Below are positions 1 through 64,000 of a DNA stretch of 64,000 nt, piece by piece. A model generated the notes under the pieces. That model saw nothing but the letters and a program-made list of their open reading frames with translations, searched no databases and was not told the DNA's origin. The position numbers and the translations under genes were made by a program. This DNA comes from Alphaproteobacteria bacterium (GTDB lineage Bacteria; Pseudomonadota; Alphaproteobacteria; Rs-D84): assembly GCA_009784815.1 (NCBI GenBank), contig WQXN01000002.1, forward strand, positions 94,667 to 158,666, written 5' to 3'. Numbering within the stretch: position 1 is the stretch's first letter; each line of letters starts with the position of its first letter.

Positions 1-534
1 ATTTTTTTGGTCTTATACAGCATTCCGTTTGCTGATTTCTTTTTATTCACAAGCTTGGTTACTATCCCGTCGGCCAAAACATACCCGCGCGTCAGCATAA
101 GCTTGAATGCTTCATGCTCCCAGTCGTCCGTTCTTGGCGTGACTATATCTTTTGAAAACGATCCTATCTCGATCCTGTCGGCGCGTGCGTCCGCACCCAG
201 GCTTCCAAGCGCAAGCTTGGGAAACGCGCCCCTGAAAATAAATCCTTCGTTGTTGATCTCTCCGCATTTCACCATTTCCGGGAACGCGTTGCTCTCCGCG
301 ATGTCGCAGTGGATTTTTCTGCAATAAGCAAGCTTTGGGAAAGCCATGGGCACGAATCGAACTTTCGGTGCGACAATATCGCCTTCTATGGCTCCCAAAT
401 TTTTGAAAAGCCCGGGGATCATTTGAAGAGGGGCGTCAATAACAAGATTGCCGTTTATCCGGGTGGTGCTGGTTAAATAGTGCCGATCAAGATCTATATT
501 TGTGACTGTAAGCGTTCCGTCATGTACGAACATT
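1..534 (-). CDS. hypothetical protein, 3' end cut by window edge
   Basis: Absent from the ORF track because there is no stop in the window. Manual translation from ATG 534..532 stays open to position 1 (MFVHDGTLTVTNIDLDRHYLTSTTRINGNLVIDAPLQMIPGLFKNLGAIEGDIV...). It has a recurring FP(K/E)(L/M) motif. No family recognised. Confidence 0.5.
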
Positions 535-606
535 TTTAATAAGCCTTCTTTTTATTTACGGATGCAATGCTACTAAATCCTATGCGGTTTGTCAAGGATT
601 GGCTGT

Positions 607-635
607 TTGACATACCCCCCCCCACCTGTGATAAA
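607..635 (+). promoter_or_regulatory. putative sigma70 promoter with a C9 tract in the spacer
   Basis: TTGACA (607..612), a 17-nt spacer containing C9 (615..623), then TGT-GATAAA (627..635, extended -10-like). The string CCTGTGATAAAAT recurs at about 30884 upstream of another gene. Confidence 0.4.
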
Positions 636-1865
636 ATGCCTAAAATGAAAAAGAAATCATCCCTACGCAGTTTTCTGTTTAATATCTACGGCTACGCGTT
701 TTTCGATAGCCTTGGGTTTATGTATCCCGTCTATATGCTCTTCTTCGCGTCAAGCGGAGTATCGGACACAGGCGCGTCCCTTTTGCTGATCCTTTGGTCG
801 CTGTTTGTGGTTTTTACGCAGATTCCGGTCCTTTTCATCGCGAATAAATTCCCAAGAAAGCCGGTCCTGGTAATATCTCAGTTGCTAAAGCTTTCGTGCT
901 TTTTGGTCTGGGCTGTCTGGCCGACTTTTTGGGGCTTTGCGCTTGGCTTTTTGCTTTGGGGCATCGAATGGGCGATATACAATACGGTGTACGAAGCGAT
1001 GGTGTACGAAGAACTTCAAGCGCGCCGCCGCAAAGACCTTTATGCGAAAGTCCGCGGTCGCGCCTCGGCTATCAGCAACGCTGCGTACATTATCGGCTGC
1101 TCGGGTTCCTTGATGATTCCTCTTGGGTACGAAGTCATCGCCGGCGCGACCTGTATTGCGATGCTTATTGCTACATTGTTCTACGCGAATCTGAAAATCC
1201 AAGCCAAAGGCACGACCAAGGCCAAGCCGCAAGTAATGAAATCGCTCAGAATAGCAGGAGCGACCCTAAGGCGCGCACCGTATATTCTGTACCTGATGAT
1301 TCTGTGCAACGCGGTCTACGCCTTTTCGCAAATAGACGAATACCTTGGTCCGATCGGTGTGGAAATAGGCTTTCGCCCGGAATTGGTTGGCGGCCTTTTC
1401 ATCGGCGCGCTTTTAATGCGAAGCCTTGGCGGGGCGATGGCGGGCCGATTTGAAAAAATATCGGATAAAAAGCTATTCGCGGGCGTCTCGCTGATAGGAG
1501 TGATCATGATATCGCTGTCAGTTGTGTTCACTCTGCCTGGCCTGATATTTTTGGCGGCGTTCTATTATTGCTACTCGATAGTGCAAATACTGATCTACGC
1601 AAGATTCCAACACGCGGCTCCGTCAAGCGGCCGCACGGCGTTTTTATCGGTCTACAGCTTCTTTGAACAAGGTACGGTGATACTGTCCTACATGGTCATG
1701 ATGGCGGGAATCGCGCTAAGCGGCGGATACAGGCTAAGCGTGCTTTTTACCGGGGTGATTTCGATCCTGGTCGGCCTATGGGCCATGGCCTACATTCCGA
1801 AAAAGAAGAAACTATACGACCGCCTGACCTCGTTCCGCAGCAGCCGCCACGCCACGTTAAAATAA
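636..1865 (+). CDS. MFS-type transporter
   Basis: ORF 567..1865. It is hydrophobic throughout with about 12 predicted TM segments and an MFS-like layout. The start is uncertain (ATG at 567, 636 or 645); the N-terminal extension from 567 would read the C9 tract as PPP. Confidence 0.75.
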   Translation: MPKMKKKSSLRSFLFNIYGYAFFDSLGFMYPVYMLFFASSGVSDTGASLLLILWSLFVVFTQIPVLFIANKFPRKPVLVISQLLKLSCFLVWAVWPTFWGFALGFLLWGIEWAIYNTVYEAMVYEELQARRRKDLYAKVRGRASAISNAAYIIGCSGSLMIPLGYEVIAGATCIAMLIATLFYANLKIQAKGTTKAKPQVMKSLRIAGATLRRAPYILYLMILCNAVYAFSQIDEYLGPIGVEIGFRPELVGGLFIGALLMRSLGGAMAGRFEKISDKKLFAGVSLIGVIMISLSVVFTLPGLIFLAAFYYCYSIVQILIYARFQHAAPSSGRTAFLSVYSFFEQGTVILSYMVMMAGIALSGGYRLSVLFTGVISILVGLWAMAYIPKKKKLYDRLTSFRSSRHATLK

Positions 1866-1871
1866 ATATAC

Positions 1872-1899
1872 TTGACAAAACTACGGATAATTATATAAT
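1872..1899 (+). promoter_or_regulatory. consensus sigma70 promoter
   Basis: TTGACA (1872..1877), 16-nt spacer, TATAAT (1894..1899), 34 nt upstream of ATG 1933. Confidence 0.6.
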
Positions 1900-1932
1900 C
1901 AGCCTGTAAAACTTACCAAAAGGCCCGGCGAT

Positions 1933-2535
1933 ATGATCGCGCAATGTGTTTTTATAGAGTATATGACGTATGATGGCAACGACCAAGCGCTTCAAGAAAT
2001 TTCCGCCCTACGCGAGCTGTTGCTAAGCTGCAGAAATTTCAACGATCTTCCCCAAGCCGAAATCGAGGCGATAGACAATTTTGTGGATTTTATCTCCGAG
2101 GATTACGGCACCGAAGAAAACGATATGCTAAAACTTACCGAACTGCGAGCCAGGCTATCGACCCTAAGACTTACTAACGACTTGAATGAAAAGCAAAGCA
2201 AATCGATAAGCGGTTTTCTAAGTGCGTTTGGCGCGCTTGCGGGCTTCGAGTTTGGCAAAGTCTCCTTCGACGCGGACAAGATGGTAAAATTGGGCGATCT
2301 GCGAAACGCGTTGTGCGATCTGGTTTGCATCGCCGAATTGCTTGATTCTGAATTCAAGGATTTCATCGGCCGCCTGTGCGAGGACAACAATATACATTAC
2401 ATCTACAACAAACCGGTGCGTAACGTCGCCGCTCAAAGATGCAAACATCTCGAGCCCGACGAAGGCGGGGTCTGCGCCTGTCCTGACAGTCGCACACGCA
2501 TCTGCGTTGACGTATGCAAACATACCATCCGCTAA
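1933..2535 (+). CDS. hypothetical protein with three internal helical repeats and a Cys-rich tail
   Basis: Three units of about 45 aa: LQEISALRELLLSC..IEAIDNFVDFI, MLKLTELRARLSTL..SKSISGFLSAF and MVKLGDLRNALCDL..FKDFIGRL. The C-terminus is CKHLEPDEGGVCACPDSRTRICVDVCKH. Confidence 0.6.
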   Translation: MIAQCVFIEYMTYDGNDQALQEISALRELLLSCRNFNDLPQAEIEAIDNFVDFISEDYGTEENDMLKLTELRARLSTLRLTNDLNEKQSKSISGFLSAFGALAGFEFGKVSFDADKMVKLGDLRNALCDLVCIAELLDSEFKDFIGRLCEDNNIHYIYNKPVRNVAAQRCKHLEPDEGGVCACPDSRTRICVDVCKHTIR

Positions 2536-2546
2536 AGGATTCCATA

Positions 2547-3113
2547 ATGAAAAAAGAATGCGTTTATATAATTGCCTCCAAAGATGTCGCAGACCAAGCC
2601 CATGATCTGTTTATCAAACTGGCCTGCACCGAAGTCGTTGTTAAGTTCGATCTTGTCTTCGTCAATAATCTCAACTGGGTCGAGAAGCACTACGGCAAAG
2701 GTGATTCGATCGACATCAGCGGTGCGGACGTTGGCAACATGATAGCGACTCTTGTAGGTGACGTCAAACACAGGGGAATCCTTGTGACCGGCAGCGGAGG
2801 AGGGGCGAATATAAGGGCGAACGCCTACGCGAACGTCCGTGCCTACGGCGCGGATTCCGAGGCTCACGCGGTTGACCTCCGCGAAAAGGCGCTGATAAAT
2901 ACTTTGATATGGAACGCTAACTTCACGGAACTGTCCGATTTCATAAAACGTGCGATTGCATTTCTGAAGGCCGAGCCAAGCGAAGAAAGAAAAGCTATGA
3001 TAGCCGATAAGAACTCGCGCCGTGTCAACTTGTTCGAAAAACTTTACGGCCAAGACGATTTCTTTCCAAAAGTGCGTTCCGAATGGAAAAAATCCCATCT
3101 CTCCCGCCGCTAA
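2547..3113 (+). CDS. divergent RpiB/LacA/LacB-like protein lacking the canonical catalytic residues
   Basis: GILVTGSGGGANIRANAYANVRAY aligns to the RpiB block GILICGTGVGISIAANKFAGIRAV. The catalytic Cys position is Thr, and the N-terminal CDH motif is replaced by ASK. AAAGGA RBS precedes ATG 2547. Confidence 0.5.
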   Translation: MKKECVYIIASKDVADQAHDLFIKLACTEVVVKFDLVFVNNLNWVEKHYGKGDSIDISGADVGNMIATLVGDVKHRGILVTGSGGGANIRANAYANVRAYGADSEAHAVDLREKALINTLIWNANFTELSDFIKRAIAFLKAEPSEERKAMIADKNSRRVNLFEKLYGQDDFFPKVRSEWKKSHLSRR

Positions 3114-3134
3114 TATAGATAACCTCTATCTATA

Positions 3135-4307
3135 CTACCTCACTATCGCCTTGATATTTATCTTTTTCAACAAGCCGTATGCGTCCTTTCCGCAAATTGT
3201 AAAATGACCAAGCTTGCGTCCGACCTTACTTGCGGCTTTATCATAAATATGAACATGCGCGCCCAAATCTACAGCCTTCTCGCGTCCCTCGAAGCCGATA
3301 ATTTTTCCATTCTCGCATCCGATTATGTTTTTCATTGCTGCGAACGGCGTAGTCATTTCGGTAGATCCAAGCGTCAGACCAAGTATGGCCCTGATATGAT
3401 TTTCGAACTGACTTGTTACGCACGCGTCCAAAGTTGGGTGCCCGGAATTATGCACGCGCGGAGCCACCTCGTTAACCAAAAGCCTGCCGTCCGCTTCGAA
3501 CATCTCGGTGCAGAAACTTCCGACGCCGTCAAAACATTCCATAACCTTGCGCGACAGATCGACCGCCTGATCCCATACGCCCTCGCCAAGCCATTCGTTT
3601 CCGAACAAGTCGACCTTGCTGTCGTAAATACAAGTTGTGTCCAATATGCTGTTTTTATGAGTATTTTCAGCGACCGGATAAAACACGCAGCTTCCGTCTA
3701 ATCCTCGGGTTGCCACGACTGAAAGTTCTCTTTTAAACTTGACCAGCTCTTCCGCCATAAGCCTGTCCTCGCCGGCATATCCGCCAAGCTGCTTGAACGC
3801 GGTCTCTAAATCCTGCTCGTGCTGGACAAGGAAATTTCCCTTGCCGTCATACCCTCCGAATCGGCTTTTCAACATAAATGGTTTCTTTTCGTAACGACAC
3901 CAATACGCATTCAGCTCTTCCATGTTTGGTATCGCTACGAATTTTGGAACTTCGATTCCAAATTTTTCCATCGCAAGGTTCTGAGTATACTTGTCCTGTA
4001 TGATTGCAAGGCTGTCGACGGACGGATAAATCTTGTGTCCCGCCTGTTCAAGTATTCGAAGCAGTGCGACATTTATATGCTCGAATTCATAAGTTATTAC
4101 ATCGCTTGCCTGGGCTAGTCTTAAAAACGCCACGCGATCGTTGAAACTTTTTGCATCTATATAGTGATCGACCCTTTTGGCGCAGGGGCAGTTGGGATCG
4201 GGATCAAGTACGGCGACTTTAAGTCCAAGCCGTCTTATGAATTCCAACATCATAAGTCCAAGCTGTCCTCCGCCGATTATTCCAATGGTCTTTACGCCGT
4301 TTATCAT
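3135..4307 (-). CDS. purK: N5-carboxyaminoimidazole ribonucleotide synthase
   Basis: IGIIGGGQLGLMM N-terminus, ATP-grasp body, about 390 aa, RBS AAAGG. Confidence 0.9.
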   Translation of the reverse strand: MINGVKTIGIIGGGQLGLMMLEFIRRLGLKVAVLDPDPNCPCAKRVDHYIDAKSFNDRVAFLRLAQASDVITYEFEHINVALLRILEQAGHKIYPSVDSLAIIQDKYTQNLAMEKFGIEVPKFVAIPNMEELNAYWCRYEKKPFMLKSRFGGYDGKGNFLVQHEQDLETAFKQLGGYAGEDRLMAEELVKFKRELSVVATRGLDGSCVFYPVAENTHKNSILDTTCIYDSKVDLFGNEWLGEGVWDQAVDLSRKVMECFDGVGSFCTEMFEADGRLLVNEVAPRVHNSGHPTLDACVTSQFENHIRAILGLTLGSTEMTTPFAAMKNIIGCENGKIIGFEGREKAVDLGAHVHIYDKAASKVGRKLGHFTICGKDAYGLLKKINIKAIVR

Positions 4308-4366
4308 CTAAATGCCTTTGGTTATTATTCCCAAATGCTAATACTAAAAATTAATTAAGTCAACAA

Positions 4367-5509
4367 TTAATTGGAATTCCCTCGTCCAAAAAAATTGAAA
4401 ATTTTCTGCATGACGGTCTTATCGACCTTATCGACAGGCGCCGTGACCGCTTCCTGAACTTCGACTTTCGGCTTTGGCGCATAGCGCATGTTACCAGCGT
4501 ATTTTTTATGAAGAAACACCCGGTTCCCGTCCTTTAACGCATCCAGAATATCGTCATGTTTGGCCAAAGGACTAAGATATGCGCAATCTTGCAAGTTCGA
4601 AAAATTCTTCATATTTTCTGGGATGTCTATAAACTTATCGCCTATTACGCCGGGTAGTTCTTTTTTTGCCATTTCGATTTTTTTATTCAAATATTCGTCT
4701 GCTTCGGCAAGATTTCCGGAAGTGTAAGGGTGCTTAAATTCTATGCGCCAATTTTTTACGATCACGCCATCGTTGTAAATTTGTTTGAACAGTTTATCAA
4801 GATAATCCGTAAGTATTTTATTGTCGGTCAAAATTCGATTTCCAAAACTTAACGCAAAAGTCATGTTCCCGTCGCGCAAATCCCCGCCCGAGTCCAGCAG
4901 AGGATGCGCTTCGTCATCTCCATGCCTTTCGTATACGCTTGTTTTCGAGTACGAGTATGATATTGCTTTCCACTTTGCGATCGTCAGATTTTTATTTTCT
5001 GATGCGCCTCTTGTATCATAAGCGTAAGGTTCCGTATCTCCTGCCCATTGGCAGAATCCTCCATGAGTGCCATGTATGCCGAACTTAATATCATCCGATT
5101 TTATTAACTCTGCACTTGTGGTATCATCGGAACCGCAAATTGATTCCGATGACGGATCAAGAACGTTTTCCGTATTGACCGTCATATCCTCGACTCTCGA
5201 AGCCGCCGCCTTAAAATCTTTCTGCTCATCTTCCTCTAATAAAAACCTATTCATCTCGGACTTTTTAACGCGGATAAATTTGGGGCTGCGTACGAACTCT
5301 ATGCCTGCTGCGGTCAACCTCTTTTCCACATTCTTAATTGCTTCCTCGTATTCATTCTCTATATGAATTCTAAAATAGTCGCTTTCTTTGCCAATGTCCT
5401 CAAATGATAAAACATAAGGCACTCCGATCACGTGCTTTTCAATCTTTGTATTTTCCGGTTTAATCTTGTTTGCGATCAAATCGTTTAATATTCCCAGCGC
5501 GTTTTCCAT
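4367..5509 (-). CDS. hypothetical protein (380 aa)
   Basis: Long ORF with an AAGGA RBS. AT-richer than the core genes. No motif recognised. Confidence 0.7.
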   Translation of the reverse strand: MENALGILNDLIANKIKPENTKIEKHVIGVPYVLSFEDIGKESDYFRIHIENEYEEAIKNVEKRLTAAGIEFVRSPKFIRVKKSEMNRFLLEEDEQKDFKAAASRVEDMTVNTENVLDPSSESICGSDDTTSAELIKSDDIKFGIHGTHGGFCQWAGDTEPYAYDTRGASENKNLTIAKWKAISYSYSKTSVYERHGDDEAHPLLDSGGDLRDGNMTFALSFGNRILTDNKILTDYLDKLFKQIYNDGVIVKNWRIEFKHPYTSGNLAEADEYLNKKIEMAKKELPGVIGDKFIDIPENMKNFSNLQDCAYLSPLAKHDDILDALKDGNRVFLHKKYAGNMRYAPKPKVEVQEAVTAPVDKVDKTVMQKIFNFFGRGNSN

Positions 5510-5542
5510 AACATTTTTCCTTCTATGCTTGCTTTCTCAAAA

Positions 5543-5827
5543 TTATATCACGTTTTGTCCTTTTGATACATAAAAAATGGCCTTGTTTGCCGAATCCGCC
5601 GCAGTAATCCCATCAATCATTTGTGGGGCGGTTTCTATTTTTGAAGTCTTTTTGTTGGTGATTTTTGCTCTGTGCGTTCTGATTTTTTCTTGCGCGCGTT
5701 CGATTGCGCCCCAAGCAATTAATCCGGCCGTCAGCATCGCCAATATCGCCATTGCCGTGTGCCCTGTATCCCATTTCATATTTACGCTGCGATTGCCGCC
5801 TGTTGTATTGTAATCGTTATAGCTCAT
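5543..5827 (-). CDS. small single-pass membrane protein
   Basis: Strong AAAGGAG RBS. One TM segment (AMAILAMLTAGLIAWGAI). Confidence 0.65.
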   Translation of the reverse strand: MSYNDYNTTGGNRSVNMKWDTGHTAMAILAMLTAGLIAWGAIERAQEKIRTHRAKITNKKTSKIETAPQMIDGITAADSANKAIFYVSKGQNVI

Positions 5828-5870
5828 CGTTTCGCTCCTTTATCAAGTTATTTCATTGTTTTACTTTATA

Positions 5871-5900
5871 ATCCTACCCCCCCCCGTTGCTTTTTGTCAA
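5871..5900 (-). promoter_or_regulatory. putative promoter with a G9 tract in the spacer (minus strand)
   Basis: On the minus strand: TTGACA (5900..5895), an 18-nt spacer ending in G9 (5885..5877), then TAGGAT (5876..5871). The leader to ATG 5827 carries the SD. Confidence 0.4.
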
Positions 5901-5914
5901 TCGTTAATTTGTCC

Positions 5915-5942
5915 TTGACAAAACACTGTATTATCATAAAAT
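5915..5942 (+). promoter_or_regulatory. putative sigma70 promoter
   Basis: TTGACA (5915..5920), N16, TAAAAT (5937..5942), about 30 nt before ATG 5974. Confidence 0.45.
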
Positions 5943-5973
5943 AGCGCCTGAACCTAAAACAAGGATTATTGAA

Positions 5974-6330
5974 ATGAACGGTACTATTACCACAATGGAA
6001 ACGGACAAAGCTATGATTGATTCGACTAAAACCAACGTGCATACCTTGCCATGTCACCCTTCTCTTGTAAAGATCATGACTGATGCCGAAGATAATGACC
6101 TGACGGCTCTGCGCGAACTGGTTAGAATTTTATTGAATCACGGAAATAAATTCAACCATTTTATCAGAAGTTTGGTTGGGGCTGGCAATCACGGCGAAGA
6201 CGTTGAAAAAATGCTAAAATCCATAAAGACGGCCTGTCCCGGTTTTACGGAAGGCTGTTGCACTATGGCTTTGACACAAGTTTCATACTGTTGCGAAGTG
6301 GCCAAGATAAAAAGCCAGAACATGATCTAA
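5974..6330 (+). CDS. hypothetical protein (118 aa)
   Basis: ORF with an AAGGA RBS. Cys-rich C-terminus (CPGFTEGCC, YCC). Confidence 0.6.
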   Translation: MNGTITTMETDKAMIDSTKTNVHTLPCHPSLVKIMTDAEDNDLTALRELVRILLNHGNKFNHFIRSLVGAGNHGEDVEKMLKSIKTACPGFTEGCCTMALTQVSYCCEVAKIKSQNMI

Positions 6331-6929
6331 AAATTATAAGCGACGCCCAGGGCATAGAAATTATAAACGCCGTTCCGGTCGCCCGTGTCGCCGTTTGAAA
6401 AGTGCTGCATAACGAACTCGACGTTCCAAGAATCGTTGATTCTGTGCCCTGCGAACATCCTGAAAGGTATAAGAAACTTTGTGTTCAATCGGTCGTTGTA
6501 TTTTCCCTGCACCGCGACGCCAAGTCCGGCTCCGAAATAAGTCTTCTTCCAATCGAACGGTTGGATCGCGAAATCCTGCGACAGCATGAATATCTCGGCG
6601 CTGTAATCTCCCCATTCGCAATCGTAAGGACAATGTCCGAAATAGCTTTCGCGTCCAAAGCCGATTGTCTTTATAAAGCTCATGCTCTGTCTTCCGGGCA
6701 TGCGGAAGAAACTATTCGGCTGGGAATACGTGAACGAAGCAAGGTAATAAGGAACGGGGCGGTTTATGTATTTTGCCAAAATCAGCTCGCCTGAATCGAA
6801 TCCCTGGCCAAGCATGAAGTGAACCTGATTTTGCTTGTCGCCAAAAAAAGGATTAAACCCGGACGCCTCGGCCGCTGCCGCCAAGGGCAGGGTGACTATC
6901 GCAAAAACCGTCATTATAATTTTCATCAT
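6327..6929 (-). CDS. PagL-like lipid A deacylase / acyloxyacyl hydrolase (outer membrane)
   Basis: Signal peptide MMKIIMTVFAIVTLPLAAAAEA. HFSNG His/Ser motif near the C-terminus. Terminal ...GVAYNF. The track start at 6962 is a TTG extension. Confidence 0.65.
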   Translation of the reverse strand: MMKIIMTVFAIVTLPLAAAAEASGFNPFFGDKQNQVHFMLGQGFDSGELILAKYINRPVPYYLASFTYSQPNSFFRMPGRQSMSFIKTIGFGRESYFGHCPYDCEWGDYSAEIFMLSQDFAIQPFDWKKTYFGAGLGVAVQGKYNDRLNTKFLIPFRMFAGHRINDSWNVEFVMQHFSNGDTGDRNGVYNFYALGVAYNF

Positions 6930-7007
6930 CCCGCATTTTACCCGCACCCATAAAAAAGTCAAGGGCCGGCCGCGAATCGCCCGATAGTCGACCGGATTAT
7001 TTTCAGC

Positions 7008-7376
7008 CTATTTTTTTCTATGAATCATGACATTGAATACGTCGCCGTCTATGGTTTCGATCTCGAAATCCAGCGGCCCGCCGGCCCATATCTTGTCATA
7101 TAACTTTTTCATGTCGGCGCGATTGAAGGGGCACGAATACTCCTCCCATCCCTCGTCGGGCACTAAGACCTCGGTTATTTCTTCGTTTATTTCCGGCCGT
7201 TCGCCAAGCTTGCCTATTAAATACGAAAATCTATCGTCCTCAAATTTATGACCAAGGCTTTTGAAGTTGATGTGCGGATACTTTTCCCACATCTCTGAAT
7301 TGAATTTTCCGATGTCTATCATCTGACTATCGTCTTCATCGACCGGGAACACGCGAAGTGCGCCGTAAAATATCAT
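7008..7376 (-). CDS. hypothetical protein (122 aa)
   Basis: ORF only. Acidic and soluble. Confidence 0.6.
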   Translation of the reverse strand: MIFYGALRVFPVDEDDSQMIDIGKFNSEMWEKYPHINFKSLGHKFEDDRFSYLIGKLGERPEINEEITEVLVPDEGWEEYSCPFNRADMKKLYDKIWAGGPLDFEIETIDGDVFNVMIHRKK

Positions 7377-7390
7377 GCCTAAACCTGTTG

Positions 7391-7756
7391 TTAAGAAGCT
7401 CGCTGCAACGATGTCTGCCTGCTATGCCGAATTATAATGTCGTCTTTTTTGATATAACCGACGTTTATCCCTCTGTTTTCAAGACCGTCGACAAAAGATG
7501 CAAGCTCTCCGCCATAGTTTCCGTTTACAATGACATTTACCGAGCTGATTCCAAAACTCAGGACTTTTCTGGCGATTACGCCGGACACTGATTTCGTGGT
7601 ATCGTCGGGCTGATGATTTCTGAAATACATCTCGACGCCCTTGGCGTTTTTTAATATTACTTTTGCATCGTCATGAGTGGGAAGCAAATAAACAAAAATG
7701 GAATTATCAATGCTATGGCGGTCTTGACTATGGTAGTCCTTCATGTAGTCCCTCAT
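7391..7756 (-). CDS. hypothetical protein (121 aa)
   Basis: Very strong AAGGAGG RBS 7 nt before ATG 7756. No motif recognised. Confidence 0.65.
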   Translation of the reverse strand: MRDYMKDYHSQDRHSIDNSIFVYLLPTHDDAKVILKNAKGVEMYFRNHQPDDTTKSVSGVIARKVLSFGISSVNVIVNGNYGGELASFVDGLENRGINVGYIKKDDIIIRHSRQTSLQRAS

Positions 7757-7809
7757 AACATTACCTCCTTTTATCCGCGTGGCCTGCCACCCGTAGCCTT
7801 GGCGAAGGT

Positions 7810-7883
7810 TGGTTGGGGAAACTGGATTCGAACCAATACTAACCGAGTCAGAGTCGGTTGTTCTACCATTAAACTATTCCCCA
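7810..7883 (-). tRNA. tRNA-Gln (anticodon CUG)
   Basis: Manual cloverleaf: acceptor TGGGGAA/TTCCCCA, anticodon stem ACCGA/TCGGT, loop CTCTGAC, T-loop TTCGAAT, encoded CCA. Confidence 0.9.
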
Positions 7884-7887
7884 ATTA

Positions 7888-8454
7888 CTATGCTTTGGCG
7901 CGCTCCACATACTCCAAAGTTTCCGTGTTCACTACAATCCTTTCGCCTTGCTCGATGAAAGTAGGGACCTGCACTCGCACGCCGTTTTCCAAAATCGCGG
8001 GCTTGCCGCTTCCGCTTGCGGTCTGACCTTTCAAAGCGGGTTCGGTCTCGGCTACGACCGCGACGACCGACTTCGGCAAAGTTATGGACATTGGCGCGCC
8101 CTCGATAAAGCTGGCGTGCACCTCCATCTCTGGCTCAAGAAATTTGGTCTGATCGCCAAGATTATCGTTGGACAAAGTGAACTGTTCGAACGAATTCAAA
8201 TCCATAAAGTAAGAATCCGTGCCGTCGGAATAAAGGAACTGGGCTTTGACGTCTTCGGCCATCAGCTTTTCAACGGTGTCTTCCGATCGGAATCGTTCGT
8301 TGCCCTTTGATCCGGTGTCGATGTTCTTCATCTCGACCTGCATAAAGGCTCCGCCTTTTCCAGGTTTGACTTTTTGAAATCCCGTGACGACGAATCGCGC
8401 GCCGTTATGCTGTATGACCCACCCGTTTCTAATATCATTCGCACTCATCTTCAT
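7888..8454 (-). CDS. efp: elongation factor P
   Basis: ANDIRNGWVI..., KPGKGGAFMQVEMKN, 188 aa. Confidence 0.95.
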   Translation of the reverse strand: MKMSANDIRNGWVIQHNGARFVVTGFQKVKPGKGGAFMQVEMKNIDTGSKGNERFRSEDTVEKLMAEDVKAQFLYSDGTDSYFMDLNSFEQFTLSNDNLGDQTKFLEPEMEVHASFIEGAPMSITLPKSVVAVVAETEPALKGQTASGSGKPAILENGVRVQVPTFIEQGERIVVNTETLEYVERAKA

Positions 8455-8501
8455 AAATTTTTACTCCTTATAAAGTTCCCTTTCCCAGAAATTGCCCCGT
8501 T

Positions 8502-8600
8502 CCCCCATAAGGGGGTAGGGGTGGCGGCTTTGCCGCCGGGGTTGGGGGCGCTATATTCTCCCCTGTGACGAACAAACGAAGTGCAGTGGAGTCATAGGGG
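8502..8600. repeat. cluster of three GC-rich hairpins (REP-like, type II)
   Basis: The three hairpins are CCCCCATAAGGGGG (8502..8515), GGCGGCTTTGCCGCC (8523..8537), and CCCCTGTGAC-N21-GTCATAGGGG (8560..8600). They lie between rpsD and efp. Confidence 0.5.
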
Positions 8601-9224
8601 TTACCTCGAATAGAACTCGATGACCAAGTCCGGGCGCATCGGCACCGGATACGGCACTTCCTCGACCGAAGGCTTGCGTACATAAGTGGCCGAGAACGCC
8701 AACGAATCAACCTGAACATAATCGCAGAAAGTGCGTTCGGGATTTTCCATCGCCATATTTACCAAAGGCATCTGCTTGGCCTTTTCCGTGATTGTGATTA
8801 TGTCTCCTGGACGGACGGCGTACGACGGAATCTTGACTCTCTTTCCGTTGACCTGAATATGTCCGTGGTTGACTATCTGTCTTGATGCGAACATAGTCGG
8901 CGCAAGCTTGGCGCGATATACGATCGCGTCAAGTCGCGACTCAAGCAAGCCGATAAGGTTTTGCACGGTGTCGCCCCTCATGTTTGCGGCTTCCAAATAA
9001 TAGCTGCGGAACTTCTTCTCTCCGATATTTCCGTAATAACCTTTAAGCGTCTGCTTGGCCTTAAGCTGTTTTCCGTAATCGCTGGCGTTACCCTGGCGTG
9101 CGGTTGGTCCGTGCTGTCCGGGCTTGTACTTGCGGGTGTTGAAGGGCGAGTTGGCGCGCCCCCAAAGGTTCATACCCAAGCGGCGATCTATTTTTTTCTT
9201 AGTGTTAAGGCGTTTTCCTGCCAT
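8601..9224 (-). CDS. rpsD: 30S ribosomal protein S4
   Basis: 207 aa with an S4 domain (LESRLDAIVYR). Confidence 0.95.
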   Translation of the reverse strand: MAGKRLNTKKKIDRRLGMNLWGRANSPFNTRKYKPGQHGPTARQGNASDYGKQLKAKQTLKGYYGNIGEKKFRSYYLEAANMRGDTVQNLIGLLESRLDAIVYRAKLAPTMFASRQIVNHGHIQVNGKRVKIPSYAVRPGDIITITEKAKQMPLVNMAMENPERTFCDYVQVDSLAFSATYVRKPSVEEVPYPVPMRPDLVIEFYSR

Positions 9225-9359
9225 TTTTCTTTCCTATGGTTTTATTGTTATATAAGCCGGGCAGGGGGCGAACCCCCAAGCAAGAGCCTTATTATTCGCA
9301 TAAAAGCCATAGACCTTTTGCAAAATTAATCGGACTTGACATAGCCTAGCGACGGGATT

Positions 9360-10451
9360 TTACGCTACCTTCCGCAAAAAATCAAGCAAAATCTCGGCAT
9401 AATCCTTTAATGCCTTTGCTGAAATCCATTCGTTATCTCCGTGAAATTCTCCTCCGGTTGGCTGATGCGGAATAATCAAAGCCTTCATTGGCGCGAAATG
9501 CCGTGCGTCGGTCGCCCCGCACGAGAAATCTAAAAGAACGGGCTTTCCGGTTTTTTCGCGCACCAAATCGCAATAAGATTGAAACATCGGATTGCTGTTG
9601 TCCGCGACTACCGCGTCGGCCGAGGTCGCTATCTCATAAGTGACTCCGTCGGGCAAGGAATCCAGCGCGGCCCGCACTCTTGCAGAGTCTTCATTGCCGA
9701 TCAGTCTAAAATCCCAAGTCGCGCTTGCGCTTGGTGCGACCGTGTTCACGGCCTCTCCGCCTTGCATAAGTCCGATATGGGCGGTCGACACCCATTTGTC
9801 TGCCGGATCGTTATGCTTCGAGTAAGCAGGAAACAAAGCGCGCAACTTTGCATTGGCTTCGCCAAGCAGTTCTATCGCGTCCACGCCTAACCAAGGCAGC
9901 GCTCCATGAGCGCGTTCTCCCTGCGCGACAATTTTTGCTATTATCACCTGCTTTGACTTTTCTATTATCCGGTTTATGTCTTCTCCGCAGTCGGAATCAA
10001 GAACGATCTTGGCTTTTAACCCCAGCTCTTTTATCCAGTGCCAAGTGGTGTTTCCTCCGATTTCTTCGTCGCCCGCGACCAGCAAGCCGATTTTTTTGCT
10101 AACGCCTTCGCTTGCCAATTCGTTCAAGACGTTAAGTGCGGCGGCTATGGATCCCTTCATGTCTATTGCCCCTCGTCCGATCAGCTTGTCGCCGTCCTGC
10201 CGCAAACTGAACATTTCTGGCAGGGCGGGAACTACGTCGGCATGAGTCAGAATAAGAACGTCCAGATCTAAAGTGTCTTGCAAAGAAATCAGCAAGGATT
10301 CTTTTCCGGCTTCTGTGACTCGTTTTCTAAACAGCGACGCGTGACATGCCTGCTCCAAAAAATCTAAAGCCTTTTGTACGGCCTCGCGATCGTTCGTTAC
10401 GGACGGAATTTCTACAAGTCGTTCCAGTGTTGAAAGAATTTTTTCATACAT
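9360..10451 (-). CDS. M20 family metallopeptidase (ArgE/DapE class)
   Basis: THADVVPA, GRGAIDMKG, VAGDEEIGG. RBS AAAGGAG. Confidence 0.85.
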   Translation of the reverse strand: MYEKILSTLERLVEIPSVTNDREAVQKALDFLEQACHASLFRKRVTEAGKESLLISLQDTLDLDVLILTHADVVPALPEMFSLRQDGDKLIGRGAIDMKGSIAAALNVLNELASEGVSKKIGLLVAGDEEIGGNTTWHWIKELGLKAKIVLDSDCGEDINRIIEKSKQVIIAKIVAQGERAHGALPWLGVDAIELLGEANAKLRALFPAYSKHNDPADKWVSTAHIGLMQGGEAVNTVAPSASATWDFRLIGNEDSARVRAALDSLPDGVTYEIATSADAVVADNSNPMFQSYCDLVREKTGKPVLLDFSCGATDARHFAPMKALIIPHQPTGGEFHGDNEWISAKALKDYAEILLDFLRKVA

Positions 10452-10542
10452 GATTATCTCCTTTGCTCATAGTGCGTCAATATGCTTTTAACGGTTTCGA
10501 TTTTCATTTTACTTTTCCTTTTTTATGGTTATTTTTGAATAT

Positions 10543-10566
10543 TAAAAAACCGCGCGCGGCGGTTTG
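10543..10566 (-). terminator. orphan rho-independent terminator (minus strand)
   Basis: Stem AACCGC / GCGGTT with loop GCGCG. It is followed on the minus strand by TTTTTT. No annotated minus-strand gene lies upstream of it. Confidence 0.45.
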
Positions 10567-10769
10567 AATTTCCCAATCAATTTGCTTAAGGGCTACTGCT
10601 TAGTTTTCTATAATACGCTACGCGCCCCAACCAAACTGATCGGGCATATAAATCGTGCAAGATTCGCGTGCATATTCTTCATTGCAAATCCAATGTTAGT
10701 ATAAAATAATTGTCAAGTCAAGTAGTTATTGACTTTTATGACATTATGCATTAGACTTTGGAAATCTAT

Positions 10770-10847
10770 GGCGGATGTAGCTCAGTTGGTTAGAGCGCGA
10801 GTTTGTGGTACTTGAGGCCGCGGGTTCAAATCCCGTCATTCGCCCCA
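10770..10847 (+). tRNA. tRNA-His (anticodon GUG)
   Basis: G-1 present. Acceptor GCGGATG/CATTCGC, anticodon loop TTGTGGT, encoded CCA. TTGACT-N17-TAGACT lies upstream. Confidence 0.9.
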
Positions 10848-10918
10848 CTTTTTCCTTTATTTTTGTCAAAAACCATGATATAATCATCAAGACAAAGCCT
10901 AAAAAAGGAAACAACATC

Positions 10919-12127
10919 ATGACAAAACTTACAAAATTATTTGCAATTGCATTCGGTTTTGCGTTTATTTCAGTCGCATCAAACGCCGAGGAATCCGCCC
11001 AGGAACCACGTGTAATAACAATAGAACAACCGGCTGCCGCCGCCCAAAACATCGAAATAAACGTGCGTGTCCGCCGCCGTGGTGGCACCGCCGAAGAAGA
11101 ATGCGCCGATGAAGATGTGGTCGTGGACGGCTCGGAACCCGAACCGGAAGAAAGGTGGAGCTTTGATGACTACAACCAAGCGAAAATAGCCCGTCCGACT
11201 TTCGACCGCAAACTTGCCGATCCGTTCTTTCAACCTACCCAAGGTCGCGTTGCGTTTTCCCTGGCCGCTGATTTCGCGCAAACCAAACATAGATTCACAG
11301 TGCTTGATTCGTTCAATGTTGACAATTCGTTAGTTAATCTCCAAGGCCAAACATTGTCCTGGAAGGGCAGTCAGTTCCTTTACAAAGGCGGTGTATCGTT
11401 CGGTCTGACCGATGCGCTGGAAGTCAAAGCCGCGGCCGCGTTCCACAATTCAAGATTTACCTACTACGGACGCGACGTCAGTCAAACCACCGGCCTTTTG
11501 ACCGGCGGAAATATCACCCATAACGACGACGGTTTCGATTCGTGGGGCGTGGGCCTGGGCTGGCGCGCGTATGAAGACGAAGACGTGATATTCAGACTTA
11601 GCCTTGAATACCGCTCGTGGGAAAAAACCGACCTTATATACGCCAACGCTATGGGAGGACTGAAATTAGGCGCGGCCGGAAGCAAAGTCTATGTATCCGC
11701 CGCGGGATTCTTCTATAATAACGACGGCAATATGTACGGTTTCGGAATAGTGGATGAAACCGGCCACGGCGAATTCGTGATCTACGAAGAAGACAACAAA
11801 AGACCGACCTACATTGAAGGAACTTTGGGTCTTTTTACGGTCTTAACCGACGAAATACACTTGGATTTGAACGCGACCTTCGCGAATCTCAGCTGGCATA
11901 ACGTTGCAAGCATAGGCGGCCAGCTGGCGTTCCAGCCGGTCGAAAGCTTCGCGATCGTAGCCTACGGCCAATACGTCGTCTGGGATTCCGCCAAGGGTGG
12001 CCAAGACCTTCGCTTGTGGTCTACGGCCGGCGCGGCGAACCCGGGAGTCAACGCGCCGCAATCAAGGGTGCATCTTGAACAGCCAAGACAATTTGTCGTG
12101 GGCCTTGGCGCAAAACTATATTTCTAA
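10919..12127 (+). CDS. outer-membrane beta-barrel protein
   Basis: Signal peptide MTKLTKLFAIAFGFAFISVASNA, alternating beta pattern, C-terminal ...GAKLYF. The track start at 10805 runs through tRNA-His. Confidence 0.75.
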   Translation: MTKLTKLFAIAFGFAFISVASNAEESAQEPRVITIEQPAAAAQNIEINVRVRRRGGTAEEECADEDVVVDGSEPEPEERWSFDDYNQAKIARPTFDRKLADPFFQPTQGRVAFSLAADFAQTKHRFTVLDSFNVDNSLVNLQGQTLSWKGSQFLYKGGVSFGLTDALEVKAAAAFHNSRFTYYGRDVSQTTGLLTGGNITHNDDGFDSWGVGLGWRAYEDEDVIFRLSLEYRSWEKTDLIYANAMGGLKLGAAGSKVYVSAAGFFYNNDGNMYGFGIVDETGHGEFVIYEEDNKRPTYIEGTLGLFTVLTDEIHLDLNATFANLSWHNVASIGGQLAFQPVESFAIVAYGQYVVWDSAKGGQDLRLWSTAGAANPGVNAPQSRVHLEQPRQFVVGLGAKLYF

Positions 12128-12137
12128 TATAAGCTAA

Positions 12138-12183
12138 CTCTCCCCCTGTGGGAGAGTCGGCAGCTCTGCTGCCGGTGAGGGGC
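12138..12183. repeat. GC-rich double hairpin (REP-like, type II)
   Basis: CTCTCC-CCCTGTG-GGAGAG followed by CGGCAGC-TCT-GCTGCCG and then GTGAGGGGC. The layout is the same as the element at 8502..8545. Confidence 0.4.
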
Positions 12184-12195
12184 AAAGGGAGAAAA

Positions 12196-12990
12196 ATGAA
12201 AAAAATATTAATTATCGCGTCGTCGCTATTGATCGTGTCCGGCGCGGCGTCCGCGGACGAATACAGCGGCAGCTTTTGGCAGAACACGTCCAAGTCTTCG
12301 CCGTCCGAATCCGCCAACCGTCCCTTCGCTAACGATCCTATGGACCCGCTGTGGTTCGGTGCGCGCGGCACTGTGCTGACTTCAGTCACTGGTATGATCC
12401 ATCGCAACTCGCTTGAAATTACTCCTGGCGTGCAGTTTAGTGTGAACGACGTAACGGCCCTGTACCTTAACGCCGGAGGGTTATACAGCTTCAAAGACCC
12501 GAAAAGCAACGATTCAGGTATTTACCTTGGCTCGATCCACGTTTCCGGGCTTGACCTTGGCGCGATCTACCGTCTGTCGGACGGCAACAGAATATCGGAC
12601 GTGATTGCGGGAATCCGCACGGGCCGCAGCGCAAGCGAAATCGACTGGTACCAGGAAACGATATGGAAAGTGGGATTCAGATTCGGAACCGTAAGGAATA
12701 GAATCACGCTTGCCATGGAAGTCAACACGAACTGGGTGTTTGACGATAATCAGGGGCACGCCTGGATAAACTTTATACCTCAGGCCTACGCGCGTCTGGC
12801 CGAAAACTTCGGCATGGGTCTATCGGTCGATTTCAGAAAGGATACGAATCAATTGCACGGCTACGATGATGTTAGAGTAGGCGGCCTGTTTACGCACAGA
12901 GTGGGGGCGACCAGTTACGCCGGCGGCCTTGGCTATAGAACAAACAGCAACGCGTTTGACCTCTCAGTCAAAGTCGCCGTCCTGTTTTAA
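12196..12990 (+). CDS. outer-membrane beta-barrel protein
   Basis: Signal peptide MKKILIIASSLLIVSGAASA. C-terminal ...VKVAVLF. RBS AAGGGAG. Confidence 0.75.
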   Translation: MKKILIIASSLLIVSGAASADEYSGSFWQNTSKSSPSESANRPFANDPMDPLWFGARGTVLTSVTGMIHRNSLEITPGVQFSVNDVTALYLNAGGLYSFKDPKSNDSGIYLGSIHVSGLDLGAIYRLSDGNRISDVIAGIRTGRSASEIDWYQETIWKVGFRFGTVRNRITLAMEVNTNWVFDDNQGHAWINFIPQAYARLAENFGMGLSVDFRKDTNQLHGYDDVRVGGLFTHRVGATSYAGGLGYRTNSNAFDLSVKVAVLF

Positions 12991-13000
12991 TCCCGACTCA

Positions 13001-13564
13001 TTACTTTTCCCAGAACCTGGTCTTATAAATCTTGATCACGTCTTCGGGCTGCTCTAACACCTGCATATTGAACTGCGTGACATCGCCAAGAAACCCTTCT
13101 TTTTGCATATAAGCCATTATATTTCCGAACATATTCCAATACCCGTTGGTGTTCAGGAAGTATATGGGTTTGTGGCTTTCCTTTATCTGATGCATGACCA
13201 TTATCTCGACAAGCTCGTCCAAAGTCCCAAGTCCTCCGGGCAATATGCAGAACGCGTCTGAAAGATCGAACATCCTCTGCTTGCGCTTGGATAAATTATT
13301 TTCTATCTCGGACTGAATGCCCTCAAGCAAAGGCTCCTGCAGGTTCAATATGTTCTGAGTTGTGATTCCGATGACTTCTCCGCCGGCGGTTTTCGCGGCG
13401 TTTGCGACCGTGCCCATAAGCCCGACGTTTCCTCCGCCATAAACCAATCTTATTCCGTTTTCTCCGATAAGCCGTCCCATCTTTTCGGCCTCGGTTTTAT
13501 ATGTGGGATTGTTTCCGAACTTGTGTCCGCAATAAACTGCGATTGATTTTTTATTTTCAGCCAT
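13001..13564 (-). CDS. LOG family (TIGR00730) nucleotide phosphoribohydrolase
   Basis: GGGNVGLMG and PGGLGTLDEL motifs. ATG 13564 follows AAAGG. Confidence 0.85.
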   Translation of the reverse strand: MAENKKSIAVYCGHKFGNNPTYKTEAEKMGRLIGENGIRLVYGGGNVGLMGTVANAAKTAGGEVIGITTQNILNLQEPLLEGIQSEIENNLSKRKQRMFDLSDAFCILPGGLGTLDELVEIMVMHQIKESHKPIYFLNTNGYWNMFGNIMAYMQKEGFLGDVTQFNMQVLEQPEDVIKIYKTRFWEK

Positions 13565-13649
13565 ACTTCTGCCTTTTACCTTTTTACTTTTACCTTTATA
13601 CCACATTTCTCATTGAAAATCCAATTATTAGTTGTTAAGCTATCGGTCT

Positions 13650-14618
13650 ATGAATTCAAAATTCAAATCCTTTATGGAAACCCTTGCGTCGAAATATCCC
13701 GGCGAAAAAATCGCGGTCGCAACAAGCGGAGGGGCCGACAGTATGGCGCTTTTAAACTGGTGCGCGGCTTCCGGTGCGCAGACGTTGGCGGTGACGGTAG
13801 ATCATAAACTGCGTCCCGAATCCGGGGTTGAAGCCGTTTTGGTCGGACGCGAAGCCCAAAGGCTTGGCGTGCCGCACCATACGCTTGAATGGACCGGCGC
13901 CAAACCTACTACCGGGATCGAAGAATCGGCAAGAAACGCCCGTTACGACCTGCTGCTTGATTTTTGTCGCGCGAATGGGATAAAAATCTTAGCGACAGCG
14001 CATCATGCGGACGATAACATAGAAACGTTTTTGATGAACCTTGGCCGGGGTTCGGGTCTGTTTGGTCTTGGCGGCCTGCGCGCCCTCCAGGATCGTGACG
14101 GAATAATTATCGCAAGACCTGTGCTTGACACCCGTCGCAGCGAACTTCGCGACTGGTGCATCGAAAACAAAGTCGAATTCGCGGAAGACCCGATGAACCA
14201 AGACGACAAGTTTCTCCGCGTCCGCATCCGCAAGAACAGACGCCTGCTTGCGGACAGCCTGGACATATCGGACGACCGGATTTTGACGGCGATACGCGCG
14301 CTTGACCGCGCCCGCAGCGTCGCTGAAACGTCTATCGGCGAATTGATCGACCAAACCGAACAAAAAGGCAGCAGGGTGCAATTTGCGGCGGGCTTTCTGT
14401 TCGACATGCACGAGGATACGCAAATGAAGTTCTTCAGTCGCGTGCTTCAAAAGGTCGGAGGGTCGGAATATCCTCCTCGTCTTGACAGCGTGACGCGCGC
14501 GCTGCGCGAACTGGTCAGCGACACGACGGTGACGCTTGCTCATTGTGCGGTGCGCAGACTTGGGAACAGAATCATAGTGGCGCCCGAAGGCTCCTCCACA
14601 TCATTCAATAAGGATTGA
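13650..14618 (+). CDS. tilS: tRNA(Ile)-lysidine synthase
   Basis: SGGADS PP-loop. The track start at 13632 is TTG; the first ATG is at 13650. Confidence 0.9.
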   Translation: MNSKFKSFMETLASKYPGEKIAVATSGGADSMALLNWCAASGAQTLAVTVDHKLRPESGVEAVLVGREAQRLGVPHHTLEWTGAKPTTGIEESARNARYDLLLDFCRANGIKILATAHHADDNIETFLMNLGRGSGLFGLGGLRALQDRDGIIIARPVLDTRRSELRDWCIENKVEFAEDPMNQDDKFLRVRIRKNRRLLADSLDISDDRILTAIRALDRARSVAETSIGELIDQTEQKGSRVQFAAGFLFDMHEDTQMKFFSRVLQKVGGSEYPPRLDSVTRALRELVSDTTVTLAHCAVRRLGNRIIVAPEGSSTSFNKD

Positions 14619-14620
14619 AC

Positions 14621-16465
14621 ATGTTAAAAAATTTTTCAGCAAACAAATACCTGATTGCGTTTTTGGTGATAGCCGCGGTGATTGGACTGGACATATTCGG
14701 AAGGCGCGGCTCTGACAGCGCGCCGGCAACCGTGCCGGAAATACCGCAAATTCAATCTACCGAAAAACGCGCCAAGCCGGCCGAAATGAACTTCTCGGAA
14801 TTTCTAAGCGCGGCGACCGCCGGAAAAATCGCAACTGCTACTATCAATAATAATGAAGCGACGGGAACTATGAAGGACGGCGGCGCGTTCAAAGCGCAAA
14901 TAGTTTATGATGCGGCGATGCTTAAGCAGCTGGGCAAATCTGGCGTCAGCATAACGATAGACAATTCGACCGGCCTGTGGGAAAGGCTTGGCGTGGTGGT
15001 GCCGATCGTGCTTATGGTGCTGTTTATATTTTTGATACTCCGCGGCCCAAGAATGGCTGGCGGCGGCCTTGGCGGCGTGACGCAGATGACTATCACGCGC
15101 GGCAATTCGGTGCCGAACAAAAGCAAGATTACGTTCAAGGACGTCGCCGGGATCGAGGACGCGAAAAAAGAAGTCTCGGAACTTGTGGACTTTTTGAAAC
15201 GCCCGGCGGAATTTTCAAAACTGGGCGCAAGACTTCCTCGCGGAGTACTGCTAAGCGGCGCGCCCGGAACGGGCAAAACGCTTCTCGCTCGCGCCGTCGC
15301 GGGCGAGGCGAACGTCCCGTTCTTCTCGTCAAGCGGTTCGGAATTTTCAGGAATCTTGGTCGGCCTCGGCGTCAGCAAAGTGCGCGAACTGTTCAAGCTT
15401 GCGAAACAAAACGCGCCCTGCATAGTTTTCATAGACGAGATAGACGCAATAGGGCAAAAGCGCGGCAAAGGCCTTATGTCGGACCACGACCGCGAGCAAA
15501 CGCTAAATCAGCTTCTGATCGAAATGGACGGTTTCGAAAACAATTCGGGAATTATAGTTATAGCCGCGACAAACAGACCGGACATACTCGATTCGGCTCT
15601 GCTCCGTCCGGGCCGATTCGATAGGCAAGTCTATATCGAACTTCCCGATAAAGACGGCCGCCGCGACATACTGAAAATCTACGCCGAAAAATTAAAACTG
15701 GACGGCTCTGTCGATCTGGACGTAACCGCGCGCGGCACCTCGGGCTTTTCCGGAGCGGAACTTGCTAACCTGATGAACGAAGCGGCGCTTCTGGCGGTGC
15801 GCAGGAAATCGAAAACCGTATCGGCTAAAGATCTGGACAACGCAAGGGATAAAATCCTGATGGGGCCCGAAAAATCTATAAAAATGACGGACAATGACAA
15901 AAAGCTGGCGGCGTACCACGAAGCCGGTCACGCGTTCCTATCGGTGCATTACCGCGACCTAAGCGACCCGATCCTGAAGGCGACCATAATCCCGCGCGGC
16001 AGGGCTCTCGGCATGGTCCAGCACCTGCCCAAAGACGAAAAACGTTCGCTTAACCTGGCCGAAATACGCGCGACGCTTTCGATATACATGGCCGGCCGCG
16101 CGGCGGAAGAAGTGTTTTTGGGCAAAGATAAAATCACAACGGGAGCGATGGCGGACATAGCGGCGGCCACGAATCTTGCAAGGCACGCGGTGGCTCAGGC
16201 TGGCCTATCTAAAAAACTTGGCATGATCGCGCTGAACGAAACGGTTGGCGGCTGGGGAGGAATGTCCCGCCGCGAAAACGTATCGGACAAAACCGCCGAA
16301 CTTCTTGATGCTGAAATCAAATCTCTGATCGACAAAGCCTACGGTGATTCGGTGAAGGTTATCACGAAAAGCAAACCCAAAGTCAAAAAACTTGCCGACG
16401 AACTGCTAAAACGCGAAACTCTTTCCGCAGCCGAAATCAATAAAATACTTGGAATCAAATCCTAA
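14621..16465 (+). CDS. ftsH: ATP-dependent zinc metalloprotease FtsH
   Basis: GAPGTGKT Walker A, an AAA domain, and HEAGHA zinc site. Confidence 0.95.
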   Translation: MLKNFSANKYLIAFLVIAAVIGLDIFGRRGSDSAPATVPEIPQIQSTEKRAKPAEMNFSEFLSAATAGKIATATINNNEATGTMKDGGAFKAQIVYDAAMLKQLGKSGVSITIDNSTGLWERLGVVVPIVLMVLFIFLILRGPRMAGGGLGGVTQMTITRGNSVPNKSKITFKDVAGIEDAKKEVSELVDFLKRPAEFSKLGARLPRGVLLSGAPGTGKTLLARAVAGEANVPFFSSSGSEFSGILVGLGVSKVRELFKLAKQNAPCIVFIDEIDAIGQKRGKGLMSDHDREQTLNQLLIEMDGFENNSGIIVIAATNRPDILDSALLRPGRFDRQVYIELPDKDGRRDILKIYAEKLKLDGSVDLDVTARGTSGFSGAELANLMNEAALLAVRRKSKTVSAKDLDNARDKILMGPEKSIKMTDNDKKLAAYHEAGHAFLSVHYRDLSDPILKATIIPRGRALGMVQHLPKDEKRSLNLAEIRATLSIYMAGRAAEEVFLGKDKITTGAMADIAAATNLARHAVAQAGLSKKLGMIALNETVGGWGGMSRRENVSDKTAELLDAEIKSLIDKAYGDSVKVITKSKPKVKKLADELLKRETLSAAEINKILGIKS

Positions 16466-16627
16466 TAATACTAGAAACATCATAAAAACACTATATATAG
16501 TGTCAACTTGTAAAAATAATACTATATATTGATTTTTGCGATTGACCCACATCCCATTTTTATGCTAATATAATTAGTAAGAGAAGTGAGAACTTCATTT
16601 TTGCAACCAAAGCAAAGGAGGTCTGTC

Positions 16628-16990
16628 ATGATGTACAATTGGAATGAAGTGCAAAAATATTGCACTGGCGCCCCAAGAAGTATTCCTGGCGTTGAACTCG
16701 CCGTAATGTCCGAGGCTGAAATCGCTCTTGCCATTACGATGCTGGAAACTGCAATATCTGATTGCGAATCAGAAGTGAAGATTACTCAAAAATGTTTAGA
16801 CGAAAAAATCGGTGCCGACTGGAGCACGATTGAAGAATGGCACCAAGATATAAGATTTTGTAATAGTTGCGCGTCGCAAGCTCGTGAAGCGCTGGGAATT
16901 TGGCACGCATATTCTATGATTATTAACGACGGCGACCCGCGCGTTAAAGCCGTTGCGTCTAAATATTTGGAACGCGCTTACGCGGCATAA
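16628..16990 (+). CDS. hypothetical protein (120 aa)
   Basis: AAAGGAGG RBS before ATGATG at 16628. No motif recognised. Confidence 0.55.
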   Translation: MMYNWNEVQKYCTGAPRSIPGVELAVMSEAEIALAITMLETAISDCESEVKITQKCLDEKIGADWSTIEEWHQDIRFCNSCASQAREALGIWHAYSMIINDGDPRVKAVASKYLERAYAA

Positions 16991-17010
16991 CAATCGTCGA
17001 CCCCCTTTAC

Positions 17011-18546
17011 CTAAACCCTAAACTTACCTCGATTGACGGGCCTGTAAGACAACGCCTCTGCTATATCGTCCATTATTATGCCGTCATCCGCGCGCAAGTC
17101 CGCAATCGTGCGCGCGATTCGCAAAGTGCGGTTATACCCTCGCGCCGACAACGCCATCTTCTCGGCGGACATATTAAGAAAATCGCGCAGCTCGGGTTCA
17201 AGCTTTGTGGCCGCCTCCAGCTCTCGCCCGTCCAAACGCGCGTTCAGGATTTCTTTCCCGAATAATTTCATGCTTCGCGCCGTCATGCGTTCGCGCGCGG
17301 CAACGGTCCGTTTCCGAACATCGGCCGAAGTTTCTTCTGTTCCCTCAATCTTTCCCAAATCCCAAGGGTTCACTGCGTCGACCTCGACGTGCAAATCTAT
17401 TCGATCCATCAGCGGGCCGGAAATCTTGGACTGGTAAGCCTCGGCGCACCGCGGAGCCTTAGTGCAAGAAAGCTTAGCGTTCCCAAGATGCCCGCAAGGG
17501 CAGGGGTTCATAGCGGCGATCAGCTGAAACTCGGCCGGATAAGTCGCGCTTTTCTTGGCGCGCGAAATTGTGATTCCTCCGGTCTCCATAGGCTGCCGCA
17601 AAACCTCCAAAGTTCCGCGTTGAAATTCTGGCAACTCGTCCAAAAACAGAACGCCGTTGTTAGCCAAAGAAATTTCGCCGGGCGTCGCGCCGGACCCGCC
17701 TCCTGACAGTGCGATTTGACTTGCGGTATGGTGAACGTTGCGGAACGGTCGCTGGGAAATCAATCCTCCTCCGCCAAGCAGCCCGGCGACGGAATAAATT
17801 TCGCTTGTCTGCAGAATTTCGCGCGCGGTCATGGGCGGCAATATGCCGCCAAGCCTCGAAGCCAGCATACTCTTTCCGGCTCCTGGCGGTCCGACCATAA
17901 GCATCGCGTGCCCTCCGGCGGCCGCGATCTCCAAAGCGCGTTTCGCTGCGGCCTGACCCTTTATTTCGGACATATCCGGTCTGCTTGCGGCCTTATCTTC
18001 GCGTTCTCCGCCGTCATCTTCTGGAATCGGCAAAGTGGACGTGCCCCTGAAATGATTTATAAGTGCCATTATGTGCTTTGGTGCCAAAATGTCCGAGTTG
18101 CCTGATCGTTTGGCCTCTCCGCCTTGCGCCGCCGGGCATATTATCCCAAGCCCGTTTTCCTCGGCCCACATTCCTGCGGGCAAAACTCCGCTGGCCCGAA
18201 GTATCGAGCCGTCCAACCCGATCTCACCCATTATGATGTATTTGGACAGCGCGTCCTTAGGCAACACCCCCATGGCGTCCAATACGGCGCACAATATGGG
18301 TAAATCGAAATGCGATCCTGATTTTTCCAAATCCGCGGGGGCAAGATTTACGGTAAGCTTTTTGGCGGGCAAACTAAGATTGATCGCGGCCAAAGTAGAT
18401 TCGATTCGTGCCGAAGCCTCCTTAACGGCGCGGTCGGCCAATCCTACGATTGAAAACCGTGGAAGTCCGGGCGAAATCTGCGCCTGCACATTGACCCTTG
18501 TCCTCTCAAGCCCGTTGAACACTACTGAATTTACATTTGCCGTCAT
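17011..18546 (-). CDS. YifB/ComM family Mg-chelatase-like ATPase
   Basis: Lon-like N-terminal domain and GPPGAGKS Walker A. 511 aa. Confidence 0.9.
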   Translation of the reverse strand: MTANVNSVVFNGLERTRVNVQAQISPGLPRFSIVGLADRAVKEASARIESTLAAINLSLPAKKLTVNLAPADLEKSGSHFDLPILCAVLDAMGVLPKDALSKYIIMGEIGLDGSILRASGVLPAGMWAEENGLGIICPAAQGGEAKRSGNSDILAPKHIMALINHFRGTSTLPIPEDDGGEREDKAASRPDMSEIKGQAAAKRALEIAAAGGHAMLMVGPPGAGKSMLASRLGGILPPMTAREILQTSEIYSVAGLLGGGGLISQRPFRNVHHTASQIALSGGGSGATPGEISLANNGVLFLDELPEFQRGTLEVLRQPMETGGITISRAKKSATYPAEFQLIAAMNPCPCGHLGNAKLSCTKAPRCAEAYQSKISGPLMDRIDLHVEVDAVNPWDLGKIEGTEETSADVRKRTVAARERMTARSMKLFGKEILNARLDGRELEAATKLEPELRDFLNMSAEKMALSARGYNRTLRIARTIADLRADDGIIMDDIAEALSYRPVNRGKFRV

Positions 18547-18645
18547 TTTTCCTCTAGTCTTTATTCCTAGGATACTACACTTTTCCCTTTACATATACAA
18601 TCAGTTTTTGTTAGCATGCCCGTAACCCAATGAAGGAGAAATCAT

Positions 18646-19134
18646 ATGGCCAAAAAAACTGTTAAGAAAAAAGTAACCAAAGCGGCCGCAAAACCCGCCG
18701 TTGCCGCCAAGGCTCCGGTCGCTGCTGCCGTGAAACCCGCCGTCGCTGGCTGTGGCTGCGGAACCGGTTGCGCCTGCAAAGGCCGCGTCTGGAAGAAAAT
18801 CCTGCTCGTGATAGTGATATTCGCGCTTGGATTCGCAACCTGCGTCGCGCTTTGCAAAGGCAAGTGCAAGAAACACCTGATGGGCGGCAAACACCATGTT
18901 GCTCAAAAGGGCGCTCCGTTGTTCGATAAGAACGGCTGCCTGAACATAGACCGCGTCCGCGGCAAATTCACGGCCGAGCAGATTCGCGCCGCCGACACGA
19001 ACGGCGACGGCTGCATCACGCGTGAAGAGTTCCGCAATATCGGAGCCACCGAAGCTGCGCCTCAAAAGCGCGCCGGCGGTCAGGGTGGACAGGGCCAGCA
19101 GCGCCGCGTCCGCAAACCTGCCTCCCAGAACTAA
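18646..19134 (+). CDS. membrane protein with a Lys/Ala-rich N-terminus, Cys cluster and canonical EF-hand loop
   Basis: AKKTVKKKVTKAAAKPAVAAKAP..., then CGCGTGCAC, then a TM segment (ILLVIVIFALGFATCVAL). DTNGDGCITREE at nt 18994..19029 fits D-x-N-x-D-G-x-I-x-x-x-E exactly. Confidence 0.7.
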   Translation: MAKKTVKKKVTKAAAKPAVAAKAPVAAAVKPAVAGCGCGTGCACKGRVWKKILLVIVIFALGFATCVALCKGKCKKHLMGGKHHVAQKGAPLFDKNGCLNIDRVRGKFTAEQIRAADTNGDGCITREEFRNIGATEAAPQKRAGGQGGQGQQRRVRKPASQN

Positions 19135-19143
19135 TAGCTTTAT

Positions 19144-19199
19144 GTCATTCCCGCATAGGCGGGAATCTCATATTGTACAAGGTTGTCGGCTTTGCCGAC
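19144..19199. repeat. hairpin repeat, type I copy plus a second hairpin
   Basis: GTCATTCCCGC-ATAG-GCGGGAATCTC followed by GTCGGCTTTGCCGAC. Confidence 0.5.
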
Positions 19200-19244
19200 A
19201 CCTTTTTTCATTGAATTTTTTAAATTTGCCGTCATAATACCCAC

Positions 19245-20132
19245 ATGACTAAATTCGGCTTTATCGCAATAATCGGCCCGACCAACGCGGGCAAATCTAC
19301 GCTTATCAATTCAATAATGGGGCGCAAGGTGTCAATCGTCTCGCACAAAGTGCAAACTACGCGCACCCGGCTTCGCGCCGTCAAAATGGTTGGCTCCGCC
19401 CAGCTGGTGTTCGTGGACACGCCGGGGATTTTCAGACCGGCGCGCCGATTGGACAAAGCCATGGTGTCAAGCGCCTGGAGCGCGTTCGGGGAATCGGACG
19501 CAACCCTTCTGATCATAGACGCGAAACACGGAATCACGGACACGGTGCGTCAGATAATCGAAAAAATAAAAGATAAAAAGAACCTGTTTGCGGCTTTGAA
19601 TAAAGTCGACGCGGTGCCCAAGGAAAAACTGCTGCCGATTGCTGCGGAACTGATGACTCTGGCGCCGTTTTCGGAAATCTTTATGATCTCGGCGTTAAAA
19701 AACAAGGGCACGGAAAAAATGCTTGAATCGCTGGCGGCGGTCATGCCCCAAGGTCCGTATATGTTCGACGCGACCGACGCGACCGACGTGCCGGATAATA
19801 TCTTCCTTGCGGAAATAACGCGCGAGAAAGTGTATAAATACCTTCACCAGGAACTGCCGTACAATATCCATGTAAGAACGGACAAAGCGGAATACGACTC
19901 TGAAAATGTCTTGGAAATCATGCAAACGGTTTTAGTGGCGAAAGAATCTCAAAAGAAAATCGTGGTGGGCAAAGCGGGATCCAAACTTCAGCAAATAGGC
20001 ACGGCGGCTCGGCTTGCGATCCAGAACGAATGGGGCGTAAACGCAAGACTGAAACTGTTCGTAAAAGTGGACGAAAACTGGCAGGACGACCCCGAATCCT
20101 ACGAAGAACAAGGCCTGGAATTCAAAAAATAA
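19245..20132 (+). CDS. era: GTPase Era
   Basis: GPTNAGKST, DTPG and a C-terminal KH domain. Confidence 0.95.
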   Translation: MTKFGFIAIIGPTNAGKSTLINSIMGRKVSIVSHKVQTTRTRLRAVKMVGSAQLVFVDTPGIFRPARRLDKAMVSSAWSAFGESDATLLIIDAKHGITDTVRQIIEKIKDKKNLFAALNKVDAVPKEKLLPIAAELMTLAPFSEIFMISALKNKGTEKMLESLAAVMPQGPYMFDATDATDVPDNIFLAEITREKVYKYLHQELPYNIHVRTDKAEYDSENVLEIMQTVLVAKESQKKIVVGKAGSKLQQIGTAARLAIQNEWGVNARLKLFVKVDENWQDDPESYEEQGLEFKK

Positions 20133-20139
20133 ATAATAA

Positions 20140-21131
20140 ATGCTTGTATCCGACTTCGATTTTGATCTGCCTACGGAACTGATAGCGTCGCGTCCTCTCG
20201 CGGATCGTTCTGCTTCCCGCATGCTTGTAATAGAATCGGGCATAAAAGACGACCTCATATCAAACTTCCCGAAATACTTGCAACCCGGCGACGTTGTGGT
20301 GATGAACGATTCGAAAGTCATCCCGTCTCGCTTCACCGCCACCGCCGCGAACGGCCATGCTTACGAAATCACCCTCCATACCTCGATCGATGGGGTATGG
20401 CAGGGCCTGGCCAAAAAATTCCAACAACTTGAACCCGGCGAACTATTGACGCTTTCCGACGGAACGAAAATAAAAATTTTGGCCAAGGACGACGACGGAC
20501 TCGCGCTTGAATTTTTAACCGGCGACGTTTTCGCAACTCTGGACCGCGTGGGCAAAATCCCGCTTCCTCCATACATGAAACGCCAAGACGACGAACAAGA
20601 CCGCGACCGTTATCAAACTGTATATGCGGATAAACCTGGTTCTATGGCGGCTCCGACGGCTGGGCTTCACTTCACGCCCGAACTGCTGAACGCGATCAGG
20701 GCGGCTGGTGCGAAAATAGTAAAAATTACATTGCACGTGGGCGCGGGAACTTTCCTGCCGGTAAAATCTGAAGACACGGCGAACCACAAAATGCATTCGG
20801 AATTCGGAGTGATCACGCCCGAACAATCCGCCATAATAAATTCGGCAACCCGGGTGATCGCAATCGGCACCACTTCCTTGCGCCTCCTTGAAAGCTCTGG
20901 TGGAAAACCTTTTTCCGGCACGACCGACATATTTATAACGCCGGGCTATAAATTTAAAGTGGTTGATGTGCTGCTTACGAATTTTCACCTACCGAAATCG
21001 ACGCTGTTTATGTTGGTGTCGGCCTTTGCGGGCCTGCCCGAAATGAAATCCGCCTACGCTCACGCGATCATGCAAAGCTATCGCTTCTTTTCCTACGGCG
21101 ACTGCTGCCTCATATATAAAAAGGAGCCATA

Positions 21132-21132
<1 letters not shown>
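20140..21132 (+). CDS. queA: S-adenosylmethionine:tRNA ribosyltransferase-isomerase
   Basis: SDFDFDLPTELIA N-terminus. 330 aa. Confidence 0.95.
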
Positions 21133-23520
<2,388 letters not shown>

Positions 23521-23521
<1 letters not shown>

Positions 23522-24450
23522 TGCCGAAATCCAAAAAAGAAATCCAAGTGATCGACCAAGGCGGCGCGAAAACCGTCGCGAAAAAAACATCCTTCGTCAC
23601 ACGGGTAAGAATCCTGTTCGCAATATTCGCGGTGCTTTGGATTGCGGCCTTCGCGACGATACCTTTGTACATCAAGTCGCAATACGCGGAACCGATCAAG
23701 AAATCTATCGTGGTTGGAATGTTCTTCGACCTTCAGCGCCAGATCAACAAACAGTACGAAAATATGCTGGCCCAAATTAAGAAAAATATAAATCTTGAAA
23801 AGCCGATAAACATGGCGATCGACAAGATGAAGATCGCGGACAAGGGAACCGCCGCTGTACAGCAGCAAACCGCGAAAGCCACCGCCGCCACAACCCGTGT
23901 CACGAACGTCACCGGAAGACTCGGCGTGCAAACTCCGACGGCGGTGAACCAAGCGCAGGCGGCTGTCGCGAAAGTCGATAATACGGCGTCCCAAGTGAAC
24001 GCCCAGCTGGACAAAGTGCGCGCGGAACTGCATAAGACGGCGCAAATGGAAGTCGACAAAATGATCGACGAAGAAATAAGGAAAGTGGCCAACAGGGGCC
24101 TCGGCGGACTTGGCGACACCTTGCTTACGAACTATGGCATCAAACGCGTCTACCCGTGGCGCCCAAGCAGCTGGCCGGTCGCGGAAAGAATCTACGCCGA
24201 CCTCGAACGTTCATCCAGCGGCACGCTAACCACTCTGATGGGCACTGTGAACAGTTACTTCGGCTACGTCGCCTGGGGTCTTGTGGGCTTGGTATGGCTG
24301 ATCGGTTTGATCGGATTGCTTTATATAAAAGGCAAAGTCAGCCTGATTACGAAACCGTTCATAGTCTGCCAGCGCTGCGGCCACACCTTTTCGGACCGCC
24401 GCACGGCCATGGGTATCCTGAAAGTTTTCAAACCATGGAAATGGATTTAA
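23521..24450 (+). CDS. hypothetical membrane protein with a coiled-coil region
   Basis: RBS AAGGAG. N-terminal TM segment, Q/A/T-rich central region, C-terminal TM segment, then CQRCGH. Confidence 0.65.
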
Positions 24451-24451
24451 C

Positions 24452-24479
24452 TTGATTTTCTGCGAAACGCCGTTATAAT
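24452..24479 (+). promoter_or_regulatory. putative sigma70 promoter of rpsF-rpsR-rplI
   Basis: TTGATT (24452..24457), N16, TATAAT (24474..24479). A leader of about 55 nt precedes ATG 24540. Confidence 0.5.
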
Positions 24480-24539
24480 GCTTCCATTCCTGCCCACGGA
24501 AATAGTTTCGCGGGCGATTAAACCCAAAGGAGTCGCCGA

Positions 24540-24875
24540 ATGGCATTCTACGAAAACGTCATCGTTTTCAGGCAAGACCTGACCGATGCCCAAGTCCGCG
24601 AGAAGGCGGACAAATTCGCAAACATAATAAAAGAGCTGGGCGGAAAAATTACGCTTACCGAATTCTGGGGTCTTCGCACTCTGGCCTACGTTATCCGCAA
24701 GAACAAGAAAGCTCACTACGTAATGTTCGGTACTTCTATACCGGGCGAAAACCTGGCCGAGTACGAGCGTAAACTCCGCATCGACGAAGACGTGATCCGT
24801 TTCTTGAACGTTCGCGTTGAAGAAGCGCCCAAAGGCCCGACAATAATGATGAAAAGCACGGAAGAGGTGGCATAA
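24540..24875 (+). CDS. rpsF: 30S ribosomal protein S6
   Basis: [14 protein letters not shown]..., 111 aa. Confidence 0.95.
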
Positions 24876-25102
24876 TGGCAGTCCGCACCGCAGTATACAG
24901 AAAAAAATCGAACCCCCTAAAGGGAAAGAAAATCGACTACAAGGACAAGAATCTGCTGGAAAGATACGTGTCCGAGCGCGGCAAAATAGTGCCCTCGCGC
25001 ATATCGGGCGCATCCCAAAAAGACCAGCGTGCTTTGGCCCGCGCGATCAAGCGCGCGCGTCACATCGGCCTGATCCCGTTCGTCCGCAACAACATAGGAT
25101 AA
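24875..25102 (+). CDS. rpsR: 30S ribosomal protein S18
   Basis: 75 aa. [15 protein letters not shown]. Confidence 0.95.
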
Positions 25103-25106
25103 TATC

Positions 25107-25667
25107 ATGAAGGTAATACTCAGCGAAAAAATACTTAAACTTGGCAACATCGGCGACGTGGTGAAAGTCGCGACGGGATTCGCCAGAAACTTTTTGCTGC
25201 CCAAAGGCAAAGCAGTGCGCTTCTCGAAAGAAAGCGCCGCCGCGTTTGAAGGCAAAAGAAAGGAACTGGAAGCTCGTCAGGCCGATATGAAATCAACCGC
25301 GGATAAAGACGCGAAAAAAGTTACCGCCGCCAAAATTAAAATGGTGCGTCAAGCGGGTGACACGGGCCACCTCTACGGTTCGGTCTCAAGCCGCGACCTG
25401 GCGAAAGCCCTAAAGGAAACCGCCGGGGTCGAAGTCGAAAGCGCGCAAGTCATGCTTGGCAACCCGATTAAATCGATCGGCGCGTACGAAGTGAAAATAC
25501 AGCTGCACGCGGACGTGATCGTGCCGGTGAAAGTCTACGTCGCCCAAACGGACGAAGAAATCCAGGCGCTGGTGGAAGGCAAATCGATAGCCAAAGACGC
25601 CCCCAAGGAAGAACCGAAACCGGCGGAAGAAAAACCCGATGCCAAGCCTGTCGAATCCAAGGAATAA
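25107..25667 (+). CDS. rplI: 50S ribosomal protein L9
   Basis: MKVILSEKILKLGNIGDVVKV..., with an acidic C-terminal tail. Confidence 0.95.
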   Translation: MKVILSEKILKLGNIGDVVKVATGFARNFLLPKGKAVRFSKESAAAFEGKRKELEARQADMKSTADKDAKKVTAAKIKMVRQAGDTGHLYGSVSSRDLAKALKETAGVEVESAQVMLGNPIKSIGAYEVKIQLHADVIVPVKVYVAQTDEEIQALVEGKSIAKDAPKEEPKPAEEKPDAKPVESKE

Positions 25668-25674
25668 CTGGAAT

Positions 25675-25706
25675 AAAAAATGCCGGTTTTAAGACCGGCA
25701 TTTTTC
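25675..25706. terminator. bidirectional rho-independent terminator
   Basis: AAAAAA-TGCCGGT-TTTAAG-ACCGGCA-TTTTT between convergent rplI and pth. The pth stop codon lies in the loop. Confidence 0.7.
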
Positions 25707-26177
25707 TTTTATTATATCGGGCACCGAACTTATGTCGATTTTCGGCGCTTTGCCCAAAACCCAGTCGCTTACTTCCATAAGCGGGCTTTCCGAATCGCGC
25801 GGATGCCCGACTCCGATGCGAATGCGAAAATATTCCTGCCCGACTTTTTCGTCTATGTCTTTAAGTCCGTTGTGCCCGCCGGTTCCGCCTCCGATCTTGG
25901 TGCGTATTTCTCCGATCGGCAGATCTATGTCGTCGTGAATTACGATTACGCGCTCCAAAGGAATTTTATAAAACGCCATAAGTTCCTGGACCGCGCCTCC
26001 GGACAAATTCATAAACGTCTGCGGCTTTGCGATTATCATGCCGTCCGTTTTTGCCACCAGCGAACTTTTGAATTTTTTAAATTCCTCGCCGCCCGCCGTC
26101 AAATCTGCGGCCTCGAACCCAAGGTTGTGCCTTGTGCCGTTATACCCCGGATTTCCTAATCCCACCACCAACCACAT
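25689..26177 (-). CDS. pth: peptidyl-tRNA hydrolase
   Basis: VVGLGNPG..YNGTRHNLGF. Short at 162 aa. Confidence 0.9.
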   Translation of the reverse strand: MWLVVGLGNPGYNGTRHNLGFEAADLTAGGEEFKKFKSSLVAKTDGMIIAKPQTFMNLSGGAVQELMAFYKIPLERVIVIHDDIDLPIGEIRTKIGGGTGGHNGLKDIDEKVGQEYFRIRIGVGHPRDSESPLMEVSDWVLGKAPKIDISSVPDIIKEKCRS

Positions 26178-26242
26178 AATTTTTCCTTTGACTTATCACG
26201 CTAATCATAGCACTCTATTATTACGAAACCAAGGAGAAAAAA

Positions 26243-26779
26243 ATGAAAAAATTAGCAATTATTGCCGCTGCAGCCGCCATGGCGATGCCGTTGCAAGCCA
26301 ACGCGATCGGCATATACGCGGGAGTTTCCGGCGGCCAAGGCAATGCGTATTTCAGCGGCAACAACTTCAGTAACACGAATTTCAGCGAACTGGGCGTCCA
26401 CGCAGGCGCCAAAGTAATGTTTGCTCGCGCGGAAATTGAATACGCAAGAATGTTCGGCAGTGACATCGCGGCGGGTCTTGGCATGATTAACTTTTACGGC
26501 GAGCCGTTTCCATTCATACCATTCCTAAGCCCTTACTTCGGCGCGGGATTCGGCCGCGTGTTTGATGCCAAGGTCGACGATGTAAAACTAAGCGGCAACA
26601 ACGCGGCGCAAGCTATGCTTGGCACGGGCCTGTCGTTCCCTGGCTTTCCGGTAAGATTCGACGCCGAGCTAAGATCGATATTCACCGGCAAACTTAAACC
26701 CAAGGATTCGTCGCTTGACATAGACGGCGCGAATATGATCACCCTGGGCGTCCGCATCAAAGCCAGCTACGTATTCTAA
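26243..26779 (+). CDS. small outer-membrane beta-barrel protein
   Basis: Signal peptide MKKLAIIAAAAAMAMPLQANA. C-terminal ...IKASYVF. Confidence 0.75.
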   Translation: MKKLAIIAAAAAMAMPLQANAIGIYAGVSGGQGNAYFSGNNFSNTNFSELGVHAGAKVMFARAEIEYARMFGSDIAAGLGMINFYGEPFPFIPFLSPYFGAGFGRVFDAKVDDVKLSGNNAAQAMLGTGLSFPGFPVRFDAELRSIFTGKLKPKDSSLDIDGANMITLGVRIKASYVF

Positions 26780-26785
26780 AAAAAA

Positions 26786-26817
26786 GTTGTCATCCCGGGC
26801 CAAGACCCGGGATCTCC
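26786..26817. repeat. hairpin repeat, type I
   Basis: GTTGTCATCCCGGG-CCAAGA-CCCGGGATCTCC preceded by an A8 run. Near-identical in layout to the copy at 47298..47328. Confidence 0.55.
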
Positions 26818-26837
26818 TTCTACAAGCAGAGCATAAA

Positions 26838-29345
26838 ATGCTAACAATAATCGACGGAAATAGTTTATTGTTCCGTGCCTTTTACGGGATCAAGGGGAAT
26901 CTGACGCGCCGCGACGGAACTCCGACGAACGCGCTGTACGGCTTCTGCACGATGATCCTGAATCTGCTTGCCAAAGCGGGGCCGGGCGACAGTTTCGCGG
27001 TTGCGTTCGACGCGTCGCGCAAAAATTTCCGTCATGAAATCTACGCGGATTATAAGGCTAATAGAACGGCTATGCCGGACGCGCTTGCGGCGCAGTTGTC
27101 GCTCAGCCGCGCCGCTGTCCGCGCCATGGGGGTCGAGTGTTTGGAAATCGAAGGCTTCGAAGCCGACGACATAATCGCGACCTTGGCCAAACGCGAATGC
27201 GGCGGCGACGGACATATAAGAATAGTATCCGGCGACAAGGACCTTATGCAGTTGATCTCGGACTGCTGCACGCTCTACGACGGCATGAAAGAGCAGGTGA
27301 TCACAAAAGCCGAAGCGACCGAAAAATTCGGCGTCCCGCCCGAAAGAATACTGGACTTCCAAGCGATAGTGGGCGACAGCACGGATAATATTCCTGGTGT
27401 CCCGGGCCTTGGCCCCAAAGCTGCGACTAAACTGCTGACCGAATTCGATACCCTGGACGGAATCTACGCTAACATCGACCAAGTGTTGCCCGACCGCGCG
27501 CGCAATCTGCTGATCGAATATAAAAACCTTGCCTATATATCCAAACAACTCGCCGCGTTAAGCTCCGACGCGCCCGTGCCGCAAGACGCGGGTACGCATA
27601 AATGGAAACCCGATCTTGATGCGATGACGAACTTTTTCCAGAACGAACTCGAAAGCCCATCCCTCGTCTCCCGCGCCAAAAAACTATTCTTAAATGAATT
27701 GTCATCCCAGGCAACCGGCGAAGTCGCGCGACCGGAAATATCGTCCGAATCACTCGAACAATTCCTTCCCCTAATAAAAGACGTGCTAGCAATTGTAATA
27801 GAACACAGCGGTGCGAACTACATGACCGGCCGCATGACAAGCATAACGCTCGCAACCGAAAGCGCGTCGATAAAAATACCTCTCGGCCTGTCCGCGACCT
27901 CGCTGTTCGACTCGGCTCCCTCGGCCGACATCTCGGCGTTAAAGCCGGTGCTTGAAAATCCGAACATAATAAAAATTGCATCCAACTGGAAATTCATGCT
28001 TCACATATTCCAGAACTCTGGATTTGAAGCGCTTAAAATCGGGCCTTTGGCGGACACTTCGCTTATGGCCTACTCGCTTCGGTTTCACGCGCACGAACAC
28101 GAAAATCTGATAAATCTTTACGAAGATCTAAAATCGCGACTGAATGCAAATTCGAAATTAAGGCATATATACGAAACCTGCGACGCTCCATTGCTGAAAG
28201 TTTTATGGAAAATCGAACGGGCGGGGGTGGCGCTTGACCGCGAAGCTTTGGCTAAACTGTCGGCCCGGCTTCACGAAAGATTGCAGGCGACCGAATCGGA
28301 AATATACGATCTTGCGGGCGGCGACAAAATAAATCTTGCCTCGCCTCAACAGCTGGCGCAATTATTGTTCACTAAACTTGGCATAAAAAATCCTAAAAAG
28401 AATTCGACTGACGCGTCGGTCCTTGGGGCAATAATTGCCGAGCACGCAATAATCCCAAAAGTCCTGGAATGGCGGCGTCTGGCGAAATTGATAGGAACCT
28501 ATACCGACGCGCTTCCTAAATCCGTGGCGGCCGACGGCCGGATCCATACGACCTTTCTTCAAACTTCGACGAATACGGGCCGTCTTTCCAGCGAAAAACC
28601 TAACCTCCAAAACATTCCCGTCAAGGGCGATGAAGGCGCAAACCTAAGGGGCTGCTTCGTCCCCGCCAAGGGATACAAATTCGTAATCGCGGACTACTCG
28701 CAAATACAACTAAGACTGCTTGCGGACATCGCGCACGTCGCGGGCCTGAAACAGATTTTCGCATCGGGGAAAGATATACACAGCATGACCGCGCATAAGA
28801 TTTTCGGCGCGCCTCTGGACAAGATCACGCCGGCAGAACGTCGCAAAGCCAAAACGGTTAACTTCTCGATCTCGTACGGAGTATCGGCCTTCGGCCTAGC
28901 TCAACAGCTGGACATATCTAATTCCGAAGCGCAAAAACTGATAGACGCCTACTTTGAAGCCTTCCCCGAAATCAAAGCGTATAATGAAAACATCGCGGCC
29001 TTTGCGAAAGAGCACGCTTACGTCGAAACTCCGATGGGCCGCAGGGTGGATCTGCCGGAAATCCGTCATCCTGCGACGCGCGCCTACGCGATCCGCGCGG
29101 CGGTGAACGCGCCGATCCAAGGGGCCGAAGCGGACCTTGTGCGCCTTGCGACGATAAAAGTTGATGAAGTATTGGAAAATACGGGCGCGCGTCTGGTGCT
29201 CCAAGTCCATGACGAACTTGTGGCGGAAGTCCCCGATGATAAGGCCGAAGAAATCGCGGATAAAATAAAGACCGCTATGGAGCATATAACCAAGCTCTCG
29301 ATTCCTCTGACTTCCGGCGCAATCATAAGCAATAAACTTGAATAA
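26838..29345 (+). CDS. polA: DNA polymerase I
   Basis: 5'-nuclease N-terminus (LLFRAFYG), polymerase motifs (DYSQIELR-like ADYSQIQLRLLA, QVHDELV). The track start at 26787 reads through the hairpin repeat, so ATG 26838 is preferred. Confidence 0.95.
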   Translation: MLTIIDGNSLLFRAFYGIKGNLTRRDGTPTNALYGFCTMILNLLAKAGPGDSFAVAFDASRKNFRHEIYADYKANRTAMPDALAAQLSLSRAAVRAMGVECLEIEGFEADDIIATLAKRECGGDGHIRIVSGDKDLMQLISDCCTLYDGMKEQVITKAEATEKFGVPPERILDFQAIVGDSTDNIPGVPGLGPKAATKLLTEFDTLDGIYANIDQVLPDRARNLLIEYKNLAYISKQLAALSSDAPVPQDAGTHKWKPDLDAMTNFFQNELESPSLVSRAKKLFLNELSSQATGEVARPEISSESLEQFLPLIKDVLAIVIEHSGANYMTGRMTSITLATESASIKIPLGLSATSLFDSAPSADISALKPVLENPNIIKIASNWKFMLHIFQNSGFEALKIGPLADTSLMAYSLRFHAHEHENLINLYEDLKSRLNANSKLRHIYETCDAPLLKVLWKIERAGVALDREALAKLSARLHERLQATESEIYDLAGGDKINLASPQQLAQLLFTKLGIKNPKKNSTDASVLGAIIAEHAIIPKVLEWRRLAKLIGTYTDALPKSVAADGRIHTTFLQTSTNTGRLSSEKPNLQNIPVKGDEGANLRGCFVPAKGYKFVIADYSQIQLRLLADIAHVAGLKQIFASGKDIHSMTAHKIFGAPLDKITPAERRKAKTVNFSISYGVSAFGLAQQLDISNSEAQKLIDAYFEAFPEIKAYNENIAAFAKEHAYVETPMGRRVDLPEIRHPATRAYAIRAAVNAPIQGAEADLVRLATIKVDEVLENTGARLVLQVHDELVAEVPDDKAEEIADKIKTAMEHITKLSIPLTSGAIISNKLE

Positions 29346-29366
29346 TTGAAAATTGTCATGTATAAT
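29338..29366 (+). promoter_or_regulatory. sigma70 promoter of tRNA-Thr
   Basis: TTGAAT (29338..29343), N17, TATAAT (29361..29366), 9 nt before the tRNA 5' end. Confidence 0.6.
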
Positions 29367-29375
29367 CCGGCTTAT

Positions 29376-29451
29376 GCCGGGTTAGCTCAGCTGGTAGAGC
29401 AACTGATTTGTAATCAGTAGGTCGCAGGTTCAAGTCCTGTTCCCGGCACCA
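29376..29451 (+). tRNA. tRNA-Thr (anticodon UGU)
   Basis: Acceptor GCCGGGT, anticodon stem ACTGA/TCAGT, loop TTTGTAA, short variable arm, encoded CCA. Confidence 0.9.
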
Positions 29452-29461
29452 TTTTTCAATA

Positions 29462-29491
29462 TAAAAAACGCGCGACGCAGCATCGCGCGTT
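29462..29491 (-). terminator. rho-independent terminator (minus strand)
   Basis: ACGCGCGA-CGCAGCA-TCGCGCGT with a T6 run on the minus strand, just downstream of gene 29511..29825. Confidence 0.6.
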
Positions 29492-29510
29492 TACAATTGG
29501 GCAAAGCCAA

Positions 29511-29825
29511 TTACATGCCGATCTTTTTCTGCAGGCTGCACATTTCCCACCATATCGCCAAAGCCGGAACAAGGAACAGTACGGCGCCCAAAATCTTCCA
29601 TATTCCGAATATGTCCATCATAAATACGTTTACTTCGGACGCGCTCATGTTCATAAAATGCTCGGCCATGCGTTTGTACATCGGCATCAGCGAAATCAGC
29701 CACGCGACAAGAATCGCGACATAGTTTATTACGAAAGCGCGAAACAGAATATTGCGATGCCCGCGCAGCTTGTTAATTTTAAAAGCGATGTAGTCGCACT
29801 CGCTCATCATATTGTTGTATTTCAT
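29511..29825 (-). CDS. small membrane protein, paralog A
   Basis: 104 aa with two TM segments. Shares RN(I/V)xFRAFVINYxAIxVxWLxSLMP and VLFLxPALAxWWEM with ORF 30919..31242. Confidence 0.65.
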   Translation of the reverse strand: MKYNNMMSECDYIAFKINKLRGHRNILFRAFVINYVAILVAWLISLMPMYKRMAEHFMNMSASEVNVFMMDIFGIWKILGAVLFLVPALAIWWEMCSLQKKIGM

Positions 29826-29853
29826 TATTTGTCCTTTTGGTTTTTAAATCTTT

Positions 29854-29885
29854 AAAAAACGCGGACTTAACGCCCGCGTTTTTTG
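29854..29885 (-). terminator. rho-independent terminator (works on both strands)
   Basis: AAAAAA-CGCGG-ACTTAACGC-CCGCG-TTTTTT directly after the OMP stop at 29901. Confidence 0.65.
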
Positions 29886-29900
29886 ATCGCAGTCGTCTTA

Positions 29901-30770
29901 TTAGAACTGAACTCCGACCTTGGCTCCGAACTGCCAGAAGTCGTTCGGCAATGGCGCTCCGCCGATGCCGCCGCTGTGCGACGTGCGCAGGTGATAAGCT
30001 ACGTACGGCTGTATCGCGGCTCCCGGCGCAAGGTCGTATATCAGACCAAGCGTGGTGTTCATATCATAGAACGTAAGCTCTCCGCTGTTCCTATCCAAGT
30101 TGTAAACGTTGAAGTTGAATTCTCCCCTTAATCCGACTTTCTTAACGATCTCAAACTCGGCTTCGACTCGGGACAACAAGTTCCACATTCTGTCGCTGTC
30201 CGATATTACGCCTGCGGGTCTGAATCCCAGTTGCGCCAATGACTGCGCTCCCCACTGGAACATTCCCTCGTCTCCGTATATGCGAAGTCCGGCCTGAAGA
30301 TTGTTCATTCCGATTCGATCGTTGGTTACTGCGTCGCGCGTCCAAGCTGCTCCGTACTTACCGATCAAGTCGACTGCGAATGATTTTGCGGGGCGAACGA
30401 TCTGCCAGTTAAGCCCGATCTCGGGATTGGCGAACTTTCCGTTATAAAAGTTTCCGACGTATGGATTAAATGTGTTGCTGTAAACATCCAAAGACACGAA
30501 CAGCTCGTCCATGATTCCGTACACGGCGCGAAAGTCTCCGACCTGAAATTCTCCGGTCGAAAATTTGGTCTGGCTCGAGAAGTCGTCGTTGCTTCCGGTC
30601 TGAAAGTTGAATCCGGCCTGCACGCCCCAGTCTCCTTGCGCCGGGCGGTACGTTGGGTTGAAGACGCTTTGGCTGACGTTGTACTTGTCGACGCTGGGTG
30701 CCGCTGCGGCGGATCCGGCGCTGATCGCCGCTACGGCGGCAAGTGCTGATATGATTATTTTTTTGCTCAT
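29901..30770 (-). CDS. outer-membrane beta-barrel protein
   Basis: Signal peptide MSKKIIISALAAVAAISAGSAAA. C-terminal ...GAKVGVQF. RBS AAGGAGGG. Confidence 0.8.
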   Translation of the reverse strand: MSKKIIISALAAVAAISAGSAAAAPSVDKYNVSQSVFNPTYRPAQGDWGVQAGFNFQTGSNDDFSSQTKFSTGEFQVGDFRAVYGIMDELFVSLDVYSNTFNPYVGNFYNGKFANPEIGLNWQIVRPAKSFAVDLIGKYGAAWTRDAVTNDRIGMNNLQAGLRIYGDEGMFQWGAQSLAQLGFRPAGVISDSDRMWNLLSRVEAEFEIVKKVGLRGEFNFNVYNLDRNSGELTFYDMNTTLGLIYDLAPGAAIQPYVAYHLRTSHSGGIGGAPLPNDFWQFGAKVGVQF

Positions 30771-30918
30771 ATTTTTCCCTCCTTTTTGGGTTGCTTTATC
30801 CTTACAAAAAAAATCTCCAAACGCACCAGGAAGATGTTCTCAGGAAGCCGTTCTTATTATAATCGCGTTTTTCCTGTGATAAAATACGTCATCACAATTC
30901 AAACCAAAAGGATACGAA

Positions 30919-31242
30919 ATGAAGGATATGATGATAAGTAAAGAGCATCAGGAATATTGGCACCATCACAAAATGGACAAGCTGTGCTCGAAACGCAACG
31001 TTGCGTTTCGCGCGTTCGTGATCAACTACGCGGCGATAGTCGTTGTGTGGTTGTTTTCGCTGATGCCGTGGTACAACAATCTGGTGCAGCGCTTTATGCA
31101 CATGGACGCCAAAGAGGCGCACTTTTTCATACTGGATATCCTAAGCATCTGGCAGGTGCTGAACGTGGTTCTGTTTCTTGCGCCGGCCCTCGCGCTATGG
31201 TGGGAGATGCACGCTCTTCGTAAAAAACGTGAAATGAAATAA
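30919..31242 (+). CDS. small membrane protein, paralog B
   Basis: 107 aa, paralog of 29511..29825. The upstream AAACCAAAAGGA leader is shared by both copies. Confidence 0.65.
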   Translation: MKDMMISKEHQEYWHHHKMDKLCSKRNVAFRAFVINYAAIVVVWLFSLMPWYNNLVQRFMHMDAKEAHFFILDILSIWQVLNVVLFLAPALALWWEMHALRKKREMK

Positions 31243-31246
31243 CGGC

Positions 31247-32179
31247 TTACATTTTCTCAAGTCGCGCGACCCGCGACTTGATGGAAGGGTGGGTAGAGTA
31301 TAGTCCGGCAAGCTTCGCGAAAGGCTCGGCTATGAACATAGCGTTCATCGACGACTTGCCCTCGACGGCCGCAACCTTTGGATTCTTGGAAATTTTTTCA
31401 AGCGCCGAAGCCAGGGCTTTCGGATCGCGCGTCATCAACGCTCCGGTGGCGTCGGCGGAATATTCCCGCGTGCGCGAAATGGCTTTTCGCAGCAGTGGCG
31501 CGATAAGAAAATTGAAAACCATAAGCCCGGCCCACGCGGCCATGATGACCAGCATGACGCGCCCGTCGTTCCGGTTGCCTCCGCCGCGTCCGCGAAAGAA
31601 CATCGACCTAGCCAAAATATTTGCGGCGAAAATCGTCGCGCCGATTCCGGTGATCAACAACATATCCAATCGTATGTCGCGGTTCTGCACGTGCGCAAGT
31701 TCATGAGCTATGACTCCGCGCAATTCGCGCGCGTCCAACCGCTCGACTATGCCGCGGGTAAAGGCGACTGATGCGTCGCCCGGGGACCGTCCGGTGGCGA
31801 ATGCGTTCGCGCCGGCTTCTTCGATTATGTAAACGCGCGGAGTCGGCAACCCGGCGGCCAAAGCGACGTTTTCAACTTCCTTATACAAGTACTTGTAATC
31901 GGGATCCCGGTTGGACAATTCTTTCGCGTTGGCTGCGCTTAATATCATGCTGTCTCCGAACATCCACGAGATTAGCATCCATACAAGACACGCGACTGCG
32001 GTGGGAATGGAAACCATGATGGCGTGTTCGGTGGCGAACTGCAAAGGATCCGCTCCGTCCACGAAAAACGCGGCGATAAGAAACGCTGCCCACATTACCG
32101 CGATGAACATAATAGGAAATAATGCGACCAAAATCGCAGTCTTTATATTGTTCCGCCTAATATGCTGATATACCGTCAT
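31247..32179 (-). CDS. htpX: M48 family protease HtpX
   Basis: HELAHV zinc motif with N-terminal TM segments. Confidence 0.9.
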   Translation of the reverse strand: MTVYQHIRRNNIKTAILVALFPIMFIAVMWAAFLIAAFFVDGADPLQFATEHAIMVSIPTAVACLVWMLISWMFGDSMILSAANAKELSNRDPDYKYLYKEVENVALAAGLPTPRVYIIEEAGANAFATGRSPGDASVAFTRGIVERLDARELRGVIAHELAHVQNRDIRLDMLLITGIGATIFAANILARSMFFRGRGGGNRNDGRVMLVIMAAWAGLMVFNFLIAPLLRKAISRTREYSADATGALMTRDPKALASALEKISKNPKVAAVEGKSSMNAMFIAEPFAKLAGLYSTHPSIKSRVARLEKM

Positions 32180-32191
32180 ATAATTTCCTTG

Positions 32192-32743
32192 TTAAAATTT
32201 AACCTTAATATTTTTTCTCTTCTCCGGCTCCAACTCGAAGAACTTTTCGGCCTTGAATCCGAACAGTCCGGCCATGATATTGCTTGGGAACATGGCGACC
32301 TTATCATTAAGATCCATGACGCACTGGTTATAGAATTGCCGCGCGGCCTGAATCTTGCTCTCTGTGTCGGCAAGCTCTCTCTGAAGTTCAAGGAAATTCG
32401 AATCGGCCTTAAGCGTCGGATAGTTTTCCGCAACGGCGAAAATGTGCTTCAACGATTCGGACAGCGCGTTTTCCGATTTTTGCTTTCCGCTTACGCCGCT
32501 GGACTTCATCGCGGCGGTTCGTGCGGCGGTAAGTTCGGTCAGCGTTGACTTTTCGTGCTTGGCGTAACCTTTGACTGTCTCGACCAAATTGGGAATAAGA
32601 TCATACCGGCGCTTCAGCTGAGTATCCACAGTGCCCCAAGCTTCTTTGGTCTGATTGCGTCGCGCGACCAAACCGTTGTACATTGCGATTATCCACACGA
32701 TCAAAACTACGCCTGCTATTATAAATAAAGTATTAATATTCAT
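32192..32743 (-). CDS. lemA: LemA family protein
   Basis: N-terminal TM segment followed by YNGLVARRNQTKEAW. AAAGGAG RBS before ATG 32743. Confidence 0.9.
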   Translation of the reverse strand: MNINTLFIIAGVVLIVWIIAMYNGLVARRNQTKEAWGTVDTQLKRRYDLIPNLVETVKGYAKHEKSTLTELTAARTAAMKSSGVSGKQKSENALSESLKHIFAVAENYPTLKADSNFLELQRELADTESKIQAARQFYNQCVMDLNDKVAMFPSNIMAGLFGFKAEKFFELEPEKRKNIKVKF

Positions 32744-32848
32744 GCCGTTCTCCTTTGGTTCATTATCATGGTAAAGCAAAATCCAAAAAATTCAAGTTGT
32801 AAATCCTCCTAAAATATGATAAAATATACATTAAACAGGAGGAAATCC

Positions 32849-33727
32849 ATGATCAAAAAAATTCTTTACACAGCGGCGCTTCCGTTGTTTTTGGCGGCCT
32901 GCGCGGGAAACCAGGGCGGCGGTCTTCAGGAAGAAAGGCTCTCGGGCGAATACGGCGCTCCGGTCCGTATGTCTCGCGCCAATGATGCGGCGACTCAGGT
33001 CGACGCGGTGCCGGCGTACCTGCTTGAACGCGCCCCAAGATTCTTCATCGGAACGGAATACAGAATAGACGGTGTTTCGTATCTGCCGATGGAAGATATG
33101 AATTATAATGAAACGGGCATAGCGGGCATTATACCGGTCGAACTGAATGGAACTACGACCACAAACGGCGAAATATTCGACAACGACAAACTGTTCGCGA
33201 CGCATAAAACCCTTCCGCTTCCGACCATAGTTAGGATAACGAACCTGGATAACGGGGCTACGGTGCTTGCTCGCGTTAACAACCGCGGTCCGTTCGTGAA
33301 CAGCAGAACGATGGACGTGTCGCAAGCCGTAGCCGCAAGACTTGGCATGACTGGCCCGACTAACGTCCAGATTACGGTCCAAAGACAAGAATCCGAATTG
33401 GTTCGCGACCTCACGCTGGGAGTCGACGGAGTAGTGGACAACGGCTCGCCGGGCGACACTGAAGGCGCCGAAGGCACGGCTGCCGCAAGCGGTCCCTATT
33501 CGGTCCAGGTTGGCGCGTTCTTCTCTCGCGATAGCGCGAATGCGGTGGCAAACAGGATCAAGCATGCGGGTAACGTCCAAGTTATCGAAGAAGGCGGAAT
33601 GCACAAAGTCCGCGTAGTCGGATTGGATGCCGCCGGCGCGCGTCGCGCAATGCAGGCCGTCCGTTCGGAAAATTCCGCACCGGGCCTACTTGAAAACGGC
33701 CGTTGGATCAACCCTGACAGCATATAA
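32849..33727 (+). CDS. rlpA: septal ring lytic transglycosylase RlpA with a SPOR domain
   Basis: Lipobox LFLAAC, DPBB block ATHKTLPLPTIVRITNLDNG..VNNRGPF, C-terminal SPOR domain (YSVQVGAFFSRDSA). RBS AGGAGG. Confidence 0.85.
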   Translation: MIKKILYTAALPLFLAACAGNQGGGLQEERLSGEYGAPVRMSRANDAATQVDAVPAYLLERAPRFFIGTEYRIDGVSYLPMEDMNYNETGIAGIIPVELNGTTTTNGEIFDNDKLFATHKTLPLPTIVRITNLDNGATVLARVNNRGPFVNSRTMDVSQAVAARLGMTGPTNVQITVQRQESELVRDLTLGVDGVVDNGSPGDTEGAEGTAAASGPYSVQVGAFFSRDSANAVANRIKHAGNVQVIEEGGMHKVRVVGLDAAGARRAMQAVRSENSAPGLLENGRWINPDSI

Positions 33728-33747
33728 AAAATAAATAAAAACTTACT

Positions 33748-33778
33748 ACCCCGGACTTGTCCGGGGTTTTCTTTTTTA
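33748..33778 (+). terminator. rho-independent terminator
   Basis: ACCCCGG-ACTTGT-CCGGGGT followed by TTTTCTTTTTT. Confidence 0.75.
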
Positions 33779-33845
33779 ATTTTGCTTATCCCTTTTGCCT
33801 TCTTCCTTTTTTTATGATATAATAGTCCAAATGTAAGAGGGAAAT

Positions 33846-35270
33846 ATGAGAAAAATACTATACGGCCTGATCGCCGCAATCGCCGGAATCTCAGCGTCCG
33901 ACGCGAACACATACTTTAATCAGAATGCGTGGGGGCAGGGCAACTTCGCATCCCAGCACGCAAGCGGAAATCAAAACCGCGCTTCTCAGCAATTTGTTCC
34001 AGGTGGCTGGAACAATCAGCAACAACGTCCGGCCCAGCAAAACCCATGGGCCCAGCCTCAACAACAGCAACAGCGATTCGGTCAGCAGCAACCGGCTCAA
34101 CTTCAGCAGCAAACGGAAAACGTGACGCTTGACCTGCACATCGGATATGAAGGCGCGGCGTTCGGCTTCAACATGAGGCAGGCGCACTCGGAATTAAACT
34201 TTAACGATATTACATGGATGAAGTTCGGCGCAACCGGAACCTATGCGTTCAACGTCTCGGGAACGAATCTTGAATTCAAAGCCGGAGTGGAATTAGGAGT
34301 CCAAAACGACGGCGGCAAAATGACCGACGACGATATGTACAAGGGCGGCATCTACATCGGTCACGCGGTGTTTCTAAACAACGGCAACGTGTTTCAGCTT
34401 CCTAACGGAGACTTTGCCGAATTCCCAATGACCGAGCTTATGTTCGGAGTAGGCGATCAAGGCAACGGCAGCTCGATGGGCTTCTTCGCGTCTATAGGTC
34501 TTGGCGACGGCTTCAGGCTTGGCAACAGCATTTCGCTCAAGCCGTCCGTTGGTTATAGGTTCGAGCGTCAGCGCTTCGTAGGTCGCGATATGCTTGCGAC
34601 TTCGGTCCAAGCTCTTGTAGCCGCGACGCAAACGGACTGGGACAATCTTCTTTATGTTGCGGAACAATGCGCCGGCAATCCTGGCTGCACCATAGCCATC
34701 CCCTATTTGGACGAAAACAACGACCTTCAGTTTTATTTTGCGGGATACGTCCACGGCCTAAGGGGAATCTACAATACTAACGGTGATCTTGTGGACGTGG
34801 TGCCGGATCTTCTGACTCTGTCCGACGCCCACGAGCTGAACGGCATAACGCACGATTACCGGGTCTCATGGTTCGGTCCCTTCATCGCGGCGGATCTGAA
34901 TTTTGAACACGGCAGATCATCGTTTAATCTGCGCGGAGAAATCGGATTCCCGGGTTATAGCGCCGAAGCCGACCAGCCGTTCAGAACCGATCTCGCGCAT
35001 CCTGTAAGCTTCCGCGACCGCGCGTCGATGTTTTCGGGAATGCACTATGGCTTGAATATGAAGTACTCTCACGGCGTCACGGATAATATGTCTTTGAACA
35101 TAGGCTGGAACTGGAATTATTACACGATTCGCGGAGCAGACGCGACCACATACTACGATCCGGGTTCCTATGCTTACCAGTTGTTCGGCCCAAGCCAAAC
35201 CCTAAAGAACGAGATTAACGCGCGTTACAAAACATCGGGTGTCCGCGGCGGCCTAAGCGTGAAATTCTAA
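33846..35270 (+). CDS. outer-membrane beta-barrel protein with a Gln-rich N-terminal region
   Basis: Signal peptide, then about 70 aa of Q/N/P-rich sequence (QQRPAQQNPWAQPQQQQQRFGQQQPAQLQQQ). C-terminal ...GGLSVKF. Confidence 0.75.
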   Translation: MRKILYGLIAAIAGISASDANTYFNQNAWGQGNFASQHASGNQNRASQQFVPGGWNNQQQRPAQQNPWAQPQQQQQRFGQQQPAQLQQQTENVTLDLHIGYEGAAFGFNMRQAHSELNFNDITWMKFGATGTYAFNVSGTNLEFKAGVELGVQNDGGKMTDDDMYKGGIYIGHAVFLNNGNVFQLPNGDFAEFPMTELMFGVGDQGNGSSMGFFASIGLGDGFRLGNSISLKPSVGYRFERQRFVGRDMLATSVQALVAATQTDWDNLLYVAEQCAGNPGCTIAIPYLDENNDLQFYFAGYVHGLRGIYNTNGDLVDVVPDLLTLSDAHELNGITHDYRVSWFGPFIAADLNFEHGRSSFNLRGEIGFPGYSAEADQPFRTDLAHPVSFRDRASMFSGMHYGLNMKYSHGVTDNMSLNIGWNWNYYTIRGADATTYYDPGSYAYQLFGPSQTLKNEINARYKTSGVRGGLSVKF

Positions 35271-35324
35271 AGGGTAAATTTTCCCCTTTACACCTGTCGG
35301 TTGCCCTGCTACCATTTTCAAGTT

Positions 35325-35996
35325 ATGTTCAACGTCAAACTGTATTTCATTGTGCTTTGCTTATTATTTGCGGCAACTCCGCTGCTTGCGTCCCAGGCAA
35401 GCCTATCGGCCTCTCGTACCGTCGACGTCACGGCTGAAAACGCCGTCGCCGCCAAAAACCGCGCTACAATCGAAGCCAGACGTTCCCTTTCCGCCGAAAT
35501 AATCCGCCGCCACGCGACCGAAAGCCCCGATACGGTGGACGCGGCGCTGGAAGGCTTCACGGACGCCGACGCCCAAGTCCTGGTCAAATCCACAAGCATC
35601 GAGAACGAGCGTTTCTCGGCGACATCCTACAACGCTACCATAACGATAAACCTGGATCGGCAGGCATTGGCAAGATGGTTTGCCCGCAACGGGCTGGAAT
35701 ACGCGTCCCTAAGCGACGATACGGCCGCCGGCTGGACGGCGGTGTACTTTAACTTGCCCGAAGGCCTTAACCAATGGAAATGGCTGAACGTCAAACTGCG
35801 CGAAGCGGGAGTTCAAAACCGCGCCGGAATGCAAATATTCAGAATCAGCGGCAATCAGATTTTTGGCAAAGTCCCGGATACGACGGCCCGCAACTTCGCC
35901 GCAAACCTAAGAAAAACCGGGGCGATAGTGTATAATATCGGCGGCGCTCTCCGCGTCTCCCTACCTCCCGAACTCACCCGCCCCGAGCAGCAATAA
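35325..35996 (+). CDS. hypothetical secreted protein
   Basis: Signal peptide MFNVKLYFIVLCLLFAATPLLASQA. The track start at 35301 is TTG. Confidence 0.6.
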   Translation: MFNVKLYFIVLCLLFAATPLLASQASLSASRTVDVTAENAVAAKNRATIEARRSLSAEIIRRHATESPDTVDAALEGFTDADAQVLVKSTSIENERFSATSYNATITINLDRQALARWFARNGLEYASLSDDTAAGWTAVYFNLPEGLNQWKWLNVKLREAGVQNRAGMQIFRISGNQIFGKVPDTTARNFAANLRKTGAIVYNIGGALRVSLPPELTRPEQQ

Positions 35997-36001
35997 AAAG
36001 C

Positions 36002-36030
36002 TTGCATTTTCAGCGGATCCCATATAGAAT
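36002..36030 (+). promoter_or_regulatory. putative sigma70 promoter of rpsB-tsf
   Basis: TTGCAT (36002..36007), N17, TAGAAT (36025..36030). A leader of about 100 nt precedes ATG 36141. Confidence 0.5.
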
Positions 36031-36140
36031 GCGCCCATAACGCAACAGGCGAGATCACAAGCTGCTTTAACGCCGCTATCCAGTGCCCGAAAGGGTGACC
36101 GATCCGCCGAAGTACAACTGGTAAAACAAAAGGATAAAAA

Positions 36141-37016
36141 ATGGCTTTACCAAAATTCTCTATGAAGCAGCTGCTAGAAGCTGGCGTCCATTTCGGACAT
36201 CATACCCGCAGGTTCGAACCCCTTATGACTCCGTACGTCTACGGCGTCAAGGACTCGATCCGCATAATAAACCTGAACAAAACCGCGCCGCTTCTTCACC
36301 GCGCGCTTGCCGAACTTGAAGCGGTCGCGGCCGCCGGCGGCAAAATAATGTTCATCGCGACTAAACACCAGGCCAAGGAAATAGTGAAAGAAGCCGCCGA
36401 ACGCTGCGGCCAGTTCTACGTTAACAACCGCTGGCTTGGCGGCATGATGACGAACTGGGGTACGATTTCGCAGTCGATCCGCCGCATGAAGAATATGGAA
36501 AAACAAATCGAAGACGGCGGCGTGGTCTTGGGCCTTACCAAAAAGGAAGTCTTGAACATGACCAAGGAAGTCGCGAAACTGCGCGACACGTTCGGCGGTA
36601 TCCTTGATATGCACGGCACTCCTCAAGCGGTTATAATAATAGACGTCCCTCAGGAATATAACGCGGTTAAAGAGGCTTCAGTCCTAGGAATCCCGACTAT
36701 CGCGGTCTGCGACACAAACGCTAATCCGTCGCTGATCGGCTTCCCGGTTCCCGGCAACGACGACAGTGCGCGCGCGATCAGACTTTACTGCGACCTGTTT
36801 GCGGACGCGATACTTTCCGGTATTGAAAAACGCCTGGGCAGCGCGGAAGTCAAAAAATCGAAAGGCGATGCGTCGGTCGCGGTCGAAACGGATAAAATAG
36901 AAGACAAAGCGATAGAAAAAGAGCTTAAAGAAAAATCCAAAACTTCCGAAGCCCGACAGGTGCGTCGTGAAAAGCTTGCGGAAAAGATCGCGGAAAAATC
37001 GGAACAGGGGGAATAA
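36141..37016 (+). CDS. rpsB: 30S ribosomal protein S2
   Basis: LLEAGVHFGHHTRR, with a Lys/Glu-rich C-terminal tail. Confidence 0.95.
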   Translation: MALPKFSMKQLLEAGVHFGHHTRRFEPLMTPYVYGVKDSIRIINLNKTAPLLHRALAELEAVAAAGGKIMFIATKHQAKEIVKEAAERCGQFYVNNRWLGGMMTNWGTISQSIRRMKNMEKQIEDGGVVLGLTKKEVLNMTKEVAKLRDTFGGILDMHGTPQAVIIIDVPQEYNAVKEASVLGIPTIAVCDTNANPSLIGFPVPGNDDSARAIRLYCDLFADAILSGIEKRLGSAEVKKSKGDASVAVETDKIEDKAIEKELKEKSKTSEARQVRREKLAEKIAEKSEQGE

Positions 37017-37018
37017 AA

Positions 37019-37888
37019 ATGGCGGAAATTACTTCAGCATTGGTTAAACAGCTTCGCGATAAAACTTTCGCGGGCATGATGGACTGCAAAAAAGCGTTGG
37101 AAGAAACGGGCGGCGACATGACCGCGGCTACGGACTGGCTTCGCGACAAAGGCATAATGAAAGCGGATAAGAAATCCGGCCGCGTTGCGGCCAGCGGCCT
37201 TATCTCGGTTACGGCCAGCGACGGCTTTGGACTTGTATTCGAAGTCAACTCCGAAACGGACTTCACGGCCAAGAACGATATGTTCGTCAAGCTGGTGAAA
37301 GATGCGACTGCGGCGGCTGTGGCCAACGGCGGCGATCTTGAAAAAACTCGCCAAGCGATGAGCGCTGAAATCACGAACCTGATAGCTACGACCGGCGAAA
37401 ACATGGGCATCCGCCGCATGGCGACCATGAAGGCGGACGTTGTTGCGACCTATGTGCATAATCCGGTTGCGGACGGCATGGGCCAGATTGGCGTGCTTGT
37501 GGGCCTAAGCGGCGGCGACAAGGAAAAGATGATGGAGATCGGAAAAAAGGTTGCGATGCACGTCGCGGCCAGCAAGCCGGACTTCGCCAAGGCCGCGGAC
37601 GTAACGAAAGACCTGATTGACAAGGAAAAGAAATTCTTCATAGACAGCGGCGCGACGGCGGGCAAACCCGAAAACATCGTGGAAAAAATGATAGAGGGCC
37701 GCATACAGAAATACTTCGCCGAAATCGTCTTGGAAGAACAGGAATTTGTCATGGAGCCGGGCAAAAAAGTCAAAGCCGTACTGACCGATCATGGCGCGGC
37801 GCTGGTCGGATTTGAATACTTTCTGCTTGGCGACGGAATAGAAAAGAAACAGGAAAACCTCGCGGACGAAGTCGCGAAAATGCTTTAA
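37019..37888 (+). CDS. tsf: elongation factor Ts
   Basis: ALVKQLRDKT.AGMMDCKKAL UBA-like N-terminus. Confidence 0.95.
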   Translation: MAEITSALVKQLRDKTFAGMMDCKKALEETGGDMTAATDWLRDKGIMKADKKSGRVAASGLISVTASDGFGLVFEVNSETDFTAKNDMFVKLVKDATAAAVANGGDLEKTRQAMSAEITNLIATTGENMGIRRMATMKADVVATYVHNPVADGMGQIGVLVGLSGGDKEKMMEIGKKVAMHVAASKPDFAKAADVTKDLIDKEKKFFIDSGATAGKPENIVEKMIEGRIQKYFAEIVLEEQEFVMEPGKKVKAVLTDHGAALVGFEYFLLGDGIEKKQENLADEVAKML

Positions 37889-37902
37889 TAAAAGGATACG
37901 AA

Positions 37903-38112
37903 ATGAAAAAAGGCATACACCCGCAATACAATGAAATAAAAGTGACCCTCGTCAGCGGCGAAGTGATCAAAGTATACTCTACCTCGAAAAAGGACATAGT
38001 TCTGGACACCGACCCGACGAATCATCCGGCCTGGACGGGTCAGCGCAAAGTGGCCGAACGCGGCCAGCGCGCCACCCAGTTTAAAAAGAAATTCGACGGA
38101 TTCAAATTGTAA
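37903..38112 (+). CDS. rpmE: 50S ribosomal protein L31
   Basis: MKKGIHPQY..., 69 aa. Confidence 0.9.
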   Translation: MKKGIHPQYNEIKVTLVSGEVIKVYSTSKKDIVLDTDPTNHPAWTGQRKVAERGQRATQFKKKFDGFKL

Positions 38113-38834
38113 TGCTTAAACCCGAAGAACACCGCATAAAAGGCTCTGGCGAACTGAACGAAATGTTTAACGCGCTAAGCCGCACGGCCAAAGGCCTTCA
38201 GCGTGACTTCGGCGAAGTCGAAAACCTTCAAAGCTCGATCAAGGGCGCGAAAGGCTTCGTGGACAAAGCGATCCAACGGATCGAGGGCATGATCCTAAGC
38301 GACCTTCAGCTTATACGTCCCCAAGCCGCGATCACGACTACGAACGGCTTTGTGGAAGGCGACGGGGTCGACGAATTCGTGCTGGGCTTTTCTGGCGCGG
38401 GGAACTTCATCCGCGGCAATCCTCACTTCGCGATTTCGCTTGCGCTGATGCACCGGGGCGAAACTGTGATCGGGCTTGTCTATTCTCCGATCGAAGACCG
38501 TCTTTACTTCGCGGAAAAGGGCAGGGGCGCGTTTATATTCGCTCCGTTTCACAGCCAGCGCATGCGCGTTTCGGACCGCACCGCTTCCGACGGTATGACG
38601 GTCTACTGCGACTACGCGAACAGAAATATTCCGTTTGAAAATATAAGAATCTCGGGTTGCACCGCGCTCGATATGGCGTACATAGCGTCGGCCAAAGCCG
38701 ACCTGCTTGTGTCGGCGGCTCCTGGTCTTCCTGAAACCTGTGCGGGCCGGCTTCTGATCGAAGAAGCGAACGGTTTCGTCGAGTTCGAGGGCGGCGACCT
38801 CCGCGCCGGCAACCCGCATGCCAAAAATATATAA
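38112..38834 (+). CDS. inositol monophosphatase/SuhB-family protein with a degenerate active site
   Basis: GNFIRGNPHFAISLAL and GLVYSPIEDRLYFAEKGRGAF match the IMPase fold. The DPxDGT metal site reads GFSGAG, and WDxAAG reads ETCAG. Confidence 0.75.
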   Translation: MLKPEEHRIKGSGELNEMFNALSRTAKGLQRDFGEVENLQSSIKGAKGFVDKAIQRIEGMILSDLQLIRPQAAITTTNGFVEGDGVDEFVLGFSGAGNFIRGNPHFAISLALMHRGETVIGLVYSPIEDRLYFAEKGRGAFIFAPFHSQRMRVSDRTASDGMTVYCDYANRNIPFENIRISGCTALDMAYIASAKADLLVSAAPGLPETCAGRLLIEEANGFVEFEGGDLRAGNPHAKNI

Positions 38835-39900
38835 ACTTTTCATAACTTTTGCCTTTTTTATTTTGCCTTTTACCTTTGCTCATGCCAACGACCTTGCGCG
38901 CGTGCAATCCGAAATCGCGGCCGAACGTAAACGCAGTCAAGACCTGGACAAACAGCTTCGCGCCTCGGACCGCAACGTCGCAAGAACCCAGCGCGAGCTG
39001 GTGCAAGCAACGGCCCAAATGTCCGAACTTGAATCCGAACAGGACCGGCTTGGACAAAGAATGAAGGAACTTAAAAATCGCGATGCCGAACTCCGTCGCA
39101 AGATCGAATCGAACCAAGCAAGCCTTCGCGAAACCGCCGCCGCGCTTCTTCAAATCGCTTCGCAGCCGACCACCGCAAGCCTTGCCGCGGGTGAAAGCCT
39201 GTCGGCCTCGATACTTCTATCGGGCATAGCGGACCGGTTTGATGCCGAACTGCGCGAAAGTGAAGCGGCGATGAAAGAGCTTTCCGAAACTCAAACCCAA
39301 ATGGCTCGCCAGCAAAGATCGGTCGACGCCTCGGCTAAAAAACTGACCCAGCAGAAAACGCGGCTGGACGGCCTTATGAAAACTCGTTCGGCCCAAAGCT
39401 CTAAACTGCGCGCGCAGTCGGGCGCGTCCGAAGCCCGCCTCAAGGAATTGGCCGCCCGCGCCAAAAGCATAGCCGAGCTTTCAGATAACATAAGCGGAAC
39501 CACGACGGTCTCGGCGGCTTCGATGGGGCGCCTCAAAACTCCCGTCCGCGGTATGCTTCTGCGTGGTTTCGGCGATAGATCCGCGCTTGGCATGACCTCC
39601 GACGGCTGGCACATAAGAACTCGTAGGAATGAAACCGTAATCGCTCCGGACGACGCGTTTGTCGAATTTGCGGACAACTTCCGCGGTCGGAATATTGTCT
39701 TGATTCTAAACCACCGTAACGGCTATTATACTGTACTCGCTCAGCTGGAAGAAACATCGGTCATAGCGGGCCAAACGGTAATGGCCGGCGAACCCGTAGG
39801 CAGAATGGGAGCCACAAATCCCGAGCTTTATCTCGAGCTAAGACGGGCAAAGCGGGCCATAGACCCCGCGCGTCATTTTAACAAACCAAAAGGATTGTAA
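38818..39900 (+). CDS. EnvC-like murein hydrolase activator (coiled coil plus degenerate LytM/M23 domain)
   Basis: Signal peptide, about 200 aa of coiled coil, then C-terminal LILNHRNGYYTVLAQL ... LYLELR. Confidence 0.8.
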   Translation: MPKIYKLFITFAFFILPFTFAHANDLARVQSEIAAERKRSQDLDKQLRASDRNVARTQRELVQATAQMSELESEQDRLGQRMKELKNRDAELRRKIESNQASLRETAAALLQIASQPTTASLAAGESLSASILLSGIADRFDAELRESEAAMKELSETQTQMARQQRSVDASAKKLTQQKTRLDGLMKTRSAQSSKLRAQSGASEARLKELAARAKSIAELSDNISGTTTVSAASMGRLKTPVRGMLLRGFGDRSALGMTSDGWHIRTRRNETVIAPDDAFVEFADNFRGRNIVLILNHRNGYYTVLAQLEETSVIAGQTVMAGEPVGRMGATNPELYLELRRAKRAIDPARHFNKPKGL

Positions 39901-39901
39901 T

Positions 39902-41200
39902 ATGCTTAAAAATATATTCATGGCGGTTTTCATAATATTTTTCGCCACCGCCTGCGACGCGTCGACCAAAAAGGACGCGGACAAAAAAATAGAACGTCTG
40001 ACGGACGAACAAATATACGAAATGATGAAAAAATTCGCCGAAGTCTTCGAAGTTATGCGCGAAGCCTACGTCGAAGAAGTGGACGAAAGAAAAGCCCTCG
40101 AAGCGGCGATGCACGGTATGCTCTCAAGCCTCGATCCTCACTCGTCGTTTCTAGCGGCGGAAGACCTGAAGGAATTTCGTGAAAAGGCTCATGGTGAATT
40201 CGGAGGTCTTGGCATACAAATCACATCGGACAAAGGCGCGATAAGGGTAATATCTCCGATAGACGGCACTCCGGCGGACCGCGCCGGAATCAAAGCGGGC
40301 GACTTCATCACGCACATAGACGGCGAACAGGTGGGCGGCATGACCCTGTCCGAGGCGGTGAAACGCATGAAGGGCAAACCCGGCACCAAAGTCAAGTTGA
40401 CGATCATGCAGTCCCGCGGCGCGCCCAAAACGATCGAGCTTACGCGCGCGATAATAAAAGTGGACAGCGTCAAGGCTGAAATGCGCGAAGACGTCGCGTA
40501 CATAAGAATATCCGACTTCGGCGCAAGAACGGTGCGCGACTTGGAAGCGGCGATAAAAAGACTGAACAAAGGCAAAACGAAACCGACGGGCTTCGTTCTT
40601 GATATGAGGAACAACCCGGGCGGATATTTGTCTGCGGCGATAAACGTTGCCGATATGTTCTTGGACGGCGGCGAAATAGTGTCGACCCGCGGCCGCGCCA
40701 AGGACGACATAGACAGAACCTTCGCAAAACCGGGAGACAAAACCAAAGGCCTTCCGATAGTCGTGCTGATAAACCACGGTTCGGCCAGCGCGTCGGAAAT
40801 CGTCGCTGGCGCGCTTCAGGACAACAAGCGCGCGATAGTCATGGGCACGAAATCTTTCGGCAAGGGCAGCGTCCAGCAGCAAATGCCTCTTGGCGACGGC
40901 ACCGCGATCCACCTGACGATCGCGCGTTACTATACGCCCTCGGGCCGTTCGATTCAATCCAAAGGTATCGAACCGGATGTCGAGGTTCTTCAATCTCGCG
41001 TGGAAGTGATAGAATCCCGCCGCGATATTTTTTCCGAAGCCACTCTGCGCGGCGCGCTGGACAAGGATAACAAGGATAAAGACGAAGACGAAAGCGACCG
41101 CATAAGACTCGGCGAGAAAAATGATTATCAATTGATCCGCGCGCTTGATATGGTCCGCGCCATGTCCCGCATGCCCGGAAAAGGCAAGCATAATGACTAA
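39902..41200 (+). CDS. ctpA: carboxy-terminal processing protease (S41)
   Basis: PDZ domain and GSASASEIVAGALQD motif. Confidence 0.9.
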   Translation: MLKNIFMAVFIIFFATACDASTKKDADKKIERLTDEQIYEMMKKFAEVFEVMREAYVEEVDERKALEAAMHGMLSSLDPHSSFLAAEDLKEFREKAHGEFGGLGIQITSDKGAIRVISPIDGTPADRAGIKAGDFITHIDGEQVGGMTLSEAVKRMKGKPGTKVKLTIMQSRGAPKTIELTRAIIKVDSVKAEMREDVAYIRISDFGARTVRDLEAAIKRLNKGKTKPTGFVLDMRNNPGGYLSAAINVADMFLDGGEIVSTRGRAKDDIDRTFAKPGDKTKGLPIVVLINHGSASASEIVAGALQDNKRAIVMGTKSFGKGSVQQQMPLGDGTAIHLTIARYYTPSGRSIQSKGIEPDVEVLQSRVEVIESRRDIFSEATLRGALDKDNKDKDEDESDRIRLGEKNDYQLIRALDMVRAMSRMPGKGKHND

Positions 41201-44200
41201 AAATAAATTCATAGCGGACGGTAACTTTGCGGCGGCTGACGTTGCGTACCGCTGCTCGGAATTTGCGGCGATCTACCCGATTACGCCAAGCTCCACAATG
41301 GGCGAGCTGGTGGACGAATGGTCATTCAAACAGCGCAAGAACCTCTGGGGCGACGTGGTAAGCGTGACCGAAATGCAATCCGAGGGCGGCGCGGCCGGCG
41401 CGCTTCACGGCGCGTTGCAAATGGGACTGAAGTGCAGCACCTTTACGGCGTCCCAAGGCCTTCTGCTGATGATTCCGAATATGTATAAGATCGCTGGGGA
41501 ACAAACTCCGTTCGTGATGCACGTTGCCGCGCGCGCGATCGCGACTCACGCGCTTTCGATATTCGGGGACCACTCTGACGTGATGTCGGTGCGTCAGACT
41601 GGCTTCGCGTTGCTCTGTTCGTCCAGCGTCCAGGAAGCCCACGACATGGCTGCTGCGGCTCACGCGGCGACGTTTTCGTCGCGCGTTCCGTTTCTACATT
41701 TTTTTGATGGGTTTAGAACCAGTCACGAGGAGTCCCGTCTTGATTTGATACCGGACGCCAAGCTTATGAAAATCCTGCCCGCGGCCGCGATGACCGCGGC
41801 AAGGAAACGCGGCATGACGCCGGACAATCCGACCATTCGCGGCACGGCGCAAAATCCGGACGTGTTCTTCCAAGGGCGCGAAGCGGCGAATAAACTGTAC
41901 GACCAAGTGCCGGACCTGGTGGCGGCCGCCTTTGCGAAAATTAAAAAAGAAACGGGCCGCGAATACGGGCTCGTGGAATACTACGGAAATAAAAAAGCCG
42001 AGAATATAATGGTGGCTATGGGCAGCGGCACGGAAACTATAATCGAAACTCTGAATCATCTACCGAAAAATTTGGGGCTGATCCGCGTGCGGCTTTATCG
42101 TCCATTTCCGACCAAAGCGTTTTTGAAAGCTCTTCCTAAAACCGCTAAACGCATAGCGGTGCTGGACCGAACGAAAGAGCCCGGCAGCATAGGCGAACCC
42201 CTCTACCAAGACGTAAAAACGATAGTACCCTGCAAAATGGAAGTGTACGGCGGCCGCTACGGCCTCGGAAGTAAGGAATTCAAACCCAGGGACGTCAAGG
42301 CGATAGCGGAAGGCCTTCTTCGCGGAACGCTAAAACATAACTTCACGGTCGGAATAGAGGACGACCTGACAAAACTGTCGCTAAAGACTGACCCGGCCTT
42401 CGCGAACGACGACAAGGGATACAAATCGGCCATACTTTACGGCATTGGCTCGGACGGAACTGTGGGCGCGGTAAAGAACATAGTGAAAATAGTGGGGCAT
42501 AATTCGGACCTTTACCCGCAAAGCTACGCGGTCTACGATTCGAAAAAATCGGGCGGTCTGACGGCCTCGCATCTGCGTTTTGCGCCGACGCCGATTCGTT
42601 CTCAATACCTGGTCGAATACGCCGATTTTATAGCGGTGTCGAATTTCGCGATCGCGCAAAGGTTCGACGTGTTCAAAGGTCTAAGGCCGGAAGGCACGGT
42701 GATGATAAACACGGACCTTCTCCCGGAAGAAGCCTTCGCTAACCTACCGAAAGAATCCCAGGAACATCTGATGCGCCTCCGCGCGAAAGTGTATTTTCTG
42801 GACGCGAACAGGGGTGCGCGCGAACTGGGCCTTGGAAGGCGCATCAACACTTTCATAATGCTGAACTTCTTTAACCTTACGAAAATTATCGACCCTAAAA
42901 TCGCGGCCTCGGCGGCCAGGGACGCGATTGAAAAAACCTACGGCAAAAAAGGAAGTCAAGTGGTCAAGGCCAACTGGGCGGCGGTTGACCGCGCCGGCGA
43001 ATTTTTGCGCGAATTCAAAATGCCTGGCCGCCCGTCGAAATTCGCGCCGGACTGGATACCGCCCATGAATAAAAATGCGCCGCCCAAAATCGCGGGCGTG
43101 CTGGGTAAAATCGCCGCTAATAAAGGAGACGATCTTCCGGTATCGGCCTTCGCGCCCGGCAAAATGTTTGGCTGCGGGGAATTCCCGACCGGCACCTCTA
43201 AATACGAAAAAAGAAATATATCGGCGGTCGCGCCAAAATGGCTAAGCGACAAATGCGTCCAATGCGGCAAATGCGCGATGATGTGCCCTCATTCGGTGAT
43301 AAGACAGAACGCGGCCGAAAAATTTGCCAAATCGATCCCAAGCGTCCCGATGAAAACGCCCGAACTTGGCAAAGGTCTGCAGTTCGCGTTGACGGTCTCG
43401 CCGATGGATTGCACGGGCTGCGGGATCTGCGTAAAAACCTGTCCGACCGCGGCGCTTGAAATGAAGCCGGTCGACATAAAGGACCAAGTGGCGTTTGACG
43501 CGGCGGCCAAGCTTCCTGAATTCGACCGCGCGAAATTGAATCTGAACGTGCCGAAACATCTTGGCTTCTGTGAAAATCTGTTTGAATTTCCAGGTGCCTG
43601 CGGCGGTTGCGGCGAAACGCCGTATATAAAAATGATAACTCAGCTGTTCGGCGACCGAATGGTGGTTGCTAACGCGACGGGCTGCAGTTCGATCTTCGGC
43701 GCGACCCTGCCGACGACGCCATACGCCAAGAACGCCAAGGGCAGGGGCCCGGCCTGGTCTAATTCGTTGTTTGAAGACAACGCGGAATACGGCCTGGGCA
43801 TAAGGCTGGCGCTGGATCAAAAGCGCGAGATGCTTAGAACTGCGGCGCATAAGGCGGGCATAAAAAACATCGACGATATGCTGTCCGAAAAAGACATCGC
43901 GAAACAGCGCAAGTTTGAAGATCATCTAAAGAAAAAACTCCCGGACCTAGCGGACGCGGTGGTGGACAAATCGCTTTGGATTATCGGTGGTGACGGCTGG
44001 GCGTACGACATCGGCTACGGCGGTCTTGACCACGTGCTTCACAGCGGCAAGAACGTTAATATCCTCGTGCTTGATACGGAAGGCTATTCGAACACGGGCG
44101 GCCAGCAGTCGAAATCTACTCCGTTCGCGGCCTCGATGAAGTTCGCGGTCGGCGGCAAGGACATCAAGAAAAAAGACCTTGGCATGATCGCAATGATGAG

Positions 44201-44648
44201 CGGCGCATACGTGGCGCAAATTGCGCTCGGCGCGGACCACGCCCAGGCTCTGCGCGCGATCCGCGAAGCCGAAACCTATCCGGGGCCGTCCTTAATTCTT
44301 GCGTACTCGCATTGTATTTCTCACGGAATCAACGATATGTCGGAAGGTCCGGCGCATCAGAAAAAACTTGTGCAGACGGGCGCCTGGCCGCTGTATAGAT
44401 TCGATCCAAGACGCATAAGCCTGGGCGAATCTCCGTTTCAGCTTGACGCGGGCGGCTCCCAAGAAGTGCCTCTTGCGGAATTTTTGTCGCTTGAAAACCG
44501 GTTCAGCATCGCGAAAAAACACGACGAATCCAAGTTCAATAAACTTGTCCGCCTGGCGCAGAATGACAATGAATATAAACGCGAGCTGAAACGCCACATC
44601 GCGCAATTCGCGCTCTTAAGAAATTCACCCAAATCGAACGAGGGCTAA
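41193..44648 (+). CDS. nifJ: pyruvate:ferredoxin (flavodoxin) oxidoreductase, single-chain
   Basis: About 1150 aa. YPITPSS N-terminus, two 4Fe-4S motifs (CVQCGKCAMMCP, CTGCGICVKTCP) and the TPP motif GGDGWAYDIG. ATG 41193 overlaps the ctpA stop. Confidence 0.9.
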   Translation: MTKNKFIADGNFAAADVAYRCSEFAAIYPITPSSTMGELVDEWSFKQRKNLWGDVVSVTEMQSEGGAAGALHGALQMGLKCSTFTASQGLLLMIPNMYKIAGEQTPFVMHVAARAIATHALSIFGDHSDVMSVRQTGFALLCSSSVQEAHDMAAAAHAATFSSRVPFLHFFDGFRTSHEESRLDLIPDAKLMKILPAAAMTAARKRGMTPDNPTIRGTAQNPDVFFQGREAANKLYDQVPDLVAAAFAKIKKETGREYGLVEYYGNKKAENIMVAMGSGTETIIETLNHLPKNLGLIRVRLYRPFPTKAFLKALPKTAKRIAVLDRTKEPGSIGEPLYQDVKTIVPCKMEVYGGRYGLGSKEFKPRDVKAIAEGLLRGTLKHNFTVGIEDDLTKLSLKTDPAFANDDKGYKSAILYGIGSDGTVGAVKNIVKIVGHNSDLYPQSYAVYDSKKSGGLTASHLRFAPTPIRSQYLVEYADFIAVSNFAIAQRFDVFKGLRPEGTVMINTDLLPEEAFANLPKESQEHLMRLRAKVYFLDANRGARELGLGRRINTFIMLNFFNLTKIIDPKIAASAARDAIEKTYGKKGSQVVKANWAAVDRAGEFLREFKMPGRPSKFAPDWIPPMNKNAPPKIAGVLGKIAANKGDDLPVSAFAPGKMFGCGEFPTGTSKYEKRNISAVAPKWLSDKCVQCGKCAMMCPHSVIRQNAAEKFAKSIPSVPMKTPELGKGLQFALTVSPMDCTGCGICVKTCPTAALEMKPVDIKDQVAFDAAAKLPEFDRAKLNLNVPKHLGFCENLFEFPGACGGCGETPYIKMITQLFGDRMVVANATGCSSIFGATLPTTPYAKNAKGRGPAWSNSLFEDNAEYGLGIRLALDQKREMLRTAAHKAGIKNIDDMLSEKDIAKQRKFEDHLKKKLPDLADAVVDKSLWIIGGDGWAYDIGYGGLDHVLHSGKNVNILVLDTEGYSNTGGQQSKSTPFAASMKFAVGGKDIKKKDLGMIAMMSGAYVAQIALGADHAQALRAIREAETYPGPSLILAYSHCISHGINDMSEGPAHQKKLVQTGAWPLYRFDPRRISLGESPFQLDAGGSQEVPLAEFLSLENRFSIAKKHDESKFNKLVRLAQNDNEYKRELKRHIAQFALLRNSPKSNEG

Positions 44649-45092
44649 ATGAAATCGGTGCTTTTGCCTTTTACCTTTTTTCTTTTGCCTTTTTTTCTAT
44701 TGTCCTGCGCGACCCAAACCCGTCCTCGCGGTTACGTGTTTCCTGAAAACGCGGCGGAACTTGCTGCTGCGGCGAAAACTCAGGCTGATATAGAAAGGGC
44801 GTTCGGCAGTCCGGGCGCGACCAGTCTTCACGGCGGCAGATACTGGATATACTACAGCATGGATGAAAATCTTCGCGGTCCGTTTCCGCTTAAGTACGAC
44901 AATCGCCGCGCGCTGATAGTAAAAATGGACGACCGCGGCAAAGTACTGTTTGCGAAACTGCTGGAAGAAAAAGACTTCCCGAAAACGCCCAAACCTTCGA
45001 ACGACGCGACTCCGGTGCCCGCCGCGATCGAGCTTAATATGTTCCAAGAATTGATAAACAACATCGGCCGCTTCACTCCCGGCGGAGTATAA
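44649..45092 (+). CDS. bamE: BamE (SmpA/OmlA) lipoprotein
   Basis: Lipobox FLLSC, then RGYVFPENA...DIERAFGSP...YWIYY. Confidence 0.7.
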   Translation: MKSVLLPFTFFLLPFFLLSCATQTRPRGYVFPENAAELAAAAKTQADIERAFGSPGATSLHGGRYWIYYSMDENLRGPFPLKYDNRRALIVKMDDRGKVLFAKLLEEKDFPKTPKPSNDATPVPAAIELNMFQELINNIGRFTPGGV

Positions 45093-45107
45093 CTAAAGGA
45101 AATCATC

Positions 45108-45275
45108 ATGGCGACAACGATCAATACCGGCGCGCAAAAATTAACGCCTGAAAATTTTATCCTGGCCTGTTGCGGCGACCGCTGCGCTTGGTGCAGCTCT
45201 AAGGATAATTGTAAAATTCGAACGGCCGAGATCCTGCGCCTGACTAATCTTCTGCGTCAGCTTAAAATCGAGCTG

Positions 45276-45284
<9 letters not shown>
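45108..45284 (+). CDS. small Cys-rich protein (58 aa)
   Basis: Below the ORF-track cutoff. AAAGGA RBS 7 nt before ATG. Sequence MATTINTGAQKLTPENFILACCGDRCAWCSSKDNCKIRTAEILRLTNLLRQLKIELLR. The 3' end overlaps the rsmE stop convergently. Confidence 0.4.
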
Positions 45285-47289
<2,005 letters not shown>

Positions 47290-47297
47290 CAAAAAAA

Positions 47298-47328
47298 GTT
47301 GTCATCCCCGGCTTGACCGGGGATCTCC
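47298..47328. repeat. hairpin repeat, type I
   Basis: GTTGTCATCCCCGG-CTTGA-CCGGGGATCTCC preceded by an A7 run, directly after the eno stop. Confidence 0.55.
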
Positions 47329-47372
47329 TAACGCAATCAGAGCTTACCCTAATCCACTCACAAGGAACGCGC

Positions 47373-47591
47373 ATGACGTTTTTAAGTCTTGACCTTATGC
47401 AAGTCTTCTACCACGCGGCGGCAATCGCGGCAATAGTGGGCGTGTCCCTGTTTCCGGTTTTTCTGGGGCGTCTGACCGGCTGCGGCAGCTACGAGATGGC
47501 AAGAATAATCGCCGGCTCGACTATACTGGGCTGGACGGTCTTCGGCTGGTTCTACGCCCTCTACCTCTCGACCAACCTAAAATTCAAATAA
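47373..47591 (+). CDS. small membrane protein, superinfection-immunity-like
   Basis: 72 aa. ..ARIIAGSTILGWTVFGWFYALYLS resembles the xxLLGWTxxGWxxALxWA signature. RBS AAGGA. The track start at 47313 reads through the repeat. Confidence 0.5.
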   Translation: MTFLSLDLMQVFYHAAAIAAIVGVSLFPVFLGRLTGCGSYEMARIIAGSTILGWTVFGWFYALYLSTNLKFK

Positions 47592-47693
47592 TAAATAGTT
47601 ATAATCTTTTTTCGCATCCTCTTATTACTTATCCTCTTTTTTTCTCCCTCGATTTATGATATAATACCCTTAAGAGAATATAGGGAAACCCGC

Positions 47694-48842
47694 ATGAAAC
47701 TCAGGCTTTTAGCCATTTTTTCACTGGTTGCAACGGTGGTGTCTACAGGTCCGTCATCTGCGCAGCAATTCGGCTGGCAGCAGCCTAATGTGAATACGGT
47801 CCAAGGTCATAACATGGCCTTCGCCCAGCAACAAGCCCTGATGCAGCAGCGCGCTGTGGCCGGTCAGCAGCATCAGTTTATCCCCCAGCAGCCGATGAAC
47901 CCTCAGTTTATAAACCCGGCCATGGTGGCGCAAATGCCCCAAGCCACTCACCCGAACAGGGTCACGGGCACGTTGCCGACGGTCGGAAGGAACAGTGCGG
48001 CCAACGCCGGCAGACAATATATGAACCCTTCGCAGTTTGATCGTTTAGCCGAGAGCGGCCTGTACGTAGGCCTTTCCCTGGCTTATTCCTATAACGTTAT
48101 GGGCGGCATGACCTCTCGTTATAACGACTGGCTTGTGCCTGGATCGGGTAGGGCGGTGGGTTACGACACGTCCGGCGCGGTGCTTCCTCTGCAAATTTCT
48201 ATCGGCGCGGCGCTGAACACGGACGTCCGCGTGGACTTTTCATACACTCGCTACGGCGGAATAAGCTATCCGTCGGTGGTCAAAGCCCCTGACGGCGCGG
48301 GTGGCTTTATGAACCTTCAGGCTTACGACGGCGCGATTACAAGCAACGTCACGATGCTGAACGTATACTATAACATAGATAGTTACATGGGTAACCTTGT
48401 CGGCGGCGCGCTAAGACCATACGTTGGAGTAGGTCTTGGTATATCGGTTAACACGATAGGCGACTATATTATATACGACCCGGAATATTACGTCGAAGAC
48501 GACCTTTTCCCGGGCCAATTACCTGGAACCCTGGTGGGAGTGTCAGATATTTACGCCTATCATTCGGGCGGCACGACGGAACAGCTGGCCTATATGCTTG
48601 AAGGCGGACTGACTACTACGCTTGACAGCGGTATGCGGGTTGATTTTTTCGTAAGATGGATGAATCTGGGCCAAGTCGAAAGCTCGGGCAGCGTGGTTTT
48701 GTCTCAAACGGAATGGCTTGCTGACGGCTTCGGCGGGGAATTTCCTGCGGACTACGAAAGCGTTTTCCATTACACGAACTATCGCGAATCCGGAAGGCTC
48801 TCGACGCTTGACATCGGTATTCGCCTAAGAATCCAATTCTAA
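47694..48842 (+). CDS. outer-membrane beta-barrel protein with a Gln-rich N-terminal region
   Basis: Signal peptide, a Q/P/M-rich stretch of about 90 aa (QQQALMQQRAVAGQQHQFIPQQPMNPQF), C-terminal ...IRLRIQF. Confidence 0.75.
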   Translation: MKLRLLAIFSLVATVVSTGPSSAQQFGWQQPNVNTVQGHNMAFAQQQALMQQRAVAGQQHQFIPQQPMNPQFINPAMVAQMPQATHPNRVTGTLPTVGRNSAANAGRQYMNPSQFDRLAESGLYVGLSLAYSYNVMGGMTSRYNDWLVPGSGRAVGYDTSGAVLPLQISIGAALNTDVRVDFSYTRYGGISYPSVVKAPDGAGGFMNLQAYDGAITSNVTMLNVYYNIDSYMGNLVGGALRPYVGVGLGISVNTIGDYIIYDPEYYVEDDLFPGQLPGTLVGVSDIYAYHSGGTTEQLAYMLEGGLTTTLDSGMRVDFFVRWMNLGQVESSGSVVLSQTEWLADGFGGEFPADYESVFHYTNYRESGRLSTLDIGIRLRIQF

Positions 48843-48912
48843 TTAAGCTTATAAACCAGTTGATAATCTCTGAATTGTCTGTTATGATGCCTAACAACTC
48901 GGAGAGAGAACG

Positions 48913-50199
48913 ATGTTAAAAAACCCAAACCTATATAAATTAAAGAATGGAATTCGCGTCCTGCTTGACCCGCTTCCGAACTTTGAATCCCTTGCGATGT
49001 ACGTTATGATCGGCACCGGCTCAAGGAACGAAATCGAAACGCCCAACCATTCGGAATTTGGTGTTTCCCACGCGCTGGAACATATGCTGTTCAAAGGAAC
49101 CAAGCGTCGCACGGCGACGCAATTAAACTACGAGGTTGCGGCAAATGGCGGAATATCGAACGCCTACACGACGTTCAATTTAACGGCGTACCACATGATG
49201 GTTCTGAAAGATAAACTGGATTTCGCGTTTGATTACATTTCGGACATATTTTTGCATTCGACCTTTCCTGAAGAAGAATTTAAAAAAGAAAAATCGATCA
49301 TAATTCAGGAAATCATGACCTATATGGATAATCCCGACTGGTGCGCCGAAGAACTAATGAACCAAACGATCTTCAAGGGCGGCCTCGGTCACGAGATCGC
49401 GGGCTCGATCGAAAGCGTGGCGAAATTGACTCGTCAAGACCTTATAAATTACCGTGACGCGACCTACTGCCCCGAAAATACGATTATTTCCCTATCCGGC
49501 GCGGGCATAGACAACGCTCCGGAAATATTAACCAAGCTCGAGAAATATTTTGGCGAAATGAAACCGGCCCCGGCGCGCGATTATATCAGGACAAGCTATG
49601 TCCGAAGCTCGGTCTGCAAGGTCAAACCCAATCTCGAGCATTCATACATAAGAATAATCTGGCCCTCGGCGAACAGTATGGATAAAAAGAAAAATATGCG
49701 TTCGAAAATCCTGGCGAACATTTTGGGTCAGGGTATGCACTCGCGCCTATACGAAGAAGTCCGCGAGAAACAGAATCTTGTCTACTATATAGGAATGGGG
49801 GTGGGCTCGTTCGAAGACATCGGCACAACGCAGATAAGCGCCCAAACCGCGCCCGGAAACGTGCAAAAAGTTGCGGCCGCCTGCGTCAAAGTTATAAAGG
49901 AACTGCTGGAATCTAAACCTATTACGGCCGACGAATTGAATCGTACCAAAGCGGTGGTTCTTGCCAGTCGTACTATCGCTATGGAGGATACGGGCAACCG
50001 GGCGGATTATTTCGCGTCGCATATGCTGATGTACGGGGACCTTTTGGCGCCGGATGAATATTCTAATGAACTGGACGCTATCACGACGGACGACCTTATG
50101 AATACCGCCCGCGAGATATTTGCGAACGAACCGTCGGTGATTATATACGGAGCCGAAAACGATTGCGACCCCGCCCAAACCACCCAAAAATTCAAATAA
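48913..50199 (+). CDS. M16 family zinc peptidase
   Basis: HALEH (HxxEH) motif. 428 aa. Second M16 gene in the window. Confidence 0.85.
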   Translation: MLKNPNLYKLKNGIRVLLDPLPNFESLAMYVMIGTGSRNEIETPNHSEFGVSHALEHMLFKGTKRRTATQLNYEVAANGGISNAYTTFNLTAYHMMVLKDKLDFAFDYISDIFLHSTFPEEEFKKEKSIIIQEIMTYMDNPDWCAEELMNQTIFKGGLGHEIAGSIESVAKLTRQDLINYRDATYCPENTIISLSGAGIDNAPEILTKLEKYFGEMKPAPARDYIRTSYVRSSVCKVKPNLEHSYIRIIWPSANSMDKKKNMRSKILANILGQGMHSRLYEEVREKQNLVYYIGMGVGSFEDIGTTQISAQTAPGNVQKVAAACVKVIKELLESKPITADELNRTKAVVLASRTIAMEDTGNRADYFASHMLMYGDLLAPDEYSNELDAITTDDLMNTAREIFANEPSVIIYGAENDCDPAQTTQKFK

Positions 50200-50260
50200 A
50201 CTTGCAATCCTCTCGAAATCGGCTATAATTCCACCAAGATTAACACAAGGTAGAATATAT

Positions 50261-52204
50261 ATGCTAAAACTTTTTGGAAAAAAGAAAAAATCCGGTGACG
50301 CGCAGGCCGCAATCCAAGCCGCGGGCAAACGCAATAAACGCCGCTCGAAAGGCGGTGCGAATCCGCAAACAAAACCCGCAAAAAAACTAAAAGACAGTGG
50401 TGAAAACCTAAAATGGCTGCCAAACGCGGTGGATGCGTCACTGCCCAAACCGGCTCCCAAAAAATCCACAAAACCCGCGCCCGAAAAAAACGCGCCGAAA
50501 ACTATAAAAGTTGCGCAGCGCAACAAAGACGACGTTAATGACGACAGCGTGTACTTCTTCGCGCTTGGCGGCATGGACCACGTTGGCATGAATATGTACG
50601 TTTACAAGCTGCGCGGCAAATACCTGATGGTGGACGCGGGCTTCGGCTTTTTAGAGGGAGCGCACGAGGGGGCGGACACGAAATACCCCGATATAAGTTA
50701 TCTCGAGCAAGTGAAAAAAGACGTGGTCGCAATACTGGTAACCCACGGCCACGAAGACCACATAGGCGCGATCAAGCGCATCTGGCCCAAATTCAGATGC
50801 CCGATATACTGCACAAGGTTTGTGGAAAAAATCCTGAAAAAAGACTTTGAAGAGCTGGGTATAGATTACGGCGCGAACGACTTCAAAATATTCGACCACA
50901 AGGGCGACAAATTCGACATAGCTCCGTTTAATATCGAAAATTTTCACGTCTCTCACTCTGTCCCCGAAGCGAACATGATAATCATAGGCACGCCGCAGGG
51001 CAAAATTCTTCACTCGGGCGACTGGACTTTTAACGACGGCAATCCGATTGAAATGCCGACGGACTACGCGCGCCTGCGCGAAATCGGAAGCGACCCGGAC
51101 CTTCTGGCGCTTGTGAACGAATCGACGGGAATCACGAAACAGTTCGAACAAACGACGGAACTGGAAGTCAAAGAAACCCTGAAAAATATGTTTGCGTCCG
51201 CGCCCCAGCGCGTGATCCTGACCTGCTACGCAAGATCGATAGCGCGTCTGAAAATGACGGCCCAGGCGGCGAAAGAATCTGGCAGGGTGGCCTGCGTCAA
51301 AGGCCGCTCGCTTGTGACTTTTCGCGAAATCGGAATCGAACTGGGCTACCTGGATAAAGAAGATCTGCAAATCTGGGAGGACATCAAGGATCTGCCCGCG
51401 AACAAACAAGTGGTGATCTGCACGGGCTCGCAGGGTGAAAAATACGCCCAGCTGACGCGCCTCTGCCGCAACGAAGTGCGCGAAATGAGGCTTGTCCAGA
51501 CGGACACGGTGATATTTTCGTCGATCGTGATCCCTGGCCGCGAACAGGACGTGACCGCGATGTACAACAAGCTTGCGAAAATCGGTGCGCACGTCCACAC
51601 GATATTTGATACGAATAAAATTCACGCCAGCGGCCACGCGGGCATGCCTGAATACAAGCGTTTTTACGAAATGGTGCATCCGTTTGTGATGATTCCGATG
51701 CACGGCGAATACATTTCGGAAATGATCAATGCGAAAATGGCGGTGGAAGCGGGCGGCGCGAAACACATGATCATGGCGCATAATGGGGAAGTGGTGAAAC
51801 TCCGCCGCGGCCAGGCTCCTGAAATAGTTGATACGGTGCACGTTGGAGTAACGGTGCTTGAAGGCGCGACGGAATACGCCGGCAACGACCAAGTGTTCAG
51901 AACTCGTGAAAAGGTGCTTCTTAACGGCGCGGTTTTCGTCACCTTGCCTGTGGATAACAAAGGCTACCTGAAATCGGCTCCTGACGTCAGCAGTGCGGGC
52001 ATATTCGAAAGCGATTCAACGGGAGCGATGAAGCGGTCGGTGCAAATAGCGATAACGAAAGCGGTCGATGCGTTGGACAAATCGGATCGTCGGTCGGAAA
52101 ACGGTCTGATTCAAACTGTGAAAACTGCTGTGAATTCCGCGCTTCGCCCGCAAATCGGCAAGCAAAAGAAACCGAACATCATCGTCCACCTTGTAAGGAT
52201 GTAA
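50261..52204 (+). CDS. rnj: ribonuclease J with a basic N-terminal extension
   Basis: Metallo-beta-lactamase motif HGHEDHIG plus beta-CASP and C-terminal domains. The first ~95 aa are Lys/Pro/Ala-rich. Confidence 0.9.
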   Translation: MLKLFGKKKKSGDAQAAIQAAGKRNKRRSKGGANPQTKPAKKLKDSGENLKWLPNAVDASLPKPAPKKSTKPAPEKNAPKTIKVAQRNKDDVNDDSVYFFALGGMDHVGMNMYVYKLRGKYLMVDAGFGFLEGAHEGADTKYPDISYLEQVKKDVVAILVTHGHEDHIGAIKRIWPKFRCPIYCTRFVEKILKKDFEELGIDYGANDFKIFDHKGDKFDIAPFNIENFHVSHSVPEANMIIIGTPQGKILHSGDWTFNDGNPIEMPTDYARLREIGSDPDLLALVNESTGITKQFEQTTELEVKETLKNMFASAPQRVILTCYARSIARLKMTAQAAKESGRVACVKGRSLVTFREIGIELGYLDKEDLQIWEDIKDLPANKQVVICTGSQGEKYAQLTRLCRNEVREMRLVQTDTVIFSSIVIPGREQDVTAMYNKLAKIGAHVHTIFDTNKIHASGHAGMPEYKRFYEMVHPFVMIPMHGEYISEMINAKMAVEAGGAKHMIMAHNGEVVKLRRGQAPEIVDTVHVGVTVLEGATEYAGNDQVFRTREKVLLNGAVFVTLPVDNKGYLKSAPDVSSAGIFESDSTGAMKRSVQIAITKAVDALDKSDRRSENGLIQTVKTAVNSALRPQIGKQKKPNIIVHLVRM

Positions 52205-52212
52205 ATAATATT

Positions 52213-52288
52213 GCACCCATAGTTTAATTGGATAAAACGCGGCCCTCCGAAGGCTGTGATTCAGGTTCAAGTCCTGATGGGTGCGCCA
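52213..52288 (+). tRNA. tRNA-Arg (anticodon CCG)
   Basis: Acceptor GCACCCA/TGGGTGC, D stem GTTT/AAAC, anticodon loop CTCCGAA, T-loop TTCAAGT, encoded CCA. Confidence 0.9.
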
Positions 52289-52291
52289 AAA

Positions 52292-53122
52292 TCAAACGGC
52301 CCTCGCCATATATTGCCCCAATATGACGTTCGCCTTTTCCTGCGTGATAATCCTATATCTCACGGCGTCCTTGATCGTTACCGCGATAAAGCGCTCTAAA
52401 TTCGTATACATTCCCATTTCGACTGCGAACTTGACCAGGTTTTCTCCACTGTTAATGAACGACTTCAATCTAAGGTAATACGGCGTCTCGTCTTTTGTGA
52501 TATTGGTGTAAAATTCGGCGTTTCTGATTACGTTGTACACGGTCGAAGTGCTGACGTTCCATTCTCTCGCGATCCTTGTTACCGAAAGCTTTTCAAGCGC
52601 GAACATTGTCAGGATTCCGTTGTTTCGCTGTTTTTTAAGCGCTTCGTTTCCGATCTTTTTGGTTGCGTGGTTTCTGGTTCCTCTTACTCCGTTTACGATT
52701 CGCGAAACCGAAGCTTTGCTGACTCCGCATTCCTTTGCGATATTTCCATAAGACAATCCCTCAAGTCGTAATTTCAAAATCTTGTCGCACGTTTCCTGGG
52801 ATATTGTCGGTGTCCTAAGCGGTACATTGTTGTTGTGCAGCACGCAGAATACAAGTCCGTCCGACACGCCGTAATTGTTTGCGATTTCTTCTGCGCTGAA
52901 TCCGTACTGATACAGTTCGATTATGCCTTTGTCTCGTTCTATGACGGCTTCCTGATCCGGGGACAATACGCCGTGCGCGCTGACTACCCTTGATACCGTC
53001 GCGACCGAAGTGTTCACATACTCGGCTATTTCTCCAAGCAAATAACCTTCCTTTCTCATGCTGACTATTTCTTTGTCCCGATCTGTTCTTTTTCTGCGGT
53101 TAAATTCTGATTTTTTCATCAT
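52292..53122 (-). CDS. DNA-binding protein with four tandem helix-turn-helix modules
   Basis: Four units of about 33 aa. They are RDKEIVSMRKEGYLLGEIAEYVNTSVATVSRVV, RDKGIIELYQYGFSAEEIANNYGVSDGLVFCVL, TCDKILKLRLEGLSYGNIAKECGVSKASVSRIV and NNGILTMFALEKLSVTRIAREWNVSTSTVYNVI. The stop codon is 3 nt from the tRNA-Arg CCA. Confidence 0.7.
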   Translation of the reverse strand: MMKKSEFNRRKRTDRDKEIVSMRKEGYLLGEIAEYVNTSVATVSRVVSAHGVLSPDQEAVIERDKGIIELYQYGFSAEEIANNYGVSDGLVFCVLHNNNVPLRTPTISQETCDKILKLRLEGLSYGNIAKECGVSKASVSRIVNGVRGTRNHATKKIGNEALKKQRNNGILTMFALEKLSVTRIAREWNVSTSTVYNVIRNAEFYTNITKDETPYYLRLKSFINSGENLVKFAVEMGMYTNLERFIAVTIKDAVRYRIITQEKANVILGQYMARAV

Positions 53123-53997
53123 CTTGCGTTTACCTCGTTACTGGTTTTGTATTTATAAAAATTTCTTGCCTTAAAAAGTATCTCTGGCAAAGTATTTCCT
53201 TCCACGCCGATTTTTTCCATGACGCCGATTGTTGCCTTTGCCTCGTTTGTGAACACGAAAAGATTGTGTTCTTTTGCGGCCTCGGTGTATTCTGGCAGAT
53301 CGAATCCGAAGTGCTCCGTTACGGTCTGCAAATTATACAGCATCCGGTTGATTGGCTTTGTGATGATGGCGGAATTTCCGTTCATCCCGGCGTCAAAGAA
53401 TTCGGTTTTGGTAAAATGCGGAGCAAAATTTCCGACGAACTCGTCCGCGCGTTTCATGATCTCGTCGGAAGTCTTTGTCAGCGCGCCGGGGTTGTAATTC
53501 GCCATGTTCTGAATAAATCTTTCTGCGGTGAAGCCGGCTATATGGGGCAGGGTGATTTCGGCTATCTGCTCGGCTCGCTCTTCGGTAAGTTCGCCGCTTG
53601 TCGTGAACATCCTTGCGTTTCCATGCAGTGCCTTTTTGATATATGCCGTAGTTGTCATGTCGGGGATATATCGTTTTAAGTACGCCGCGGCATTTTCGCA
53701 GTTTTCGATAATTTTTTCAGGTTCGCGCCCCAATATCCACAAGTTCATTATGGCTGATCTTTTGCATCGCTCAAAGCTGGCGCTGGGCGCATAGCGTTGC
53801 AGTAACTCGGACAAGCTTGCTATCTTTTTATTAAAGTTAAAGAACTCCATGTTCTTGCCTAGTGCCGCAAGCATGAATATGCCGAAAAGTTTTGGGTTGT
53901 TGGTGATGGCCTTAAGCTTTTTGTCCAACACGTCGGAATATATGCCTATGCTTTTCAGCTGTTCGTTAAGCAAGTAATAAACTTCTATCTTGTCCAT
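53119..53997 (-). CDS. helical tandem-repeat protein (paralog of 54001..54999)
   Basis: Units of 36-42 aa each open with N-x-x-h-h-T: NARMFTTS, NPGALTKT, NSAIITKP, NLFVFTNE. GAGGT RBS. 4-nt overlap with the downstream gene. Confidence 0.7.
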   Translation of the reverse strand: MDKIEVYYLLNEQLKSIGIYSDVLDKKLKAITNNPKLFGIFMLAALGKNMEFFNFNKKIASLSELLQRYAPSASFERCKRSAIMNLWILGREPEKIIENCENAAAYLKRYIPDMTTTAYIKKALHGNARMFTTSGELTEERAEQIAEITLPHIAGFTAERFIQNMANYNPGALTKTSDEIMKRADEFVGNFAPHFTKTEFFDAGMNGNSAIITKPINRMLYNLQTVTEHFGFDLPEYTEAAKEHNLFVFTNEAKATIGVMEKIGVEGNTLPEILFKARNFYKYKTSNEVNAR

Positions 53998-54000
53998 TTT

Positions 54001-54999
54001 TTACCTCGAAGATTTTGGGTTTAGCATGGCCAGCGTGAAAATCGAAGATTTTTTATCTTCCTTTCTAAAATTTTCGATTTTTTCTATGGTGTCTTCGGCC
54101 TCGATCGTGAATAAAAATGTGTTGTGCCTTCTTGCTCCCGTAAGGTACTTTGCATAATCCAAGTCGAATGGATATTTCTGTACGACAGTCTTGATGTTGC
54201 GTATCATGCTCTGGGTTTTCCAGGTAAATATCTTCGAATTGTGAAGAAAGCCCATCTCGGCGAAATCGTATGCGCTAAGATGGGGTCTGAACGCTTCGGT
54301 GAACGCGGCTGCGGCCTCCATTATGATGGCCGGATTTTTCGTCATGACATAAGGATTTGGTCCGGTCCCTATTTTCAAACAATTTACGATTGTCGATGCT
54401 TTGGGGTTGTACTGTCCAAGCCCGTCGACTATCCCGGTCACATTTGATTGAATATATTTTTGCGAGGTCGTAATCATTTCTGGATTTCGGTAATACGCTG
54501 TCCCGGTATATTTTTCTTTCGTTATGTCCGGCAGGTGCGTCGCCGCCCATTTCGAAGATTCTTCCAAATATTCCGAAATATTGTTGGTTGATGCGGTGAA
54601 CATCGCGTTGTTAAAATTCAAAGCTTTTTCAAGAAATTCTCTGTACGTCACGCGGTTCAATATATTTTGTAACGCTGCCGCCGACGCTCTTGTTTTGGTC
54701 ATGATTGTATTCGGGGAATTCGCGCACGCCCAAGCGTTTTGTTTGACGACCTTGTCTGCGTATTCTTTGGGTGTCAAGCTGTGCAGATGCCATTTCAAAG
54801 CTTGAACTGTCTGATGAATTTTTTCTTTAAAATTGAAAAAGTTGGAATTGTATTGTATGTCTTGATACTCGTCTTGGAAAATTTGCAGACATCGTTCTTT
54901 TCTGAATATCTTTTCGACTATTTCGTGCGCTTCGCTCTCATGGAAGAACCCGGTTTCCATAAATTTTGATACCAAAAGACTTCTTAATTCGTAACTCAT
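54001..54999 (-). CDS. helical tandem-repeat protein (paralog of 53119..53997)
   Basis: Units open with NNAMFTAS, NPEMITTS, NPYVMTKN, NSKIFTWK, NTFLFTIE. Shares the FFNF(N/K)(K/E)KI N-terminal block with its paralog. Confidence 0.7.
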   Translation of the reverse strand: MSYELRSLLVSKFMETGFFHESEAHEIVEKIFRKERCLQIFQDEYQDIQYNSNFFNFKEKIHQTVQALKWHLHSLTPKEYADKVVKQNAWACANSPNTIMTKTRASAAALQNILNRVTYREFLEKALNFNNAMFTASTNNISEYLEESSKWAATHLPDITKEKYTGTAYYRNPEMITTSQKYIQSNVTGIVDGLGQYNPKASTIVNCLKIGTGPNPYVMTKNPAIIMEAAAAFTEAFRPHLSAYDFAEMGFLHNSKIFTWKTQSMIRNIKTVVQKYPFDLDYAKYLTGARRHNTFLFTIEAEDTIEKIENFRKEDKKSSIFTLAMLNPKSSR

Positions 55000-55099
55000 T
55001 TTTCACACCAGCGCAACACTGCTTATTCCTCACCGGCGCACAACAGCAAGCCAGTACTTAACATCGCAACATCGTCCATTGTTTTCAACTAACGCACTG

Positions 55100-55127
55100 A
55101 TAATACTCCTCTCGCACGTTTTGTCAA
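55100..55127 (-). promoter_or_regulatory. near-consensus sigma70 promoter of the three-gene operon
   Basis: On the minus strand: TTGACA (55127..55122), N16, TATTAT (55105..55100), about 95 nt upstream of ATG 54999. Confidence 0.55.
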
Positions 55128-55197
55128 GTTATTAATCAAATAAAATTCCGTCAAACCAATGCGATCAAAATGATTTTTATCAAAAATATTAAAATGT

Positions 55198-55238
55198 ACT
55201 AATGGTCTACATTCAAATAGTTATTTGACGTTTCACGT
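55198..55238. repeat. 41-bp perfect direct repeat, copy 1
   Basis: ACTAATGGTCTACATTCAAATAGTTATTTGACGTTTCACGT, identical to 55341..55381. Confidence 0.9.
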
Positions 55239-55340
55239 AAGGGCGGAACAAGAAAATATGACCAAATGTCATGTTTTCCCGCCCGCGCAGAATCCCTAAA
55301 TCTTTGATTTAGTGGATTCGTTGTAAATCTTTACATTTGC

Positions 55341-55381
55341 ACTAATGGTCTACATTCAAATAGTTATTTGACGTTTCACGT
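55341..55381. repeat. 41-bp perfect direct repeat, copy 2
   Basis: Identical 41-mer 143 bp downstream of copy 1. Its last bases run into the palindrome GTGAAGTCTTCAC. Confidence 0.9.
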
Positions 55382-55521
55382 GAAGTCTTCACAATTTTCC
55401 ATTATATCACAAAAATTCACTCCCACAATCGGAACCTTTTCCTTGCTTTTTACTTCTACCTTCTTCCTTTTATCTTTTATTTATGATACAATTGTCCCAA
55501 CGGATAAAATGGAGGCCTAAA

Positions 55522-56535
55522 ATGGCAAAGAAAACTCGCATCGCGATCAACGGTTTCGGAAGAATAGGGCGCATGGTGCTGCGCGCATACATAGAAAGCG
55601 GCAGAAAAGATATGGAATTCGTTGCGGTCAACGATCTTGCGCCGCTTGAACAATCGGCTCACCTGCTTCAATTCGATTCGGTTCACGGCAAATTAAAATA
55701 CCCGGTTAAAATCGTCGGCAGCCATATCCATGTTGCGGGCCATAAGATCCAAGTGATCCAAGAAAAAGACCCTGAAAAACTTCCGTGGAAAAAACTGAAC
55801 ATAGATATAGTAATGGAATGCACGGGGGTCTTCACGGACGCGGACAAGGCAAGGGTGCACCTGAAAGCCGGCGCGAAAAAAGTTCTGGTCTCGGCGCCAA
55901 GTGAAGGTGCGGACGCGACAATAGTGTTCGGAGTAAACGATAAAACGTTGAAAAAAGCTAATAAAATTATTTCCAACGCATCCTGTACTACGAACTGTCT
56001 TGCGCCCGTTGCGGCTGTAATAGACTCGGCATTCGGAATAGTGAATGGCTTTATGACGACGGTGCACGCGTACACGGGCGACCAAAGATTGCTTGACGCG
56101 AATCACAGCGACCCGCGCCGCGCAAGGGCTGCGGCCATGTCCATGATCCCGTCGAAAACGGGTGCGGCCAAAGCTATTGGGCTTGTTCTGCCGAAACTTG
56201 CCGGCAAACTGGATGGGGCGGCTATAAGGGTGCCGACTCCGAACGTGTCCGTGGTCGAGCTGGTGGTGAATCTGAAAAAGAAAACTACGGCGGACGCGGT
56301 CAACGCGGCCATCAAAAAAGCGTCTATGACCAATATGAAAGGAGTGCTAGGCTACGAGGAACAGCCGCTTGTATCAGTGGATTTTGTTCACGACCCAAGA
56401 ACTTCGATCCTGGACGCGGCGCTTACCAAAGTCATAGACGGCAACCTTCTTCATGTTACCAGCTGGTATGATAACGAATGGGGCTTTTCGTGCAAAATGC
56501 TGGACACCGCCGCCGCCATAGGAAAACTGACATAA
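55522..56535 (+). CDS. gap: glyceraldehyde-3-phosphate dehydrogenase
   Basis: INGFGRIGR and SNASCTTNCLAP. GGAGG RBS before ATG 55522. Confidence 0.95.
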   Translation: MAKKTRIAINGFGRIGRMVLRAYIESGRKDMEFVAVNDLAPLEQSAHLLQFDSVHGKLKYPVKIVGSHIHVAGHKIQVIQEKDPEKLPWKKLNIDIVMECTGVFTDADKARVHLKAGAKKVLVSAPSEGADATIVFGVNDKTLKKANKIISNASCTTNCLAPVAAVIDSAFGIVNGFMTTVHAYTGDQRLLDANHSDPRRARAAAMSMIPSKTGAAKAIGLVLPKLAGKLDGAAIRVPTPNVSVVELVVNLKKKTTADAVNAAIKKASMTNMKGVLGYEEQPLVSVDFVHDPRTSILDAALTKVIDGNLLHVTSWYDNEWGFSCKMLDTAAAIGKLT

Positions 56536-56548
56536 TAACGGACGCTTA

Positions 56549-57526
56549 ATGAAAATAAGATTTTCGGAATCTTCTCCAAATTCGTCGAACAGTCCGGCCG
56601 GGTTGATTAGCGATATCGCTTCGTCCAAGCCTCACGGCCGGGAAACCTGGGTTGAATATTACGGCCAAGGCTTTGTCGTCAAAAGGCCGCTGACTGATTT
56701 CGGAGAAGAAAAAAGAATTAAATGGCTTCAAAAACAGCATTTGACACGCAAGCATATCGAAGAAATTCTGTGGTATAAGGGTCTTAACTATTCAGTTTCT
56801 TACGATGTCCCGGAAATGAAGCACGTCAACGACGAGGAGGTTGCAGTGCTTGAAGAAAGGGCCCCGGGCGAGCGTCTAACCAAGCAGTTTTACGATTCGC
56901 TGTCCGCGCGGAGGCAAACAAAAATTCAAAACGGCATAGCCGAATTCCTATCCGACATGGCGCAATTGCGTCCGGTCAAAGAAAGCAGGCAAAAGCTGTC
57001 GGAAAGGTTCAATTTCGCGCAACTCGATAAGTTTTTATCGACCAGAGGAGGGCTCTGGCTTGATCAGGAAGATATAAAATTCACCAAAAAAGTGGCGGAA
57101 CAGGTTAGCAAATTCGAATATGACACCACTTTGGTCTGGGCTCATCGGGATTTGAATCCCGGCAATATCCTATACGATCTTGACACCTGGAAACTTTCGT
57201 TCATCGACTTCGCCGAAGCCAATTACGATTGCGTTTACCATGATATTTTTTATTCTGCGCTTAACAATGAATTGGGTATTTCCGCCAAAATTTTTAATAA
57301 ATTTCTCAAGCTTTACGGTAAAAAACAGCCGAATCTTGCTATAGATCCTGTTCAAACCGCCAAAATTGCCTATATGAACGGCGCCCTCAGAGTACTAAGG
57401 CGCTTAAATTACATAGGAAAACGCGCCAGGCCCAACCCGGCCAATGAAAAAAGCCAAAAAAACCAAAATTTAATGAAAAGTTGGGCAAAGGAAGAGGTGG
57501 AAAAACTAAAAGCGGCTTCTCTTTAA
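56549..57526 (+). CDS. phosphotransferase (APH/choline-kinase-like fold)
   Basis: HRDLNPGNIL (HxDxxxxN) followed by FIDFAEA. Confidence 0.75.
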   Translation: MKIRFSESSPNSSNSPAGLISDIASSKPHGRETWVEYYGQGFVVKRPLTDFGEEKRIKWLQKQHLTRKHIEEILWYKGLNYSVSYDVPEMKHVNDEEVAVLEERAPGERLTKQFYDSLSARRQTKIQNGIAEFLSDMAQLRPVKESRQKLSERFNFAQLDKFLSTRGGLWLDQEDIKFTKKVAEQVSKFEYDTTLVWAHRDLNPGNILYDLDTWKLSFIDFAEANYDCVYHDIFYSALNNELGISAKIFNKFLKLYGKKQPNLAIDPVQTAKIAYMNGALRVLRRLNYIGKRARPNPANEKSQKNQNLMKSWAKEEVEKLKAASL

Positions 57527-57536
57527 TAGAGGTTCT

Positions 57537-58139
57537 TTATTTGGGAATGGCCAAAGTCCTTTCCAGCGCAACCCTAACAATTTTGTCGATTACCTCGGGT
57601 TTTTGCAAAATTGGACATAAATTCTTCTGCGCATTGCTAGGAAATATTGAGCTAAAATCGTCTTCTTGGCAAACATACATCACCCATTGAGTGTGCACAT
57701 CGTCTATTTCAAAGGATAGGGCGCTTAAACCGTACGGAAATCGTTTGTCCGTGTGCCTATCCATGAATTTATGGGCGCATTTCGGGAAATGATCCATAGG
57801 CGGAATAATCCAATCCCCGCCGCCGCAGGATTTAATCGAATAATCGTCGGTTCCATAGATTTTATTAGGCAAAACCGGGCGGTAAAATACATTATTTAGC
57901 CTTCCTAAGCCACTGTTTTCTATGCTTTTTATGGTTTCCCGGTAAATTGTCCCATGCTCTTTATGGGTTATATTGAAATGATGCGACCATGGACGGCCCT
58001 TAAAAAACGTCTTTTTTCTTATATTTTTCCAAATGGCAGCCTGAAATTCATCGAAATATTGCAGCTTTTGTGGGGCAAACGCGAAAATCGCTTGATCAGG
58101 GTGATATTCATAGTTTAAAAGACACTGCATTATAGGCAT
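57537..58139 (-). CDS. hypothetical protein (200 aa)
   Basis: AAGGAG RBS. A hand count of one 60-nt line gives about 33% GC. No motif recognised. Confidence 0.6.
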   Translation of the reverse strand: MPIMQCLLNYEYHPDQAIFAFAPQKLQYFDEFQAAIWKNIRKKTFFKGRPWSHHFNITHKEHGTIYRETIKSIENSGLGRLNNVFYRPVLPNKIYGTDDYSIKSCGGGDWIIPPMDHFPKCAHKFMDRHTDKRFPYGLSALSFEIDDVHTQWVMYVCQEDDFSSIFPSNAQKNLCPILQKPEVIDKIVRVALERTLAIPK

Positions 58140-58194
58140 TTCAAGCTCCTTTTTCGTCGTTGCGCTTACATTTTTAACTCAAATTTGCCAATTT

Positions 58195-58743
58195 TCAAGC
58201 AGTTTTTTCTAAAATTACGAAGCTGGCGCGGCCATATTTACGGCGGGTTAGAGTGATAAATCCCTTAAAATCCTTGGAATTTGTGTTAATTGGTTCTTCT
58301 GACTCGATAATTAAAATTGTGCCAGTTTTCATAAGATTGGCCATTAAAGTTATATCAATTTTACTGCCGTAAGGCGGATCTATAAAGATAATATCGGCTT
58401 TTGGCGCGTATTTGCCGGTAATTTCCGGCATTTTGGCATGCTTGATTATAATAGATGAACTGTTATTCATATCTTTAAGATTTTTGCTGATAATTTTAAT
58501 CGCCTGGGGATCTGAATCAGTGAAAATTACGGTATTTGCAAGCCTGCGGGATATAAATTCTGCTCCAAAAGCCCCGCTTCCGGCATAAACGTCCCAAACA
58601 ACCAAGTCTTTTTGTTTAATTAGAGGTATTAGTATATTGAATAAAGCTATTTTTGCGCGCATGCTTGTCGGGCGTGCACCGGCGGGATAGTCTAATTTCC
58701 TGCCTTTAAATTCTCCCGAAATGATTTGCATTTTAGCATTCAT
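58195..58743 (-). CDS. rsmD: 16S rRNA (guanine966-N2)-methyltransferase
   Basis: ISGEFKGRKL, DVYAGSGAFG and FIDPPY. Confidence 0.85.
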   Translation of the reverse strand: MNAKMQIISGEFKGRKLDYPAGARPTSMRAKIALFNILIPLIKQKDLVVWDVYAGSGAFGAEFISRRLANTVIFTDSDPQAIKIISKNLKDMNNSSSIIIKHAKMPEITGKYAPKADIIFIDPPYGSKIDITLMANLMKTGTILIIESEEPINTNSKDFKGFITLTRRKYGRASFVILEKTA

Positions 58744-58778
58744 AAGTATAAGATTATCATGAAATTAAGGAAAACGCA

Positions 58779-59216
58779 ATGATGAAATTGGCTGTGGACC
58801 AGGCAAAACTGGCGATCAAACACGCGGATGTTCCGGTCGGCGCGGTCATAGTTTGTAATGGCCAAGTTCTTGGGGTTGGGCATAACCGGGTCGAAATTGA
58901 CAATGATCCTACCGCGCACGCCGAGATTGTGGCGATCCGCGCGGCAACGGCCAAAATCTGCCATAAATTTATGCCGGATAATACGGAAATTTACATTACT
59001 TTAGAGCCTTGTGCAATGTGCGCGGCCGCGATTTCCTATGCCCGGATATCCAAAATCATATACGCCGCCGCGGACGAGAAAGGCGGCGCGATTGCCGGAA
59101 ATTCAAGAATTTTCGAGACGGATCGGCATCTTTTTAGACCTGAAATCACAAGAGATTTGACTTTTTCTGACGATTGCTCTACCATGCTGAAAGATTTTTT
59201 TAAGGGTTTAAGATGA
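58779..59216 (+). CDS. tadA: tRNA-specific adenosine deaminase
   Basis: HAE and PCAMCAAAI zinc motifs. Confidence 0.9.
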
Positions 59217-60286
59217 GCATGGAACCAAAGCTTTTGCAGATACAAAATCGCTTCCAAGAGGTTGAAAAATCCCTGTCGGACAGCGGCAATTTGTCCACGA
59301 AAGATATAGTGGTATTAAATAAAGAATATGCCAAGCTGGGTGAAATAACCCCGTTGATTAAGTCATATTTTGATGCAAAAGCCGGTTTGTCCGAGGCTGA
59401 AGTCATGTTAAAAGACCCGGAAATGAAAGATTTGGCCGAGGAAGAACTGATTAAAAACAAAGAGTTGCTTATTAATCTTGAACAAGAATTAAAACTGGCT
59501 TTGCTGCCGAAAGACGACGCTGACGACAAGAGTGTAATTATGGAAATCAGGGCGGGGGTGGGTGGTGACGAAAGCGGGATATTTGCTGGCGATTTGTTCC
59601 GTCAGTATCAGTCTTATGCCGGCCGCAAAGGCTGGAAGATTGAAATTTTGGACGAAAATCCGACCGAGCTTAACGGTTATAAAGAGATAATTTTTCGTGT
59701 TGCGGGCAAGGGGGCCTTTGCCCGGCTTAAGTTCGAATCCGGTATTCACCGGGTCCAGCGCGTCCCTGAGACCGAGGCTGGTGGTCGTGTTCACACTTCC
59801 GCCGCGTCCGTCGCCGTCATGCCCGAGGCCGAGGAAGTCGACGTCCAAATCGACGAAAAAGATCTGCGGATTGATACTTATAGATCGTCCGGGGCAGGTG
59901 GTCAGCACGTCAATAAAACCGACAGTGCGGTCCGTATCACGCACCTTCCGACCAATACTGTCGCGGCATCCCAGACCGAGCGCTCGCAAATACAAAACCG
60001 CGCGAACGCCATGAAGATGCTTATGGCAAGATTATACGAAAAACAACGGGAAGAACTGCAATCTTCGCGCGATTCTTCAAGAAAGGCCCAGGTCGGTTCC
60101 GGCGATCGTTCCGAGAAAATAAGGACCTATAATTTTCCCGAGCAGCGCATAACCGACCACCGTATAAAGCTGACTTTGCATAACTTGGACGATTTTCTGG
60201 CCGGCGGGATCAGCTTGGATGAAATGATCGACGCTTTGCTGGCCGAGCATCAGCTTAAACTTTTAGCCGCCGTCGAGGCCCGATAA
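59213..60286 (+). CDS. prfA: peptide chain release factor 1
   Basis: GGQHVNKT. The tripeptide position reads PET (RF1-type PxT). Confidence 0.95.
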
Positions 60287-60349
60287 TTGTATATACATTG
60301 GTATTGACTATCGGTGCCGCGTTTCTAGTATAATTTGCACGAGGTAAAA

Positions 60350-61231
60350 ATGTCCGAAATCAGTCGTAAACAAATAGATGAATTCCTGGTCAAAGAATTT
60401 CCCGGTAAGGTTGTGGACTATGTAGGCGAGGGCTGGTCGAGTTTTGCATTTAGGGTTGGCGGCCGCATAATTCGGGTGCCGCGAAAAACCGAAATTATAA
60501 AAAATTACGAACGCGAGGCCAAAATATGCGAGTTTGTAAGGTCGTTTATCACTCTTCCTATTCCAAAAATAAAGGCGGTTCGTGGAAAAATCCCTTATGC
60601 CGTTCACCGCGAGTTGAAAGGTGAAAAATTCAACAACGCGCGCCTATTGGAAATGACCGTCGGTCAGCGTAATAAAATTGCGTTAGACTCGGCCAGGTTC
60701 ATGGCCGAATTGCATTCCATTCCCTTTGGTGAAATTCAAAAAACCGTGCCGGATCTTGCTTTTTATAAACCTAAAGCGGTAAAGGATCTTAAGAAATGCG
60801 CCGCCGCTTACAAAGGTTTTCTGTCCGCGCCGAAAATAAAGATGTTGCTTGCGGGCTATGTCGCCGCAGTAGCGCGCGCGAACAAGCGCAAGGGTTTCGT
60901 ATACTGTCATGGCGATTTTCACGGCGGAAATTCGCTTGTCGATAAACGAAACAAATTGTGCGGAGTCTTCGATTGGTGCGGCGGAGAAATCAATATCCCG
61001 GAATGCGACATTAAAAGAGTCTTCGAGCTTATGCCCTCGGTCTTCGATTTATTTCTGCCCGAATACAATCGCTTGTCAGGCAGAAAGATAAGGAAAAGCG
61101 ACGTGTCCGACCAGCTTTTGATCCGGCTGGTGGAGTGTGCGCACGACCTGCTTGATCAAACTCATCTTGTTCATATACGCGAAAAGGCTATGAAAGATCT
61201 TGCTGCGCGCGCCGCGCCTTACGTGGCTTAA
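60350..61231 (+). CDS. phosphotransferase (APH-like fold)
   Basis: CHGDFHGGNSLV (HxDxxxxN) followed by VFDWCG. GAGGT RBS before ATG 60350. Confidence 0.75.
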   Translation: MSEISRKQIDEFLVKEFPGKVVDYVGEGWSSFAFRVGGRIIRVPRKTEIIKNYEREAKICEFVRSFITLPIPKIKAVRGKIPYAVHRELKGEKFNNARLLEMTVGQRNKIALDSARFMAELHSIPFGEIQKTVPDLAFYKPKAVKDLKKCAAAYKGFLSAPKIKMLLAGYVAAVARANKRKGFVYCHGDFHGGNSLVDKRNKLCGVFDWCGGEINIPECDIKRVFELMPSVFDLFLPEYNRLSGRKIRKSDVSDQLLIRLVECAHDLLDQTHLVHIREKAMKDLAARAAPYVA

Positions 61232-61316
61232 TAATTAATAAGAGGAAGCGCTTGACAAATTGCAATGGGGGAGGGTAGACTGGGTTCTGTAGGGGATCAA
61301 CCCAAAAGGATCAAAT

Positions 61317-62294
61317 ATGTCGGGCAAAATTAAAGTATATGTGGACGGGCAGGTCGGTACGACCGGGCTTCAGATAATCGGGCGTTTATCAAAGCGCGAC
61401 GATATAGACATCTTATTTATTCCCGAAGATTTGCGTAAAAACGACGACGCGCGCCGCGATTACCTCAACAAATCCGACGTTTCGTTTCTGTGTCTTTCCG
61501 ACGCCAACGCCGTCAAAGCCGCATCTATGGTTGAGAATCCCAACACTGTGATTATCGATGCTTCAACCGCGCACCGCACGAACCCCGATTGGGTTTACGG
61601 TCTTCCGGAAATCGGCGCGCAAAGAAAGGCTATCCGTGGAGCGAAACGTATCGCGAACCCGGGTTGTCATGCTTCCGGATTTATATCCATAGTTTATCCC
61701 TTGGTTTTCGAAGGGGTTATAGCGCGAAATCAAGCTTTGAGTTGTTTCTCGATCACCGGTTATTCCGGCGGCGGGAAAGAGCTTATAGCGGAATACGAAA
61801 ATTCGCCCGATTACGAGGACGAGGCGGACTATCTATATCGCGAACTGGACGGCGCGCAACTGTACGCGCTTGGGTTGGTGCACAAGCATCTTGACGAGAT
61901 GAGGCATATGTGCGGCCTTTTGAAGGCTCCTGTATTTGTGCCGATTTTGAACGATGTTGCTCAGGGCATGACAGTCAGCGTTCCTTTGAGTCTTGAGGGC
62001 GGCGATCACGACGCCGTGCAAATTCACCAATTTTTGGCAGAGTATTATAAAGACGCCGAATTCGTTAAAGTTATGCCGTTTGCCGGCAAGGGTTGCCTGA
62101 ATACCAAGCGCAATACTTTGTCTTCGCAAAGATGCAATGGCACGAACCGAATGGAACTTTTTGTATTTGGCCACAGTAATCACGCGGTGGTTTCGGCCGT
62201 GTTTGATAATCTTGGCGCGGGTGCGGGCGGGCAGGCGATGCATAATATGAATATCGCTTTGGGTATTGAAGAAGCCAAGGGTCTTGTTCGCTAA
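61317..62294 (+). CDS. argC: N-acetyl-gamma-glutamyl-phosphate reductase (short type 2)
   Basis: VDGQVGTTGL, with the catalytic Cys in ANPGCHASG. Confidence 0.9.
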   Translation: MSGKIKVYVDGQVGTTGLQIIGRLSKRDDIDILFIPEDLRKNDDARRDYLNKSDVSFLCLSDANAVKAASMVENPNTVIIDASTAHRTNPDWVYGLPEIGAQRKAIRGAKRIANPGCHASGFISIVYPLVFEGVIARNQALSCFSITGYSGGGKELIAEYENSPDYEDEADYLYRELDGAQLYALGLVHKHLDEMRHMCGLLKAPVFVPILNDVAQGMTVSVPLSLEGGDHDAVQIHQFLAEYYKDAEFVKVMPFAGKGCLNTKRNTLSSQRCNGTNRMELFVFGHSNHAVVSAVFDNLGAGAGGQAMHNMNIALGIEEAKGLVR

Positions 62295-62320
62295 CGCGAG
62301 GTTGTTAGTATCTATTTAAG

Positions 62321-62347
62321 ATTAGGAAGACTTAACGTCTTCCTAAT
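62321..62347 (+). terminator. perfect 11-bp hairpin after argC
   Basis: ATTAGGAAGAC-TTAAC-GTCTTCCTAAT. There is no clear T-run. Confidence 0.5.
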
Positions 62348-62365
62348 GTATTTCCTATATTTTCT

Positions 62366-62476
62366 AAAAAAGGGTGAAATTTGGCCAAAAATTGGCTAAA
62401 TTAAGGATAAAATAAGGTCAAAAAACGCTGAAAATTTAAGCAAAAAATCGCTAAAAATAGCGAAAATTCAACAAAA
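62366..62476. repeat. array of 11 helically phased A-tracts
   Basis: A3-A6 tracts start at 62366, 62377, 62387, 62398, 62409, 62420, 62431, 62442, 62453, 62463 and 62473. The spacings are 11, 10, 11, 11, 11, 11, 11, 11, 10, 10. Confidence 0.85.
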
Positions 62477-62549
62477 TTTAATGGAATCTGCGGCGGGATT
62501 TGAATTTGTGGCTGAAAAATCTTAATTTTTACTAGGTAGAAAGATCGAG

Positions 62550-62577
62550 TTGCTAAATCCTGGGTAAATGGCATAAT
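62550..62577 (+). promoter_or_regulatory. putative sigma70 promoter
   Basis: TTGCTA (62550..62555), N16, CATAAT (62572..62577), immediately upstream of a GGAGG-led mini-ORF. Confidence 0.4.
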
Positions 62578-62869
62578 AAAACGGAGGAGTCTTGATGAAA
62601 AACACGGGAAACCTGCGGGTTTTTATTTATCTTCATGTCGCATAATGTATATTATGTGTAGTTATATATGGTGGAATCGCCTGATCAAAGGGTATTGATA
62701 TCATTTTTATCCGGATTGAGGTCATTTTTATTCGGAACGATTTCAGGATTCGCGCCGGTTTTTGATCAAATATTATTTGAATTATTTTTGTTTGAATTGT
62801 TTTGCCGGGCTCTTTATTTTAAAATAATTTACTCTTGTTTAAATCGCGTTTTTATTTTATATTCACGGA

Positions 62870-63955
62870 ATGCAAAGCTTTGATTTCTCGATCGTATTTA
62901 TTCTAAGCCAGATTTTTATGCTGGTGTCCTTCGTGTTTTTCAGCGCGTCTTATCTTATAAAAAGCAGGCTTGGGCTTTTGGTGGCCAATATCTTTTGCAA
63001 TATTTTCGCAGTGGCAAGCTTTGCCTTATTAGGCGGCTGGATAGCCGCGGCGATGTTTGGAATCGCGATGTTCCGCGACGTTATAAGCGCGTACAGGTAT
63101 GTGCGGCAGACTCCATTGCAGCGTTTAAAAAGCACCAGTACGGACCGATATCTTATGTTTTTCTGGATTTTTGTGTTCACTGTCGCTGCGGCGCTTACCC
63201 AGGTCGGATTTATAAGCCTGTTCGCTTACTTCGCAATTATGGCCTTTAATATAGGAATATTACAGAAAAGCGTTTTAGTATACAGATTGCTTGGAATATT
63301 CGTCGGACTGTTCTGGCTTGTATACAGCGTCAGCGTTTCGAATATTATCGGCGTGATTCTGTATCCTATTATCGCCTTGTCCGCAGCAATTGGCGTAGTA
63401 TCTTATTATAAGGGCAAAAACCGCATCAAAAATTTCCCTAAAACTATAAAGACGCAAAGGTTGGTGCTTCGCGCTTTGCGGAAAAGCGATGCTGGTCCCC
63501 TATTCTCTTTGATCGATAAAAATCGCGGTTTCATCGGCGCGCATTTGGACTGGGTGGACTGTGTGAAGACCTTAAAGGACGAGGAAAAATACGTGGCTGC
63601 CCGCATAGCCGAGTGGAAAATCAAGGCGGGATTCAATTGGATAATTGAAACAGCTAAAGGCGGTTTGATTGGCTTTATAGGCACGGATCCGGTGTCATCC
63701 GATCTTTGGAAAAAGCGCAAATATATAGACTTTGATAATAAGATATTGTCTTTTGCTTACTTTCTTGATCCGAAATACACCGGCAAAGGTTATATGACCG
63801 AAGCTTTGCGCGCTTTGATTGATATTTCGCGCAATTTGGGTTTCAAACGCGTGCAGTTCGGCATAGGCGCGGAAAATATAAAATCCATAGCTGTGGTAAA
63901 ACGTTTAGGAGCCAAGCTTGTGGGCGAAAAACTGGAAATAGATTTGCGGAAATGA
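62870..63955 (+). CDS. fusion of a YgjV-like inner-membrane domain and a GNAT (RimJ/RimL-type) acetyltransferase
   Basis: The N-terminal ~185 aa has about 5-6 TM segments. The C-terminal part has RLVLRALRKSDAGPLF ... KYTGKGYMTEALRALI ... ENIKSIAVVKRLGAKLVGE. Confidence 0.7.
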   Translation: MQSFDFSIVFILSQIFMLVSFVFFSASYLIKSRLGLLVANIFCNIFAVASFALLGGWIAAAMFGIAMFRDVISAYRYVRQTPLQRLKSTSTDRYLMFFWIFVFTVAAALTQVGFISLFAYFAIMAFNIGILQKSVLVYRLLGIFVGLFWLVYSVSVSNIIGVILYPIIALSAAIGVVSYYKGKNRIKNFPKTIKTQRLVLRALRKSDAGPLFSLIDKNRGFIGAHLDWVDCVKTLKDEEKYVAARIAEWKIKAGFNWIIETAKGGLIGFIGTDPVSSDLWKKRKYIDFDNKILSFAYFLDPKYTGKGYMTEALRALIDISRNLGFKRVQFGIGAENIKSIAVVKRLGAKLVGEKLEIDLRK

Positions 63956-64000
63956 ACAAGAAAAAATTGTTTTTATGGAGTTTGTATAATTTCGGGACTT
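63952..64000 (+). CDS. start of an unidentified gene, cut by window edge
   Basis: ATGA start/stop overlap with the preceding gene. Reads MNKKKLFLWSLYNFGT... Too short to classify. Confidence 0.3.
   Translation, partial: MNKKKLFLWSLYNFGT

Follow-up and report, generated by a model that had tools for sequence, protein, structure and literature searches.

A lineage-specific operon encoding two diverged, predicted mTERF-fold repeat proteins and a four-HTH protein in a gut alphaproteobacterium

The operon and its insertion site

The locus described here comes from an alphaproteobacterium of the gut (termite-type) whose relatives are found in the group of MAGs known as Ca. Enterousia / 'Rickettsiales', and lies within a stretch of 64,000 nucleotides of contig WQXN01000002.1, which was analysed as a whole and is referred to as the window. 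It comprises three genes, termed P1, P2 and P3, and the following features:

54001-54999, minus strand: P1, 332 aa, pI 8.95 (ORF list)
53119-53997, minus strand: P2, 292 aa, pI 7.7 (ORF list)
52292-53122, minus strand: P3, 276 aa, pI 9.5 (ORF list)
52502..53107, minus strand: four tandem HTH modules of P3, aa 6-207 (Pfam, self-similarity, module HMM)
52295..52501, minus strand: 69-aa C-terminal domain of P3, aa 208-276, unrelated to the HTH modules
52296..52309, minus strand: weak hairpin resembling a terminator, 3' end of P3, 5-bp stem with 3 GC pairs
52213-52288, plus strand: tRNA-Arg(CCG), convergent with the operon (ARAGORN)
55100..55127, minus strand: sigma-70-type promoter TTGACA-N16-TATTAT, 11/12 consensus match
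55195..55394, no strand assigned: intergenic segment separating the promoter of the operon from gap (repeat, palindrome and fold analysis)

An earlier sequence-only reading had described three packed minus-strand genes behind a near-consensus promoter, with the last stop codon 3 nt from the CCA end of tRNA-Arg(CCG), and each of these points was borne out. P1 and P2 are separated by a gap of 3 nt and P2 and P3 overlap by 4 nt (ATGA), as read at the junctions themselves; an SD-like GAGG precedes both P2 and P3, and P3, as the third gene, is translationally coupled to P1/P2. The promoter ranks first among 10 sites in the region and its position implies a 5' leader of ~95 nt. At the opposite end, the distance of 3 nt follows from the tRNA gene ending at 52288. 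The T-tract of the terminator-like hairpin extends into this convergent gene; the hairpin is a consensus match only, terminator-like sites not being enriched over shuffles.

Comparison with related genomes places the trio in a variable position. In the collinear locus L004 the order is orf382, M16, RNase J, tRNA-Arg, gap, ..., RsmD, TadA and RF1, and relative to it the three genes are inserted between tRNA-Arg(CCG) and gap. RNase J is followed by tRNA-Arg in L003, L004 and L005, and the content after the tRNA differs: small ORFs without relation to the trio follow it in L003 and L005, and in L004 the 3' end of the tRNA recurs ~170 bp further on, as an att-like relic. In this lineage, tRNA-Arg(CCG) marks a site of variable insertion, and the trio came to lie beside the tRNA and RNase J by insertion at this hotspot, not through conserved synteny. 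The trio is an accessory operon specific to its lineage, absent from 17 of 17 relatives, and does not belong to the ordinary core genes. All three proteins are singletons known from a single MAG lineage, and neither a second locus with the three-gene P1-P2-P3 architecture nor any match to the trio proteins in phage, plasmid and viral-contig collections was found. As to whether the genes travel together and always sit beside a tRNA, no other trio came to light, and tRNA adjacency is not a trait of the wider family. Likewise, the statement that no named system has this architecture holds for the three-gene locus, but not for the repeat proteins, since prokaryotic mTERF-like proteins (pTERF) were published in 2024 (PMC11417379).

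A tRNA genomic island of the integrase type was considered and is not supported. Presence/absence polymorphism in a conserved backbone was found; however, no integrase or recombinase occurs among the window ORFs, the tRNA 3' end (24 nt) is present in a single copy in the window with up to 3 mismatches allowed, and composition is ordinary. Neither a defence gene nor a CRISPR array lies beside the operon.

Base composition had been put forward as a sign of horizontal acquisition, on a contrast of 37-38% with ~60% GC that proved overstated. The trio genes have 41.8%, 45.4% and 45.6% GC, against a window mean of 49.7-50.2%, and several nearby housekeeping genes have lower GC (e.g., the RsmD-like gene, 38%). 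Among the 59 ORFs of the window, the z-scores of P1, P2 and P3 are -1.9, -1.1 and -1.0 for GC, -1.2, -0.1 and -0.4 for GC3, and +0.1, -0.05 and -0.6 for synonymous-codon likelihood. GC lies below the mean in all three genes, but composition and codon usage both stay inside the range of the window, and there is neither an integrase nor an att duplicate of the tRNA end. Recent transfer of the trio is unsupported; its host-like codon usage argues for a resident, expressed operon and not for fresh foreign DNA.

P1 and P2 within a bacterial mTERF-fold repeat family

That P1 and P2 are paralogs built from units opening with an N-x-x-h-h-T motif was confirmed by BLASTP (27% identity, E 4e-23) and by the motif itself, which occurs five times in P1 (aa 130, 172, 215, 254, 293) and four times in P2 (aa 127, 169, 208, 245) with a period of 37-43 aa across both proteins. 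P1 consists of an N-terminal helical cap (aa 1-~70), closed by the motif NSNFFNFKEKI, and of six three-helix mTERF-like units (aa ~75-314). P2 carries the counterpart cap motif NMEFFNFNKKI and five units, one fewer than P1.

Direct library scans of P1 and P2 gave no match in Pfam, NCBIfam, PHROG or PADLOC, and PF02536 (mTERF) did not match either protein even at E<=1 in the direct Pfam scan. To this extent the earlier impression of no recognisable family was correct; it does not hold once profiles are linked transitively and structures are compared. An exhaustive hmmsearch of 1.84e9 proteins with a P1+P2 profile retrieved 13 distant proteins (E 4e-10 to 9e-4). Eight bacterial relatives pass the PF02536 gathering cut-off of 23.1 bits (P0005 36.6, P0008 25.7, P0009 24.5, P0010 49.2, P0011 35.9, P0015 45.8, P0016 44.2 and P0017 28.8 bits). 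An HMM made from the relatives only, without P1/P2, scores P1 at 71.5 and P2 at 51.4 bits, the best of 1000 shuffles reaching 7.1, and hhalign of P1+P2 against the Pfam-mTERF-positive bacterial proteins gives a probability of 97.3% (E 2.6e-11) over 230 columns. In a profile search of PDB sequences, MTERF1 was reached at E 0.02 only.

The predicted structure of P1 leads to the same family. Its AlphaFold2 model (pLDDT 89.5, pTM 0.83) was built on a 13-sequence alignment of distant relatives, and pLDDT falls to 39.6 when the alignment consists of P1+P2 alone. Each of the six modelled units comprises a long helix, a short helix of 4-5 residues and a second long helix, such that the model is a repeat solenoid of mTERF type and not some other fold. 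With this predicted structure as query, the top 11 Foldseek matches in the PDB are all mTERF proteins, the top eight at probability 1.00, with best TM values of 0.52-0.54 over ~325 aligned columns; they include MTERF1-DNA complexes, MTERF3, MTERF4 and algal mitoribosomal mTERFs, and the best among them is DNA-bound MTERF1. On profile and model evidence, P1 and P2 belong, as very divergent representatives, to a family of bacterial repeat proteins with the mTERF fold. The sequence-only reading had proposed solenoids of mTERF, PPR or OPR type; the mTERF part of that guess is supported by transitive profiles, hhalign and AlphaFold2/Foldseek, whereas PPR, OPR and TPR are not, as P1/P2 gave neither a Pfam match nor a Foldseek structure of these kinds.

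The further members of this family (P0003-P0017) are uncharacterised bacterial repeat proteins, among them MCL2737492.1 from an Alphaproteobacteria MAG. They share with P1/P2 an N-terminal FFDF/FFNF-K-x-KI motif, and their repeat core Q-P-x-L-F-x-Q-S-P corresponds to N-x-x-h-F-T-x-S in P1/P2. Unlike P1/P2, whose units are degenerate, they consist of near-identical 37-aa repeats and possess a conserved C-terminal domain (...DDN-x-x-LR...LLRALIR-x-G) that P1/P2 lack. Several lysines that the relatives conserve at repeat positions 8 and 12 are also missing from P1/P2, and this loss, together with the near-neutral P2 (pI 7.7), means that DNA affinity may be weak or lost. In several phyla, the relatives occur singly with housekeeping genes around them (ccm, groEL, ribosomal proteins), one of them on a probably free-living Blastocatellia-like contig; they have no HTH partner, some have N-terminal extensions instead, and paralogs are sometimes close together (L022, L030). 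As they stand alone in this way, comparative genomics backs a functional unit of P1/P2 and P3 no further than operon packing does. In one distant relative, mTERF-like repeats are fused to repeats of the FG-GAP kind, as typically found in extracellular proteins.

The kind of protein encoded here is already known, since the pTERF family of prokaryotic mTERF-like tandem-repeat proteins has been published together with its dsDNA binding (Hu et al., Nucleic Acids Res 2024, PMC11417379). pTERFs have 3-11 units of ~35 aa with three helices each and occur mostly in Bacillota; pTERF1 (MBQ3414883.1) and pTERF2 bind specific dsDNA with nM affinity (PMC11417379). By the description of pTERF, P1/P2 resemble these proteins in being bacterial, in coming from a gut/rumen-type MAG, in their mTERF-like predicted structure and in a very low sequence identity to eukaryotic mTERFs. 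With six and five three-helix units, P1 and P2 fall within the pTERF range, but in contrast to the regular pTERF repeats their units are longer (37-43 aa) and more degenerate; they also differ in the FFNF cap, in being alphaproteobacterial and in forming a paralog pair presumably co-transcribed with a four-HTH protein. Binding to dsDNA, shown for pTERF1/2, is presumed for P1/P2.

Eukaryotic mTERFs (MTERF1 3MVA/5CRK, MTERF3 3M66, MTERF4 4FP9) share with P1/P2 the superhelical fold, full-length Foldseek matches and degenerate, non-identical repeats; P1/P2 differ from them in being bacterial, in lacking organellar targeting, in their identity of 11-14% and in the missing direct PF02536 match. The classical mTERF motif spans ~30 aa, has a Pro as its eighth residue and contains X3LX3 heptads that are leucine-zipper-like. 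P1/P2 units are longer than this and only 3 of the 9 motif-bearing units have the Pro of N-P-x-h-h-T, although the hydrophobic pair is conserved; classical features are missing from pTERF1 as well (PMC11417379).

The four-HTH protein P3 and the intergenic repeats

For P3, the profile search placed the modules among HTH families (HTH_7 65.5 bits, HTH_23 62.5, HTH_38 59.3), and only HTH-type families appear among the best 25 of its 65 Pfam matches. The architecture proposed from the sequence, four tandem modules of resolvase HTH_7 / HTH_23 / sigma region 4 type followed by a C-terminal domain, stands: a module HMM finds four domains, these are mutually homologous (pairwise z 3.5-8.8), and the 69-aa tail has no similarity to them (z 0.5-0.7). 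Modules 1, 3 and 4 are basic (pI ~10) and module 2 is acidic (pI 4.1). The tail has no Pfam match (best E 0.025) and no PDB sequence match, and possibly serves in oligomerisation or partner binding. No close homolog of P3 was found in phages, plasmids, viral contigs or metagenome contigs, and none of the trio proteins gave an enzyme match, for P3 among these best 25 Pfam matches.

Two more specific identities were rejected. P3 does not qualify as a serine recombinase or resolvase, as its first 207 aa are wholly occupied by the four HTH modules and no catalytic resolvase domain to precede HTH_7 appears among the best 25 of its 65 Pfam matches. Nor can it be assigned to Cbp1 (NF040595), for which it scores 70.8 bits against a curated cut-off of 140, with no CRISPR-like array in the window. 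It does resemble Cbp1, whose three HTHs read CRISPR repeats, in being a chain of small three-helix HTH modules, and also the bipartite DNA-binding domains of transposases (paired-type HTHs); it differs from these proteins in its four modules and novel tail and in having no catalytic domain.

The intergenic segment upstream of the operon contains a 57-nt repeat in two copies, of which 41 nt are exact (55198-55238 and 55341-55381). Each copy includes the palindrome TCAAATA-GT-TATTTGA, and two strong hairpins lie between the copies (fold z -6.5) in a segment that matches no Rfam family. The repeat occurs only in this genome, and within the window only here. Hypothetically, the copies are candidate operator sites and belong to the system.

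Possible roles of the operon

Altogether, we lean with modest confidence towards an accessory operon in which a pair of mTERF-fold proteins and the four-HTH protein would provide sequence-directed, enzyme-free nucleic-acid binding, as a regulator or as a roadblock. In general terms, the trio is probably a regulatory or roadblock module that binds DNA or RNA. We infer nucleic-acid binding by P1/P2, their cooperation with P3, a target and a biological role: the P1/P2 solenoids would wind around duplex DNA, RNA being the less likely ligand, in the manner of human MTERF1 and the bacterial pTERFs; P3 would read an extended DNA site, its four HTHs spanning roughly 40 bp; and together they would act inside the bacterium as a regulator or as a block to transcription or replication. 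For DNA as the ligand of P1/P2, the analogy with dsDNA binding by pTERF1/2 and the basic character of P1 and P3 are suggestive.

P1/P2 could instead be directed to RNA, like MTERF4 and plant or algal mTERFs, and function in RNA maturation or ribosome biogenesis on structured RNA (rRNA, precursors of tRNA or the leader of the operon itself), with P3 as no more than the transcriptional regulator of the operon. The Foldseek matches to MTERF4-NSUN4 and to mitoribosome-bound algal mTERFs agree with this, as do the tRNA gene and RNase J adjoining the operon and a near-neutral P2, whose charge suits partners made of RNA or protein no less than DNA. We nevertheless consider it unlikely, given that the best structural matches are DNA-bound MTERF1, that the sole experimentally tested bacterial relatives, pTERF1/2, bind dsDNA (PMC11417379), and that the adjacency stems from hotspot insertion and is foreign to the family at large. 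The nature of the site also invites an improbable reading in which a mobile element once integrated at tRNA-Arg and the trio is its decaying regulatory relic, made up of leftover DNA-binding or partition/regulatory proteins that are now devoid of a host role. The unrelated ORFs in L003/L005, the att-like duplicate of the tRNA end in L004, the likeness of the P3 modules to resolvase, transposase and terminase HTHs, and the 41-nt exact duplication with hairpins beside the operon are all compatible with such an origin. However, the three ORFs are intact, tightly coupled and preceded by a near-consensus promoter, their codon usage is fully host-like, the window holds no integrase, recombinase or mobile-element gene and no duplicate of the tRNA end, and the phage, plasmid and viral-contig collections gave no matches.

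The same variable, lineage-specific position beside a tRNA, along with weak P3 matches to mad1, the CasR/Csa3 HTH and Cbp1-like proteins, could suggest an enzyme-free module for anti-phage or anti-plasmid defence or exclusion that binds invading DNA. This is very unlikely: PADLOC returned nothing for P1/P2 and a generic HTH only for P3, no nuclease, ATPase or other effector domain is present, and neither neighboring defence genes, a CRISPR array nor an adequate Cbp1 score supports it. We give still less credence to a role of P1/P2, with or without P3, as effectors introduced into a eukaryotic host cell, where they would mimic host mTERFs and act on nucleic acids of the organelles or the nucleus. 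Outside these proteins, mTERF is a family of eukaryotic organelles (PMC12977773), the lineage is a host-associated gut lineage whose closest relatives are labelled Rickettsiales by NCBI, and the FG-GAP fusion in one distant relative points in this direction; yet library scans of the trio gave no family suggesting secretion, a four-HTH regulator of bacterial type is co-translated with P1/P2, and the relatives stand singly among housekeeping genes in several phyla, including the probably free-living contig. The host-directed effector set that had been suggested from the sequence was not substantiated, as neither a secretion signal nor an effector family was found and the relatives are stand-alone chromosomal genes.

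A bolder version of the regulator or roadblock reading, which we hold to be distinctly unlikely, would see in the operon a self-contained, enzyme-free bacterial counterpart of the mitochondrial MTERF1 system that acts as a polar roadblock to transcription or replication, and would take the mTERF fold as native to bacteria. The four-HTH protein would then guide or anchor the two solenoids at a particular site, which could be the upstream element of 41 nt, duplicated and with its palindrome, or else the tRNA-Arg gene that converges on the operon. mTERF was reported absent from bacteria in a 2026 survey (PMC12977773), and a fold native to bacteria would, if true, matter for the question of where the organellar family of eukaryotes came from. 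If P1/P2 and P3 bind DNA cooperatively, they would represent a new architecture by which bacteria bind DNA in a programmable or polar manner, and a tractable model for mTERF-type roadblocks. The locus adds a very divergent mTERF-like pair from an alphaproteobacterium to the only published bacterial relatives (pTERF), which are mostly from Bacillota, and through P1/P2 a wider unnamed bacterial family was found, several members of which, including alphaproteobacterial ones, pass the Pfam mTERF threshold.

Organization and composition of the operon

A compact operon with a strong promoter, situated on the minus strand between tRNA-Arg(CCG) and gap, encodes two paralogs with a predicted mTERF fold (P1 and P2) and a protein of four helix-turn-helix (HTH) modules without any catalytic domain (P3). 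The packing of the three genes, their promoter, the nearby tRNA, the paralogy of P1 and P2 and the four HTH modules of P3 had all been described in the sequence-only reading, and the sequence bears them out.

Features of the operon and its flanks
52213-52288, plus strand: tRNA-Arg(CCG), 3 nt from the P3 stop codon
52292-53122, minus strand: P3, ORF of 276 aa
53119-53997, minus strand: P2, ORF of 292 aa
54001-54999, minus strand: P1, ORF of 332 aa
55127..55100: operon promoter TTGACA-N16-TATTAT, 11 of 12 positions matched, the best site in the region
55195-55394: 57-nt element in two copies 143 bp apart (41 nt identical), lying between gap and the operon promoter

Only 3 nt lie between the genes of P1 and P2, those of P2 and P3 share an ATGA overlap, and a Shine-Dalgarno-like GAGG lies upstream of both P2 and P3. 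The strong compositional atypicality that had been claimed for the region proved much smaller, with a GC content of 41.8-45.6% in the three genes against a window mean of about 50%. Among the 59 ORFs of the window, their z-scores range from -1.0 to -1.9 for GC and from -0.1 to -1.2 for GC3, and they are average in synonymous-codon likelihood. GC is lower still, at 38-41%, in 57537-58743 and 62001-63000, the poorest stretches of the window, which shows that GC varies along this genome irrespective of the trio; an RsmD-like gene in these stretches has a GC3 z-score of -3.3.

The four HTH modules of P3 are mutually homologous (z 3.5-8.8 against shuffles) and are accompanied by an unrelated 69-aa tail. 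Pfam matches comprise HTH_7, HTH_23, HTH_38 and sigma region 4. The best curated match is Cbp1, at 70.8 against a cut-off of 140 bits; this reading was rejected because the score is under the cut-off and no CRISPR-like array is present in the window, and a resolvase reading was rejected for want of a catalytic domain. PDB sequence searches with P3 gave nothing significant. P3 stands as a singleton: at the sensitivity used, neither phages and plasmids nor viral and metagenome contigs yielded a relative.

The fold of P1 and P2 and their bacterial relatives

P1 and P2 share 27% identity (E 4e-23) and carry five and four copies, respectively, of an N-x-x-h-h-T motif spaced by 37-43 residues, with an extra degenerate unit ahead of the first motif in both. 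In direct scans, neither protein had a significant match in Pfam, NCBIfam, PHROGs or PADLOC, and both fall short of the strict Pfam test of mTERF (PF02536) membership. When 5.8 billion proteins were queried through a word index with P1, P2 and the family alignment, the only matches were already known proteins or the queries themselves, which are listed as hypothetical proteins of an Alphaproteobacteria MAG; no relatives of P1 or of a consensus-like relative turned up among plasmids. A P1+P2 profile, run exhaustively with hmmsearch against 1.84 billion cluster representatives, recovered 13 distant proteins (E 4e-10 to 9e-4), one of which, a Brevundimonas RTX/cadherin protein, is probably spurious.

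Eight of the relatives or their cluster members exceed the PF02536 gathering score of 23.1, at 24.5-49.2 bits. The mTERF link does not hinge on P1 and P2 as search seeds: with an HMM trained only on the relatives, P1 reaches 71.5 bits and P2 51.4, against no more than 7.1 for 1000 shuffled sequences. In hhalign, the P1+P2 alignment matches seven Pfam-mTERF-positive relatives with 97.3% probability (E 2.6e-11, 230 columns); a PDB sequence-profile search reached MTERF1 only at a marginal E of 0.02. Profile methods, which had been named as a check, tie both proteins to mTERF by way of their relatives, with the direct library scans blank.

AlphaFold2 with the two paralogs alone as alignment yielded an unusable model (pLDDT 39.6), and a 13-sequence family alignment gave a confident P1 model with a pLDDT of 89.5 and a pTM of 0.83. 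The predicted architecture is an N-terminal helical cap followed by six units, each of a long helix, a helix of 4-5 residues and a second long helix. In a Foldseek search of this model against 350,542 PDB chains, the first eleven matches are all mTERF proteins, namely human MTERF1 bound to DNA (5CRK, 3MVA and others), MTERF3 (3M66), MTERF4 (4FP9) and mTERFs of algal mitoribosomes; probability is 1.00 for the top eight, and the best TM-scores are 0.52-0.54 over about 325 aligned columns. TPR, PPR, HEAT and ARM structures are absent from the PDB matches, and a PPR/OPR/TPR reading was rejected since it has neither a profile nor a structural match. The model matched nothing among viral structures. 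Profiles and predicted structure together argue, with high confidence, that P1 and P2 adopt the mTERF fold as members of an mTERF-like lineage of bacteria, and with the modules found in P3 the earlier intuition of an mTERF-like solenoid beside a multi-HTH partner has held.

This kind of protein is already known. Prokaryotic mTERF-like proteins (pTERF), mostly from gut and rumen MAGs of Bacillota, contain between 3 and 11 three-helix units in tandem, each of about 35 aa, and were introduced as the first mTERF homologs to be found in prokaryotes (Hu et al., Nucleic Acids Res 2024; PMC11417379). pTERF1 binds ACTNNNAGTC with a Kd of 1.87 nM, and pTERF2 binds a different motif (PMC11417379). A survey published as late as 2026 describes bacteria as having no mTERF genes (PMC12977773). 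Among such bacterial solenoids P1 and P2, set beside pTERF1 by description, form a very divergent variant, and the trio as a whole presents a recently described kind of protein, in highly divergent form, within an operon of unique architecture.

The distant relatives (P0003-P0017) have tandem, near-identical 37-aa repeats (L-T-x-x-x-Y-L-K-A-A-x-K-Q-P-x-L-F-x-Q-S-P-x-T-I-I-x-N-I-E-G-V-V-x-H-F). Their N-terminal FFDF-x-x-K-I matches NSNFFNFKEKI in P1 and NMEFFNFNKKI in P2, whereas their conserved C-terminal domain (...DDN-x-x-LR...LLRALIR-x-G-x-x-K) is missing from both. They appear to be an unnamed bacterial family, with source annotations that are wrong or empty (e.g., "GrpE", "PTS IIA component"). 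Some members have long N-terminal extensions, that of P0005 with a sub-threshold Pfam HTH_19 match (E 4e-4), and the 1602-aa P0011 fuses mTERF-type repeats to FG-GAP repeats. The family spans phyla, as one relative comes from an Alphaproteobacteria MAG and the contig of another includes a neighbor gene with more than 90% identity to a Blastocatellia protein.

Gene contexts were compared at eight loci with called genes and at seven further loci from a metagenome scan. The relatives are single genes among housekeeping genes (ccm, groESL, ribosomal proteins, tpiA/secG). Around 14 relatives there is no recurrent partner gene, multi-HTH or otherwise P3-like neighbor, or recurring tRNA adjacency, and only one of the examined loci adjoins a tRNA; nowhere among them do the three genes travel together, a point that the sequence-only reading had proposed to check. 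Paralogs lie near each other at two loci. In an Alphaproteobacteria MAG (L022, JGI 3300010167), a 549-aa gene without Pfam match (5262-6911) is followed by a Sua5 gene and by the 687-aa P0016 (8001-10064), which passes PF02536; at the other (L030), two adjacent ORFs (1-282 and 286-1446) may represent either a tandem pair or one gene broken by a frameshift.

Genomic setting and the tRNA-Arg(CCG) site

Nearest to this genome are termite-type gut MAGs with the label Rickettsiales, whose RNase J is 68-72% identical; Ca. Enterousia and rumen Alphaproteobacteria come next. None of 17 related loci encodes P1, P2 or P3. The closest collinear relative, Rickettsiales MAG Coa324_bin6 (L004), shares the order orf382, M16 peptidase, RNase J, tRNA-Arg(CCG), gap, ..., RsmD, TadA and RF1, and its gap starts about 300 bp past the tRNA, where the window has the trio in between. 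Its tRNA 3' end is duplicated together with a terminator-like hairpin (10978-11030 and 11151-11210), the second copy lying about 170 bp downstream, just before gap, and the duplication resembles the attL/attR remains of an integrative element once present at the same site and since excised or decayed. Two other relatives have unrelated small ORFs (96-181 aa) after the same tRNA (L003, 12000-14000; L005, 12200-13650). The trio-free L004 with its att-like relic and the different content of L003 and L005 mark this tRNA-Arg site as a variable insertion point, or hotspot. The window itself contains no integrase and no att-type duplicate of the tRNA-Arg 3' end, and the composition of the trio is host-like, so that any acquisition would be old or from a compositionally similar donor.

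One small ORF of L003 has an N-terminus that resembles, by eye, a phage tail/tape-measure protein. An ORF of 382 aa (47694-48842, plus strand), for which no Pfam family is recorded, lies beside M16 peptidase and enolase; it is syntenic in L003-L005 at 58-73% identity and thus lineage-conserved. Two APH/choline-kinase-type phosphotransferase genes lie within 4 kb (56549-57526 and 60335-61231, plus strand); the first shares the gap-RsmD stretch with a 200-aa ORF without family (57537-58139, 41% GC), and neither of these two has a tblastn match in L003-L005.

Possible modes of action and the upstream repeats

The products of the trio probably act by nucleic-acid binding and not by catalysis. The four serial HTH modules of P3 could read about 40 bp, and P1 and P2 may bind by analogy with MTERF1 and pTERF1/2, which wrap and read duplex DNA. 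The most economical model is that of a module which would bind DNA inside the bacterium itself and serve as a regulator or a roadblock. P1 (pI 8.95) and P3 (pI 9.5) are basic. The model is weakened by the nearly neutral P2, by the loss in P1 and P2 of several lysines at repeat positions 8 and 12 that are conserved in the relatives, and by the absence of comparative support for a partnership with P3.

For all four alternatives the positive evidence is limited to analogy. MTERF4 and plant mTERFs provide a precedent for an RNA-directed role, which we consider unlikely here, and it seems similarly improbable that the trio is the decayed remnant of a mobile element. A defence or exclusion module is a very unlikely reading. 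Host-directed effectors, which the sequence-only reading had put forward as one option, are hardly to be expected: neither a secretion signal nor the gene context lends support. The operon would gain sharply in interest with a demonstration of cooperative, polar DNA binding, or if the bacterial family turned out to be informative for the origin of eukaryotic mTERFs.

Two candidate targets can be proposed speculatively: the convergent tRNA gene, and a pair of exact 41-nt repeats (55198-55238 and 55341-55381) located 70-250 bp upstream of the operon promoter. Each repeat contains a 16-bp palindrome, TCAAATAGTTATTTGA (TCAAATA-GT-TATTTGA), and the second copy overlaps the gap -35 region, carrying a -35-like TTGACG. 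The 57-nt element is absent from the relatives and from the rest of the window, and the structured intergenic segment has no Rfam match. The copies of the element flank two strong hairpins (GGGCGG...CCGCCC, 55241-55285 and 55291-55320), and the segment 55195-55394 has an RNA fold z-score of -6.5.

Follow-up and report, generated by a model that had tools for sequence, protein, structure and literature searches.

Phased A-tracts beside the dif site of an alphaproteobacterium, predicted to form an intrinsically curved DNA element

The non-coding gap between argC and the ygjV-GNAT gene

The window analyzed is a stretch of 64,000 nucleotides, numbered from its first letter, of the genome G000, an 828-kb assembly of 12 contigs with about 49% G+C. 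All features are on the plus strand unless indicated otherwise. An open reading frame at positions 61317 to 62294 encodes an argC-like semialdehyde dehydrogenase with the Pfam domains Semialdhyde_dhC_1 and Semialdhyde_dh, and the next open reading frame, at positions 62870 to 63955, encodes a YgjV-like membrane domain fused to a GNAT acetyltransferase (Pfam domains Imp-YgjV and Acetyltransf_3). Both genes are neighbors, upstream and downstream, and lie outside the element considered here. The 575 bp between them are non-coding, as stated in the first-pass annotation of this DNA. This gap contains, from left to right, a terminator-like hairpin past argC, ATTAGGAAGAC-TTAAC-GTCTTCCTAAT, with 11 pairs in a terminator scan (positions 62321 to 62347), an array of 11 phased A-tracts (62366 to 62476), the sequence AATGGAATCTGCGGCGGGATTT at the dif-proximal end of the array (62480 to 62501), a sigma-70-like match (62550 to 62577), a genus-conserved spacer with a GGAAACC-centered hairpin-like piece (62583 to 62634), and a dif site (62635 to 62662). 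By eye, AATGGAATCTGCGGCGGGATTT has a weak likeness to the 15-mer GGCGGATTTCTGCGG, a conserved part of the curved arrays in the Enterousia group that has no helical register to dif.

The array is composed of A-runs of 3 to 6 nt, each followed by five to seven G/C-richer bases, with a period of about 10.7 bp. A-runs of at least 3 nt start at positions 62366, 62377, 62387, 62398, 62409, 62420, 62431, 62442, 62453, 62463, and 62473, and the successive spacings are 11, 10, 11, 11, 11, 11, 11, 11, 10, and 10, in exact agreement with the first-pass annotation. No out-of-phase A-runs of at least 3 nt were found within the array, and the spectrum of the tract positions had its maximum at 10.75 to 11.0 bp. 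Two of the 11 tracts are merely AAA followed by T's (AAATTT and AAATT). Judged by the definition of several helix-phased A-tracts of 4 to 6 bp without TpA steps, the array belongs to the class of phased A-tract DNA.

To evaluate how unusual this arrangement is, chains of A or T tracts spaced at 10 to 11 bp were counted in the whole of G000. There were 29660 single tracts, 1172 chains of two, 66 of three, and 4 of four tracts, which is a drop of about twenty-fold with each extra tract up to four tracts, and a single chain of 11 tracts, which is the array. None of 20,000 shuffles, performed with the intergenic region or with the array itself, gave a chain of more than five tracts. The assumption that 11 in-phase tracts are beyond what an ordinary AT-rich spacer shows was thus borne out, with a longest other chain of four tracts in G000, and equivalent arrays are not common in the intergenic regions of this genome, in which the array is single. 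The units had also been read as a degenerate tandem repeat of 10 to 11 bp, and this part of the earlier description has to be dropped: Tandem Repeats Finder gave only fragments of 1.9 to 2.8 copies with scores of 31 to 35. A mini- or microsatellite was ruled out on the same grounds, since the program found no alignable head-to-tail copies. The periodicity resides in the placement of the A-tracts and not in the sequence of the units.

The sigma-70-like match TTGCTA-N16-(TG)CATAAT is present at positions 62550 to 62577, as had been reported, and agrees in 9 of 12 positions in a promoter scan. This score is at chance level, with four promoter-type matches found and 2.7 expected by shuffling. Only the sequence CATAAyAAAAc (62572 to 62582) of this match is kept in the congeners, the genomes G000 to G003 of the same genus, and the −35 hexamer is not. 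Between the end of the array and the putative −35 hexamer (62550) there are 66 to 74 bp. Relative to the predicted start, the array extends over about −100 to −220, with its center some 165 bp upstream. This is outside the −40 to −60 block of a UP element, a candidate that was rejected for this position, the −35 motif that is not conserved, and the chance-level promoter score. The suggestion of the first-pass annotation that the array may be a UP-like activator of the promoter is for these reasons not well supported.

Several other candidates at the locus were rejected. A conserved leader peptide was dismissed because the 16-codon mini-ORF at positions 62595 to 62645 is absent from the congeners and has its stop codon inside dif. 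A known RNA was ruled out by the Rfam search, which had no match at E ≤ 1 between positions 61800 and 63200 and a single chance-level match in the loci of four relatives. For an RNA stem that would pair the purine-rich with the pyrimidine-rich end of the spacer, inspection by eye showed no covariation among the four congeners. The sequence TTCAAATCCCGCCGCAGATTCCA on the bottom strand at positions 62484 to 62510 was considered as a tRNA 3′ fragment or integration scar and was taken as a chance event, with 15 of 23 positions in the best match to a tRNA of G000. A possible degenerate dif to the left of the array, TAATGTAT at positions 62343 to 62350, is an 8-mer match and not significant.

The dif site next to the array

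When the 575-bp gap was searched against 40 related genomes, the sequence of the array was not conserved, but a stretch of about 30 bp, located 160 bp downstream of the array, was 90 to 97% identical across genera and families. The 28-bp site at positions 62635 to 62662 has an arm-center-arm layout and occurs as a single copy family-wide. It is composed of the 11-bp XerC arm ATGTCGCATAA (62635 to 62645), the 6-bp center TGTATA (62646 to 62651), and the 11-bp XerD arm TTATGTGTAGT (62652 to 62662). The array is at a distance of about 158 to 269 bp from the XerC arm, or −274 to −167 in the dif-oriented comparison. A 23-mer of dif, with up to three mismatches allowed, matched 112 of the 121 genomes of the family; of the 103 genomes of high quality, 102 had the site. 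There was one match per genome, with the exception of G003, which possesses an additional degenerate second site. The reversed control pattern gave one match across all family genomes. The exact 23-mer was found in “Candidatus Enterousia,” in gut and rumen Alphaproteobacteria, and also in the Desulfobulbales as an outgroup. Enterousia is a member of the reduced-genome order Rs-D84 (PMC12306168). The family of G000 comprises gut Alphaproteobacteria of this order, Enterousia among them.

A sequence of 41 bases including dif occurs at exactly one chromosomal place, directly downstream of hipA, in 5371 of 5426 Escherichia coli genomes. The site downstream of hipA reads GCGCATAATGTATATTATGTTAAAT and has 19 contiguous bases in common with dif of G000, and we take this single-copy site to be dif of E. 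coli. The gene of an XerD-like recombinase adjoins ftsK in G000 and its product scored 312.6 bits on TIGR02225, while an XerC-like recombinase scored 295.3 bits on TIGR02224, both just below the equivalog cutoff. FtsK of G000 comprises 718 amino acid residues, and its match to FtsK of E. coli reaches the C terminus. Judged by the architecture of the site, the single copy per chromosome, and the presence of the cognate XerC, XerD, and FtsK proteins, positions 62635 to 62662 are the chromosomal dif, at which XerC and XerD resolve chromosome dimers.

A change in the sign of the GC skew at dif was absent in G000, G003, G056, and G077. In the complete genome of G046 (716 kb), dif and the skew minimum are 47% of the circle apart, yet dif is 80 to 135 kb from the skew maximum and the switch in 8-mer polarity. 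The direction of the genes is usually the same on both sides of dif. The second Xer site of G003 has a different central region and is 17.5 kb away.

Curvature at dif in G000 and its relatives

The trajectory of the helix axis was calculated with wedge models across the whole genome, and curvature was expressed as the end-to-end shortening of the axis in windows of 100 bp. Reliance was placed on the agreement of three models and a model-free score, and not on the parameters of any single wedge model. With the Bolshoy-Trifonov model, the array was the most curved 100 bp of G000 with a value of 0.567, compared to 0.637 for the next window and a median of 0.97. It was also ranked first by the De Santis model, by the AA-wedge-only model, and by the model-free phasing power, which was 29.3 compared to 20.5 for the next candidate. 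The deflection summed by the wedge model was about 230 degrees across 113 bp. The array is thus the DNA with the sharpest predicted curvature in the G000 genome. Intrinsically curved DNA, the central proposal of the first-pass annotation, is supported computationally by all three wedge models and the phasing score, and the genome-wide comparison of curvature and periodicity that had been suggested placed the array first in every measure.

For a comparison of the congeners, all loci were oriented by dif. The flanking genes differ on both sides of dif among G000, G001, G002, and G003. All four genomes have in common about 90 bp adjoining the XerC arm, with CATAAyAAAAc, the GGAAACC-centered hairpin-like piece, and then dif, and G000 and G001 are 76% identical across positions 62570 to 62665. 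Phased A-tracts are kept 170 to 310 bp on the XerC side of dif in three of the four genomes: in G000, in G003 with about 210 bp and at least seven consecutive tracts in phase, and in G002 as two groups that are separated by a palindromic insertion. In G001, the place of the array is taken by an insertion and coding-like sequence. The part of the query containing the array had no match in the congeners at E ≤ 0.01. The arrays of the congeners are not alignable, and the persisting pattern is that of an A4-6 tract plus a G/C-rich half-turn. Arrays that cannot be aligned, yet are phased at the same place, indicate that the conserved feature is the phase, which means the shape, and not the sequence. 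An A-rich phased stretch is also present at the same place beside dif in G006, which belongs to a different genus. The array travels with dif and not with argC or the downstream gene; dif and its linkage to the array had both been overlooked in the first-pass annotation.

Curved DNA at dif recurs in other genera of the family. In the Enterousia-like genus and in genus g9, a strongly curved segment is on the XerD side, centered at a median of +450 bp, and is composed mostly of T-tracts on the same strand. The most curved window of contig C4 of G077 (243 kb) had a value of 0.498, compared to 0.657 for the next, and is 375 bp from dif, and the top curvature as well as the top phasing power of contigs C6 of G056 (205 kb) and C15 of G003 (170 kb) were found within 370 bp of dif; these three genomes had been picked for the rank tests because the dif flank looked curved, so that the ranks show that this curvature is unmatched elsewhere there and not how frequent it is. 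In the complete genome of G046, the top phasing power is located 279 bp from dif, marginally ahead of the next position (23.5 versus 23.3) and with an ordinary wedge curvature.

Evaluation of the frequency of this association was based on 8-kb loci. In 36 of the 42 loci from named alpha-group genomes, dif was no more than 800 bp from the most curved window, while uniform placement would yield 8.6, although the significance of this enrichment is overstated since the loci came from related genomes and are not independent. All 22 windows with a value below 0.65 in these loci were near dif. A null model that considered only non-coding DNA expected 38.4 loci, compared to 59 of 67 observed, and part of the enrichment is trivial because the dif gap holds most of the local non-coding DNA, being the largest non-coding stretch locally and accounting for 57% of all non-coding bases of these 8-kb loci. 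The period of the strongly curved windows had a median of 10.5 bp with an interquartile range of 10.3 to 10.6 bp (n = 41).

The distribution of the curved DNA is patchy. Of 15 genera sampled from the family, 5 had strong curvature, with a ratio below 0.65, at a distance of up to 700 bp from dif, and 61 of 135 dereplicated loci had it within 1 kb. There was none beside dif in seven genomes of genus g5, none in nine loci of sister families, and none in 10 outgroup loci; the Desulfobulbales carry the same dif. This patchiness indicates that the curved element is not required for Xer recombination or catalysis. The side also varies, with the curved DNA on the XerC side in the genus of G000 and on the XerD side in the Enterousia group and most of the family. 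Left of dif, the A-tracts are mostly in the top strand, and right of it mostly in the bottom strand. The distance of the curved arrays from dif ranges from 300 to 960 bp, with a Rayleigh R of 0.22 at 10.5 bp, which is not significant. The 9-mer TTTCTGCGG was found near dif in 68 of the 135 dereplicated loci and elsewhere in 8.

Orphan XerD arms, in direct or inverted orientation, are present in many relatives and bracket the curved region at −224 to −455, +45 to +60, and +495 to +560. Around dif, such orphan arms are sometimes arranged in 45-bp tandem arrays in the relatives, and not in G000. No second dif-like site or orphan arm with up to one mismatch was found within 1.5 kb of dif in G000.

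Candidate roles of the curved DNA

The array is best explained as an intrinsically curved, shape-selected element of the non-coding dif module, and not of a neighboring gene, with a static bend as its presumed property. We assign a probability of about 0.5 to this reading. A shape-based role is favored because only the proximity to dif appears to be conserved.

The main alternative is that the array is promoter-upstream curved DNA that activates or modulates the promoter with the CATAAT motif at positions 62572 to 62577, leading to a transcript that would cross dif into ygjV-GNAT, and that it is close to dif only by virtue of the large gap. A match with an extended −10 element is indeed located about 70 bp downstream of the array, CATAAyAAAAc is kept in the four congeners, and a same-strand gene follows dif in three of the four. 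Two further observations are the reason why this alternative has to be kept: 37 of the 50 XerD-side arrays precede the 5′ end of the adjacent gene, and curved DNA that pins plectonemes has been reported directly upstream of prokaryotic promoters (PMC6301789). Nevertheless, the other 13 of these 50 arrays are positioned past the 3′ end of a convergent gene, and the genes to be served would belong to at least 12 unrelated families, since the arrays adjoin at least this number of different downstream gene families, including mscL, tlyA, leuS, aroK, and GNAT. Moreover, of several hundred promoters, just the one on the dif side would possess such an array, and this in each of five genomes or contigs. 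The distance of about 165 bp between the center of the array and the predicted start, the missing conservation of the −35 hexamer, and the chance-level score of the scan also argue against a promoter function, which makes this explanation unlikely.

A mobile origin would mean that a small IMEX-like element, which uses Xer recombination to sit at dif, brought the array as cargo or left it as a relic, with any selection being for the element and not for the cell. The orphan XerD arms that bracket the curved region in many relatives and the patchy distribution across genera keep this possibility alive, and it agrees also with the variable side relative to dif, with the short core motif common to arrays of different genera, and with the second Xer site of G003, with its different central region at a distance of 17.5 kb. 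In G000, however, the two bracketing dif-like sites and the element genes that define an IMEX were not found; neither a second dif-like site nor an orphan arm was found within 1.5 kb of dif at up to one mismatch, and the 340 bp between argC and dif have no open reading frame or coding capacity. A phage or plasmid origin was rejected, with no similarity to any of 50,697 phage or 72,556 plasmid records. The presence of the motif in most of the examined loci of the large genus g14 suggests vertical inheritance, and a phase that is kept despite sequence turnover at a coding density of about 90% (PMC12306168) argues for a selected function. We consider a mobile origin to be quite improbable. The units may instead be iterons, each with an A-tract and a G/C block, that are bound sequence specifically by a terminus protein, for instance one for fork arrest or anchoring, with curvature as a by-product. 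This would explain the loose A4-6-(T)-GGC/GCG pattern common to the units, the strict conservation of a 15- to 20-mer in the Enterousia arrays that is nearly confined to the dif flank, and the strand preference of the A-tracts, which is top on the left side of dif and bottom on the right side. It is difficult to reconcile with unit sequences that are not conserved between G000 and G003, with the absence of a repeat family in the Tandem Repeats Finder result, and with periods centered on the helical repeat, which would be the outcome of selection for bending itself; in addition, no lineage-specific gene for a DNA-binding protein is linked to the locus, the neighbors of which are housekeeping genes. 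Iterons are thus less probable again. Finally, AT-rich non-coding DNA gathers A-runs, and the dif gap is the largest local non-coding stretch, so the array could be a product of slippage or AT-rich drift without any function. A chain of 11 tracts in a genome with an otherwise highest number of four, the absence of chains longer than five in the 20,000 shuffles, an array that is not a tandem duplication, and the recurrence of the same phasing in unalignable arrays of congeners and in other genera render a neutral origin very improbable.

With a curved element of the dif module as the preferred reading, its action may be envisioned as follows. The element would work through its shape, a static bend that amounts to roughly a U-turn. 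This bend may fix the local path of the supercoiled DNA by pinning the tip of a plectoneme, and by the curvature criterion, the array is predicted to be the strongest plectoneme pin of G000. Alternatively, the bend may seat bend-loving proteins, such as IHF, HU, or the ZapT-like MerR protein that is linked to ihfA. G000 encodes HU, IhfA, and an IhfB-like protein, and a MerR_1 gene overlaps the end of ihfA. The array may also be a nucleation site for nucleoid proteins, as had been mentioned in the first-pass annotation. In either case, the neighborhood of dif might be kept defined, accessible, or anchored for FtsK plus XerCD at cell division. A static bend that compensates for lost IHF, HU, or topoisomerase IV was rejected since all of them are present in G000.

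Phased A-tract curved DNA is known from the bends of kinetoplast minicircles, from bacterial A-tract clusters, and from bends upstream of promoters (Haran & Mohanty 2009; Hagerman 1990; both as cited in PMC11840125). The array resembles these examples with its A4-6 tracts at the helical period, its G/C-rich half-turns, and its predicted strong planar or superhelical curvature. In contrast to these examples, it is exceptionally long for a bacterial chromosome with 11 tracts, is unique in its genome, and is tied to dif instead of a promoter or an origin. Intrinsic curvature over about the length of one tip loop determines the pinning of plectonemes, and the pinning sites have been reported upstream of promoters (Kim et al. 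2018, PMC6301789). The array differs from them by its position beside dif, a link that is undescribed, and its pinning is a prediction only. A literature search that combined curved DNA or A-tracts with dif or Xer gave no description of the association.

The plasmid-borne Xer sites cer of ColE1 and psi of pSC101 have accessory sequences that are bound by PepA together with ArgR or ArcA (for example, bioRxiv 10.64898/2026.02.23.706985). These sequences comprise 100 to 200 bp of non-coding DNA beside the XerC arm and serve an architectural role. The array of G000, which is on the XerC side at 158 to 269 bp, is similar in this respect, and an architectural role is proposed for it. In contrast to cer and psi, dif of G000 is chromosomal with FtsK as a partner, the curved DNA of the relatives is on the XerD side, the bend should be intrinsic to the DNA and not imposed by PepA plus ArgR, and the distance of 300 to 960 bp is without a register. 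An accessory sequence of the cer or psi type at a fixed distance and register was thus ruled out by the variation of side and distance and the Rayleigh R of 0.22. Since neither the side nor the helical register seems to matter, a rigid synaptic scaffold of this type is also unlikely.

In Thermococcus kodakarensis, the DNA flanking dif, and not dif itself or XerA, forms an SMC boundary by way of a nucleoid protein, and the efficiency tracks the A-tract content (PMC11840125). Common to both cases are the large intergenic region around dif and a structural function of the flanking DNA, the latter being a proposal for G000. The Thermococcus boundary, however, stalls Smc-ScpAB through TrmBL2, and its A-tracts are discussed as straight or rigid DNA and not as phased bends (PMC11840125). 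ScpA (PF02616) was not found in G000 or any of the 41 family genomes searched, 40 of which are at least 90% complete, while the Caulobacter control was detected. The search for an SMC hinge domain in G000 was likewise negative. Given the result for ScpA in the 41 family genomes, the mechanism from Thermococcus is not directly applicable, and a roadblock or unloading site for SMC at dif, as in the Thermococcus boundary or the XerD sites of Bacillus subtilis, was rejected. Another precedent is ZapT of Caulobacter crescentus, a MerR-type protein encoded after ihfA that binds to the terminus without a sequence motif; DNA bending was suggested as a possible cue by the authors, and the ihfA-MerR gene arrangement was used to define ZapT homologs (PMC7188993). 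G000 is also alphaproteobacterial and has the same ihfA-MerR_1 gene pair, so that its protein is, by gene arrangement, a ZapT-like candidate. MatP is known only from enteric bacteria (PMC7188993). These data lead to the more speculative idea that DNA shape marks dif in condensin-less, reduced gut Alphaproteobacteria. The most curved DNA of the chromosome would be kept there, either protein-independent or assisted by ZapT or IHF, to position or anchor dif for FtsK plus XerCD. In this general form, the idea is doubtful.

In the usual view, dif is a bare 28-bp site, the activity of which is determined by XerCD, FtsK, and flanking chromosome polarity alone. If the preferred reading of the array as a curved element of the dif module is true, the resolution of chromosome dimers or the positioning of the terminus would gain an architectural level from a curved element that is found with dif in many species. 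The dif-side curved arrays occur in bacteria without a detected ScpA. Together with its curved companion, dif would be a landmark of the terminus region where the GC skew is uninformative. The element is short and well defined, which makes the idea directly testable, and the answer may bear on the question which DNA cue guides motif-less terminus-binding proteins such as ZapT in the Alphaproteobacteria.

Motifs and Xer-type sites around dif

Directly outside the XerC arm of dif, a G-rich motif (AAAACCGCGGGGG or AAAACCACGGGGG) was found by by-eye comparison to recur across genera, at −35 to −55 from dif (minus denoting the XerC side and plus the XerD side), for example, in the relatives' loci L131, L088, L137, and L057 and at 62600 to 62620 of the window in the source genome. 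This motif may be a candidate for orienting FtsK or for binding another protein. On the other side of dif, the 20-mer AAAATGGCGGATTTCTGCGG is identical across many species of the Enterousia group, where it lies within the curved arrays at a median of +458 (for example, +467 in L137 and +357 in L019), with a constant strand relative to dif, and it is nearly restricted to the dif flank.

Orphan XerD arms (ATTATGTATAGTTT), which are not accompanied by a XerC arm, surround dif in many genomes of the family, as direct copies at −224 to −455 and as inverted copies at +45 to +60 and +495 to +560. Examples are L020 (−247), L137 (+56 and +527), and L124 (+45 to +315), in which a 45-bp tandem array holds seven copies; none was present around dif in the source genome. 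The congener G003 possesses a second Xer-type site with two intact arms and a different central region (GCATAATGTGCGTTATGTATAGT) on the minus strand of C15:185239-185261, inverted relative to the main dif and 17.5 kb away from it.

Periodic DNA, predicted curvature, and insertions into the arrays

At 30 to 100 bp past the XerD arm, a 21-bp unit (ATTGAGATCATTTTTATCCGG) is present twice (window 62694 to 62736), which separates its T5 runs by two helical turns; phasing is poor among the T-tracts that lie further downstream. Positions 58131 to 58231 of the window (C2:152797-152897; end-to-end ratio of 0.637) rank second in the source genome for predicted curvature over 100 bp. This series of phased T-tracts occupies a short intergenic gap, with an unknown gene of 200 amino acids on one side and rsmD on the other.

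MITE-like palindromic insertions of about 65 to 70 bp (TTGTCATKCCG...CGGMATC, ending in ...AATCCAGG) are dispersed in the congeners, at −150 to −85 from dif in L002, at −195 to −130 in L003, and at other positions in both loci. One such insertion interrupts the A-tract array of G002, and in G001 one is found in place of the array.

Replication landmarks, an ihfA-linked MerR gene, and ScpA

In G046, a single contig of 716,531 bp, dnaA is located at 374 kb and the minimum of the cumulative GC skew at 537 kb, about 160 kb apart. The distance between dnaA and dif is 176 to 223 kb in G046, G078, and G127, which is about one-quarter of the genome in G046 and, calculated from rounded sizes, likewise in the other two.

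In the source genome, ihfA precedes an overlapping gene of the MerR_1 family (124 amino acids) at C2:64140-64856, outside the window (L235, 1474 to 2138). This is the operon layout of ZapT, the terminus-binding protein of Caulobacter, and an ihfA-then-MerR order serves as a criterion for ZapT homologues (PMC7188993). The SMC kleisin ScpA (PF02616), detected in the Caulobacter control, was found in none of 41 genomes of the family, the source genome included (40 at least 90% complete; 12 genera). This lineage may do without Smc-ScpAB.
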